64,000 bases of DNA, taken from Octopus vulgaris (Eukaryota). Under the pieces are notes generated by a model, which made no database searches, was not told where the DNA came from, and saw nothing but the letters and a program-made list of their open reading frames with translations. Shown piece after piece: positions 1 through 64,000 of the stretch (positions are counted from its first letter, which is position 1; every line of letters begins with the position of its first letter). The position numbers and the translations under genes were made by a program. The stretch covers positions 35,030,001 through 35,094,000 of the forward strand of contig OX597823.1 in the NCBI GenBank assembly GCA_951406725.2, written 5' to 3'.

Positions 1-1859
1 GCTCTTGCTCCTTTCATCCACTCACTCTTACTTTCTACTTCTGTTATTGCCAGTTACTCTATTCTTGACTTTACCTCCAAATAACTCTACCGTTTTATCA
101 TCAGACTCTTCTCTTTTCACCCGTCTACCCATTCTGGTCCTGATGTCATTGCTCTCTACCTCCTTGGACACCTGAACAAATGTATTGGTTTTTAATTACT
201 TTCTACACTTTTACTTACATCTTTCTTGGTCACCTCTTTCAGGCCTTTTTGTTGTCATTGCTCCTTCTCTTACTCCTCTCCTCTGGCTATATGTACTCTC
301 TACTGTATATAAGGCATCTCCCTCCTTTGTTGCTGCCATAATAACATCCCCCACTGCACTCCTTCTACAGGTCATTGGTGAGTAAAACTACCTCTCTAGT
401 GCTGGTGTCACGAAAAAATTAAATGCTCTGTAAAGTGGGTGGCAAATGAGCAGTGATAGTACAGATTGTGAGGTTTTGCCAAGGACTATTCAACTCTTCT
501 TGTGTTGGTGCCATGAGAAAATGCACCTAGTGTGCTCTGTAATGTAATTGATGATATGAAGCGCATCCAGTTGTAGAAACTAGGTCAAATGTTATGTATG
601 AGCGAGCACCAGTCTATGGGAGCAACATCTCCCAGCAAGAAATGACTTTGACCATGACAAAAATCCATTTCATTCCAGCATGGAAAGCAAACATAAAATG
701 ATGGTGATTGTGGCAGTAGTGGTGGTCATGACGATTTATTTCAACACTCCATCAATTCCTCTAATGTTTCCTCACAACTCTTCTTACAACACAGTAACAA
801 ACCTGCTTGTTATACCCACCCCACGTCTTTACACTTCATGTGCAACCTCAACATTCCATGTGAGACCTGCACTACTTCTTTGAACCAAAACCTTAAAAAT
901 ATTCTTCAGTAATGACATGTTAAACTGGCATCTTGCAACAACACAGACACAATACTACACATATCAAGAGAAATACCTTACGCCTCATCTTCTTTATGCA
1001 AGAACAACAAGCAACAAAAGCCTCACAGTGTCTGATGATCTTTTAGTTGTGCAAAGCAAGTGAAAAGGCTTTAACTAGAGACTGAAACTGTAAAAATAAG
1101 TTTTAATTTATTGGAAGTATACTTTTTGCTCTCACAATTACTATGCATACACACTAAATGATAGCTCTATGTGACCACACAGCCTACAGAAATAGCAGTT
1201 AGATTCCCCTTCAAACCATATCTTACCATCTTAAAAATAGGAAGGACACATTAGATAGTGTAATTCTGGATACATTGTCTGAAAATAAGGTGGGATAGTC
1301 ATTGCTGGAGCACTTTGATCTTAGGCCCACCTGATCTGAAACTAGACAAAATAACATGCTCAAAATTAAGTTAGCTAATTATTGCAGTATACATTATCGT
1401 TATATATCTGGGAATTATAATTTAAATTCATTGTTTCATTAGACTCAAAAAGAAAAATCCTTTATGATTTCATTAGTGACAATAAAAGAAACAAATTTGT
1501 TAATTTATTTTTCTTTTTTATTTGTTTGCTGCAGAAACTTATGTGCATAAGATTCTTAAGCTTGTAAAGTAGAACAAGTTTAGCTGGTCAGCCAGTCCTG
1601 CTGTTAACTTCCATGTGCAGGTTACAATCAGAATCATAAATTACTATCTGACCTTGCTTTTCATGCTACAGTTACTCATAAGGTGTGAGGAATCTACTGA
1701 TGCAACTTAGGAACTACTTCTTGAAGTTGCATTCATTAAAGAATTAAAATTATTCCTTTCAAGAAAGAAGCTTTTGTTTAAGCATTTCTATGTTTCAGAC
1801 ATAGGAAGAATATATATTGTTACTAATTCATTTACCCTTCTTTGTTTTTCTCTTACCAG

Positions 1860-4543
1860 ATCAAAGTGGAGGCAGTACTCCAGTTCAGGACGAGCCTACA
1901 TATTCTGATGTAGAAAACCAAGTAAGTATTAAGAATCATTTGAACTGGCTCAGTTTTACATATACTTGATATTTCACTTATCTCCAACATTTTGACATTA
2001 AATCTTTTTTCAGTGAAGAAACCTTTTATTCCAAGTTTGCCATCTTGTGTAACAAACATAAACAAGCTGACAGAAATGACTAATTTTAACATGACAAGTA
2101 ATTTTAGTTGCCAGTGTTTTACTAATTTACTTCTAAACCATATTTTCAGTGTTTTACAAATTCACTTCTAACCTCTTCCTATCTCTTTCATAATGTTTCC
2201 ACTATTTATGGGCATAATATATTGACACCTACATTCAGTAGCCAAATATAGATTTATGTCTTATACAACAAAAACATCTTGTTAGCACATAGATCAAAAC
2301 CATCTTTATACATTTTTTTCCTCCACATGTGTGCACATGCATGAACACATGTGCATGCAGAGAGAAACTGACTAAAGCATTTATGTGAACCTTAACCTCT
2401 ATAGTTCTGATCATGCCTTTGTACTTTGAGCAAAACACCCTCCCCCCAATTTGCAAGTATTTTTTGCTGTTTCTTTCTTCACTCATATTTTTAGATAACA
2501 TGTTGCAGAAATATGTTTTCGAGAGAGTGTGGATTACATTAGATTGAAAATTCAAGTTTGAAATAAATAAGTGAAAATGCAGAGGTTATAGAAAGAAGTC
2601 AGTGGTAATGGTGTCTGTGGAGAGATAAAGAATGGTAAAGAATTCATCTAAAATACAAGTTAGAGTTTGTTGATGTGTGTGAAACAAGTAACAGTGTAAT
2701 ATTAAAACAAAATATCTTTTTCATACCACTTAAAATCACTGGATATAATATATATAATATATAATAATCCCAGATTGCTGAATAGATTTGAAAAACTAAA
2801 GCACTTTCCCTTTGCAATTTTTGGCACCAAAATCGGGTAACTGATGTGTTTCATTTTTGTGTGGGGAGAGAGAGAAAGAGAGAGAGTGACCAAAAAAGGG
2901 GGCTTGTGGTATATTAAGAGGTCACCGTAATTCATTCAGCGCAAAAAAAAATTGACAATGGTTGGGATGGGGGAGGGGCGGTTTCTCACCCTCCCTTTTT
3001 TCCAAACAAAAATAAAGGGTCTGTGGTATATTAGGAGGTCAGAGTACTTGATTCCATGCAAAAAATCCGATTTTTTTTGTTTTAGTGAAAATTGGGCGGG
3101 TGTACTTCCCAAGGTGGTGGGAGTGGGTGAAATTTCTGAGGGTTCCACCCACTCCATTTTCCGGACCAAAAAAAGGGTTTCGTGGCATATTAGGAGTTCA
3201 CCAAAATTCTTTCAACGTAAAAAAAAAGGAAAAAAATTTAATGATTCCAGGATGGGGGTGGGGACACCCCACTTCTTTTTTCCCGAACAAAAATAAGGGG
3301 TTTGCAGCATATTAGGAGGCCAGGGTACTTGATTCCACACAAAAAATCCAAGTTTTTATTTTTCTTAGTGAAATTATTGAAATTTACCAAAATTCCTTAT
3401 GTTTTTTCTTGGGGTTTGACTTCTATTTCGTTGTCTTCACCATGTATATTCAGTGGTTTGAGGATGTATCCATCGGATATAATATAGTTAGGCTGACTAA
3501 ATATGTTGTGTGTGACATGTATGTGTCTTTCAGTTAAACTAATTTCTTTTACTACTTGCTGTTGGTAGAATGATAAGAATAGTCAAATATATTTTTGTGG
3601 AGGAGTGTAGAAAAGATCAATTTCAGAGATAGTTTCAGTCGATTCTCTTTATTTCAAGGATATATACAATTACAACTAAATGTAAATACACCTTTAGTAA
3701 TCTCCCTTCGTCAATAAAAAGAAACTTGAAAATATATCGTATAGCAGAATGTTATTTCTAGTTTTCAGTCTAAAAGTTTGTCATGAAGGGGTGACAGGAA
3801 TTATAATGCAAATTACACTAGAGAAAGAGTTAGATTTATGACTTAAGGTCATTATAGAGAAGTATAACGTCTCATATTATTAGTGCAAATAACGTTTCAT
3901 ATTATTAGTGCAAATTAACTGTATGAGTGACTATGCTGTGACTCCACCAAATATTTTAAGCATCTCAATGGTTATTTCTAATGGTCTAGGTGGTTTCCAT
4001 TTCTTCATATCCTTAATCGCCTTATCTATCATACAACTGTCAACTCTGATAGTTTGTTCCTTAGACAATATATACCCATGCAATATTTCCAGAAGTCAGT
4101 GTCATCATGATGAGAAGGTTTTCATGAGGATCTCATATTGTTAGAAATCCCGATCCATTGTAATTACCCTGTGAGCCTCTGGGTCTGCGGGTCACTATTC
4201 ACCACTTCATCCCATGTTTTCCTGGGTTTTCCTTTTCCACAAGCTCCAGCCATGCTTTGTGTTCAACACTTCTTCATACAGCTGTCCCTGTCCATACAGA
4301 TCACATGTCTATGCCAGTGCAGCTTTCTTTCTTGTACACTACATCTGATTCTCCTTATGCCCAGTCTTTATCTCAGCTTATTTGTACTATGATATTCATG
4401 CAAACTTATATTGCATATTATGTATGTATGTATGTATATAAATAACTCTGTATTTGTATACCTGTGTGTATGTGTACACACACACAAATAATATTTAGAC
4501 CTGTGTGCTCTCTCTCTCTGTCTCTGTCTCTATGTGTGTGGTT

Positions 4544-4590
<47 letters not shown>

Positions 4591-7500
4591 CTTTATAATT
4601 AGGGTTCAGCAAAGATTTGCTTCACCACATACCGAAGTTTAGAAATAGCAGTCAAAAAATCTTAGCTATTCCTTCTACTTTAAAAGGGGCTCCCAGAAAA
4701 ACCAAAGTACTTGAAGTATGTGGTGAAGCAAATCTTTGCTGAACCCTAATTATAAAGTATTACTTAAGCTTACCATGAAATGGTCTTCTTCATGCTGAAT
4801 TCTACTTGGTGAAATTACTGATTACTTCTTAATTAATTAATTTTGCCCTTTGTTATTATTGATCATATATGTGTGTGTGTGTGCGTGTGTACTTGTTATT
4901 TTACTTGCCTGTTAATTGTCAATGTGGCCAGAATACTTAAAACCACTAATCTTGTCATCAATTTTATAACTTCATTTATCCCCCCCCCCGTATCTCAGAT
5001 TTCTATCTGTCTCTGATGCCCCTTTTTTCTATTTATGTCTGTGTTCTTACAGTCATTATTCACATAGTGTTCAGTCTATCTGTTATGTATGCAATGTATT
5101 GTTATTTATATATGAATTCATTATGCACCTTTGTATATACATATGTATAGAGCCATTCCATAACATATGGATGATGAAATGTTTAATTTCTCCATAAAGA
5201 ACAAAGCCTCTATGTTTGAAATGCACATTTGAATAGAAGAGAAGTAGGTTACAATTCACAAAATTTTAATTGACCAGCAGTTAAAAGTGTATCTTTTTTT
5301 TTTTTTTGACAACAAATTGCATTCCAGCTGTGACATTGAAAAACCTGCTTTTTTGTACCAGGCATGTTTCGAAGTAAAGTTCTCTGAAAATGTTCTTTTC
5401 CAGACACCTGTTTAAATTGAAAACAAATGCTACATTTGTGAAAATATATAAACTCAAATTATAATCTGAGCTGATATTGTTGGGTATAATCCTTTATAAC
5501 ATAGGTTTCTAGATGTGACATTCCAGATGTGACACTGCACAAAAAGTATGAAAAGTGCTATTCTCAAAAATATTTTGTATTGTCCAATTCACATGAAAAT
5601 ATCTAAAAAAATGGTAACCACAACAAACTTAATTTAACTAAACACCAAAAAAATAAAAAAGTAAAATGGAGTTATCAAATTTATTTCATAGCATTATGAA
5701 CTTAGTTTTCATGACATGTCATATCAAAGCAAGGCAAAAGTTCAACTATTTGATTTTCATGCGTCTTCCTGATCTCATTGTTAGCTTTCACTTTGCTGAC
5801 AATGTCTGTGTACATGGTATCTGCAGTATTCATCAATATCAAGTTTTTTTCTTATTCATGCACACATATATTGCATATTATGGTTTCTTTAGGTCAGTAA
5901 ATGTTAGATATAGTTGCTTGGTCTCTGCTAAAAAGTTTTGTAGTTGTTTTTCAAAGGAAAGAGTATTGTGGGGGATATTCTTTTGTACAAACTTGAATTG
6001 CATTTCATCTAATGTTATTTTCTTTCTAATGAGGTTTTCTTTTACTCTTTCTGTTACTATCATGATTTGAGCCAGCAGTTTGATTTCTCTGAAGTAGCTT
6101 CCTTTTTCCTTTTTTTTTTTTTTTTTGCTCTTGAAGCAGTTGATACAAATTGTACCACAATACTAACCGTTGGAGATGACAATGTACATTTTGATTGACT
6201 TCAGTAACTGACTATTATGTGCTCTACTACACCAGATATTTTCACCATCTCAGCAACTGTCTATAATGGCTTGGCTGTTTTCTCTGTCTTCATGTCTGTA
6301 GTTTTTATGACTCCTATGCATCTTCCACATATAAACACTACTTTTTCTGATAATCTTCCTATTATTAAGTAAATTAGTAATTTGTTAGTACCAATGACAC
6401 CTTGTAACTGTGACCTCAACAAATGTGAAATGCAACTGGCTAGATATTAGTAAATTGTCTCAATTTTGTCACAGGATAGAAGCATACATAGATTCAACAA
6501 CTATTACATGTTTATTTTGGCCACTAATACAATGTAATTCTGTTAGTGTTACTATCATACACTTGTTATAATGATAATAAATTGATTTAAATTGATGTGT
6601 TTTGCTTTTGTTTGCACTAGTATTGAAATTTGGTTAATAAGGAGTTCCTTAATGTTAAAAACTATATTGTACTTACATTTATTGAAAATGATGTTGATAC
6701 AGTAAGCCATGGCATACTGAATCATCAACTTAATATCATGTTACGTCACAGATATTTTTAAGAAAGGCATAAATGTAATAACTCCTTCTTCCCATCACTA
6801 ATTGTTATATCTAATCACAAAAGTAAATAATTGTATTTTTTTTCTTGCAGGACATTGAGAATAGTGATGATGAAGAAGAAAATCATACAAATTCTTTAAA
6901 GAATTGCAGAGCTGCTGATTCCGATGAGTATATCAGTGATGGAGGTGAATTTGTACGTGAAGATGTTCAGCGTGAATTGGAAGATGAAGAAGTAGAAAGA
7001 GAAGAAGTTGAAAGAAATTCTGATGAAAATATTTCAGATGATAATGAGGAAGATGACAATAATAATGAGGATGATGATAATAATGATGCTGATGCTCCTA
7101 ATCATCCTGGATCTATATCCAGTGCAAATCGCAGTCGCTCAGTTTCTCCAGCTCATAGTAGATCAGATCGAAGTCGTTCAACATCCCCTCAGAGTCCAAT
7201 CCATTCTCCAATGTCTGTGCCAAAAAGTAACTCAAATCCAAGTCGATCTCCTTCTCCAGTCAATCAACACTCTAGGTCTCCCTTAGACAGTCCATCACAG
7301 TCCAGAAGTCGGTCAGGTTCTCCTGCTTCGCAGAGAAGTCGTTCTGATTCTGCACAAAGTCAACGCTCAGATTCAGCTGCCTCTCATAGAAGTAGTTCGT
7401 GGTCTCCATCGCGTCAAAATGAATCTCAGTCAGTCCACAGAAGTCGTTCAGGATCAGTTGCATCTCAACGAAGTCACTCAAGTTCTCACAGAAGTGCTTC

Positions 7501-10500
7501 TGGCTCTCCTGCATCACATCACAGTGAATCCAGGTCATGGCGTTCAGGTTCTGCTGAATCACAGAGAAGTTTATCTGGATCTCGGCATAGTGCTTCTCGG
7601 TCACCAGTATCCCACCAAAGTCAGTCAGGGTCATCTGTTTCAAATAGAAGTCGTTCTAGGTCACGAAGGAGTCAATCTGGCTCTCCAGCTTCCCAGCACA
7701 GTGGTGGTTATATGTCTCCGCAAAGGATTGATTCTAAATCATCACCATCACACAAAAGTCAGTCAAGTCCAGCAGGTTCAGTGAAATCCCCTTTAAGTGT
7801 TTCCAATGTTCAGAACAGTCAACCTGATTCTCCTGTTGCTCCAGTAGCCAGTCCTCTGCCTCTCTCTCATGTTAAGAATAAAAGAGAAAATCTTTTTACA
7901 GACAGTGAAAATTCTGATTCAGAATCAGAACAAATAAAACGTAGGATACAAGGCCAAATTCAAAGTGATAGCGAAGATGAAGATGAAAAACTAAGAAGCA
8001 ATATTAACAGGTATGTTTATTATTATTATTATTATTATCATCATCATCATCATCATCATCCTTCAACCAGTTTTGTTTGTTGTCTACACCACCTGTCTTC
8101 GTTTTTGTTTTTTTTGTGAATTCTCCCTATATTGCTATCTTCTTGTTCACGTAGAACTATATTGTTCAATGTGTCCTTTCCTAATGAAAGATAGTATTGG
8201 TTCTGGGTAGTAAGAAAAGTAAGTGATATCACTGCAGTTAGGGAGGTGATGAGGTATCTCAAGGAAAAGAAATTGGATGAAGGGCACAACAGTGAATATA
8301 TATATATTTGCACACACAGCTGAACAGAACTCAGTTTTGCCAAGCTGGGCAGGTCTTCTCAAGAACAGCATATTGCATATCATCCCATTTCTTTTCTTAT
8401 TTCCTCTGTGAGGTTCAAGGTCCTGAGGTTAGCCTTCATTAATTCATTCTGTGTCTTACTGGGTCTCCCTTTCCTGGAAGCTTTATCCACATGAAGTGAT
8501 TAGCACTTCTTTATACAACTGTTCTCATCCATTGGCAGATGGCAATTTAGGTTGAGAAGTTGGCAAAGTGAACTTGCACAAGTGCAAATATAATGGGTAA
8601 CTTTCACATGTTTCTGTTATTAGTCTGTTGTCATCCTGGGGTGTCACCTTGAAGATTTTTCTTTTAGTAGAGTCTGATTTGGTGCTAATCAAAATCAATA
8701 TTATTTCTCTATATTGACATTTATGCTCTATTTCTTTATGTATATATTTATTTGGTTTGCTAATTATAGAGCTTTATCAACTGGTCTGGAGTCTGATGAT
8801 GATGATGATGATGATGATGGAGATAATAAAACGTCTCATGGCAGAACTGCTGAAAGAGTTACCCAAAAGTCAACTAAAAGAATATTATCTGATTCTGAAG
8901 ATGAACCATCCAAAGGTAAATTAGTATGATATGGAACTGATGATTCATTTATTTTCATTTTGTTGTATTTGTTTTGAAATGGCACAGTGGTTGAGAGAGT
9001 TTAGACTACAGATTTCATATCATTCCACAAGTATTTTCCTTTGTTTTTGAGTTTGGTATTTTTACTTTGGTTCAATAAAATTCAAAATGAAAGAAAGAAA
9101 GAAAAAGAAAATTAATCAGATGTTAAACACAATGCTGTTCATTGAGAAATTATAGAAAAACACTTTTGTACTAGGTTACTGTATAGTAAAAAGCTTACTT
9201 TCCGACTAAATTGACGCCATTCGTCTACCTATATTACTAAGTTTCTAAGAATACCTGGTGGATGATTGGATTCTTTGCTAATATAATATAGCTTATCATT
9301 AGGCTTATAGTAAGGTTTGAATTTATCTGACTGTAAATCTAAATTTATATCTAAGAAATCTACACTTTTAAGGTTAGTATCTACTGTAATCTGTAAGCCC
9401 ATCCTTTGGAAGAAAGCAATTAGATCCTTCCTTAGCTTATCTAATTCATGGCCATTTAAAGTATATATATATATATATACCTGTGCGGGTGGCACGTAAA
9501 AAGCACCCACTACACTCTCGGAGTGTTTGGCATTAGGAAGGGCATTCAGCCGTAGAAACACTGCCAGATTTGACTGGGCCTGATGAAGCCTTCTGGCTTC
9601 ACAGACCCCAGTAGAACCGTCCAACCCATGCTAGCATGGAAAACGGACGCTAAACGACGACGATGATGATGATGATGATGATATATATCATCATCATTTA
9701 GCCTCCGTTTTCTATACTGGCATGAGTTAAACGATTTGACTGAATCTGGTAAACTGGAGAGCTGTACTAGGCCCCAGTCTGTTTTGGCCTAGTTTCTATG
9801 GCTTGATGCCCTTCCTAATGCCAACCACTCTAAGAGTGTAGTGAGTGCCTTTTTTGTGTCACCAACACAGATGCCTTTATGTGTCACACGCACTGGTACC
9901 TTATACATGTTGCTGGCATGGGTGCCTTTTATGTGTTACTGGTACTGTCCATGACTACAATTTCACTTTGACAAGTCTTCTCAAGTACAGCAAATTGCCA
10001 CGAAATAATAAATTCCAAAAGAAGAGAAGCTAAAATATAAAGCCTTAGAGGCAAATGAAAGACCAAATAAACTAAGGTCACATGTGCAAAAGTTTTACAT
10101 ATATATATATACCTTCGAACTTTAGGCCTCACTGAGGAAATGACCAGCGACCGAGACCTTTGGAAATATGCTGTACGTGAGAAGACCAGGCAGGACAAGT
10201 GAGCCCAGCCCACTTATGAATGCCTTTTCTCCCTTGGACACAAAGACCTGTTGAGGCAAGCGAAGTCGATATAGAACCTCATCTGACGACAGGCACCCAT
10301 GCCAACCCCCTTTGCTTGCGAAGACATGTTGGGGCAAGCGAAATCGAAATCGAAATCGAATTGAACCAGCCAGGATCCCTGGTCTGGTGGTACGTAAAAA
10401 GCACTATCCGACTCGTGGCCGATGCCAGCACCGCCTCCACTGGCTTCCGTGCCGGTGGCACGTAAAATACACCAATCCGACCGTACGACAGGCACCTATG

Positions 10501-13500
10501 CCAACCCCCTTTGCTTGCGAAGACATGTTGGGGCAAGCGAAATCGAAATCGAATTGAACCAGCCAGGATCCCTGGTCTGGTGGTACGTAAAAAGCACTAT
10601 CCGACTCATGGCCGATGCCAGCGCCGCCTCGACTGGCTTCCGTGCCGGTGGCACATAAAATACACCAATCCGACCGTGGCCGTTGCCAGCCTCGCCTGGC
10701 ACCTGTGCAGGTGGCACGTAAAAAGCACCCACTACACTCACGGAGTGGTTGGCGTTAGGAAGGGCATCCAGCTGTAGAAACATTGCCAGATAAGATTGGA
10801 GCCTGGTGCAGCCTTCTGGCTTCCCAGATCCCCGGTCAAACCATCCAACCCATGCCAGCATGGAGAACAGACGTTAAACGATGATGATGATGATGATGAT
10901 GAACTGAAGTGTTTGTATATTTTTAAGCATTTTATTACTATCGAAATCGATCAATGGAAATTGCAGATGTGTTACCAGTGCCGGTGGCATGTAAGAGAAC
11001 CTTCCGTTTCGCGACCGTTGCCAGCACCGCCCCGTTTCGTGTCTGTTGCCAGCCTCGCCTGGCCCTCGTGCCGGTGGCACATAAAAAGCACCATCCGTTC
11101 GTGGCCGTTTGCCAGCTCTGTCTGGCACCTGTGCGGGTGGCACGTAAAAAGCACCCACTACACTCACGGAGTGGTTGGCATTAGGAAGGGCATCCAGCCG
11201 TAGAAACACTGCCAGATTTCACTGGGCCTGATGAAGCCTTCTGGCTTCACAGACCCCAGTAGAACCGTCCAACCCATGCTAGCATGGAAAACGGACGCTA
11301 AACGATGATGATGATGATGATGATAATAAAAAATGTGGTATGTTATTGTCTTAAGCAAGACTTCTTATATTAACCCACTGCTGGTTAGATGTCTTCTAAC
11401 CTCACCCACCTCCTGTTGCTAGCTTCCTTTTTCATTGTAAAAATTCTTGCATATGAGACTTTGATTCATTCAGTCATTCATTTGCTTACTGCCAAGTACA
11501 AAATATTTAACTTAAGATGATTGTTGCTGATTTTTCTGTCCTTTTCCTAAATATGTAATTTAACATATCTGCTTGCAAAAACTCTGCCAATCCATCTTCT
11601 TAATTGCTCATTCATCATCATCATCATTTAACGTTTGTGTTCCATGCTAGTGGGACGGTACCATAAGAGCTGGCCAGGCCAAAGCCTGCACCAGACTTCT
11701 GTGACTGTTTTGGCAGGATTTTTACAGCTGAATGCCCTTCTGAACACCATCTAGGGCCATTTTTTAGCCTTTCTTTTGTTCCGGATTGCAACACAGTGTG
11801 TCAGAGAAAATGATGATGTTGTAGAAGATAAGTATTTTTGATTGGTTGATGGTACACATGCACTTAATGATTCTGAATGGAAAGAGGCATGGAAGTGTCA
11901 CTATGAAAGGCTGCTAAACACGGAGAATGCTTTGGAACAGGGAGCCTTCCTAATGTGAACCCAACAGAGGGACCAACTATCTAAGTCAACAACTGCATGT
12001 TAGATAAAGCAGTTAAGGATATGAAGATAGGTAAAGCCTCTGGCCCATCAGGAATTACCACTCTGATGCTTAAAGTATCTTGCGGAGTGGAATATGGCCT
12101 AGTCACCCATATAGTTTATCTGATTGTCCAGGAAGAGGTCATACCTGATGACTTGTGTAGCAGCATCATAGTTTAATGCTACGAAGGTAAAGGAAATTCC
12201 TTAGACAGATTAATTGCAGGTGTATCAAATTTCTGGACCAGAAAGACTCATAACTCTGTTGCAGAAAGACTCCTAACTCAACTAATTGGATAATGTCCTA
12301 GCTACACTGGCAAAAAAAGAAAAAGCAATAAAAACAGGATGGTAATGACTGAAATGCCTTGTAATCAAAAGTTTGCTTAATCAAAGTTGACCATAGGCTA
12401 AACAACCACAACCATTAAAGTGTTGGGAAGGGATGAAAACGTTGGAAGGTTCTGCACAAGCTATATCCAGTAACAAATAATCATCATTTCTTTTTACTCT
12501 TTGCTAATTACATATTGCCAGTTTTTTGAAGTTCAGTTATCTTTTACATTCTAGCCAAAGGAAGTGAAAACGAAGATGATGAAAGTGATAAAGAGTAAGT
12601 TTTACTATAATTGACTAATTTTTCATCTCTGTATATTGCACTGTTATAAGAAACCAATTTAATTATCTTAACCAAGAACACAAGAAATCAAAATGATTCT
12701 GACTGTATATGCATGCACATACATACACTTGTTTGCATGTATTTTTCTCTGTGTGTGTATACGCACACACACATACTCACACTCTCTTCTATCTTGCAGG
12801 ACTGGTGAGAAACTCATTGCTGATATTTTTGGCTCAAGTGATGAAGATGAAGAGTTTGAGGTATTACATTATGTCACTAGTATTTTAGAGCTATATTGAG
12901 TGTGATGTCACATTATAGTGACTTATGATTATTGAATGTTAATGATCTGCAATGACTGGATGAGAATGTTTTGAATATATTTTAATTGTTGGGTGCTTAA
13001 AAGTTTATATTAGTGAGAATAAATGTTTTTAATTTGGGCTTATTGGTACAAACATGTATTCTAAATGAATGATGTTTCTATGATTTGATGGAGAGGATTG
13101 AGGTTTGAGTTGAAATACATGGCAGACAAATCTAAGTTTTTTTCATTGATAGTTTTTCAGCAATTTTATTGTTCAGAAATACTCTCAGATCATTTTCAAA
13201 GGGAAAGTTTTGTTTATCAAATAGTCTGCAATAAATAGATCACTTTGGCCTGTTTGTTTAATTTCTATTGATATTTTAATTTTTTTACTCTGAATTGAGA
13301 AATATCAGGTCTAGATTTAGCTACATCGAAGCTAAGAATAATTTTGCTTAAGAATAGTTGTTTTTCATTAGTATGGATTTACTTTAGAGTGATGAGAGAC
13401 CTGGTTGATAACTCTGGTGGAAGATTTGGCAGGCTTAGGCTTGACCTGGGAGCAAGCTTTGGATGGGCTTGCAACCATGCTCTATGGAGATCTTGTTGCC

Positions 13501-16500
13501 CAATGCTCCATGGTGAGCAGGAGGAGCTAAGACTAAGGTGCACACATGCACAAAATGAATCTGTGTTGCAAAACATAATGGCCTAAAGTGATTGATAATA
13601 CTCTTCATTATTAGAGTGTTTTTAAAATGAATGTTTTTTAAAAGACATGCTTCAAAAAGAACAGGGAGAAAAGCAAAATTAACTGATGTGGATATAAACA
13701 GAGAATATTGAATATTCATAACTGAAAAATAAATTATAGGAAAAAAATGTGTTGAATGTGTTCATTGCACAAGAAAAAAGCTGCTGAAGGAATCAACTTA
13801 AAACTTCATTTTGTAAAGTGCCATTGTATAAAAGGGAGCTTTGGACACTTTCATGATAAGAATATAGCATGAAAATATTTTATTGCAGTGTAGTTTCACA
13901 GAAATGCAAATATTACAAATTCTTTGAATCTGAACACAAATAATGTGCAAAAATGGAAATATATAATAATTTTCAGTATGTTCATTTCTGTATTCATCTG
14001 TGTCTCACCTATTAACATGTATTTTTTACTGGACACATTCTGTTAAGTAAATCTACATAGTAAATTGTGTTAGAATACAATGCCAATAGTATATTGACTT
14101 TTAAAAGAATTTTATACTTGCTTTTCAATGAAAATGTTTGTATGAAATATAGAAAAAGAATAAAATCCTGTACTGATTATACCTGTAATTTGACTAATTC
14201 ATATTTATTCACTTGTTCTTGAAAAGTAGTGTAATTGTTAGAGGCTGACATATGGGTCGTTGTTCAATAATTTTAGCAACGAAACAGCTGTTAAGACACA
14301 GTGGTCCAATTTTAGTGTTTGTCTATGAAGTCATTGCTTTTACACCTGTTAATTATTTCAATCTGTCCATTAATGTCAAATTTAAGAAACAAACAAAAGA
14401 AAGGTAAAAATTCATAATTGTAAATCATTGGTATTTAAACACCAGCTGACAAAATTTCAAACCTACATGTAAAAAATCAACAAAGTTACAAACAAATATT
14501 GTTGATACTCCTCTAATGAATGATGAGTTTTGTTTGCAGTCATGCTCATGTCAAAGCAAGTGCAATACACACTTACTCATTCATCTTTCCCGTGTATTAT
14601 GGACATTCATACAGTTTCCGTCTACTAAATTACACTCACAACTTATTGGTCGACCCAAGTTTATAGAAGAGAGTACTTGTCTAAGATGTTACACAGTGAA
14701 ATCAAACCTGAAAGTTCTTAACCTTACACACACACATTTATTTTAAAAGAAACACTAAGTAGTTTTTGTCTTCAATTTTACCTTTTCCTTTACATACTGA
14801 AAATAAACTACATAATGTATTTGCAGTAAAGATTGTTATAAAAGAAACTATGTTTTTCTTACTGAAAAGCATTTTTCATAATTAATAAAGCTGTTATAAT
14901 TTTTGATGACACTTGTGCACTGGTTTTTAATTATACGCAATATATTGTAATCAGGGATTTCTGTCATCTGAACTATAGTGAAGACTACCGAGTTAACTCC
15001 ATGATCCTGATTGGAATTATTTCACATTTGTTTTAATTCCCTTGAAAATTGCATTAACCAGAGCTTACCATTACATCTTCTGTAGTCATCAGAATTAATT
15101 TCACATCAATAAATATCTCATGTGTGCTAAATATCATTTTAAAACATTTTATTTTTCCTTTTGAAATACAATTTTATTTGAATTCATCTCTTGTTCACAA
15201 GGGTTTTGGTGAGGCTGATGTAGAAGCTGTCCCCAAGAGGAAGGAAAAGAAAGCTGAGAATGAGGATAATGATGATGATGATGACGATGACGATGATGAT
15301 CAACAAAAGACTGATTTGAATGATGACAATAATGAAGGTCTTCCTCTGGTATCAGATGATGAAAATGACGAACTTGTTCGAGATTCACAAAGAGAGTAAG
15401 TATTTATTTAGAAATTATTGGTACGAGGAAGTGCAATTTTAATGCTGTGTACTGATATCACACTAGAGAGATGGTTGGCTTCAGACTTTTCAGATTTAAA
15501 AAAATCACATGAAATAATTATCAACATTTTTTTTTACTTCCACTTTCGATACAGGCATGGATTGAATAGGTTACCAAGGTCTTAATTTGTTCTTACTTCA
15601 AGTTACTTCTTACTACCCTCCTAGTTTCGGTCAAGGGACCAAAATTTGGAAGACAGTACCTCTCCCTCATCTCACTTGTAATACATTCTTTGGGAATGGC
15701 TTTGGTGGCTGGATGCCCTTCATAACATCAATCCCTTTACAGCCTGTAGTGGTGCATTTTATTATGATACCAGCATTAAAGAGGCCATGTCTTTGACATA
15801 ATAGGACTAAAGAGTCCTCTCAACTCTATTCTATCTTTGCTTTACAGGATGTACCAGGTACATTTTGTTGAAACACTAGCACTAGAGAGATTGCTTTGAA
15901 TCTTGCAAGACAAAAAGGGGTCCTTGCTGCTGTAGTTCTTCATTTGCTCAGGGCAACAGAACTAATGGAGTGGGCAGGAAAGAGGTAAAAACTGAAATAG
16001 GATGAAAAGGAGAAAGAAGAGAGTTTATGAAATGAGGAACAGAATGATTGAAATAATAGTGTGGAAGAGGAGGTAGAAATAGGAGACAGTGCTAGAGGAG
16101 TGATGAAGAGAGACAAAGGCAGAGTATAATGAGAGTCAGTGATGCCATAGAGTAATAAGGTAGAGGCAATAATAGCAGCTACGTATTTACAGGTTTGAGA
16201 AAGTGCAAGTGTCAGAAATGTTAGGAATGTGTAATGGATGTCAATAATAAGTCATCTAGGAGAGAGTAAGTGGCAGCTACCTGTATAGAAAAGGTAGTAA
16301 TGTTATAAGGAAGAGCATATGTGATGGATGTCGAATAATAGGGCGGTTTGAGGAAGAGAGAGGGATTCTGAGCAGCACAGAAGGGACAGTGCAAAGTATA
16401 CTGATAGATCCAACGCAAAACCTCATTATTCAGGCTTTATTATGCGAGAAAAGCACATTAGTGGTAGTTACTTTGTTTGCTAGTAAGAGAGAGAGAGAGA

Positions 16501-19500
16501 GTGAGCAAGTGATGGATAGACAGAAATGGTTGACAGTAAGACACTGCATTTGGTGGTATGGTGCAATATTTTGGAGAGAGGTGTGAGAGTGTTGAATAGG
16601 AAGCATACAGAAACTTCGTAGGTGACAATGTAAGTTAGAGACCTGACTACATATACCCCAGCTTCCACCAGTTCCTCCATTTAACATGTTTTGCCACCTC
16701 TTTTGTGAGACACAACATCTTGAGTCCTAATTTTACCTTCAATCTCTTTTTCCAGAGATGCCATTTACTGTGAGTACAAGACACTTTCATTTGCAGCTGT
16801 CATTTTCCATGCACATCAAATGTCCAAATCAGTACAATTTTTTTTCTTGACGTGCTACATTCGATTACTCATATATCCAACTTTACTCAATAAAGATAAA
16901 TTAAAAATAATATCTAAAAGTTATAATGAAGCAGATTAAAGTATAAAACTAGAGGTATTACGATTGAAGAAGTGTTTGAAAAGTGAGAGAATTTCTAAAA
17001 TACCTGGTGAAAGACGGCTCTCTAAGCTCATAATAATGTTGAAAGATATGTAAAAAATTATTTTAACTATTTCTCAGCCACTTCACTTCCCTCTTTGATC
17101 ATTGCATATCCCTGATATAATTGTCTTCAGATGTCATAAGATGCCTTTTCTTAGCTCCAGATTTAATAACATTACACCAAGAGAAGATAAGCAATACCAG
17201 TCTGTATTGGCTAACATTTTCAGATTGGTATTTCTAGTTGCATGTAATGCCAGAAAGTAGCTGCCTTGAATATGAATTCACTTGTCATGATCTGTTAGTA
17301 AATTAGCATGAGGTCTTCATTATTGGTGCACTAACAGAAGGTTAACTCTAAAAATGGTGCTCCTTGCACAAATTAATTGTATGATTAGTGAGCATATAAT
17401 CCATCAACTTAATTCTGTTAAGTCAGCAGGGAATGTTTTATGATACTGAATTAAATTAAAGTGCTGTCAAGTTGTTTTTGACAACATTTTCAATTTAATC
17501 CAGTATCATAAAACTTTCCCCACTGACTTAATAGAATTAAGTTGCTGGACTAGATGTTCACTAATTGTAAAATTAATTTGTGCAAGAAGTACTATGGCCT
17601 TCTGTTAGTGCACCAATAATGAAAACCTCATGCTAATTTATTAACAGATCATGACAAGTGAATTTATATTCAAGGCAACTACTTTCTGGCATTACATGCA
17701 ACTGGAAATACTAATCTGAAATATCACAATATGCCTTTTAAAGGTGTACTGTGATATTAAGGAGCTAAAACCATACATAGTAGACTTAAGGGCACAAATG
17801 AAAAACTAGGCACTGATAGAATGATTTCTTATTAGGTATATTAATATAAATGTGTAGATACACACACAATTTATTTATGTTTCTAACTATATTCCATCTA
17901 ACCAATGCAAGCATGAAAAAGTTAAAATGATAATGATGGTGGTGGTAGTAATCTAATGTTTGACAATGTGTTGGAAAAGAAGTGTTAATAGAATTGTGAG
18001 AGTCACAGTCATTCTTCCTCATAAATAGACAGACACTCAGTATTGATATCAATGTTTAAATTTTGAGGAGATTCAATTTTTGATTCTTGAGATGAGGACT
18101 TTCATAAAGGTAAAGATATATAAAATAAATATTTTTGCCGCTTAGTGATCAGGAATAATTGCATGATCCTTGAAGGTAGATGGATTATTGATACATTATT
18201 ATATAGTATACATTGACATTTTTAGTATATTCTCTTATTATATGTCATAGTTGTTCTTACTTAAATACATATATCAACTTTTAGTTCATTAAACATTTTA
18301 AAACTCTTCCTCTTTGACCAGGGATTTTGTATCTGATTTCGATGTCATGCTAGAAAAGAAGAAAGCTGAACGACAAGGGAATCGTCGCAGGCGGAAAGAT
18401 ATTGACATCATTAATGATAATGATGACCTTATTGCTGATATGGTACAGAAAATGAAGGTAGCTGCTGAGGTACAGTTTGATTTTTGTCATATTCCCATTT
18501 TTCTTTCTCTGGTGTCTGATTTTCTGTCTTTCTGACTGTAGGATCCTCCACTTCTTGCTTTATTGATATCATTCTGTTTATCTTTTATAGAGAAGCTCAT
18601 TATTTGTCTCTCATAAATTAAAGTCAATTTCACAACTTAAAAATAATGCAAGGTCTCATGTTAAATATGACAGTAAACACGCAGGCCAATTTCTGTATAA
18701 TGACTAATTTGTTCAAAAAAGAATTTCAACATTGAAATAAAATTTAGTAAATATAATTTGATGATACTCAATTCCAATGCACTTCCATTGCAATATTCTA
18801 AATAAAAGAATGTTTGGAAATATTTTCAAATAATTTAGGTTTTATTTCATTTTATTGTTTTCTATTTATCTAAGATAATTTGTAACTTATGTTTTTGAGT
18901 TACTAATCCCACTCTTCCATGGTTATAAATTTAGACCTCATAACTGCCATTATACTGTTCTAACCAAGGTACAAAACTTTGTTTACGTTAATTTGCCTTG
19001 CTAATAGTAGACTTCACTCCTATTCTGTAGTTCTGTGGCAGGAAGCATATGAACTGTAAAAATATCTCTTCAAGCAATATTCAAATATCTAAATGTGAAG
19101 AACCATCCTTTCATTCTTGTTGCCCTGGAAATCTATTACTTGCAAAGTTTTCTTCATAAGCCTGGCATAAAAAGAACACTCTGTTTTTATCCTATGAGGA
19201 TTAGTTATGAGGGAAGTAGCAGATCTTATTAACTGGTGTGTGATAAAGTAAATTAAAAAATCCACTCTTGAATAGCATGACAGTAAATACAGAAAAAAAT
19301 TTGTGAAATGTATGAAACCAGTCTCATCATTGTATGTATTATGTGAAAGTCAGCTGGGTGAAGCTCTCTTCAAAGTATTCACTGTTGCCAGAAAGTCCAT
19401 TTTGTCTTTTGTGTTGTGTACGAAATAACTGCACTCTTCAAAGTATTGACTACTGCTAGAAAATACTGGGACAAGATGTAAAGGAAATAAAATGGAATGT

Positions 19501-22500
19501 TTCTATCAAGAATGAAACTGGCTGATTTGGATAACTGATTGCTTACTGCTTTTATGGTAACAATGCATGTAGAATGCACATGTTAATCTTTTCAACTAAA
19601 ATAATTTTTTGCTTTCCTTTTAGGAAGATAGAGAGTTAAACCAATCAAAAAAAGCTGCTACAAAGAAACTTAAATACCTTCCGTTTGTTTATTCTCAACT
19701 TAAAAAGTAAGTTTTTTTTTTCTTTTTGTAATGCTAAGTAATTAATATTTCTGCTTATGTCTTGCAAGTAAGATAAGTAAATGACTAAAAGATTATTGAA
19801 CAAGTTATTTGAAAATTGATGACAGTGATATCATTTTATCAATGATGGTTGTTGTATAAAATCTGGTTTAAGGTCTGATAATTTTATGTCTTCTGTTAAA
19901 TGAAGTCAGGGTATATATCAATAAACATATGCAAAGGCAAGTTACAGTTGACTGCACTGGAACATTTATTACTGTCACTAAAATTATATACAGCAAACTG
20001 GTAGGACATTAATAATTGTCAATACATTGTGTAGATGTATAGGTTCCAATCTTCATAAAAATGGAAGATAGAAGGTTAGAAAAATTTGAAGCATAGCATC
20101 AAAAATTCTGGTTACAGTTCTGTTTAAAATGTTGGTAAGACACTAAACATAGCGTCAAGGATTCTGGTTACAATTCTGCATAGTGGAATCAAACTACTCT
20201 CATATCAAAGATCCAAAATTGCTCATAGCAAAACTCACTTTCCTAATAACTAGCAGGGAAAATAGTCCTTTAAATAGCTGGCATAGGGATGCTAGGTGAG
20301 TCCATCATGTTAAGGGGTGGACAGTCCAAGTAAAGCTAAGTGGACTGGACCATCACATGATGAACCAAAAATAGGTAGCTAAAAGAAAGAAGCCACACTA
20401 TGGGTAGCTAAAGGTCAAGAGTAATCAAGCCTCTGCTATATCATTATTATATCTAGCAGGAATGGATACATTTAAGTGTATAGAGATAATGGTACTACAG
20501 AAGATATAAAGAAAGGGTCAAGTCTCTTGGAGTGTTGTGATGAAAGCGATCATCTTGCATCACATACATGACTATGTGGTCATCTTTTCTAATGAGTTCA
20601 GTTATCCACTGTGTCCTTTGGATTGATGATGTTATAACTGTTGTCATTAATGGAGGCTCTACAGACTGGATATTCTGTACTTTCATCAGTTTTGGGTCCT
20701 CGTGACTTTTATTTTTGATTGTACTCTTTTGGTCATTACCCAACATTCATGACCATAGGTGAGGATAGGCACAAAAACCAAATTTCCTTTTAATCAGTGT
20801 AATTGAATACCTCTATTTTGCAGATACAAAAAAAATATATAAACTTATAACCCATAAGCCAGTAATTAGTTCAGTAATGATGATATTAAAGAATAAAAAA
20901 TAATAAAAAAATATCCAGATAGAATCTATTCTAAATTTGATTTCAATTTTTTGTACTTATTTTGTTTATTTTCTATCCAGAACTGATCTCCATATTGCCT
21001 TCCTTGATTGTGGTATTTTGAGTGCTATGACAGTAAGTACTTTTGGATTTCTTTCTTGCATTATTCTTTGAGTTGTTGCATTTTACCATTCTGTTATGTG
21101 TTAATTTGAAACTTTCACATGACACACTACTTGTTACATAACAATTCTTGTTTTGGAAATTTGAATATTTGCATAATTGAGAAATATTTTTCTAGCTGAT
21201 TACAATTGTTGGAAGCAAGGGAAGCAGAGAATATTAGTTAATGTTCAACAAAGTGATAGTGATGATATTTGAATTCGTTATTCTATATTGATATCCAAGT
21301 ATCCAAGTTAACTCTGCTTGATAATTAGATTATCAATACTGTAATATGTTAGCAAACTACAGTTTATGGACAACTATTTATATTCTAATTTTACTTTTGA
21401 TTTTTTTCTAGGAATGGTTGGCTCCACTACCTGATCGGAGTTTACCTCATTTATCCATTAGAGAAAATTTCTTAAGAATTTTAATAGAGGTAATTTTTTT
21501 GTTCTATATTACTTCTTTTTAATTGGATGATTGTAAATATCTTGTGTATGTACTTTTTGTTCAACACCCACAGATTCACTGCTTGGACACATTGTCAGTG
21601 TTGTGCTCTGAAGTCAGTCTGTGTTTTTAGTCTTACATCAAACACCCCCATCCAGGCAATCCAACATAGGTTGGTCAACCCTAGGACTGTATCCTGGTGG
21701 AATTGTAGATCTGTCACCACCAATCACCTCTTTTCAGCCAGAGTCATCTCGGTGCTTTTTCAGCAGCCTTTACATTGTTCTTCATGGCAAGCCCTTGACT
21801 GCCAACTCCCACAGGCAAACATCTTGTTCTCCATCCATTCTTGCAGAAGTCCTGCAGCAACTACTAATATTTGGTTCTCCTCTTCTCTTGTACCTTCTCC
21901 ATCCTCTCCTCCCAAGGCATAGTTCACTCCAATTGTTGACCATATGGGACAAACTTAATGTGCAATACCCCCTTGAAATTTCACCTAACACTCAGCAAAT
22001 TGCCCTTTATTGTCAACAGGTTCTGAAGCCTGGCCAGAATAAATCCATGTATTTCTTTCATTAGGATTATGAAAATAGATCCAGTTTTCATTCTCAATTA
22101 CAATTCAATGTCAAAAACAGGCATCTTGAGAATTTACCTGGTCATCGGTCAGTTCATGAGGAGCTTCTTGACAGTGTCTGTTCACAAGGCCAAACTTATA
22201 GAGGTGTCAATTACTAGTGCTTTGTGAAGAACCAAATTCTGCCAGCAATGTACAAGTGCTTGTGCTTGGTTGTTGTTCTACTATTTCAAGCAAGGCCTTA
22301 TTTTGCACAACAAAAAATCTCCCTGGTTTTGGTTTGTCTTCAAGGCTGGTGTCACCTTCCTTGATTCATTTGAACCAGTTTTGTACCACATATTCATTGA
22401 AAGTTCCTGGGCCTTCTACATCATTAATTTCTTTTGCTACTGCCCTTGGACTCATTCCTTTTTTCCATAGGGAACATAAAAAGCTCTAATTGAAATTATT

Positions 22501-25500
22501 CAGGGTTCAGGATTGCCATTCCTCACAATCACTCCTTTCTACATCCAGTGATCAGTGTCAGCATGTGCATTGAGGTCTCCTTGTAGGAAAAATGATTCAG
22601 TTTTAACTACATCTAAAGCTGCAGGGACCTCATTAAAGAAGGATTTGTATTTGGCTTGCTGTTTGGTGCATATACTTGCAACATCCACTGTGAGCCTTCC
22701 TTCAGTGTAAGCTTCCGGAGGCAAACTCTCCCACCTAGTGGGATCCATTCCTTAAAATCTGACAGCCAGAGACTTTGGGATTTGTAAGTATCCCTGCATT
22801 TGCCTGTGCAGACATAGTTGGCACCACACATGAGTAATGGAGTTTTCACCCTCTATCCAAATCTGCAAAACCAGAACCATGGAATTGTGTGCAGGAGACA
22901 CAAGCCATATCTAGTTGATAGAATTTGGCCTCCTCCATTAGTTCTTGCTCTTTATTGTGAGGGTCGTAACGTACCCAATCCTTGATGGTTGTTCCATCTT
23001 GGATCTGTTTCAGAGTGCTGAAATATGCATCCTTTGTGCTCTCATCTCACACTACCAAGAACAAATTACAAGCTTAATGTTGGTTGTACTCGCATGGAAT
23101 GGAGATTGCAATATATATATTTTTTTTAACAGAACCCTTTACCTAAGATCCAAATGTGTCCCTTGTTTATCCACATGATAGACAATGTAATATAGTTGTT
23201 CTTTTAAGCCCCTTTTGTATTACAGTTTCCAGTAGTCTTACTCACACCAGGCACCAAGCTGGTTTTATATTTGACTTATAAAAGGATAGGTTAATGCCTT
23301 ACAAATTCTCCTGGTACCATGAACTTTGACTTGTCAACTTTTGTTTCAGTTCAGAAATAATGAAGTAAAGCATCACATTGTTCTAATATCACTGTAATGA
23401 TTATTTGTCAGGAAAACAACCTTGTTTGTGCAAGTTCAGATATTTCTTATGGAAAGGGGTCACAATAACTTCTTTTCTTGAATAAGTGTGAAATCCAATT
23501 GCTCTTCCTGCTGCAAGAAAAGTAAGATGTTAAATATTTTATGAAAATATCTATACATGGGGGCAACTCAAAAAATGAAAGAAGGACAAATATCCTATAT
23601 TAAAAGCAAAAGGTACACCATCTTTCAATATTTTCAGGAACCTATGTTTGGTGCCCAACAAGAAAGAATACCTATTATTTCAAATTCAGTTTTTTTTTTT
23701 CTATAAGAATATTTCTTTCATGCAAGGTATATTTCACAGCATTATAAAGACCAAGAGCTTGTGATATTCTGCTTTTTCAAATCAAAGTATCTCATAACTA
23801 AAGCAAAAATTTGGGTAACTGAAATGTCTATACTTTCATCAATTATGTCAGAAAACTTTTGTATCTTACAGATATCTGTTGAAGATTATCAACTTTTGTA
23901 AAGGGAATGTTATGTTCAACATAACAGCTGGAAACAAACAATTTACTTTTGGTTGTTTGTTCATTTTCTTTGCACTTTTTTCTTCTTCATAAGTTGCTAC
24001 TAGATTTAGCCATATCAAAGCATCACTTATGTTTGACTGGTGTTACAGTACTTACTTAAGTTTTATCGTGTTGAAACCAATGTTTCAATCAGGATATTGC
24101 CATCATTCTTCCTTCAATGACTGCATCTACTATGTCTTCTTTTTGTTTCTTAGTGGGGGTTCACATTTTATCACTCAATATTATAATATACAAAATGTAG
24201 CAAGATTAAGGCAGCTTGGAAAATGGAACCACTCATAGAAGTTAGGATACATGACAATCATCATTGATAACATCATTATTAATTATGATGCTATTGTTAT
24301 CACTATTACCAAAATGGTGGTGCATGCCACAAATGGTAAACACTTGATTAATTGCTATGAACTATTTAGCTATATCAGCCTACATTCTGAGTTCAATCAT
24401 GTAGATAATTCCCTGGTTGGTTTAATCATTGACTATATCCTCTTCCAAAATGTGTGGTCTTGCTCCAATGTTAGAAATCATTATTACTATAAAAAGAAAT
24501 CATTTTTAATGGTAGCATGCTAAAATATTTTATTTTATCTTAGTATATCATGATATCAAATTCCTCCATGTTCACATGTTCAACTTAGCTCTTTATTCAT
24601 CTAGGGATGATAGAGTAAGTACTAGTCAAGTTTTTCTAGGCAATTGAATTCACTCATCTTCAAATTTGTTCTGTTGAGAAAAAGATTATTGTAATTTTAT
24701 ATTTGGAATGCTCTCGTGAAAATAAATATGATTTTTATTTGTTGTTAGTTTCCACCAATTGGAACAGATAGCTTAAAGAGCAGTGGTATAGGAAAAGCAG
24801 TAATGTATTTATATAAACATCCTAAAGAAACCCGAGGAAATAAAATCTGTGCTGGAAAACTAATAAGTATGTAAACTCTTATTTATTACTTATATATATA
24901 TATGTACAATAAAGTTTGTGAAATGGCATGTAAAGCTTTATTATTAACCACAGTTCTGTGACTAGAGAAAATACATGCTACAAGTGTCAAATTTGTTGTA
25001 AGATATTGATATTCTAAATGTATGAGTACAAATCCTGGTAGAGACTAATTAGCCTGTGTCCTGTTCAGGTTACAGTATTTATGTGTAACACTCACTTTTT
25101 TAGCAGAAGTTTAAACCTATATATGAATTAAATGTTAGTCTTCTTTCTCAGTCAAATGCATTTTCATATACAGGATGGCATAACCATGAGTAAGTTATTT
25201 CTATTTTCTGAGTTAACTGTTGGGTAATGAAGAATTGAAATCACTAAGTAATTTTATGATAACTAGTGGGACCCATGAATATTTCATGGAATTAATGGCA
25301 AACTTATGGGGTTATTTCAGAAAACTTGATCCAAAAAAACCTGAAAGCATAGCCTATGTTGTGTCTGTATCAAAAAATAGTCATTCATCTGCTAATCATT
25401 GAAAAGTGAAGGAAATTGAAATACGATGATGTTGTATAGTGAAACTGTATACCCCTCCTGGTAAAAAGTGTTGGAGACAGCTATTATAGACGAGTAGATA

Positions 25501-28500
25501 GTTGTCAAGAGAGGGCCAAGGGTTGACAATTTTAGTTGGTGTCTTGTGGAACTAGCGGTAGTAAGACAGAAATTAGTGTATTACTATTCCAGTACAGAGA
25601 GGTACAACAGTATCCAATAACTAATAGCTATTGTGGCTACTAGCGTAAAACATATAAATGCATATTATTTAAAACTGTTTTGAGAGTAATCATTGAAAGG
25701 TTTGTAGGAGTCATATTTAGGCATATCTTATATGATAGTACTCCAGAAGGTTATCTTTGTTGTAACCCATATGAATAGGATTTAATCTCACCATTACAGC
25801 TAATACATAGTCAGTTAATGATGTTCCACTGGTCAAAGTAACATGATTGTTTAGAGGATTAACTGTCATTTTTTTTTCTCATCTCTAAGTATATGATATG
25901 ATTTGCAAGCCAATGAACCTCTAGTAAGTTGCTTTCCCACAACTTTGTGCCTGTGGTACTAAGTTACTCTGAAGTAAGCTGCTCTCAAAAAAAGGTAAGA
26001 GGACTTAGGTGGTATGTCAGTAGTGGTAAGATTTGATTTAGCTGGCATCTTTCTAACATATCTATCCATTTGCCTGATCTGAAAAATATAATTTGTAAAA
26101 TGTTTGCATTTTTTGTTGTATTTAATGACTTTGGAAGTTAAAAACTGAATATGTCTATTTCAGATGAATGGTCTCGACCAATTTTCAACTTAACATCAGA
26201 CTATAGCATGTTGTCAAAAGAAGATCGAGAAGAAAGAGATTACCAACAGTTGCCTAAAAAACGGAGAGTTAGGTGTGCTTTCTATTTTAGCATTTCTCTC
26301 TTTATTTTTCCTTCAAGTTAGTTATTGGCTTCCCACCTAGAAAGTATAGTTTATATATTAGTTGCAGACTTTTCATTACTAGTTTAAATAAAATTACTAC
26401 TAATTCTACATGATAATGCTTTGATTTTGATTTTTCTAGTTTCAGCTAATGAGCTGTTGCCATGCTGGGGCACCGCCATTTATCTCTTTATTTTATGCAC
26501 ATATCATAAAATTTCCAAAATTAAGTACTGTTTATACTGATTCAGTTTTTTATGCCTTCATATATAAATGGCCTTTCATTGGCATACATGTTTTACCACC
26601 AGATGTCTTTTCTGCCACTAAACACTCAGACTTCACAACCACAGTGTTTTGAGTTCTCTCCCTTTGCACAGCAGTGTTTAGTGCATTGATCAAGGGCCAC
26701 AATACAATAGCAGTAATAAGATGTGATCTTCAGTTTTATGGTCTATAGTCTACACCTTAACCTCACAACCATTGTACCTACTTTAATGTAAAATAATTGT
26801 CCTTTCTTTCATTCTGTCACTCATTTCTCTTGATGTTATCGTTTTCTCTTGTTTTAATATTACTTGACCCCAACAAATCTTTTCATTACAGTGATCAAGG
26901 TGGAGAGACACCCCGGAGAGACATAGATAAAGCATTAAATAGTGAAGAAAAGTAAGCTGATTTTCATTAAAATTTTTAATTTATAGTTTTAGTCTCAGAT
27001 TAGAGATTTGTTTTTATTTCCTATAGTTTCATACAATATCTTTTTTCTGATAAAGGTTTTCAGTAAGATAACAGAAAATATTGTCAAGAACAGGAGATTA
27101 CTGGAGAAAAGATGTCTAATTGATTTGGCTTTGAAGGAGCTAAATTTGTAGTTGATTGTTTACAACTACTTCAATCTTTTTTTTAAGATATCAATAGTGA
27201 CGGCTAAAGGCTGGTAATTGGCAGTCAAGAGAATATCCTGTCTTGGAGGGTGGGTACGCATGTCCTGATGTTACTGATCATTCATTGGACTGCAAATTTT
27301 GACAATTTTTATGGTGAAACAGCAAGAGGATTTTTTTTGTGCTATATGCAGAATGGAATTGGAAACAAAGGAAGCAGCAAATGTAGTAGCATTACTTGCA
27401 GGTGTATTGTTTATAGAGTTGTTTCACTTACTCTGATATGTTACGAGTATTTTGTTTTATTGATATTAGAACCTGAATTCAAAATAAAGTGGGATGAAAT
27501 TACCATAATGTTTACTTGCTTCACTGTATATAGTAAATTCTAATAATAGTAAGCATGAGAACTACAAGGGAAGAACTGGAAATTATGACATTCATACTGC
27601 CTAATTTAGAGAGAAGGGAAGTATCATTAATAGTGCATGTAGGTTTTAATGTGCTGAAAGATGTACACAGAAAATTCTTTATAAATAGAAAGTATCTTAG
27701 TGAAGGAAAGAATACCAAAATCTAACGAATTGTCAGTGACCTACAAAGAAAAGAGGAGATTCAAGAAATTAAGAATTAGTTTAAAATTAAAATTTTGTAA
27801 CTTTTTCTTTATGTAAAGTTGTCTTGTGGTGACTATATGGCACTGACAGGATTCGTGATGACTGAACTGTGTCCACTGCTTTCGCCATACCTGCTAACAA
27901 AGATCAGACTCTCCTTTGAACATGAAGTTTTTTATAATTTGTAATTACCTGAAATTGTAATTTTTTTTTTTAGATGCTAATGATTCCTACTATTTTCTAT
28001 TTTCTTTCTCTAACCAAGTTTCAAATTATTAAGAATTTTTTGAACATTAACATCTGTTTGAACTAAAGAAAATCTTGAGCTTAATTTTGTTTTACAAAAT
28101 ATTTTAGCCTGTCTTTCCAACAATAACAAATATTTATATATTATGATGTATAAGTACACAAAATATTGGGCTAGCAATCCATGGATAATGAGTTCAAATT
28201 CACTGCAAGTTATCTGTTGTCACTCTGAATATAACATTTAATCCTATATGAATCAGTTACTTATTTGAGTTAGAGCTTTATTTCTCTTCTACAGATATTA
28301 TGAGGTTCTTGCCAAGTTAAGAGATTTAAACATGTATTTTGTGTTAAAACCAGGCATTTTACTTAAATTAATGAAAGAAAGGATTTTACAGCTTGGTTCA
28401 TTCTTCTTTTTGATATTAACCAATCAGTCATAGAGTATTGAGTTTCAAGTTTCTCTTATATTACATTCTGTTGTTTCCTTTGCAGAGCACTTCGTCCTGG

Positions 28501-29214
28501 TGAGAAGGGCTGGGTCTATAGAGCTCGTGTACCTATGCCTTCCAACAAAGACTATGTGGTACGACCAAAATGGAATGTTGATGAAAACCCGAGGGTAAGA
28601 CAATCATTTACTTCATTTTTCTCTTTTATACTGTCTCTGCATCTTTATCCTTCTCTTTCATTCTCTATATTTAATTTATCTTTTCCTTTTGCTGTGTTTC
28701 TTTATGTTCAACTTCTTCCTCTTTCCTTCGTCATTTTTACTTTCTTCCTCTCCTTTATTTGTCCCCTCTCTTTCTGAGATTTTTATCCCTCTTCAATTAT
28801 TGCTTAGCAAGCTGTTTTCAAACATTTTACAAAATAGTTTGTCTGGTGTTTGAGAGCTCTGAAAATCAGTGAAATGATACCAAAGAGATGCTCTATTACT
28901 TACTTCATGTTCTGTCACAATCGAAAGACAAACAGTAAAACAGTGAAGATATAAAAGTCTGTATTATTTAAATTAACAACCAGAACATGTGTATTCTCAG
29001 AAAAACTTGTTTTTAAAGATTTTTTGATAAGATTGGGAGCAATATTTATAAATTGAATTCATTTTTTTTCTCTTCTCAATCCTTACAGAAGTCATCAAAG
29101 AAAGCTCTCACAAGATATGAAGTTCAAATGCGTCAGTTCCAAGAAAAGAAACGGCGAAATAAAACTCAACGTGCTGTCACAATCAGTATCGAAGGACGTA
29201 ACATGTCTTTATGA
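1860..29214 (+). CDS. IWS1: Protein IWS1 homolog (Spt6-interacting elongation factor), 5'-partial, 15 coding exons
   Basis: Exons read by hand with AG/GT boundaries and continuous phase: 1860-1921, 6851-8010, 8770-8915, 12555-12594, 12800-12860, 15202-15395, 18322-18469, 19624-19706, 20981-21032, 21412-21489, 24749-24866, 26164-26272, 26892-26951, 28486-28594, 29089-29214 (TGA). IWS1-like motifs: [104 protein letters not shown]. The start-codon exon was not found in the window. Confidence 0.95.
2820..3380. repeat. Dispersed repeat with internal subrepeats (probable non-autonomous transposon); related copy at ~52770-53275
   Basis: Recurring unit GATTTGCAGCATATTAGGAGGTCAGGGTACTTGATTCCACGCAAAAAATCCG (with variants) occurs several times here and at 52.9-53.3 kb. 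Confidence 0.65.
4505..4590. repeat. Compound (CT)n/(TA)n microsatellite
   Basis: Direct reading. Confidence 0.9.
4588..4760. repeat. Perfect 45-bp inverted repeat with 83-bp spacer
   Basis: 4588-4632 ATACTTTATAATTAGGGTTCAGCAAAGATTTGCTTCACCACATAC is the exact reverse complement of 4716-4760. Confidence 0.9.
5860..6070 (-). mobile_element. Degenerate RTE-like LINE reverse transcriptase fragment
   Basis: Translation [22 protein letters not shown]...[22 protein letters not shown] resembles RT domains 2-3 (QFGF...FVDLEKAFD). Confidence 0.55.
9229..9459 (-). mobile_element. Penelope-like element RT C-terminal fragment
   Basis: [21 protein letters not shown]...[27 protein letters not shown] matches the FLD...YRKP...SNHP pattern of PLE RT thumb regions; it abuts a (TA)n run. 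Confidence 0.7.
9479..11325 (+). mobile_element. Cluster of RTE-tail retroposon (SINE or LINE 3' end) copies with (GAT)n tails
   Basis: Shared 3' module GGAAGGGCATCCAGCCGTAGAAAC...ACCCATGCCAGCATGGAAAACGGACGTTAAACGATGATGAT ends at ~9685, ~10900 and ~11322. An opposite-strand copy lies at ~9687-9990, and there is an internal ~190-bp tandem duplication at ~10285-10675. Confidence 0.8.
11795..12290 (+). mobile_element. Degenerate RTE-like LINE ORF fragment
   Basis: Interrupted translations [16 protein letters not shown] and [12 protein letters not shown] are typical of the region just before the RT. Confidence 0.6.
17218..17721. repeat. ~500-bp foldback (arms ~250 bp, loop under 10 nt), MITE-like, in an IWS1 intron
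   Basis: TTTCAGATTGGTATTTCTAGTTGCATGTAATGCCAGAAAGTAG... pairs with ...CTACTTTCTGGCATTACATGCAACTGGAAATACTAATCTGAAA; centre TGTCAA-GTTGTTT-TTGACA at ~17465-17483. Confidence 0.9.
21560..22900 (-). mobile_element. Degenerate LINE APE-endonuclease region
   Basis: Translation ...QVYAPN... and [10 protein letters not shown] (APE motifs YAP and GDxNA); many stops. Confidence 0.55.
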
Positions 29215-29319
29215 TCCATATTCTATTCTATTCTTTTCACATACACAACAACAACAATTGAACTGAATTGAAATCAGCTTATCTCCAGTAAAACAAGAGA
29301 TTATTATTATTATTATTGA

Positions 29320-31050
29320 GGCAGTGAGCTGGCAGAATTGTTAGCTCGTTGGATAAAATGCTTAGGGGAATTTCATCCGTCTTAATGTTCTGAGTTCAAA
29401 TTCTGTTGAAGTCAACTTTGCCTTTCATCCTTTTGAGGTCAATAAAATAAGTAACAATCAAATACTGGTTTTGATATAATCAACTTTCCCCTCCTCTCAA
29501 AAACTGCTGGCTTTGTGCCAAAATTTGAAACAATTATTATTATTTTGTCTTTTTTTTTACTTTCAGCATTGCAGTGAGGTAGCAAGATCTTTGTCTTTCC
29601 ACCACATTGCAGGTTGGCACTCAGTTTCAGTTACTAATAGGAACTGACCCACTTCACTTTACTCTGAACATTACTGGGTACTCTTTGCAATTCCCTTAAC
29701 TCTGTGAATCAAGCTTGGGAATTGTTTTTCTTTTATTCTAATTTTAAACCATTTCACATCTCAGTAATATCTTTGGAAAGGTCATTAATAATACATTTGC
29801 TAACCCTAAAAAAAAATATTCATACCTATATAAAAATCCTTACCACCCAAGTGCTTGGCTTGTATCAGACCAAGTTTTTACATGCTGCAGGTGTTGTATT
29901 TTGTCCTTAGGCAATATCTTAACTTTATTTGCCTAACAAACTATAATTATCATAAAAGATATTTTGTTACTTATTGTATTATAAATTAAGCAGTGGAGTG
30001 GCAGATACAGTAGAGTATTGCATTGTCACCTCTTTACATTCTGAGTTCAAAAACCTGCCAGGGCTGATAATAAGTACCACTAGTAAATTGGGTTTGATGT
30101 AATTGATTGTGTCTCTTCCTCAAATTTGTAGGTGCCAATGTTGTTGTCATCATCATCATCATCATTATTAAGGCAATGCACTGATAGAACCATTAGCTTG
30201 CTGGACAAAATGTTTAGCAGCATCTTCATGTTCTAAATTCAAATTCTGCCAAGGTTGATTTCGGCTTTCATTCTCTTAGGGTCGATAGAATAAGTAGCAG
30301 TTGAGTGGGGTCAATGTACCCGACTTACCACTACCTTACCAGAAAAATTGCTGGCCTTGTGCCAAGATTTGAAAGCATTATTATTATTATTATTGAATAT
30401 TGAATCCTGTGCAACATCTTCAATGATGATAATAATAATAATGCTTTCAAATTTTGGCACAAGGCTAGCAATTTTGGGTGAGGGGTTAGTCGATTACATT
30501 AACCCCAGTACTCAACTGCTACTTATTCTATTGACCCTGAAAGGATGAAAGCCAAAATCAACCTTGGCGGAATTTGAACTTAGAATGTGAAAAGGTGGCA
30601 AGCTGGCAGAATCATTAGCGTGATGGGTAAAATGCTTAGTGGCATGTTGTCTGTCTTAATAGTCAGAGTTCAAATTCCACCAAGGCCAACTTTGTCTTTC
30701 ATCCTTTCAGGGTTGATAAAATAAGTACCAGTTGAGCACTGGGGTTGATGTAATCAATTTAACCCATTCCTGAACTTGCTGGTCTTGTACCAACAGTTGA
30801 AACCACAATTGTTGTTGTTGTTATTATTATTATTAATACTATTATTATTATTATTATTATTATAATCATCATCATCATTATCATCATCATCAAGGTAGTG
30901 AGCTGGCAGATTTTGTCTGTCTTTATGTTCTGAGTTCAAATTACACCAAGGTTGACTTTGCCTTTCATCCCTTCAGGGTCAATGTAATCAATGAGTCCCC
31001 TCTCCCCAAATTTCAGGCCTTATGCCTATAATAGAAAGAATCATCATCAT
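29320..31050. mobile_element. Cluster of SINE copies (probably tRNA-derived) with (ATT/CAT)n tails, downstream of the IWS1 stop
   Basis: Repeated head GGCAGTGAGCTGGCAGAAT..TTAGC, B-box-like GAGTTCAAATTC and core TTTGCCTTTCATCC..GGGTCGATAAAATAAGTACCAGTT; several + copies and one - copy (~30440-30590). Others occur at ~34890, ~38960 and ~43250. Confidence 0.75.
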
Positions 31051-32017
31051 CACCATCTTCATCATCATCCCTGTATGTCTTTGGAACAGAACTTTTCTTA
31101 TATTTTTCTTTTCTTTACGTATTTTATCAATTTCTGATTCAATAAACAAAGAAAAGTGTCTTTATATAAGATTCTCTTTTTTTTTTTTATTTCAATTTCT
31201 GGTACTCTGACTGTCTTGCTTAATAGTTCTTGGAGGATCAAAGAATTTGCTTCAAACTGTATATAAAATATGTTGTGATCATCAGCAGTAAGCAGTACAA
31301 AATTAGTTTTTAACTCTTTTGATAGTAACTTATCTGAGACTTCTAATTCTGTGATACAAATTCCTTGATTTTAAAGTGATTAAAATTAAACCTCCCATCA
31401 AAATTTTATGTTTATTTATATTCCAAACGCTAGATTAATAACAACAAATTATCGACTATATTAAAGTGTTATGGTGAAAGTATGTGGATGATAGAATGAG
31501 GGAGAACATTAAATGAATGCTGCTGACTTGTATACACATACATGCTCTGAAGACAATTTGTTGTGTGTATGTGTGTGCACATGTACCAATAGTGTTTGAC
31601 TTTCTCTCTCTCACTATTTACCTGATGATTTAACATGTATAGAAAATCATTAATAAGATGTTCTGTGCTCCTTCATAAATTATGTTTAACAGTATGCTAT
31701 AAATATGGATTTTTACAACAATATTATTGATTGTACTCTTGAATTTCTTCATTAAATATGTCTAACAGTATATCCTGGGAATGGAGCTTCCCAAGTATCT
31801 ATATATTAATAATCATGCTCTTTCTTTGTAAAAGATATGTATCAGTATATCCTTGGTACAGATATTATCTACCTCTCTCTACTCAATTCTTGCTGTGATC
31901 ATTGTCTACTGTTATACACCAAACTACATTTCAGTAATACAGTAATTTAAAAATTACAGAGATGTACTTGCATAGCAAGTGACCTGATCTGAGATCATGT
32001 GCTGAAACCCAAACAAC

Positions 32018-32284
32018 TGTAGCAGGGAAGGTGTTTACAAGCCATTTAAAAACACACAAAATCCATTAGATTCACTTCAACATTTAAATTTAATTTGTCA
32101 AAATATTTTCTTTGCTTTGAAACTGCGACCTGTTCACTGACAAAATTCCTCGCAAAAATTTTGTCAGTGAACAGATTGCAGTTTCATAGCGACGAACATA
32201 TTTTGACAAATTAAATTTAAATGTTGAAATGAATCTAATGGTTTGTGTGTTTTTAAAAGGCTTGTAAACACCTTCCATGCTGCA
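32018..32284. repeat. ~270-bp foldback (arms ~130 bp), MITE-like
   Basis: GGAAGGTGTTTACAAGCC...TGTTCACTGACAAAATT pairs with AATTTTGTCAGTGAACA...GGCTTGTAAACACCTTCC. Confidence 0.85.
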
Positions 32285-33097
32285 ATAATTTAAGAAGTAC
32301 TTGGTATTATATATTTGGTAATAATATTGGACAAAGAGTAGACATAAGAATTAGGAATAAAGAGAGGTGAATCGGGGATGATGTGAAGCATTAATTCGAG
32401 AGGAAATGAAATAAATTAATTTTAGAAATAGAGCCAGGTGTTGTATGAGGAATGATGTAACTGAAGCTAATATGAAAAATGTGAGAGTTGTTAACCAAGA
32501 AACAAGGTAAATATGAAAGTTGTCAGGTAAGAATATTTTGCATAAGCCAGAATGAAAAAAACAGGCTAGAAGAGAGAACATGACCAATAAGAACAAACTA
32601 GATTTGCTGGAAATTGATCAAAGGACCATGAAGGAAATGACAGGGTATTATAACTTACTGAGTCGGAAATGTTTATGGCCAGCATTGTACCACAAAATGG
32701 GCCATAGGAATTTCATGGGTACTGCTAGTTTAAAACATTTTTGCATCTGTTTGTGTGTTTGCAAAATTACTGGAAAATGGCTCAACAGATTTTCACCAAA
32801 TTTGGCAAAAATACTCATTGGGTGTGTGGCTTGAAATGAGGAAAATTTGGATTGATTATCTTCAAACATAGATATGCATATGTGTGTGTGTACAGTGATG
32901 GATTTGAGGGTTTCATTTATTTAGGAGTTGATTTCTTAATTTCACTGGTATATAAATACTATAAATCAGTTCAATAAAAAAGCATGGGTAAGCAATGCAT
33001 TGTAAGCCACACTATAATTTGTGAAAAAATTTATCTGCACGCAGGGCATGTATCGCCCCCTCCAATGCCTTTTTTTTTCTTTTCAGAGTCTTAAGAG

Positions 33098-34690
33098 AAT
33101 CATCATCGTCGTTTAACGTCTTCTTTCCATACTGGCCTGGGTTGGATGATTTGACTGACGGCTGGTGAACCAAATGACTGCAATCTGATCTGGCAGAGTT
33201 TCTAAAGCTGGATGCCCTTCCTAATGCCAACCACTCTGAGAGTGTAGTGGGAGTTTTTACGTGCCACCGGCACGAGGGCCAGTCTGGCAGTACTGGCAAC
33301 GGCCACACACAAATGGTGTTTTTTTATGTACCACTTGCACAGGAGCCAGTCCAGTGACACTGGCAATGACCTCGCTCGAATGTTTTTTCACATGCCACTG
33401 GCACAAGTCCCAGTAAGGTGATGTTGGTAACAATCATGCTTGAATGGTGCTTTTTACATGCCACCGTCACGGAAGCCAGTCAGCTGCTCTGGCAACGATC
33501 ATGCTCAGCTGGTGCTCTTAGCGCTCCACTAGCACGGATGCCAGTCATTGAATTTGATTTCACTTGCCTCAACAAGTCTTTGCAATCAGAGTTCAGTGTC
33601 CAACAAAGGAAAAGTATGCATAAATGGGCTGGTTACACCCCTGGCATAGGCCACGGGTTATGATCTCACTTGGCTTGTTGGGTCTTCTCACGCACAGCAT
33701 ATTTCCAAAGATCTCAGTCACTAGTCATTGCCTCGTTGAGGCCTAATGTTCGAAGGTCGTGCTTCGCCACCCTATCCCAGGTCTACCTCTTCCACAGGTT
33801 TCCTCAACCGCTAGGTCATGCCACTTTTACACACAGCTATCCTCATCAATTCTCACCACATGACCATACCAGAGAAGTCGTCTCTCTTGCACACCACATC
33901 TGATTCTTAGGTCCAACTTTTCTTTCAAGGTACTTGCACTCTGTCGAGTATGCACACTGACATTACACATTCAGCAGAGCATATTGTCTTCATTCCTTGC
34001 GAGCTTATGCATGTCCTCAGCAGTCATGGCCCATGTTTCACTGCTATGTAGCATGGCTGTTTGTACACAAGTGTCATACAGTCTAGCTTTTACTCTGAGC
34101 AAGAGGCCCTTTGTCACCAGCAGAGGTAAGAGCTCTCTGAACTTTGCCCAGGCTATTCTTATTCTAGCAGCTACACTTTCAGTGCACCCTTCCCCGCTAC
34201 TGACTTAGTCACCTAGGTAACGGAAGCTATCAACTACTTCTAGTTTTTCTCCCTGGAATGTGGCGGAAGTTGTTTTCTGCACATTTTCAGTGTTTATTGC
34301 TCCTGAGCATCTGCCACATACAAATACTATCTTCCCAATTAGCCTTCCTTTGATATTGCTGCACCTCTTATGTGTCCATAGCTTACACTAGGTACATCTT
34401 ATAGAGTTTCTACCTACGCCTTTTCTACAGATCATGCTGGACCATCTACCTGAAGGGATTTGTGGTTTGTCTGCCTTCCTACTTTTAAGAACTTTGGTTT
34501 TAGTTAGGTTGACTCTAAGGTCCTTCAATACTAATCCTTGCCTCCACACCTGGAACTTCTCCGCTACTTCTGATAGTGACTCAGCATAGAGGAGCTCCTG
34601 GGGCATCCTGTCTTGAATTCCTGTTATTGCCTGGAGGACTATGATAAATAGGAGGGGGCTGAGGACTGAATCTTGGTGGAACCCTGCCCC
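33098..34690 (-). mobile_element. 5'-truncated RTE-clade LINE (RT C-terminal part plus 3' UTR with (GAT)n tail)
   Basis: Minus-strand translations PLLFIIVLQAITE, CPQELLYA (degenerate YADD) and LRVNLTKTKVL...CRKGVGRNSIRCT; the 3' end matches the retroposon tail module seen at 9.5-11.3 kb. Confidence 0.75.
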
Positions 34691-35136
34691 TACCTCTACT
34701 TGGAATGAAGATCATTATTTTTCTTATCAGAACTCTGTTGGGTTTGTCTTTTCCTTTTGCCAGGCTTCATGGCCTCACTAATGTAAGTTTTCTCACATAA
34801 AAGGTATATGGGCATTGTTGTCTTAGGAAACAAAGGTATAAATCCAAATTTTAATACTCTTATGAATATTGTTTGCACTTGTTATTAGAGCCAGCAGAAT
34901 TGTTACTGCACCAGGCAAAATGCTGAGTGGCATTTCATCTGTCATTATGTTCTGAGTCCAAATTCCACCAAGTGCCTTTCATCCTTTTGGAGTTGATGAA
35001 TTAAGTACCAGTTGTGCACTAAGGTTAATATAATTGACTTACTCCTTTCCTCAAAAACTACTGCCAATATACTTGAATTTATACAATCATATACCAGCTT
35101 GGTAATACCTCTTAATAACAAAAGGTGTTGATTATC

Positions 35137-35175
35137 TACTAGTTGTCACTAAACTTAGTTTAGTGACAACTAGTA
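35137..35175. repeat. Perfect palindrome, 19-bp arms with 1-nt spacer
   Basis: TACTAGTTGTCACTAAACT-T-AGTTTAGTGACAACTAGTA. Confidence 0.95.
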
Positions 35176-36523
35176 AATACACATGGTAAAACAGCACAGA
35201 AAATTACACAGCTAAAATATTCAGTACAGCATTACCTTAATCCGGATTTTCATTGTATGCTTTTGTTTTATTCGTATTCTAATAAAAAAAAATTTGCCAT
35301 GTCAATTTGAGAAAAGTAAAAAATATTGTGGTTTGAATTTAAATATGCTGTTGCATTTCAATATAGAACATTTATTCTATATTGGCCTTTCAACTCATTT
35401 AGGAATGTACTTATAAAATTACTGGTGTCTTACCTCGAGGTAGCTCTATGCTCCATCCACTTCATAGCCTAAAACTGAAACTATGCATTTGACTAATAAG
35501 TGATGTTTTTTTTAATCTTTAGGATACTCATTGCCAATATTTCATATTAAATGGTCAATACTCTATTGTTTGGCGATAAGGTACACAATTCTACTTGTTT
35601 CAGTTGACTTAATTGGATAATAGCTAATAAAGGAATCAAGTCAACAAAATAGCTGAAACAAAGGGCTTCCAAACAGTTGCTTCACTTCTTAGAAATAGCA
35701 GCCAAATCTTCCTCAAATCAAACTCTACTATCATTTAGAAAATGTTCTACTGAGTACACAGTACCTAGAAAATAAAATAGGATGATTGTGGTTGGAAAGC
35801 TTTTAATTATAATTTTTTTCAATCAACAGCACAATTTTCAAGATCTTTCAATTCTAAGTAAAGTTACTGCTTGTTAGCATTCTATCAAAGAGCTGAGAAG
35901 AATATTTGCTTATTACTCATTTCACTTCAAAATATCAGAGATAAGCTAAGTGATATATTGAGTTACTTTATCATCTATTATATCTAATACTTAATACTTT
36001 GAAAATGTAGACATTATTTTCAAATGTTTATATTTTTGGTTTTGTAGTATTTACATCTACAAATGCATGAGAAGAGTATAAAAAAACCTAGTTGGTAAGA
36101 TATAGGAAACAAGTTAATACTATGATTTACTGATGAAGTCTAATAACTCAAGAGCTTGCCCAAAGTTATAACCCTACTATTGAAAAACGAACACACTCAC
36201 TGTCTTTATTTATTGTGATGGCAGCTAGTCACATATATGACAACTTTAACATGAAATACAAACTTTTGTCAACAACACTAATAGTAAATCCTGTTCTATG
36301 ACACATTCTACCAGTATCCAAAGTGTTTAGTTACAAAAAATTAATTAATCGATTTGACTACCAGATTGAAAAGATCCCACTGAGATATGTAACCATTATT
36401 TTTCATATACATGTACTTACATAAATATACACACTCATGTATAACCATTATTTAGCTATCCTTCAGTTTGTCAACAAAGATAGAGTTAAATGGGTTGTTC
36501 CTGTGTGTGCGTGCTTGTTCTTG

Positions 36524-36981
36524 GGTACTACTAGCGAAGACTGGACCCGGTGCGCGCTAGCTAGTCAATCATACAACGACTTGCCCGTATGCAAACGAGT
36601 TGTGTTGTAGGTTGGAAGACAAGGGTGGTGATGGTGGGGTTTTAGTGTAAATAAACAAACAAAACCCTTCATGGAATGCTGTAATATGCTCTCCTCTCTC
36701 GCTCAGACATTCTTACACACGTAATGAACTGTTACCAAAATATCTTCATCTTATCAAATCCATCAATCGATATCAACTTTCCATCTTAAGGATATTGTTT
36801 CTTCTTTCTCACATATATATACCTGAATGATGTACCTACTATGGATGGTCTAAAAACTAGTAAAATATATCACACACATTTTATTTGATGTGTAAAAAAA
36901 TCATATACATTGTTCAAAGAAATAATTTATTTACTTTTACGACTAGGTAGCGCGGACCGGGTAGTCTTCGCTAGTAGTACC
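36524..36981. mobile_element. MITE with GGTAC termini (Merlin-like TIR)
   Basis: TIR GGTACTACTAGCGAAGACT...AGTCTTCGCTAGTAGTACC, extending imperfectly to ~40 bp. No TSD was recognised. Related single ends occur at ~42186 and ~55438. Confidence 0.7.
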
Positions 36982-37454
36982 GAAACTATTTACATATTGG
37001 AACATACATGCCAAGAATCGTCAAATGTTTAATTCAGATAGAATCGAATGAAGGAAAATCACCAAACTATTCTTACGTCTGCGCAGAAAGTCCAGACAAC
37101 ATACGGCTCTCGCCGTTCATCCCGGACCCGCTTAGACTCGGTCCAGATCCTATTTTCCAATTTCAAACAACGGTGGGGATTGCGTTGAGAGGAAGAATCC
37201 CTTCCGCCAACTTGCTTTTCTGACAGCAACCAACAATAGTTACCTATTTATATTCTGCAGTCCATAACCTCGTTACAGCTCGCCTCCACGTCGCGTAAGC
37301 TATTCTAACAAAATATAGGCTACGGTGAAAAAGATAACCGTAAATGAAACGATCATGCGACAATTTTAATGCTTTCACTTACTTCCATATTGTTAGGCTA
37401 AACATTCAAAAGCATATCAATAATAAAAGAGGTGACTCAAAGTAAGATATAAAT

Positions 37455-37470
37455 GGCCCTGAAAAGGGCC
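37455..37470 (-). terminator. Histone 3' stem-loop (H4)
   Basis: Reverse complement GGCCCTTTTCAGGGCC, 30 nt after the H4 stop. Confidence 0.95.
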
Positions 37471-37500
37471 GGTGTGTGATGAAGCTTAAGAATCTTGAGC

Positions 37501-38517
<1,017 letters not shown>

Positions 38518-38539
38518 GTTGCTTTTAGCATTGTAGAAT

Positions 38540-38555
38540 GGCCCTTTTTAGGGCC
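38540..38555 (+). terminator. Histone 3' stem-loop (H3)
   Basis: GGCCCTTTTTAGGGCC. Confidence 0.95.
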
Positions 38556-40832
38556 CCTATATTATATCGAAGGTCCCCTCGCTTGATATGCTTTTCGCTT
38601 AGTTGCATTTTTCAGATTTCTGCTGTCTTTATACTTTATTGCCTTGCTTAAACGAATGAGACCCAAGCTGTGATGGTCAATCCTCTTAGGTACACGTATG
38701 TGGTCGTTTTGATTTGCGTTCATTTTGTGTGTGTATTAGAGAAGTTCTTATCTTAGACTGGAGCGCGATATTTTGATGTTATCACGATGTCGTACGTTTG
38801 GGTTTTAATGGGCAAAGTTCGTTGTTTATCAGTTCCTTTCGTTACGTCTATGTATAAAGAAATAGGTTTTAAGAAGTTAACTCTATTTGAAATATCTTGT
38901 GTGTTTTGACTGAGTTCGGACTGAATCTTGCTTTATGTACTGCATATAATCCCTGAGAATTTTGGGTGAGGGGTTGGTCGATTACATTAACCCCGGTACT
39001 CAACTGCTACTTATTCTATTGACCCTGAAAGGTTGAAAGCCAAGACCTGCCGTGGCGGAATTTGAACTTAGAATGTGAAAAGGTGGCAGAATAATTGGAG
39101 TGATGGGTAATATGCTTAGTGGCATGTCTGTCTTAAATTGATTTTAAGGTTTTTTATCAATCTTGAATCGTCTCAAAATGAGGTTTATAAATGCCGTGCG
39201 TAAGGCAGGATTCTCCCGCATAACCGACTTTAAACAACCCGTTTCCATTTCCCCATTACAGTCTTAGTTTTTTTTTTTTCTCTTAAGTCTACTGTCCACT
39301 GAACATTAGTGAAGTGGTTACATAAATATTACTCCCTAATATACATACTGTATTGTAGTAGGTAATCGGTCACCGTGTAGTACTCTTTGAATTGAGCATT
39401 GTTTGCGTAGTGGTTCAGTTTAATAAAATTATAACCGTACATCGTTCTGTTCCTGTCATTTTCCCGTTATATGCTTTTTTTTTGTCAGTTTGGAAACAGT
39501 TGGTCTGATAAAATTTGAAAGTGAATTGCTCGTGTTTAAAAGGGGTCCGTTATTTGAAAATTTTTCTGACCGTCAACACAATATTACCGTATGGACATAC
39601 GGTACATGTACTTAAATTTTCATTTCAATTAAATCGAATCTGATAAAAATCGCTGGCAATATCACCTATCTATAGAGAAAAGGTATTCACTTCTAATAGG
39701 CGATTCTTCAGAGCAAATAGTATCCCGCCCCGTACCGTATGGACATACGGTACATGTACTTAAATTTTCATTTCTTTGTCTATTAATGAAACGTTTCCAT
39801 TTTAGAAAGTAAGTATTTAAATGCCTAATAGTTTAGAAACCTTTTAAAACCGTTTCTTATATTTATTCTTTTACTTGTTATTTGACTGCGGCCGTGCCAG
39901 AGCACTACCTCAAAGAAATCGACACCAAGTTTTTCAATGTAAGCCTATCGTCTCCTTTTGCTGAACGGGGGCGCAGACACCAATATCGGTTGCCAAGCGA
40001 TGGTGGCGGGGAACAGACACATACGACTGGTTTCTATCAGTTCCGTCCACCAAATCCATTCAAGGGATATAGAAGTCATTGTAAAATACCAGCTACCGAT
40101 ATTAAATTTTCTAAATTTGTTGAATCTAAGATTCGTTATATTTTCAGTCTGGCTATTATTTTAACAATAACTTTATTAGTGATGCTATATATAATAGGAG
40201 GTTGATTTATTCAAATAACAGGCGGGGGTTTTCAGTTGCGCAACAAACGTCGTTCACTCCGCGGTGTTACGGTAGGAACTCGTTGAGGGGGCGAGCCTTC
40301 TTGTATTCATCTCAGGAAGAAAACAGCAGCAGTAGGCGGGTTTATTTTGACTGGAAGTGATTTAAAGCAGTTTTATGATTTTAAAAAGAAGCAGTGAACA
40401 GCCTTTTCTGTATAAAATAATAAAATAGGGTCTCTAGCACATCGCACGACCACCTGATACCTTCCTCGTTATTTTCTCACTGTAGTTTTCCAATATCTTA
40501 AAATTTACAACCCGCTCCTTCGTCGCTGCGGGTTGTCGAACATGCAAATTGAAATTAAATAGACAAAGGATTTGCATCTTACTAGGTTGCCTCAATTTCA
40601 AACTTTAAACTTTCTCATTTATTCACCTATACCTTATCTCTCTACACAAAATTATCGAAAACGTAGGAGTGACATTTGAAAACTTAGGGGAAGGGTAGAT
40701 TGAGATGGACAATATAAATTTTGGGGAAAAAAAAAAGCTTTAAAACTTAATTGGGGAGATGAAGTAGAAAGGATTTAAAAGACAAAAATCGCAAACAAGA
40801 AGTCGAAAGAAAACAATACGCAAAGTGTGAGG

Positions 40833-40848
40833 GGCCCTGAAAAGGACC
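40833..40848 (-). terminator. Histone 3' stem-loop (H2A)
   Basis: Reverse complement GGTCCTTTTCAGGGCC. Confidence 0.9.
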
Positions 40849-40888
40849 GTTGATACGATAAAGCACAAATGCCTCAGTAATAAGTAAT

Positions 40889-41266
40889 TTACTTGGCTGC
40901 CTTCTGAGTCTTCTTGGGGAGAAGGACAGCTTGGATGTTGGGAAGAACACCACCCTGGGCGATGGTCACTCCAGACAAAAGTTTGTTCAATTCTTCGTCG
41001 TTACGGATGGCCAACTGCAAGTGACGGGGAATAATTCTCGATTTCTTGTTGTCTCTGGCAGCATTTCCTGCCAATTCCAACACCTCAGCAGCCAAATATT
41101 CCATCACAGCGGCCAAGTAGACTGGGGCTCCGGCACCAACACGTTGAGCATAGTTTCCCTTACGGAGAAGACGATGGATACGACCGACGGGGAACTGAAG
41201 CCCGGCGCGGGATGAACGGGTCTTGCTCTTTCCCTTTACTTTACCTCCTTTACCACGTCCAGACAT
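40889..41266 (-). CDS. H2A: Histone H2A
   Basis: 125 aa [29 protein letters not shown]...[11 protein letters not shown]; the true ATG is at 41266 (the ORF track extends it upstream). Confidence 0.98.
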
Positions 41267-41532
41267 ATTCAAAGATTGACAGTAACGTTCAGCAAAATAC
41301 TCCAAATAATATTTTTTTGAGCTTCTTTTGCCTTTAAATACAAGTTAGGAGGCTCCAGCAGTCAGAAGCTGCTAAGCGAAAACGAGCGCGGGATCATGTC
41401 ACGTGATTAGGCTGCTGTCAAAATCCACCAATGAAATTGAAAGGCGCGCAATGTCAGCTAGTTGCTCCGCTGAGCCTACTTGTCCCTTATAAATAGAGTA
41501 GGCAAGCAGTTGGACAGTACGTAACTGACATT
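41267..41532. promoter_or_regulatory. Divergent H2A/H2B promoter
   Basis: TTTAAATA at ~41333, TCACGTGA at ~41399, CCAAT at ~41427, TATAAATA at ~41488; a near-identical copy lies at 54524-54789. Confidence 0.75.
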
Positions 41533-41910
41533 ATGCCACCAGCACCAGCAACTGCTTCGAAAGGAGCCAAGAAGGCTTCCAAGGCTAAGGCCTCTCGCCC
41601 TACCGGCGACAAGAAGCGAAAGAAGAAGAGGAAGGAAAGTTATTCCATCTACATCTACAAAGTAATGAAACAAGTCCACCCCGACACTGGCATCTCCAGC
41701 AAAGCTATGTCCATCATGAACAGTTTTGTCAACGATCTGTTCGAAAGAATAGCCTCTGAATCTAGCCGTTTGGCTCACTACAACAAACGTTCAACCATCA
41801 GTAGCCGTGAGGTTCAGACTGCTGTCCGTCTTCTCCTCCCTGGTGAGTTGGCCAAGCACGCAGTCTCTGAGGGTACCAAGGCTGTCACCAAGTACACTAG
41901 CAGCAAGTAA
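41533..41910 (+). CDS. H2B: Histone H2B
   Basis: 125 aa [10 protein letters not shown]...[26 protein letters not shown]...AVTKYTSSK. Confidence 0.98.
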
Positions 41911-41936
41911 ATCTTAGTCTTTGCTCTGCGAATAAC

Positions 41937-41952
41937 GGTCCTTTTCAGGACC
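41937..41952 (+). terminator. Histone 3' stem-loop (H2B)
   Basis: GGTCCTTTTCAGGACC. Confidence 0.95.
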
Positions 41953-42533
41953 ACCCATATTCTCATGATTGTTACTTTCGACTTTCTATTGATTTGCGTT
42001 TGTATTTGTAAAATGTCTTAACGTTACCTAAAACTGTATTTATAGCAGAATTCTCCCTGGCGTCCAGGTGTATTTCATGCAAAACTGGTTCTTTCTAAGG
42101 ATACTTTGGTTTGGCTATGTCTAATTTTATTGAAGTTGGCACTGTCATGCTTTTATGTAAAAATGTTAGGCACGCACTTTATCTCGGCACTACTAGCGAA
42201 CAGTGCGCACTGGCTAGTCGTAAGTAGTCGGTCCTACAACGACTTGCGCGTATACATGTTTGTATTTCAACGCTGAATACATATCAGAAAATTGTTTTTT
42301 TAATATTTTTCAAACAAAGTAAATAATTAAAAAAAAAGTTTTTTAACCCTAAACGTAACCTTAGTTGTTTATAAAAAATAATTTATTTACTTAGTTAAAA
42401 AACTTATTTACTTTGTTCAAAATTTGTGTAAAAAAAATGAGGGATTCAGCCTGTTTCTAACACCACCTTAACAACTCTTCTTTTAGGCACATTCTATAGC
42501 ACCCTCGTCCTACAAGGTCTTTGGGTCAATGTA

Positions 42534-43085
42534 TCACCCGGGAACAATAGAAAAATTAACCAGCCTGGTGTGGGGAATATACATGCACGCTGGCGACCCT
42601 GTGGGTGGGGAGGAGACTTTCGGAAAATTCACATGATCCGGGGATATATATTGATTCTTCTCTAAGGAATCCCGTGTTTTTGGTTACGGAGGATCCGATT
42701 CTGAAAAAGCATTTTCAAAATTTCAACCCCACCCATCACTTCATTTTTCACTTTATCCGGATTTTTTAAAAAATATTTTGCGAAATACGTAGAAAATGAA
42801 TTATTTGCAATATTTCAAGAAAAAAGAGTATATATACCCTCAGGCCTTCAAGCAGACTGCTCACTTGCTAGAAATAACAGCTAAATTTCACAAAACTGCG
42901 GTAACATAAATGAAATTTCGAAAATGCGATTTTTGAAAATTTTTTCGGAATCGGATCCTCCGTAACCAAAGACGTGGGATTCCGTAGCAAAAAAAGGGTC
43001 GTCAGCGCGTATATTTGTTTTCATATTCGTTTTCCACACACTTGTTAGCACCCCCAGGCTGGTTTAATTTTTTTTCCTGGGTGAG
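42534..43085. mobile_element. MITE-like element with long imperfect inverted arms
   Basis: TCACCCGGGAA..AAAAATTAACCAGCCTGG pairs with CCAGGCTGGTTTAATTTTTTTTCCTGGGTGA; inner TTTGGTTACGGAGGATCCGATTC pairs with GAATCGGATCCTCCGTAACCAAA. Confidence 0.65.
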
Positions 43086-43815
43086 GATCTTTATATCAAC
43101 TGATCTTTGAGGTTTGCAACAACCTCATCAATTTTACTGCAATCAAATATTGCAGTATTCTCTTAAATAGAATTTCCTGATAACACCATTATGGCTCATA
43201 TACAATATATGCAAAATTTTGTTTTGTAACATCGTATAGAGACAAAATCACACGTTAGCACACCAGGCGAAATGATTAGCAACATTTTATCCATCTTAAC
43301 GTTTTGAACTCAACCGAGGTCGACTTTAGTATTCATCCTTTCAAGGTCGATGTGATCGATGAGCCCCCTTCCTACAAAATTTCAGGCCTTGTGAAAAAAA
43401 AAAAATGATATTTCTAACAAGCTATTAATTTTTGGATATAGGATCCACAGTAGCCGACTGGTAGGCTAAGTCGATTTAAAACGATGTAACTAATGGCTGC
43501 ATTTTAAACTCTTGATAGTTTGGGTGTAAAATTTATGAGCAACTGGTACATTTTAAGATTTGAATTCCTTTCACTTGCTTTTGTTTACCATTTCCGGGGC
43601 TACAAGTTGATGCAACAGATGACGATTATTTTAATTTGGCGCCTTGTGATTTCATTGGTTAAAATTTAAAAGTCTAGTGACATGGATGCCTAATTAGCAA
43701 CTACTGCGTCATGGAGCCGACTAAAGCTTATTTAAAGGTAAAGTAAATATAACCAGCTTAATTTGCTGTTCGCTGCATAATCTACAACCAATTTGAATAA
43801 ATTTTAATAAACTGA

Positions 43816-43890
43816 CCGTGGTAAAAGAGGTAAAGTAAAGGGAAAGAGCAAGACCCGCTCATCCCGTGCCGGTCTTCAGTTCCCCGTCGG
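43816..43890 (+). pseudogene. H2A: Truncated solo histone H2A fragment
   Basis: CGTGGTAAAAGAGGTAAAGTAAAGGGAAAGAGCAAGACC...TTCCCCGTCGG; the ATG is lost, and the sequence then jumps to the equivalent of ~60420 (~670-bp deletion relative to the intact copy at 59667). Confidence 0.9.
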
Positions 43891-46104
43891 GGATTGTTAT
43901 TTTTTCTTTATATGCATGTAATAAGTGGAAACCCGATTCAGTGGACTTGATTTGGTAGCAATTTAAATTTTGAGTAGGTGTTCAAAAATAATACATTACA
44001 TACTATCAGCTTCTTTTGTCAGTTTGAATATTATTTGCGTATAAAATGGGACCGTTATTTGAAAAGTTGATTCTGATCGTCAACGCAAACATTGTACACG
44101 TTTTCATTATAATTAAGTCTACTGTCCATTGAACCTGCTAGAAATAGCAGTCAAAATCAACTCATCTAAAGAAAAAATTCCCCTAACAACTGATTCGTCA
44201 AAGCAAATCATATCCCGCTCCGAAAGAGAAAATCTTAGCCTACTAACGAAACGTTTTAGAAATAAACGTTTATTTAAATATCCAAGTGTACTTTAACCTC
44301 AACATAGCTTTTAAATTTAAATAGGAGCAGGCATGGCTGTGAGTTAAAAAGCTTGCTTTTCAACCACATGTGTCTGGCACCTTGGGCAAGTGTCTTCTAT
44401 ATCCCTTGAGTGGATTTGGTAGACGGAAACTGATAGAAACCCGTCGTATATGTGTCTGTTCCCCGCCACCATCGCTTAGCAGCCGATATTAGTGTTTACG
44501 TCCCCCGTTCGGCAAAAGTTGACGATAGAATAAGTACCAGGCTTACATTGAAAGTCCTGGGGTCAATTTCTTTGAGGTAGTGCTCTAGGATGGCCGCAGT
44601 CAAATAATAAGTAAAAGAATAAATATAAGAAACGGTTTTAAAGTTTTTTGAAGATAAAGTAAACTATTAGGCATTTAAATACTTATTTTCTAAAATGGAA
44701 ACGTTTCATTAATAGCCAAAGATGTTCTCTTTCGGGGCGGGATACTATTTGCTCTGAAGAATCGCCTATTAGAAGTGAATATTTTCTTTTTCTTTAGATA
44801 GGTGATATTGACAGCGATTTTTATCAGATTCAGGACTGCAGATTTGATTAATTGAAATGAAAATTTAAGTACATGTACCGTATTTCTATATGGTAATATT
44901 GCGTTGACGGTCAGAAAAATTTTCAAATAACGGTCCCCTTTTATACACAAGCAATTCATTTACAAATTTTATCAGACCAACTGTTTTCAAACTGACAAAA
45001 AAATTAAAAAACGTACGTAACGGGAAAATGACAGGAACAGAACGATGTACGGTTATAATTTTATTAAACTGAGTTTTGACAACCACTACGCAAACAATGC
45101 TCAATTCAAAGAGTACTACACGGTGACTGAGTACTACAGTATGTATATTAGGGAGTAATATTTATGTAACCTCTTCACTAATGTTCAGTGGACAGTAGAC
45201 TTAAGAGAAAGAAAAAAAAAAAACTAAGATTGTAATGGGAAAATGGAAACGGGTTGTTTAATAGAACTTTTACAAAATGCTTATCCTGGTCTTTTCCATC
45301 CCCAATAAGGTCGGTTATGCGGGGGAATCCTGCCTTACGCACGGCATTTATAAACCTATTTTTGAGAGGATTCAAGATTGAAAAAAATAAACTTTAAAAT
45401 CAATTTACGAAGTCTGGATTAGGGGCATTTTAAAAGTCCGAATTGTTTGCTTAAATCCCAGCAATGTGTTGAAAGATTGAAACAAATAAGAGTATGAGAC
45501 ATGCTAAAAATAACAGCTAAAAACCCTTAAATAGTGCAAATTTTATTTTGGTCCTTGCATCGTATGAATTCCTGCGTCGAATACACATTCGCAAAACTTT
45601 TTGAAAATTCCAAATTGAGGGGTTATATGCAGTGCATAAAGCAAGATTCAGTCCGAATTTCTAATTCAGTTAAGATACGCAAGATATTTCAAATACAGAG
45701 TTAACTTCTAAAAACCTTTTTCTTTATACATAGACGTAACGAAAGAAACTGAAATATTGAAATTTGCCCATTAAAATCTAAACGTACGACTTCGTGATAA
45801 CATCAAAATATCGCGCTCCAGTGTAAGACAAGAACTAAGGAACTTCTCTAATACACATATAAAAAGCAGTTACATCCACAAAATGAATGTTAATCAAAAC
45901 GATCTTAAGACGACTACATACGTGTACCTAAGAGGATTGACCATCACCGTTCGGGTTCCATTCGTTTATGCAAGGTAATACATTAAGTGTAAAGACAGCA
46001 GAAACCTGAAAAAATGTAACTAAGCGAAAAGCATATCAACCGAGGGGACTTTCGATATAGTATAGGGGCCCTAAAAAGCGCCATTCTACAGTGCTAAAGG
46101 CAAC

Positions 46105-46487
46105 TTAAGCTCTCTCGCCACGGATACGACGGGCAAGCTGGTATCTTCGAACGACGGGCAAGTTGGTATCTTCGAAAAGACCAACCAAGTAACTTCACTA
46201 GCTTCTTGAAGAGCCATCACAGCAGAACTCTGGAAACGAAGATCAGTCTTGAAGTCCTGAGCGATTTCACGAACAAGTCTCTGGAAAGGAAGCTTCCTGA
46301 TGAGAAGTTCGGTGGATTTTTGGTAACGTCTGATTTCACGAAGAGCAACGGTACCAGGCCTGTAACGATGAGGTTTTTTCACACCGCCAGTAGCTGGGGC
46401 ACTTTTCCTGGCTGCCTTGGTAGCCAGTTGCTTACGTGGAGCCTTTCCACTGGTGGATTTACGAGCAGCTTGCTTAGTACGAGCCAT
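46105..46487 (-). pseudogene. H3: Histone H3 pseudogene
   Basis: 383 nt: a 52-nt deletion, a 25-nt tandem duplication (46126-46175), a 1-nt deletion, substitutions ([10 protein letters not shown]) and a mutated stem-loop (GGCGCTTTTTAGGGCC, 46067-46082). Confidence 0.92.
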
Positions 46488-46514
46488 CACGATATGTCAG
46501 CGAACGCAGAATGA

Positions 46515-49500
46515 ATAAATTTCTTTATTACCCATAAGGGTTTACACAGATGGGGACAATACAATGATTTGGGGTCATGTGGATGAAATGGAATTATTTA
46601 CAGTGAAATCGAATGAATTATTTACAATGAAATCGAATGAGTTACAAGAACAAACGAACAAAAAGGGACATATGAAGTCAAAAGAACAGGATAGCCGATC
46701 CCACGAGCCCTGTTATTTTAACTGAAACCTTTGGTAAGTGATCATGACGTGTTCATGCAAGGCCTTTCACACCTAGCATCCGTGCAACACGCATCCATCT
46801 TCTTTTGAATACGCGCTCTGACAGACACATTTTCTCCAGCCCCACCTTTCTTTTCAGATGGAACTTGAAAAAGTTCGTTAGGGCGGTGCCAGAGATCATG
46901 GTGTCTGTCATTATACCTTTCACTCTAGTCTTCCATATAACCCCTTTCGCAACTGCTACTATCACGAGAAAGCAATGCTTACCTTCGTTCGTCATGAAAC
47001 CAGGCGACGACAGCTGTACTCTTCTTCCGTCCGACTATAGGTGTTCGGCATAAGCCCACACGTCCGAAATATCCGGACACTGAACAATAGCGTGCAGGAT
47101 TGTTTCCACATCTCTCTCCCGCATCTTGGATAGACCGATGGTCCTTGTGAGTTTATCTCGAACGGGTAAGGCTCCTCTGTAACATTGCCAGGCCAAGGAC
47201 TTCTGAAAATTATCCAGTGTACCTGGTCGGAATGTCCTTTGAAACAGGCTGTTAACTGATTACCATCGAGACCCAGGGTCCTTCCCAGGGTATCGTCATT
47301 TCCGGCCTCTACCAACCTGCTATAGAACGCTGCGGTGGTACCAAAGCCAGCGGCATTGCCCGAGCTGCGGAAGCGTAAGAGAGCCCTACGGCACTCCGAA
47401 TACCACATACTCGATCTTAGTCTGCAACGGAACCAGGTTTCTCTACCACCAAAACTGGCTAAGCTGGGGAACATCTGTTTTGCGAGCGGGGACGACACCC
47501 GTTCACCTTCCAGGTAGAGCCAAAGATGCCTCAACCTCAAGCATGCTTGCGCATCAACAGCCAAAGTATCTTTAACCCACCCTTTAACGGCTTTTGACAA
47601 CAAATCGAACGTCTCACAAGAGGAGTGGAACCCTTCCACAAAAAGCGAAAGATTTGCCTCTCCATCTTGCTCAACCACGAATCCGGACAAGGGACGACGG
47701 TTAGGCGGTATATGATGACCGATGCCATGAACACATTGGCCACCTCCGCCCTCCCTTTCAAGGATAGCCACCGCCAAGACCAAGTCTTGACCACGTGAGC
47801 CACCTTGCTCGCGACCTCAAACCAATTCTTTTTTATCTGGAGACCTGGACCAAACCAGATCCTTAGCAATTTGACCGGGCCCTCCGTCCAGCATCCCATG
47901 ATGCTATTCGAAGGCATCGACTTGCCAACCCAGGTGCAGAGTTGCAAGCCGACTGACTTTTCCCGGTTGATTTTTGCTCCTGTCACCGTCTCGTACTCCT
48001 TGATGTTGTCTCCTACATTCTGTAGGTGTTCCACCTTGGTCACGATGTTGGCGATGTCGTCCGCATATGCTGTAACAGATCCTCCTCCTCCTGGATTCGT
48101 CGGGATGACGCTCTTCTTTCGCAGTAACGGCTCGAGAGCCATCACGTATAAAAGTTGGGAGAGCGGACACCCTTGACGAACTGACCGTTTGATGCGGAAC
48201 AGCCTAGAAAGTAAACCGTTCACCCGAACGATCGAGTCGATGCTGTCGTACAACTGTATAATCCACCTGAGGAAACCAATACCCAGCCCGAACTGTGCGA
48301 GCACAGACACCAAGTAACGATGGTGCACCTTATCGAAAGCTTTACTCTGGTCTCAATGGACCAGTGCCCCACCCTTGCCAGAGTTATTCCCGAACCCTTC
48401 TACGGTGTAACGTATAAGGTGAAGATTATCCTGAATAGTTCTTCTGGGGACTGCACAAGTCTGTGCCTCCCCGATCAGACCATCCGCGACATGCGTCAAC
48501 CTTTTCGCTAACACCTTGGCCAAAATCTTCACCTCTGCGTTCAGCAGAGTGATGGGCCTAAAGTTATCTATTCTATCCCCCTTGCCCGGGTCTTTCCTGA
48601 TCAGCGTCACCACTCCCCGGCATACAGACCTGGGAATCCTCCCATACTGATTCCAGTTCGTGAAAACGCTGGCCAGTATTGGCCCGAACAAGTCTGGCAT
48701 ACTTTTATATATTTCGGAGGGTAAACCATCGAGTCCCGGCGCCTTACCTCTGCCGCAGTCGGCTATGGCCTCAGTCACCTCCTCAGGCGTGATTGACCCT
48801 TCACAACTCTCCACATCCCGCTCCGAGAGGCGCGGCAGCCCGGCGAGGAAGTCCGTAAGGTCTCCCCTCTCATCCGGTCCACCTTCACCCCCGAAAATCT
48901 GGGCGAAGTGCTCCTGAAAAGTCCGACACATCTCCTCGGGTTCGTTTACCACATCGCCCTTCTCGTTCGTCATAGACTTAATTGTGGAATCGTTTCCGCG
49001 TTGAGCCTCCACAACTCGTGCCCATCCAGCGGCCTTAATTCCCTCGCACCCCATTGCACGAACTCTAGCTCTGACGATACAACCCATGTGCTTGGCTTCG
49101 AGGTGCTGGTTTAATTCCAGTCTCTTCGCCCTCACCTGAGTCCCGTCGCCAGATCTAAGGGCTTCATCTCGGGCCTTAACTAGCCCCTCTTCTTTCTTAC
49201 GCCTTTTATTTGCTAGTCCTATACTATATCTAATGGACTCGTATTTTATGGCTCTTTTGAGCGCTAACCACCATTTGTTGTTAAGAATGGAACCGGTTAA
49301 CGCCCTCTGAATTAGTAACCGTAATCCGGCTTCTGTACTCCTCAATCGCCAAAAGGGACTTATTGAGTTTCCAGTAACCGGATCCTTTTCTGCATAACTT
49401 ATCTAGGTACAGCTTACCAGTGATCATCTTGTGATCACTGTAACTGACCAAGTGAAACTGTGGGCACTTAACTATGCCTTTATCTAGTTCTCTAATAAAA

Positions 49501-49545
49501 ATCCTGTCTATGTAAGATTTGGAAGACCCGTCACTATATCGTGTA
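46515..49545 (-). mobile_element. 5'-truncated Tx1/L1-clade non-LTR retrotransposon (ORF2: APE endonuclease C-terminus, RT, CCHC finger), inactivated
   Basis: SYIDRIF..SDHKM (APE), GSGYWKLNKSLL, KAPGLDGLP, NFRPITLLNAEVKILAKVLAKRL, DQSKAFDKV, VRQGCPLS, AYADD and ETILHA. There is an in-frame TGA at 48353-48355 plus frameshifts. The ORF ends at 46753, and AATAAA lies at 46524-46529 (-). Confidence 0.92.
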
Positions 49546-49561
49546 TGTTTAAGAAATGGTT

Positions 49562-49564
<3 letters not shown>

Positions 49565-49606
<42 letters not shown>
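49565..49606. repeat. (TA)n microsatellite
   Basis: Direct reading. Confidence 0.95.
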
Positions 49607-49611
<5 letters not shown>

Positions 49612-50184
49612 AGTAGAGAATGAGACATCGTTCATCTGTCTCCCCACCACGCCTCCATCAACACAAAAATTTTGGGGGGCGCGAACGAGTTGTTTTTTTT
49701 TTTTTCGTAAAACACTTGATTGAACTAGCTAGTTTAAAGTGTATTTTGTTGAGAATGGATCCATGTTTTTGACAGCAAAGAGGTAAGTAAATTTTTACGT
49801 GTCTACATACACATGCACGCTATTGGAAAGACTTCCTCCCAAATTTTTTTTTGGTTCGGAGTTGGTCTGGAATGGAGGGACCCCACTCCTTCCAGAATTT
49901 TCGCCAAGGAAAATTTTTTTTTTTTAATTCGTCACAGTGTACAAAGTGAGTTGTGATTACCAACGTAGTGTTGTGGTATGAATGCATGCGTATAGTAATT
50001 GTGTCTGTGTGTCCGACAGAAGATACAGATAAAGGTGCATGCGAATACAACAGAAATACAGGTAAAATTACAGAGCATAAGAGAAGTCTCAGCATAGACA
50101 GGTAAAAATTCAGACAAACTGCTACTTACCTCTTACTGTCAAAAAATGGATTAATTCTCAGCAAAACATACTGTTATGCTAGAC

Positions 50185-50381
50185 CAATGGTTTTCAACCA
50201 GGGTTCCGCGGAACCTTAGGGTTCCGCCAGAAGTTGCAAAACTGCTAAAATCGGCAGTAATTATTAAGTCACCTGTGCAGATATGTGTGCATAAGACTAT
50301 TAAATTATTGCACAGGGGTTCCTCGAGCCAGTGGAATGTTTCCTTGGGGTTCCACTCCAGCAAAAAGTTTGAAAAGCACTG
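50185..50381. mobile_element. hAT (Charlie-like) MITE with 8-bp TSD
   Basis: Ends CAATGGTTTTCAACC...GTTTGAAAAGCACTG; TGCTAGAC is duplicated at 50177-50184 and 50382-50389. Confidence 0.85.
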
Positions 50382-50504
50382 TGCTAGACCAACGTTTTAC
50401 GAAAAAAACAAAAATAAAAATCTTTCGCGCGCAAAGTAATTTTTGTGTGTGGTGGTGAGAATGTTGTTTCTCTAGAGAAGTGATTTAAAATGAACATATC
50501 TTTG

Positions 50505-50507
<3 letters not shown>

Positions 50508-50576
<69 letters not shown>
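50508..50576. repeat. (GA)n microsatellite
   Basis: Direct reading. Confidence 0.95.
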
Positions 50577-50580
<4 letters not shown>

Positions 50581-50823
50581 CAAGCTGCATTATCTACCGG
50601 TAAACTTTTGCAAAATTAAAAATATTTTTTTATGTACGTGGGAAAATACAGAGATTAAGAATATGGAATTTTTTTAGCGACAGAAGGTACAAATAAAGGT
50701 GCATGCGAATACAACAGAAATACAGGTAAAATTACAGAGCATAAAAGAAGTCTTAGAATATTGACTTACTACAGAGTTAGTTACCAGTTCATGTGGTACA
50801 CGATAAGTTCTATAACGGTAAAA

Positions 50824-51741
50824 TTACAGAGAAACATATAATTTGGCAGCCTGTCGAAAGAATTTGTGGAGTAGCAAAAATGTATTACTCTCCGAGGAGA
50901 TAAATAAATATCTAGACAGATATTGATCTAAATATTCCGGCTTCATGCCTGGTCGCCGAATCCATTCTTTTACATCTCTCCACAAACGTTCAATGTTTTG
51001 TGTGTCGGATGTACAAAGTTTTCAGAATGGTTTATCACGTAATGGTGGTAACCCAAACTGCTTAGATCTTTGTAGGCAGCCCAAGAATCGCTGTAAATAA
51101 TTGAGCCAGGTTTGATATGTTTTTGGATTAGAGGAACCAGTGTCGCTTTGTCACGCTTCTTATTAATAAGAGGCACAAGAAAACGACGCTTACTGACTGG
51201 TTCGCTCTATTCCACCAAACAACCAAACTTGGCTCAAATGTCGACTCCTCCCGTATTTACGATGAACAATCAAAGTCTCATCAATTTCAACTTCGATTGA
51301 TTCGCCGCCGATCGCTTCCTGAGATTGAAGCCAATTTTCCGTGACTTCGGAACAAAATGATCTCCAGTCTACACTAGTTGCTGGACTCAATTCCAGGTTT
51401 TCTACGACTCTTTTATGCTGCCATGCACCAAGCAGAAACTCATTCACAAAGATAACAAGCTTCCATGGACGAATGCGTGCATTATCAAGAAAGGTCCCAT
51501 GAAAGTCTGATATCGAATAGCCACATTGACGCCGCTTCTTCGATTTTGCGATAGTAAAACTTTTCCTACATCTCCAAATATGCTGGTCTTCTCTGTATAC
51601 ACATTTGCTTCCACATCGAGGACATGTTACAGAAGTTGGTAGGACACCATGATTCCGAAGGAATTCTGTAGCTTTTCCGTCTTCCTGAATAAAGTTACGG
51701 ATGCAAATATAATATTTGAATTCGCAAGAAGCACAAGACAT
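50824..51741 (-). mobile_element. Merlin / IS1595 (ISXO2-like) DDE transposase pseudogene
   Basis: N-terminal zinc ribbon (CPRC...WRC...C), VEIDET..RKYGR...VWLFGGIER, RDKATLVPLIQKHIKPGSIIYSDSWAAY, VINHSENFV, QNIERLW...YLSRYLF; frameshifts near 51190 and 51000; ATG at 51741, stop at 50824. Confidence 0.9.
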
Positions 51742-51752
51742 CTTTACTTTGA

Positions 51753-52347
51753 TACGACCGATCAGCAAATGTCGCGTTCTTATTTTTGTTTCTGATCTCT
51801 CTCTCTCTGAAAGTCCCTTGATAGATAGATAGTGTAGCGAAGGTGAAAAAAAAAAACGAGAAAATGCTATGACCCACTTCCGTTGGCTGGGAAAAGAACT
51901 AATGGGTCTTATCTTGACACCGGTAAGAGAAATTAATGAGGGTAGGAAGAACCTCTGACCCTTACACGGTCAAGGAAAGTTGAGAAAAAAATAAATCTGC
52001 CACCCCTTTAAAATGCGGCGAGCTGGTGTTAGTAGATCAGGGACAGCAATGTTGAAGTGTAAAAGAAGGGGGAACTGTAAGATGTGTTTCTAAAAGGAAA
52101 AGAAAGAAAAGAGAAAAGAACATTGTCAGAAAAAAATAAGGAAAAGAAAGAGACTATTTGTTCTGATTGTTTTCGGACGTTGTGTTTTGTTTAAATGCAT
52201 TGATTGTTTTTTTGGTAACTTTTGTTTTTGTTTTTTCTTAAAACGCTGGCATGAAGCTGTAAAACTTTGAGAAAGAGAGGGGGCAGAGAGAATGTTGAGA
52301 GAGATCAGAAACAAAAATTAGAACGCGACATTTGCTGACCTGTCGTA
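51753..52347. repeat. ~50-bp inverted repeats bounding ~600 bp immediately upstream of the transposase
   Basis: TACGACCGATCAGCAAATGTCGCGTTCTTATTTTTGTTTCTGATCTCTCTC (51753-51803) versus GAGAGAGATCAGAAACAAAAATTAGAACGCGACATTTGCTGACCTGTCGTA (52297-52347). Confidence 0.8.
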
Positions 52348-54145
52348 ATTGCTTAATTGCAATTCCAGGGGTGCTAATGTAGATCTGCACCTCACCTAGA
52401 AAAAATGCATTTTTCTGAAAGAGTTTATTTAGAGTCCTAGGTTTTATATGTCAGAATAAACTTTTTCAGAAAAATACATTTCTGAAGGGGAGGTGTGAAT
52501 TTGCATTAGCCCCATTCCTAAATCTTTTAGTGGGTGCATCAAATAGCTTTTCTGTCATCCTCAAAAACTTCACGGATGCGAAAATGAAGGACATATATAA
52601 CAGGTATGTAGAACATATATTTCTGTACTTTCTGTTTATTCGTATAAATCATTGAAATTGTTGTGCGCGCGCACACAGACACGAATACACCAAATATACA
52701 CAATTTCTATATATATTTAATAACGAACCATGTAATTCACACCCAGGAAATTTTATTTCTGTAAAATGTTGGGAGTGGGTGAAACATCCGAGGCTTTCCA
52801 CCTCACCCCACTCAATTTTTCGAACCGCAAAAAGGGTTTTCTACCTTGTTGAGATGGGTTATGTTAGCATGTCACAGGAATTCATTCAACGGGAAAAAAA
52901 AATCCAATTCGCGACCCCCCTTTCCAAACCAAAATAAGGGATTTGCAGCATATTAGGGTAAGGAGGTCAGAGTACATGATTCAACGCAAAAAATCCGAAT
53001 TTTAAAATAAATATTTTTCCTTAGTGAAAATTGTGCCCTCCCTTCCGAACCAAAATATGGGATTTACCGCATATTACGAGGTCAGGGTACTTGATTCCAC
53101 GCAAAAAATCTGAGTTTTTTTTTTTTTTTTTGTGAAAATTCGGGGGGAGGGGGGTTGTGCGCTCCCTTCCGGACCAAAATATGAGATTTGCAGCATATTA
53201 GGAGGTCGGGGTACTTGATTCCACGCAAAAAATCCGATTTTTTTTGTGTGCTTTTTTTTAGTGAAAATCGTGCGGGTGTTACTGTTATTTTACCGATCTT
53301 TTTTATTAATGGTCTTGCTTAAACCAGAATTCCGCCTATGAAGTCTACAAAATGGCTATTATTTTAACAATAATTTTACTAGTGATGCTATAAAAGGAGG
53401 TTGTTGATTTATTCTCATAAAAGGTAGGGTTTTTCAGTTGCGCAACAAACATCATTCACTCCAGCAACGCGGTGTTACGTTAGGAACTCGTTGAGGGGGC
53501 GAGCCTTCTAGTATTCATCTCGAGAAGAAAACAGCAGCAGGAGGCGGCTGTAATAATTCAGCGGAGTTTGTTTTGACTGGAAATGATTTAAGGCAGTTTT
53601 ATGATTTTAAAAAGAAGCAGTGAACAGCCTTTTCGGTATAAAAAAATAAAATATGGTCTCTAGCACATCGCACGACCACCTGATACCTTCCTCGTTATTT
53701 CTCACTGTAGCTTTCCAATATCTTAAAATTTACAACCCGCTCCTTCGTCGCTGCGGGTTGTCGAACATATGCAAATTGAAATTAAACAGACAAAAAACAA
53801 AGGATCTGCATCTCACTAGTTTGCCTCAATTTCAAATTATCTCATTTATTTACTTATACCCTATTTCTCTACTTGGAACCCATCTTCTAAAGTGAATCCG
53901 AAGGAAAACAAAAGTATCGAAAACGCAGGAGTGACACTTGAAAACTTGGGGGAAGGGTAGATTGAGGTGGACAATATAAATTTGGGGAATAAAAAAAGCT
54001 TTAAAACTTGGGGAGATGAATTAGAAAGGATTTAAAAGACAAAAATCGCAAACAAGAAGTCGAAAGAAAACAATACGCAAAGTGTGAGAGGCCCTGAAAA
54101 GGACCGTTGATACGACAAAGCACAAATGCCTCAGTAATAAGTAAT

Positions 54146-54523
54146 TTACTTGGCTGCCTTCTGAGTCTTCTTGGGGAGAAGGACAGCTTGGATGTTGGGA
54201 AGAACACCACCCTGGGCGATGGTCACTCCAGACAAAAGTTTGTTCAATTCTTCGTCGTTACGGATGGCCAACTGCAAGTGACGGGGAATAATTCTTGATT
54301 TCTTGTTGTCTCTGGCAGCATTTCCTGCCAATTCCAACACCTCAGCAGCCAAATATTCCATCACAGCGGCCAAGTAGACTGGGGCTCCGGCACCAACACG
54401 TTGAGCATAGTTTCCCTTACGGAGAAGACGATGGATACGACCGACGGGAAACTGAAGCCCGGCGCGGGATGAGCGGGTCTTGCTCTTTCCCTTTACTTTA
54501 CCTCCTTTACCACGTCCAGACAT
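54146..54523 (-). CDS. H2A: Histone H2A (second paired copy)
   Basis: Same protein as 40889-41266; stem-loop at 54090-54105. Confidence 0.98.
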
Positions 54524-54789
54524 ATTCAAAGATTGACAGCAGCTTTCAGCAAAATACTCCAAATAATATTTCTTTGAGCTTCTTTTGCCTTTAAATACAA
54601 GTTAGGAGGCTCCAGCAGTCAGAAGCTGCTAAGCGAAAACGAGCGCGGGATCATGTCACGTGATTAGGCTGCTGTCAAAATCCACCAATGAAATTGAAAG
54701 GCGCGCAATGTCAGCTAGTTGCTCCGCTGAGCCTACTTGTCCCTTATAAATAGAGTAGGCAAGCAGTTGGACAGTACGTAACTGACATT

Positions 54790-55167
54790 ATGCCACCAGC
54801 ACCAGCAACTGCTTCGAAAGGAGCCAAGAAGGCTTCCAAGGCTAAGGCCTCTCGCCCTACCGGCGACAAGAAGCGAAGGAAGAAGAGGAAGGAAAGTTAT
54901 TCCATCTACATCTACAAAGTAATGAAACAAGTCCACCCCGACACTGGCATCTCCAGCAAAGCTATGTCCATCATGAACAGTTTTGTCAACGATCTGTTCG
55001 AAAGAATAGCCTCTGAATCTAGCCGTTTGGCTCACTACAACAAACGTTCAACCATCAGTAGCCGTGAGGTTCAGACTGCTGTCCGTCTTCTCCTCCCTGG
55101 TGAGTTGGCCAAGCACGCAGTCTCTGAGGGTACCAAGGCTGTCACCAAGTACACTAGCAGCAAGTAA
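54790..55167 (+). CDS. H2B: Histone H2B (second copy)
   Basis: 125 aa with one K/R difference from the first copy (KKRRKKRKE); stem-loop at 55198-55213. Confidence 0.98.
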
Positions 55168-55986
55168 ATCTGCTTAGTCTTTTGCTCAGCGTATAACGGT
55201 CCTTTTCAGGACCACCCATATTCTCATGATTGTTACTTTCGACTTTCTATTGATTTGCGTTGTCTTTGTAAAATGTCTTAACGATACCTAAAACTGTATT
55301 TGTAGCAGAATTCTCCCTGACGTCCTGTTGTATTTCATGCAAAACTGGTTCTTTTTAAGGATACTTGGTTTGGCTATGTCTTTAATTTTATTGAACTTTT
55401 ATCGGCAAGAATGTTAGGCGCGTACTTACTTTATCTCTGCACTACTAGCGAACAGTGGTCCCGGTGCGCGCATCCGCGCTAGCTAGTCGTAAGTAGTCGG
55501 TCCTACAGCGACTTGCGCGTATACATGTTTGTATTTCAACACTGAATACATATCAAAGAAAATTGGTTTTTTATATTTTTCGAACAAAGTAAATAATTTT
55601 TTAAAAAGTTTTTTAACTCTAAACCTAACCTTAGTTTGTTTATAAAAAATAATTTATTTACTTAGTTTATATTTTTCGAACAAAGTAGATAAAACGGAAA
55701 GAGAAAACATTTTCAAAATTTCAACCCCACCCACCACTTCATTTTTCACTTTATTCGGATTTTTTTTTTTTTTGCGAAATACGATTATTTTGAAAAATAA
55801 AAATATTTGCAATATTTCAAGAAAAAAAGAGTATATGTACCCTCTGGCCTTCAAGCAGACTGTTCACTTGCTAGAAATAACAGCTAAATTTCACAAAACT
55901 GCGATAACAAATGAAATTTCGAAAATGCGATTGTTGAAAATTTCCTCCGTAACCAAAAACGTGGAATTCCGTAAAAAAAAAATCAA

Positions 55987-57318
55987 GGTACTTGTCTATT
56001 GTCGTGGTCCCGGTTTCGCACACGCGAATTCGCGCGCGCGCCAGACGTAGGTACTCGATACTCGAGATCCTACGAGGTGACTTGCGCATGCGCAGTGCAG
56101 AATTCGCGCATGCGCGTTACCCCCCCCCCCAAAAAAAAAGGTGTTGGATTTCACTAAAAATATATGTGTGTGTGTGTGTGTATATATAACATTTTCAATT
56201 TTACACAAAAAAATTACATAGTCGCTTTCCTCGCGGATTTACAGATAAATGAATTAATTACTATTTTACAGAATAAAATTAATGAATTAATTATATAAAT
56301 TAAATAATTCTTGAAAATTAATTAATATTAATAATATTTTTTGAACAAAGTAAATAATTTATAAAACTTGGTTAATAATTTTTTTTACACAAACGCGAAC
56401 GTATATAATTTGTGAAACTTTTTTTTTTTTACAGACGTATATAATTTGGTAAACTTAATGAATTAATTTCTTCTCATCATCATCATCGTTTAACGTCCGT
56501 TCTCCATGCCAGCATGGGTTGGACGGTTCGACCGGGGATCTGGGAAGCCAGAAGGCTGCACCAGACTCCAGTCTTATCTGGCAATGTTTCTACAGCTGGA
56601 TGCCCTTCCTAACGCCAACCACTCCGAGAGTGTAGTGGGTGCTTTTTACATGCCACCCGCACAGGTGCCAGGCGAGGCTGGCAACGGCCACGGTCGGATT
56701 GGTGCCAGTCGAGGCGGCTCTGGCATCGGCCACGATTCGGATAGTGCTTTTTACGTACCACCAGTCCAGGGGTCCTGGCATTTGCCGGGTGTCACACTTG
56801 CCCCAACATGTCTTCGCAAGCAAAGGGGGTTGGCATGGGTGCCTGTCGTTGGATGAGGTTCGATATCAACTTCGCTTGCCTCAACAGGTCTTTGTGTATA
56901 AATGTATAAATTTTTCGCACTAAATTCTTTCCGTAGAATTTATCAAAAAACGCGCAAAATTAATATATTTTTTGAAATTGCAAATTATTTAGAATATAAA
57001 ACAAATGAAGTTAAATTTTAAAAATAAATGTCATATACTTATACTCTGTAAGGTGCTGTGTTCACACTTCAATTTACTATTTTCTAGAAATGTTGCTTTT
57101 CTAATTGAAACAATTTTTCTCAATCTCCATTTAAAAGTCCATAATGCCTCTTGAGACATATCAAAATGAACAACTTTGAATTACGCGGCGGCGGTGGTGG
57201 TGTGAGGTTCTAATTTTTTTTTCTGATCTCTCTTTGCCCCCCCTAGATGGAGGTGTGGTGGGGAGACAGATGAAAGATGTTTCATTCTCTACTATATATG
57301 TATATATATATATATATA

Positions 57319-57364
<46 letters not shown>

Positions 57365-58798
57365 TACACGATATAGTCTATAAATTTGGGATGTTTTTGA
57401 AAGATAATATATTTTGTCATCAGAATATATATACTTTCTCACACTACAATTAAGATATATTTATTTTAAATCGTTCATCTTTTCCCGCGACAACAAAAAT
57501 TGGGCGCGAAAATTTTTCTAAATATTAGCGGAATGAACAACTGAGATAAAGAGGGGGCAAAGAGAGATCAGAAAAAAAAATTAGAACCTCACACCACCAC
57601 CGCCGCCGCGTAATTCAAAGTTGTTCATTTTGATATGTCTCAAGAGGCATTATGGACTTTTAAATGGAGATTGAGAAAATTGTTTCAATTAGAAAAGCAA
57701 CATTTCTAGAAAATAGTAAATTGAAGTGTGAACACAGCACCTTACAGAGTATAAGTATATGACATTTATTTTTAAAATTTAACTTCATTTGTTTTATATT
57801 CTAAATAATTTGCAATTTCAAAAAATATATTAATTTTGCGCGTTTTTTGATAAATTCTACGGAAAGAATTTAGTGCGAAAAATTTATACATTTATACACA
57901 AAGACCTGTTGAGGCAAGCGAAGTTGATATCGAACCTCATCCAACGACAGGCACCCATGCCAACCCCCTTTGCTTGCGAAGACATGTTGGGGCAAGTGTG
58001 ACACCCGGCAAATGCCAGGACCCCTGGACTGGTGGTACGTAAAAAGCACTATCCGAATCGTGGCCGATGCCAGAGCCGCCTCGACTGGCACCAATCCGAC
58101 CGTGGCCGTTGCCAGCCTCGCCTGGCACCTGTGCGGGTGGCATGTAAAAAGCACCCACTACACTCTCGGAGTGGTTGGTGTTAGGAAGGGCATCCAGCTG
58201 TAGAAACATTGCCAGATAAGACTGGAGTCTGGTGCAGCCTTCTGGCTTCCCAGATCCCCGGTCGAACCGTCCAACCCATGCTGGCATGGAGAACGGACGT
58301 TAAACGATGATGATGATGAGAAGAAATTAATTCATTAAGTTTACCAAATTATATACGTCTGTAAAAAAAAAAAGTTTCACAAATTATATACGTTCGCGTT
58401 TGTGTAAAAAAAATTATTAACCAAGTTTTATAAATTATTTACTTTGTTCAAAAAATATTATTAATATTAATTAATTTTCAAGAATTATTTAATTTATATA
58501 ATTAATTCATTAATTTTATTCTGTAAAATAGTAATTAATTCATTTATCTGTAAATCCGCGAGGAAAGCGACTATGTAATTTTTTTGTGTAAAATTGAAAA
58601 TGTTATATATACACACACACACACACATATATTTTTAGTGAAATCCAACACCTTTTTTGGGGGGGGGGGCAACGCGCATGCGCGAATTCTGCACTGCGCA
58701 TGCGCAAGTCACCTCGTAGGATCTCGAGTATCGAGTACCTACGTCTGGCGCGCGAATTCGCGTGTGCGAAACCGGGACCACGACAATAGACAAGTACC
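55987..58798. mobile_element. 2.8-kb foldback DNA transposon (Merlin-like, non-autonomous) with ~1.25-kb arms and 8-bp TSD
   Basis: Termini GGTACTTGTCTATTGTCGTGGTCCCGG...CCGGGACCACGACAATAGACAAGTACC; arms 55987-57241 and 57553-58798; AAAATCAA is duplicated at 55979-55986 and 58799-58806; the spacer contains (TA)n. Confidence 0.88.
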
Positions 58799-59666
58799 AA
58801 AATCAATATATATCCATTTTACCAGAAGTAATGACGGAAAAATCGCATCTTGTGAATTTTCCGAAAGTCCCCTTTCCCTACCCCCAGGGTCGTCAGCGCG
58901 TATTTTTGTTTTCATATTCGTTTTCCACACACTTGTTAACACCCCCCAGGCTGGTTTAATTTTTTTTTCCTGGGTGAGGATCTTTATATTAACCGATCTT
59001 TGAGGTTTGCAACAACCTCATCAATTTTACTGCAATCATATATTGCAGTATTCTCTTAAATAGAACTTCCTGATAACACCATTACGGCTCATATACAATA
59101 TATGCAAAATTTTGTTTTGTAACATAGTATAGAGACAGACAAAATCACACGTTAGCACACAAGGCGAAATGATTAGCAACATTTTATCCATCTTAACGTT
59201 TTGAACTCAACCGAGGTCGATGTGATCGACGAGCCCCCTTCCTACAAAATTTCAGGCCTTGTGAAGAAAAAAAAATATTTCTAACAAGCTATTAATTTTT
59301 GGATATAGGATCCACAGTAGCCGACTGGTAGGCTAAGTCGATTTAAAACGATGTAACTAATGGCTGCATTTTAAGCTCTTGATAGTTTGGGTGTAAAATT
59401 TATGAGCAACTTGTACATTTTAAGATTTGAATTCCTTTCACTTGCTTTTGTTTACCATTTCCGGGGCTACAAGTTCATGCTACAGATGACGATTATTTTA
59501 ATCTGGCGCCTTGTGATTTCATTGGTTAAAATTTAAAAGTCAAGTGACATGGATGCCTAATTAGCAACTACTGCGTCATGGACCCGACTAAAGCTTATTT
59601 AAAGGTAAAGTAAATATAACCAGTTTAATTTGCTGTTCGCTGCATAATCTACAACCAATTTGAATA

Positions 59667-60044
59667 ATGTCTGGCCGTGGTAAAGGAGGTAAAGTAAAGG
59701 GAAAGAGCAAGACCCGCTCATCCCGTGCCGGTCTTCAGTTCCCCGTCGGCCGTATCCACCGTCTTCTCCGTAAGGGAAACTATGGTGAACGTATTGGTGC
59801 CGGGGCCCCAGTCTACCTTGCTGCTGTAATGGAATATTTGGCTGCTGAGGTGTTGGAATTGGCAGGAAATGCTGCCAGAGACAACAAGAAATCAAGAATT
59901 ATTCCCCGTCACTTGCAGTTGGCCATCCGTAACGACGAAGAATTGAACAAACTTTTGTCTGGAGTGACCATCGCCCAGGGTGGTGTCCTTCCCAACATCC
60001 AAGCTGTCCTTCTCCCCAAGAAGGCCAACAAGCCAGCTAAGTAA
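59667..60044 (+). CDS. H2A: Histone H2A, solo isoform
   Basis: 125 aa; [11 protein letters not shown] and C-terminal KKANKPAK differ from the paired H2A; stem-loop GGCCCTTTTTAGGGCC at 60069-60084. Confidence 0.97.
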
Positions 60045-62586
60045 ATGAACTGATTTTCAACAAGAAACGGCCCTTTTTAGGGCCACTATATCTTATGTAA
60101 AGTTATCTCTTGACTTAAATTTCATGCGATAAGTGGTTTAATTTCCATTAATTTGTTTAGATTTAGCTTTCACGTTTAGGTAAATGGAGTAGATAGATTG
60201 ACGTTAAAATAGGATGCACCAGTGACCAAAATGCGCGGAAAAGTTGAATAGATGTCTTCTATAAATTGAATTTGCGGAAACGGTCGTATTTAAAAACTGT
60301 GTTAATTAAGTTGAAAGTGAACTTAGATATCTAAATGTTTATATTCTAGTTTCGTTAGTAGCCAAGGATTTTCTCTTTCGGGGCGGGATATGATTTGCTT
60401 TGCAGAATCTGTTGTTACAGGGAATGTTGTTTTTTCTTGATATGCATGTAATAAGTGAAAACCCGATCCAGTGGACTTGATTTGGAAGCAATTCAAATTT
60501 TGAATAGGTGTTCAAAAATAATACATTACATACTATCAGCTTCTTTTGTCAGTTTGAATATTATTTGCGTATAAAATGGGACCGTTATTTGAAAATTTAA
60601 TTTTGATCGTCAACGCAAACATTGTACACGTAGTTTTCATTATAATTAAGTCTACTGTCCACTGAACCTGCTAGAAATAGCAGTCAAAATCAACTCATCT
60701 AAAGAAAAAATTCCTCTGACAACTGATTCGTCAAAGCAAATCATATCTCGCTCCGAAAGAGAAAATCTTAGGCTACTAACGAAACGTTTTAGAAATTAAC
60801 ATTTATTTAAATATCCAAGTTTACTTTAACCTCAACATTACTTTAAAATTTAAATAGGAGCAGGCATGGCTGTGAGGTAAAAAGCTTGCTTTTCAACCAC
60901 ATGATTCTGGCACCTTGGGCAAGTGTCATCTATATCCCTTGAGTGGATTTGGTAGATAGAAACTGATAGAAACCCGTCGTATATGTGTGTCTGTTCCCCG
61001 CCACCATCGCTTGGCAACCGATATTGGTGTTTACGTCTCCGTTCGGCAAAAGTTGACGATAGAATAAGTACCAGGCTTACATTGAAAGTCCTGGGGTCGA
61101 CTTCCTTGAGGTAGTGCTCTGGCATGGCCGCAGTCAAATAAGTAAAGGAATAAATATAAGAAACGGTTTTAAAGTTTTAAGAGGTTTCTCTGTGTTTCTA
61201 AAATGGAAACGTTTCATTAATAGCCAAAGATGTTCTCTTTCGGGGTGGGACACTATTTGCTCTGAAGAATCGCCTATTAGAAGTGAATATTTTCTTTTTC
61301 TTTAGATAGGTGATATTGACAGCGATTTTTATCATATTCAGGACTGCAGATTTGATTAATTGAAATGAAAATTTAAGTACATGTACCGTATTTCTATATG
61401 GTAATATTGCGTTGATGGTCAGAAAAATTTTCAAATAACGGTCCCCTTTTATACACGAGCAATTCATTTTCAAATTTTATCAGACCAACTGTTTTCAAAC
61501 TGACAAAAAAATAAAAAAACGTACGTAACGGGAAAATGACAGGAACAGAACGATGTACGGTTATAATTTTATTAAACTGAGTTTTGACAACCACTACGCA
61601 AACAATGCTCAATTCAAAGAGTACTACACGGTGACTGAGTACTTACTACAATACAGTATGTATATTAGGGAGTAATATTTATGTAACCTCTTCAGTGGAC
61701 AGTAGGCTCAAGAGAAAAAAAAAAACTTAGATTGTAATGGGAAAATGGAAACGGGTTGTTTAATAGAACTTTTACAAAATGTTTACCCGAGTCTTTTCCA
61801 TCCCCAATAAGGTCGGTTACGCACGGCATTTATAAACCTCTTTTTGAGAGGATTCAAGATTGAAAAAAAATAAACTTAAAATCAATTTACGAAGTCTGGA
61901 TTAGGGGCATTTTAAAAGTCCGAATTGTTTGCTTAAATCCCAGCAATGTGTTGAAAGATTGAAACAAATAAGAATATGAGACATGCTAAAAATAACAGCT
62001 AAAAACCCTTAAATAGTGCAAATTTTATTTTGGTCCTTGCATCGTATGAATTCCTGCGTCGAATACACATTCGCAAAACTTTTTGAAAATTCCAAATTGA
62101 GGGGTTATATGCAGTGCATAAAGCAAGATTCAGTCCGAATTTCTAATTCAGTTAAGATACACAATATATTTCAAATACAGAGTAAACTTCTTAAAACCTT
62201 TTTCTTTATACATAGACGTAACGAAAGAAACTGAGAAATATCGAAATTTGCCCATTAAAATCTAAACGTACGACTTCGTGATAACATCAAAATATCGCGC
62301 TCCAGTGTAAGATAAGAACTAAGGAACTTCTCTAATACACATAAAAAGCAGTTACACTCACAAAATGAATGTTAATCAAAACGACCTTAAGACGACTACA
62401 TACGTGTACCTGAGAGGATTGACCATCACCGTTCGGGTTCCATTCGTTTATGCAAGGTAATACATTAAGTATAAAGACAGCAGAAACCTGAAAAAATGTA
62501 ACTAAGCGAAAAGCATATCAACCGAGGGGACTTTCGATATAATATAGGGGCCCTAAAAAGGGCCATTCTACAATGCTAAAAGCAAC

Positions 62587-62998
<412 letters not shown>

Positions 62999-63025
62999 CA
63001 CGATATGTCAGCGAACGGAGAATGA

Positions 63026-64000
63026 ATAAATTTCTTTATTACCCATAAGGGGTTTCACAGATGGGGACAATACAATGATTTGGGGTCATGTGGATGAAAT
63101 GGAATTATTTACAGTGAAATCGAATGAATTATTTACAATGAAATCGAATGAGTTACAAGAACAAACGAACAAAAATGGACATATGAAGTCAAAAGAACAG
63201 GATAGCTGACCCCACAAGCCCTGTTATTTTAACTGAAACCTTTGGTAAGTTCATGGCGTGTTCATGCAAGGCCTTTCACACCTAGCATCCGTGCAACACG
63301 CATCCATCTTTTTTTGAATACGCGCTCTGACAGACACATTTTCTCCAGCCCCACCTTTCTTTTCAGATAGAACTCGAAAAAGTTCGTTAGGGCGGTGCCA
63401 GAGATCATGGTGTCTGTCATTATACCTTTCACTCTAGTCTTCCATATAACCCCTTTCGCAACTGCTACTATCACGAGAAAGCAATGCTTACCTTCGTTCG
63501 TCATGAAACCAGGCGGGTCGATTTTTAAGATTGACTCAGACGACCGCTGTACTCTTCTTCCGTCCGACAATAGGTGTTCGGCATAAGCCCACACGTCTGA
63601 AATATCCGGACACTGACCAATAGCGTGCAGGATTGTTTCCACATCTCGCCCGCATTTTGGACAGACCGATGGTCTTCTGTGACCATGTCTTGTGAGTTTA
63701 TCTCGAACGGGTAAGGCTCTTCAGTAACATTGCCAGGCCAAGGACTTCTGAAGATTATCCAGTGTCCCTTGTCCGAATGTCCTTTGGAACAGGCTGTCTA
63801 ACTGATTACCATCGAGACCCAGGGTCCTTCCCAGGGTCTCATCATTTCCGCCCTCTACCAACCTGCTATAGAACGCTGCGGTGGTACCAAAGCCGCCGGC
63901 ATTGCCCGAGCTGCGGAAGCGTAAGAGAGCTCTACGGCACTCCGAATACCACATACTTAATCTTAGTCTGCGACGGAACCAGGTTTCTCTACCACCAAAA
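63026..64000 (-). mobile_element. Tx1/L1-clade retrotransposon 3' end (second copy, runs off the window)
   Basis: CCHC motif CPKCGRDVETILHAIGQC; the ORF ends at 63262; AATAAA at 63035-63040; collinear with 46515-47455. Confidence 0.9.

Follow-up and report, generated by a model that had tools for sequence, protein, structure and literature searches.

Of the independent insertions of a LINE family in Octopus vulgaris, roughly 30% adjoin histone genes, which likely reflects a preference of the family for histone loci in general and not for the H3 start site alone. The family came to our attention in a stretch of 64,000 nucleotides (contig OX597823.1, positions 35,030,001 to 35,094,000; hereafter the window), in which a LINE copy ends at the leader of a histone H3 gene. 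An initial annotation of this stretch had proposed an element that targets histone genes at the H3 cap site. The cap-site part of that idea is not borne out, while its wider part gains from a strong enrichment at histone loci by many independent insertions, including two start-site events at H2B leaders.

The element is a low-copy L1/Tx1-type non-LTR retrotransposon. An intact natural copy (L131:1093-5824) holds an open ORF1 of 444 aa and an open ORF2 of 1129 aa, and the window copies are 62-86% identical to this ORF2, depending on the segment. The ORF2 product (P0018) matches PF03372, PF00078 and PF13966 above cut-off, and the domain search gave no match to an RNase H domain. ORF1 has a zf-CCHC match under the curated cut-off (E 0.005), and its atlas neighbours are CCHC and ZCCHC3-like clusters. 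The nearest solved relative of ORF2 is human L1 ORF2 (E 1e-66), and the closest named relative of the RT, from Argonauta hians, is 60% identical. The name ‘Tx1-like’ used in the initial annotation agrees with the architecture (APE, RT, zinc finger) and with the nearest labelled matches, two of which, at 36-39% identity to ORF2, are called ‘TX1 149 kDa protein’; on the strength of such database labels, membership of the Tx1 clade proper is putative. Marks of target-primed insertion run through the family, with 5' truncations and target duplications of 8-18 nt at 31 of 76 tails, and the 3' flanks of these 76 tails fall into 58 different groups.

One metagenome scan was empty, and a second gave 80 loci of distant relatives (24-42% identity), none with a histone gene and most without flanks. 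Public sequencing runs gave 20 matches in 11 studies, with no RNA run among those listed. An abundant SINE of ~255 nt, presumably tRNA-derived, has its last ~50 nt in common with the LINE family. In SINE copies (L063-L102) the next bases are AGG in 23 of 40, mostly AGGTA and often as a target duplication; some copies of a sister LINE family have the same GGTA flank, which makes that family the likely partner of the SINE. The 306 matches to the shared tail motif were rejected as LINE copies: none of the 40 inspected among the 100 listed has LINE sequence past the ~50-nt shared tail, and each of 24 aligned matches carries at least part of one SINE.

The junction in the window and the histone array around it

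The minus-strand junction sequence quoted in the initial annotation is present in the window. The LINE is co-oriented with H3 and its tail ends at 46519, 31 nt upstream of the ATG at 46487, while the second junction, placed at ~63000-63040, has its tail end at 63030. Both H3-adjacent junctions lie within one duplication and represent a single event, as the annotation itself had cautioned. The features concerned are these:

37501..37812, minus strand: intact H4, marking the empty left end of the array
37813..38105, no strand given: promoter common to H4 and H3, with a TATA box at 38050; its homologue is joined by the LINE 5' end in units 3 and 4
38106..38518, plus strand: H3 of unit 1, with a one-base frameshift after codon 44
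40150..46518, no strand given: body of histone unit 1, with H2A 40889-41266 (minus), H2B 41533-41910 (plus), an H2A fragment 43817-43890 (plus) and H3 (minus)
46086..46487, minus strand: H3 behind LINE copy 1, a pseudogene with a frameshift and a deletion
46488..46518, minus strand: 31-nt H3 leader, its start being the transcription start predicted from spacing
46519..49537, minus strand: LINE copy 1, which has lost its 5' part; the 3' two-thirds remain, from the end of the endonuclease through RT and zinc finger to the 3' UTR
49538..52746, no strand given: younger insertions in place of the LINE 5' part and of the plus-strand H3 of unit 2; (TA)n run
52747..63029, no strand given: body of histone unit 2, with H2A 54146-54523 (minus), H2B 54790-55167 (plus), a second H2A 59667-60044 (plus) and H3 (minus)
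62586..63029, minus strand: frameshifted H3 with its leader, behind LINE copy 2
63030..64000, minus strand: 3' end of LINE copy 2, which runs on to G000:C10:35,097,623

The ORF2 of LINE copy 1 is interrupted by stops and frameshifts. LINE copy 2 retains ORF1, endonuclease and RT beyond the window and has an internal deletion of 0.5 kb. Some details of the initial annotation required correction: LINE homology ends at 49537 and not at 49545, and the H3 at 38106 has the homologous leader and the TATA box attributed to it but is frameshifted rather than uninterrupted. The suggested ATTC microhomology reduces to AT, the bases common to both sides of the junction, because the family tail reads ...AATAAAGAAAT in all copies. 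The insertion had also been thought to part H3 from its H4 partner; since the 52 kb examined around an empty paralogue contain no H4 upstream of it, the loss of such a partner is at most hypothetical for this copy.

This empty paralogue (L054, G000:C10:35,122,0xx, outside the window and 45 kb further on) keeps its promoter and TATA box. The junction position corresponds to a point 30 nt below the first T of that TATA box, at an Inr-like TTCATTT. Transcription usually starts ~30 nt below a TATA box, and from this spacing the junction would mark the true +1 of H3. A target-site duplication is absent at the window junction. In a near-complete copy, the LINE 5' end abuts the promoter of another H3 gene, oppositely oriented, ~110-125 nt upstream of the ATG of that gene. 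On another contig, a lone H3 (L051, G000:C4:10,368,276) has homology that begins no more than ~2 nt away from where the LINE junction lies and stops before the stem-loop; it is possibly a retrocopy, which would mark the mRNA 5' end, and no target duplication was seen when one was looked for.

At the C10 locus, four histone units stand in tandem; each of the three inner junctions has a LINE, and both outer ends are empty. Three features expected of a LINE-mediated tandem duplication are present: the junction is occupied by a LINE, a short target duplication is lacking there, and the outer ends are empty. In the history we propose, one start-site insertion, resolved without a target duplication, would have joined two H3 promoters. 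The LINE likely bridged a tandem duplication of the histone block, the alternative being a deletion between two existing units; since the flank behind the plus-strand H3 differs between unit 1 and units 3 and 4 through a change apparently older than the array, a deletion between older units fits as well as a fresh duplication. Unequal crossing-over would likely have followed, giving four units with a LINE at each of the three junctions, and the H3 copies deprived of promoter DNA may then have decayed. Recombination between two flanking LINE copies was ruled out as the origin of the array because both outer ends are empty, and so was fold-back inversion, the units being direct repeats. The LINE copies differ from each other by 3.0-3.9% and the units by 3.8-5.3%, while the nearest dispersed copies are 4.6-5.9% away; the outer units are 4.7% apart, similar to the 4.6-4.9% between the LINE and its nearest dispersed copies. 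The rate implied in the accessible part of PMC13282606 dates the divergence of the LINE copies and units to ~4-7 million years.

Only one of the six H3 copies of the array (38106-38518, 46086-46487, 62586-62998 and C10:35.098-35.122 Mb) is intact, the one at the right end with an untouched promoter, and the single-base frameshifts among the others may be assembly errors. The H2A and H2B pairs of the array remain intact, unlike most H3 copies. A palindromic insertion at 55987-58798, with 1258-bp arms that are 99% alike, is restricted to unit 2. The later insertions hold a transposase-like ORF (51190-51741), which we take to be Merlin/IS1595 and which gave no Pfam match. A Ser/Arg-rich ORF of 302 aa at 7211-8119 is probably an exon of a host gene.

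The distribution of insertions across the genome

Sequence-specific targeting of the H3 cap site, in the manner of Keno at U2, would agree with a junction at the predicted +1 of H3, but we give it almost no credence. The three LINE copies of the array are one event, and a genome-wide pattern search found no second H3-leader event; the proposed cap-site specificity fails for these reasons. Independent insertions at the same leader position were looked for among the best copies and genome-wide and none was found, a single one of 49 events lying at the H3 leader. Of the 30 best family copies, two are located there, and the leader motif occurs four times in the genome, filled by a LINE in two cases. 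The pattern of a tail followed by H3 has three genome-wide matches, two of them the window junctions and the third with no LINE behind. At the histone loci examined, a LINE is absent from the leaders of all further H3 genes, and the H3, H2B and downstream sites share no common target sequence. In a split H3-like gene (L062, G000:C25:34.2 Mb), the leader fits the tail pattern by chance, with no LINE behind.

The wider distribution was assessed by two censuses of one genome, of 2.8 Gb. A LINE-specific 3' motif gave 60 matches genome-wide in the first census, from which 15 matches of the distant sister family were removed before counting, and a second motif gave 46. Both motifs were derived from the window copy and its 30 best matches, 13 of which lie at or near histone clusters. 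Most matches were examined together with as much as 10 kb of surrounding sequence, and the histone loci in blocks; tblastn served to map the histone genes, histone stem-loops were listed, and events were collapsed by shared flanks before counting. Profile matches below 45 bits were left out (for example C28:5231717, at 37 bits). Two C29 tails lie 14-15 kb from a histone gene; one was merged by its flank with an event downstream of H4 and the other counted as non-histone.

A histone gene is found no further than 4.2 kb from 19 of 45 close-family matches in the first census and from 18 of 46 in the second. Collapsed to independent events, the two genome-wide censuses place 14 of 49 (29%) within this distance, or 13 of 48 without the window's own, and 8-9 (16-18%) within 1 kb, with 35 of the 49 away from histone genes. 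Chance would give 0.007-0.05 events for a target of 0.38-3 Mb, which corresponds to a 250-2000-fold enrichment. Even if all 226 first-look candidates were copies and the extras lay elsewhere, the share would be ~6%, about 160x the share of 1 Mb in the genome.

All methods together yield 20 events at 7 of the 13 histone loci examined, a set inflated by the more sensitive profile search inside histone loci. Sixteen lie downstream of a gene, three at start sites (H3 and two H2B) and one in an LTR upstream of H2B. The distance from the histone gene ranges from 10 to 4092 nt and is precise for the start-site subset only, so a narrow fixed distance like that of TRE elements is absent. The events are closer to genes than random placement in the same clusters would put them (median 733 vs 1396 nt, p=0.02). 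In the parts examined of six histone loci (C2:205.6, C3:61.1, C5:46.3, C9:47.9, C10:7.98 and C11:65.2 Mb) no copy was found, and the 0.7-Mb C29 histone cluster was covered by sampling.

A few old insertions multiplied by histone-cluster duplication could give the appearance of many, and this is true of several sites, which form groups of 2-5 identical junctions, the window's own included. Such groups were collapsed before counting, and the flanks that remain are non-homologous. The histone-locus insertions differ in length (56-4362 nt), have unrelated flanks and show target duplications of 8-18 nt at ~11 of 20 events. Two paralogous C28 H3 units each retain the empty site of the other's insertion, and in a 3' UTR tree of copies of at least 150 nt the histone-locus copies are scattered across several subfamilies. 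Multiplication by duplication is already largely refuted by these observations, and as an account of the whole pattern we consider it very improbable.

Orientation is uneven too: 18 of the 20 events are co-oriented with the nearest gene (p=4e-4), including 12 of 12 within 1.2 kb. One way to obtain such a pattern is random insertion and then selective retention, whereby short sense copies placed behind convergent histone genes would provide a stop signal (AATAAA) and be spread by turnover of the clusters. The histone-locus copies are in fact shorter (p=0.003, a detection-biased comparison), sense-oriented and AATAAA-bearing, and none lies in a coding region. Yet retention would require an advantage of at least 250-fold, repeated ~20 times, and start-site insertions break genes. 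It also fits poorly because the SINE with the same AATAAA tail is depleted at histone loci (0.115/kb, against 0.234/kb elsewhere) and unoriented there (20 co-oriented, 24 anti), and we regard it as improbable. Repeat cover (18.7% near histones, 21.5% elsewhere) and GC (39% and 38%) are in line with the genome at large. The sister family has 0 of 15 matches near histones (p=0.03), and 241 kb of SINE-anchored background contained no match to the family.

Start sites, other targets and a proposed origin of the bias

The start-site subset extends beyond H3. One H2B insertion, on C29, is present as three copies of one event; its end lies 30 nt below the TATA box, with 20 nt left to the ATG; another, independent, on C10 ends 9 nt before the ATG. 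In an ~830-bp TG...CA LTR, the LINE occupies one base 30 nt below the TATA box in 3 of 11 matching LTRs, and one of these three insertions is also counted among the 20 histone events. The filled LTRs are:

G000:C4:97,266,069 (L131): LINE of 5.1 kb
G000:C10:99,364,316 (L121): LINE of 0.3 kb
G000:C10:100,294,982 (L144): LINE of 4.6 kb

One empty LTR is followed by primer-site-like sequence. Three other copies lie in a C2H2 zinc-finger gene array (G000:C28:5.53, 5.57 and 5.90 Mb; L159-L161), 0.3-0.7 Mb from the C28 histone cluster. Because of these three copies and the three in LTRs, the cue is not histone-only. A Pfam search of 54 of 103 flank ORFs, hand-chosen and mostly the longer ones, returned other retroelements and zinc-finger genes only.

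The family might favour any Pol II DNA that is open and strongly transcribed, whether at start sites or in termination zones, with histone genes standing out as the most active of these loci in dividing germ cells. The three LTR copies at the same base, which have different 5' ends, point this way, as do the three copies in the zinc-finger array and the use of both the 5' and 3' zones of histone genes. Against this, among 31 reconstructed pre-insertion sites, a TATA box at -30 occurs in two LTR entries only; this set counts some duplicated copies and leaves aside the H3 and H2B sites, where a clean duplication is lacking. The reconstructed sites have a weak GG|C bias, and the LTR site equally fits a weak nick preference of this GG|C type. 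In 40 non-histone 10-kb stretches, a single tRNA was the only representative of tRNA, snRNA and rRNA genes, which were accordingly rejected as targets. Recruitment by histone loci has its main rival in this general preference for active Pol II DNA, with which it overlaps; taken as the full explanation, the general preference seems to us rather unlikely.

We lean towards an account in which LINE insertions favour histone loci generally, and hold it to be probable, if not securely so. The protein-RNA particle would be recruited to strongly transcribed DNA, histone loci above all; where the DNA is open, around start sites and past the stem-loop, it would cut the template strand first. The template strand is proposed for the first nick because of the sense orientation of the insertions under target-primed reverse transcription. 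We infer that the bias arises at insertion and that the LINE particle is tethered to highly transcribed loci; the domain search and atlas neighbours revealed no tethering or reader domain in ORF1 or ORF2. A bolder version, which we offer tentatively, takes replication-dependent histone loci to be the home of this LINE lineage. The element would dock on the histone transcription machinery, insert in sense at the +1 or in the termination zone, could borrow the host promoter at the +1 and would reshape histone gene number. A test of how the LINE is steered is practical because the intact natural ORF1/ORF2 copy (L131) exists.

Comparison with known targeted and rearranging elements

The array resembles the deletions and tandem duplications mediated by L1 (accessible part of PMC7058536), in which one LINE likewise bridges two distant sites without a target duplication. 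It differs from those rearrangements in being germline, ~9-10 kb in size and a few million years old, and in having later grown to four units. A route is thereby shown by which a LINE alters histone gene dosage.

In Drosophila, the LTR element 297 has inserted in an H3 TATA box, where it uses a short TA-rich target. It shares with the octopus LINE an insertion in a histone promoter, but it is an LTR element and, as far as is known, a single case, whereas the octopus LINE has a family-wide bias. The TRE elements of dictyostelids are tethered to Pol III factors. An orientation bias relative to the gene, which is a TRE-like trait, is present in the octopus LINE (18 of 20 co-oriented, compared with 20 of 44 for the SINE). 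Dictyostelid TRE5 and TRE3 are non-LTR elements that insert ~50 bp upstream and ~100 bp downstream of tRNA genes, respectively, as described in the accessible part of PMC5006619, and such targeting of the vicinity of tRNA genes, which the octopus LINE resembles in its mode of action, is also the subject of the portion of PMC6719617 available to us. As with TRE5 and TRE3 (PMC5006619, same part), the octopus LINE is placed relative to a multicopy gene and not by a target sequence, and both upstream and downstream zones are used. Unlike them, it is found at Pol II histone genes instead of tRNA genes, at broad distances and with 71% of events elsewhere, in a 2.8-Gb genome that is not compact.

Target-specific LINEs of the Tx1 clade include Keno at U2 snRNA, Kibi and Koshi at microsatellites and Tx1-Mar, with Tx1-8_Crp and Tx1-4_AMi in LTR elements (accessible part of PMC4494074). 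The same part names RNA genes, microsatellites, satellites and transposons as Tx1 targets and takes an element to be target-specific when >20% of its 100-1000 bp flanks hold one sequence type, to which the octopus figures for proximity to a histone gene, 16-18% of events at up to 1 kb and 29% at up to 4.2 kb, may be compared; the word histone has 0 occurrences in PMC4494074. In the searched literature, whose scope left subscription journals and Repbase outside, we found no report of a histone-favouring LINE. None is described in the accessible parts of PMC6136364, PMC10946416, PMC7334843 and PMC8869645, and histones are unmentioned in that of PMC13282606. Like the Tx1 elements of PMC4494074, as far as its accessible part describes them, the octopus LINE has an APE-RT architecture, a bias for a multicopy locus, some copies that hit an LTR at one and the same base, and a tail-sharing SINE. 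Unlike them, it has no single target sequence, its sites range from the start site to 4 kb downstream, and it favours a family of protein-coding Pol II genes. It lacks the pattern of Keno/Mutsu-type elements, in which the bulk of the copies occupy a single base of a single multicopy gene.

Known targets of retrotransposons include RNA genes, microsatellites and other transposons. If the bias of the octopus LINE arises at insertion, histone loci would form a new target class, and the family would test the steering of an APE-type LINE by nuclear compartment and not by sequence. Should histone loci prove to be its home, tethering to protein-coding genes would here parallel the targeting of tRNA genes.
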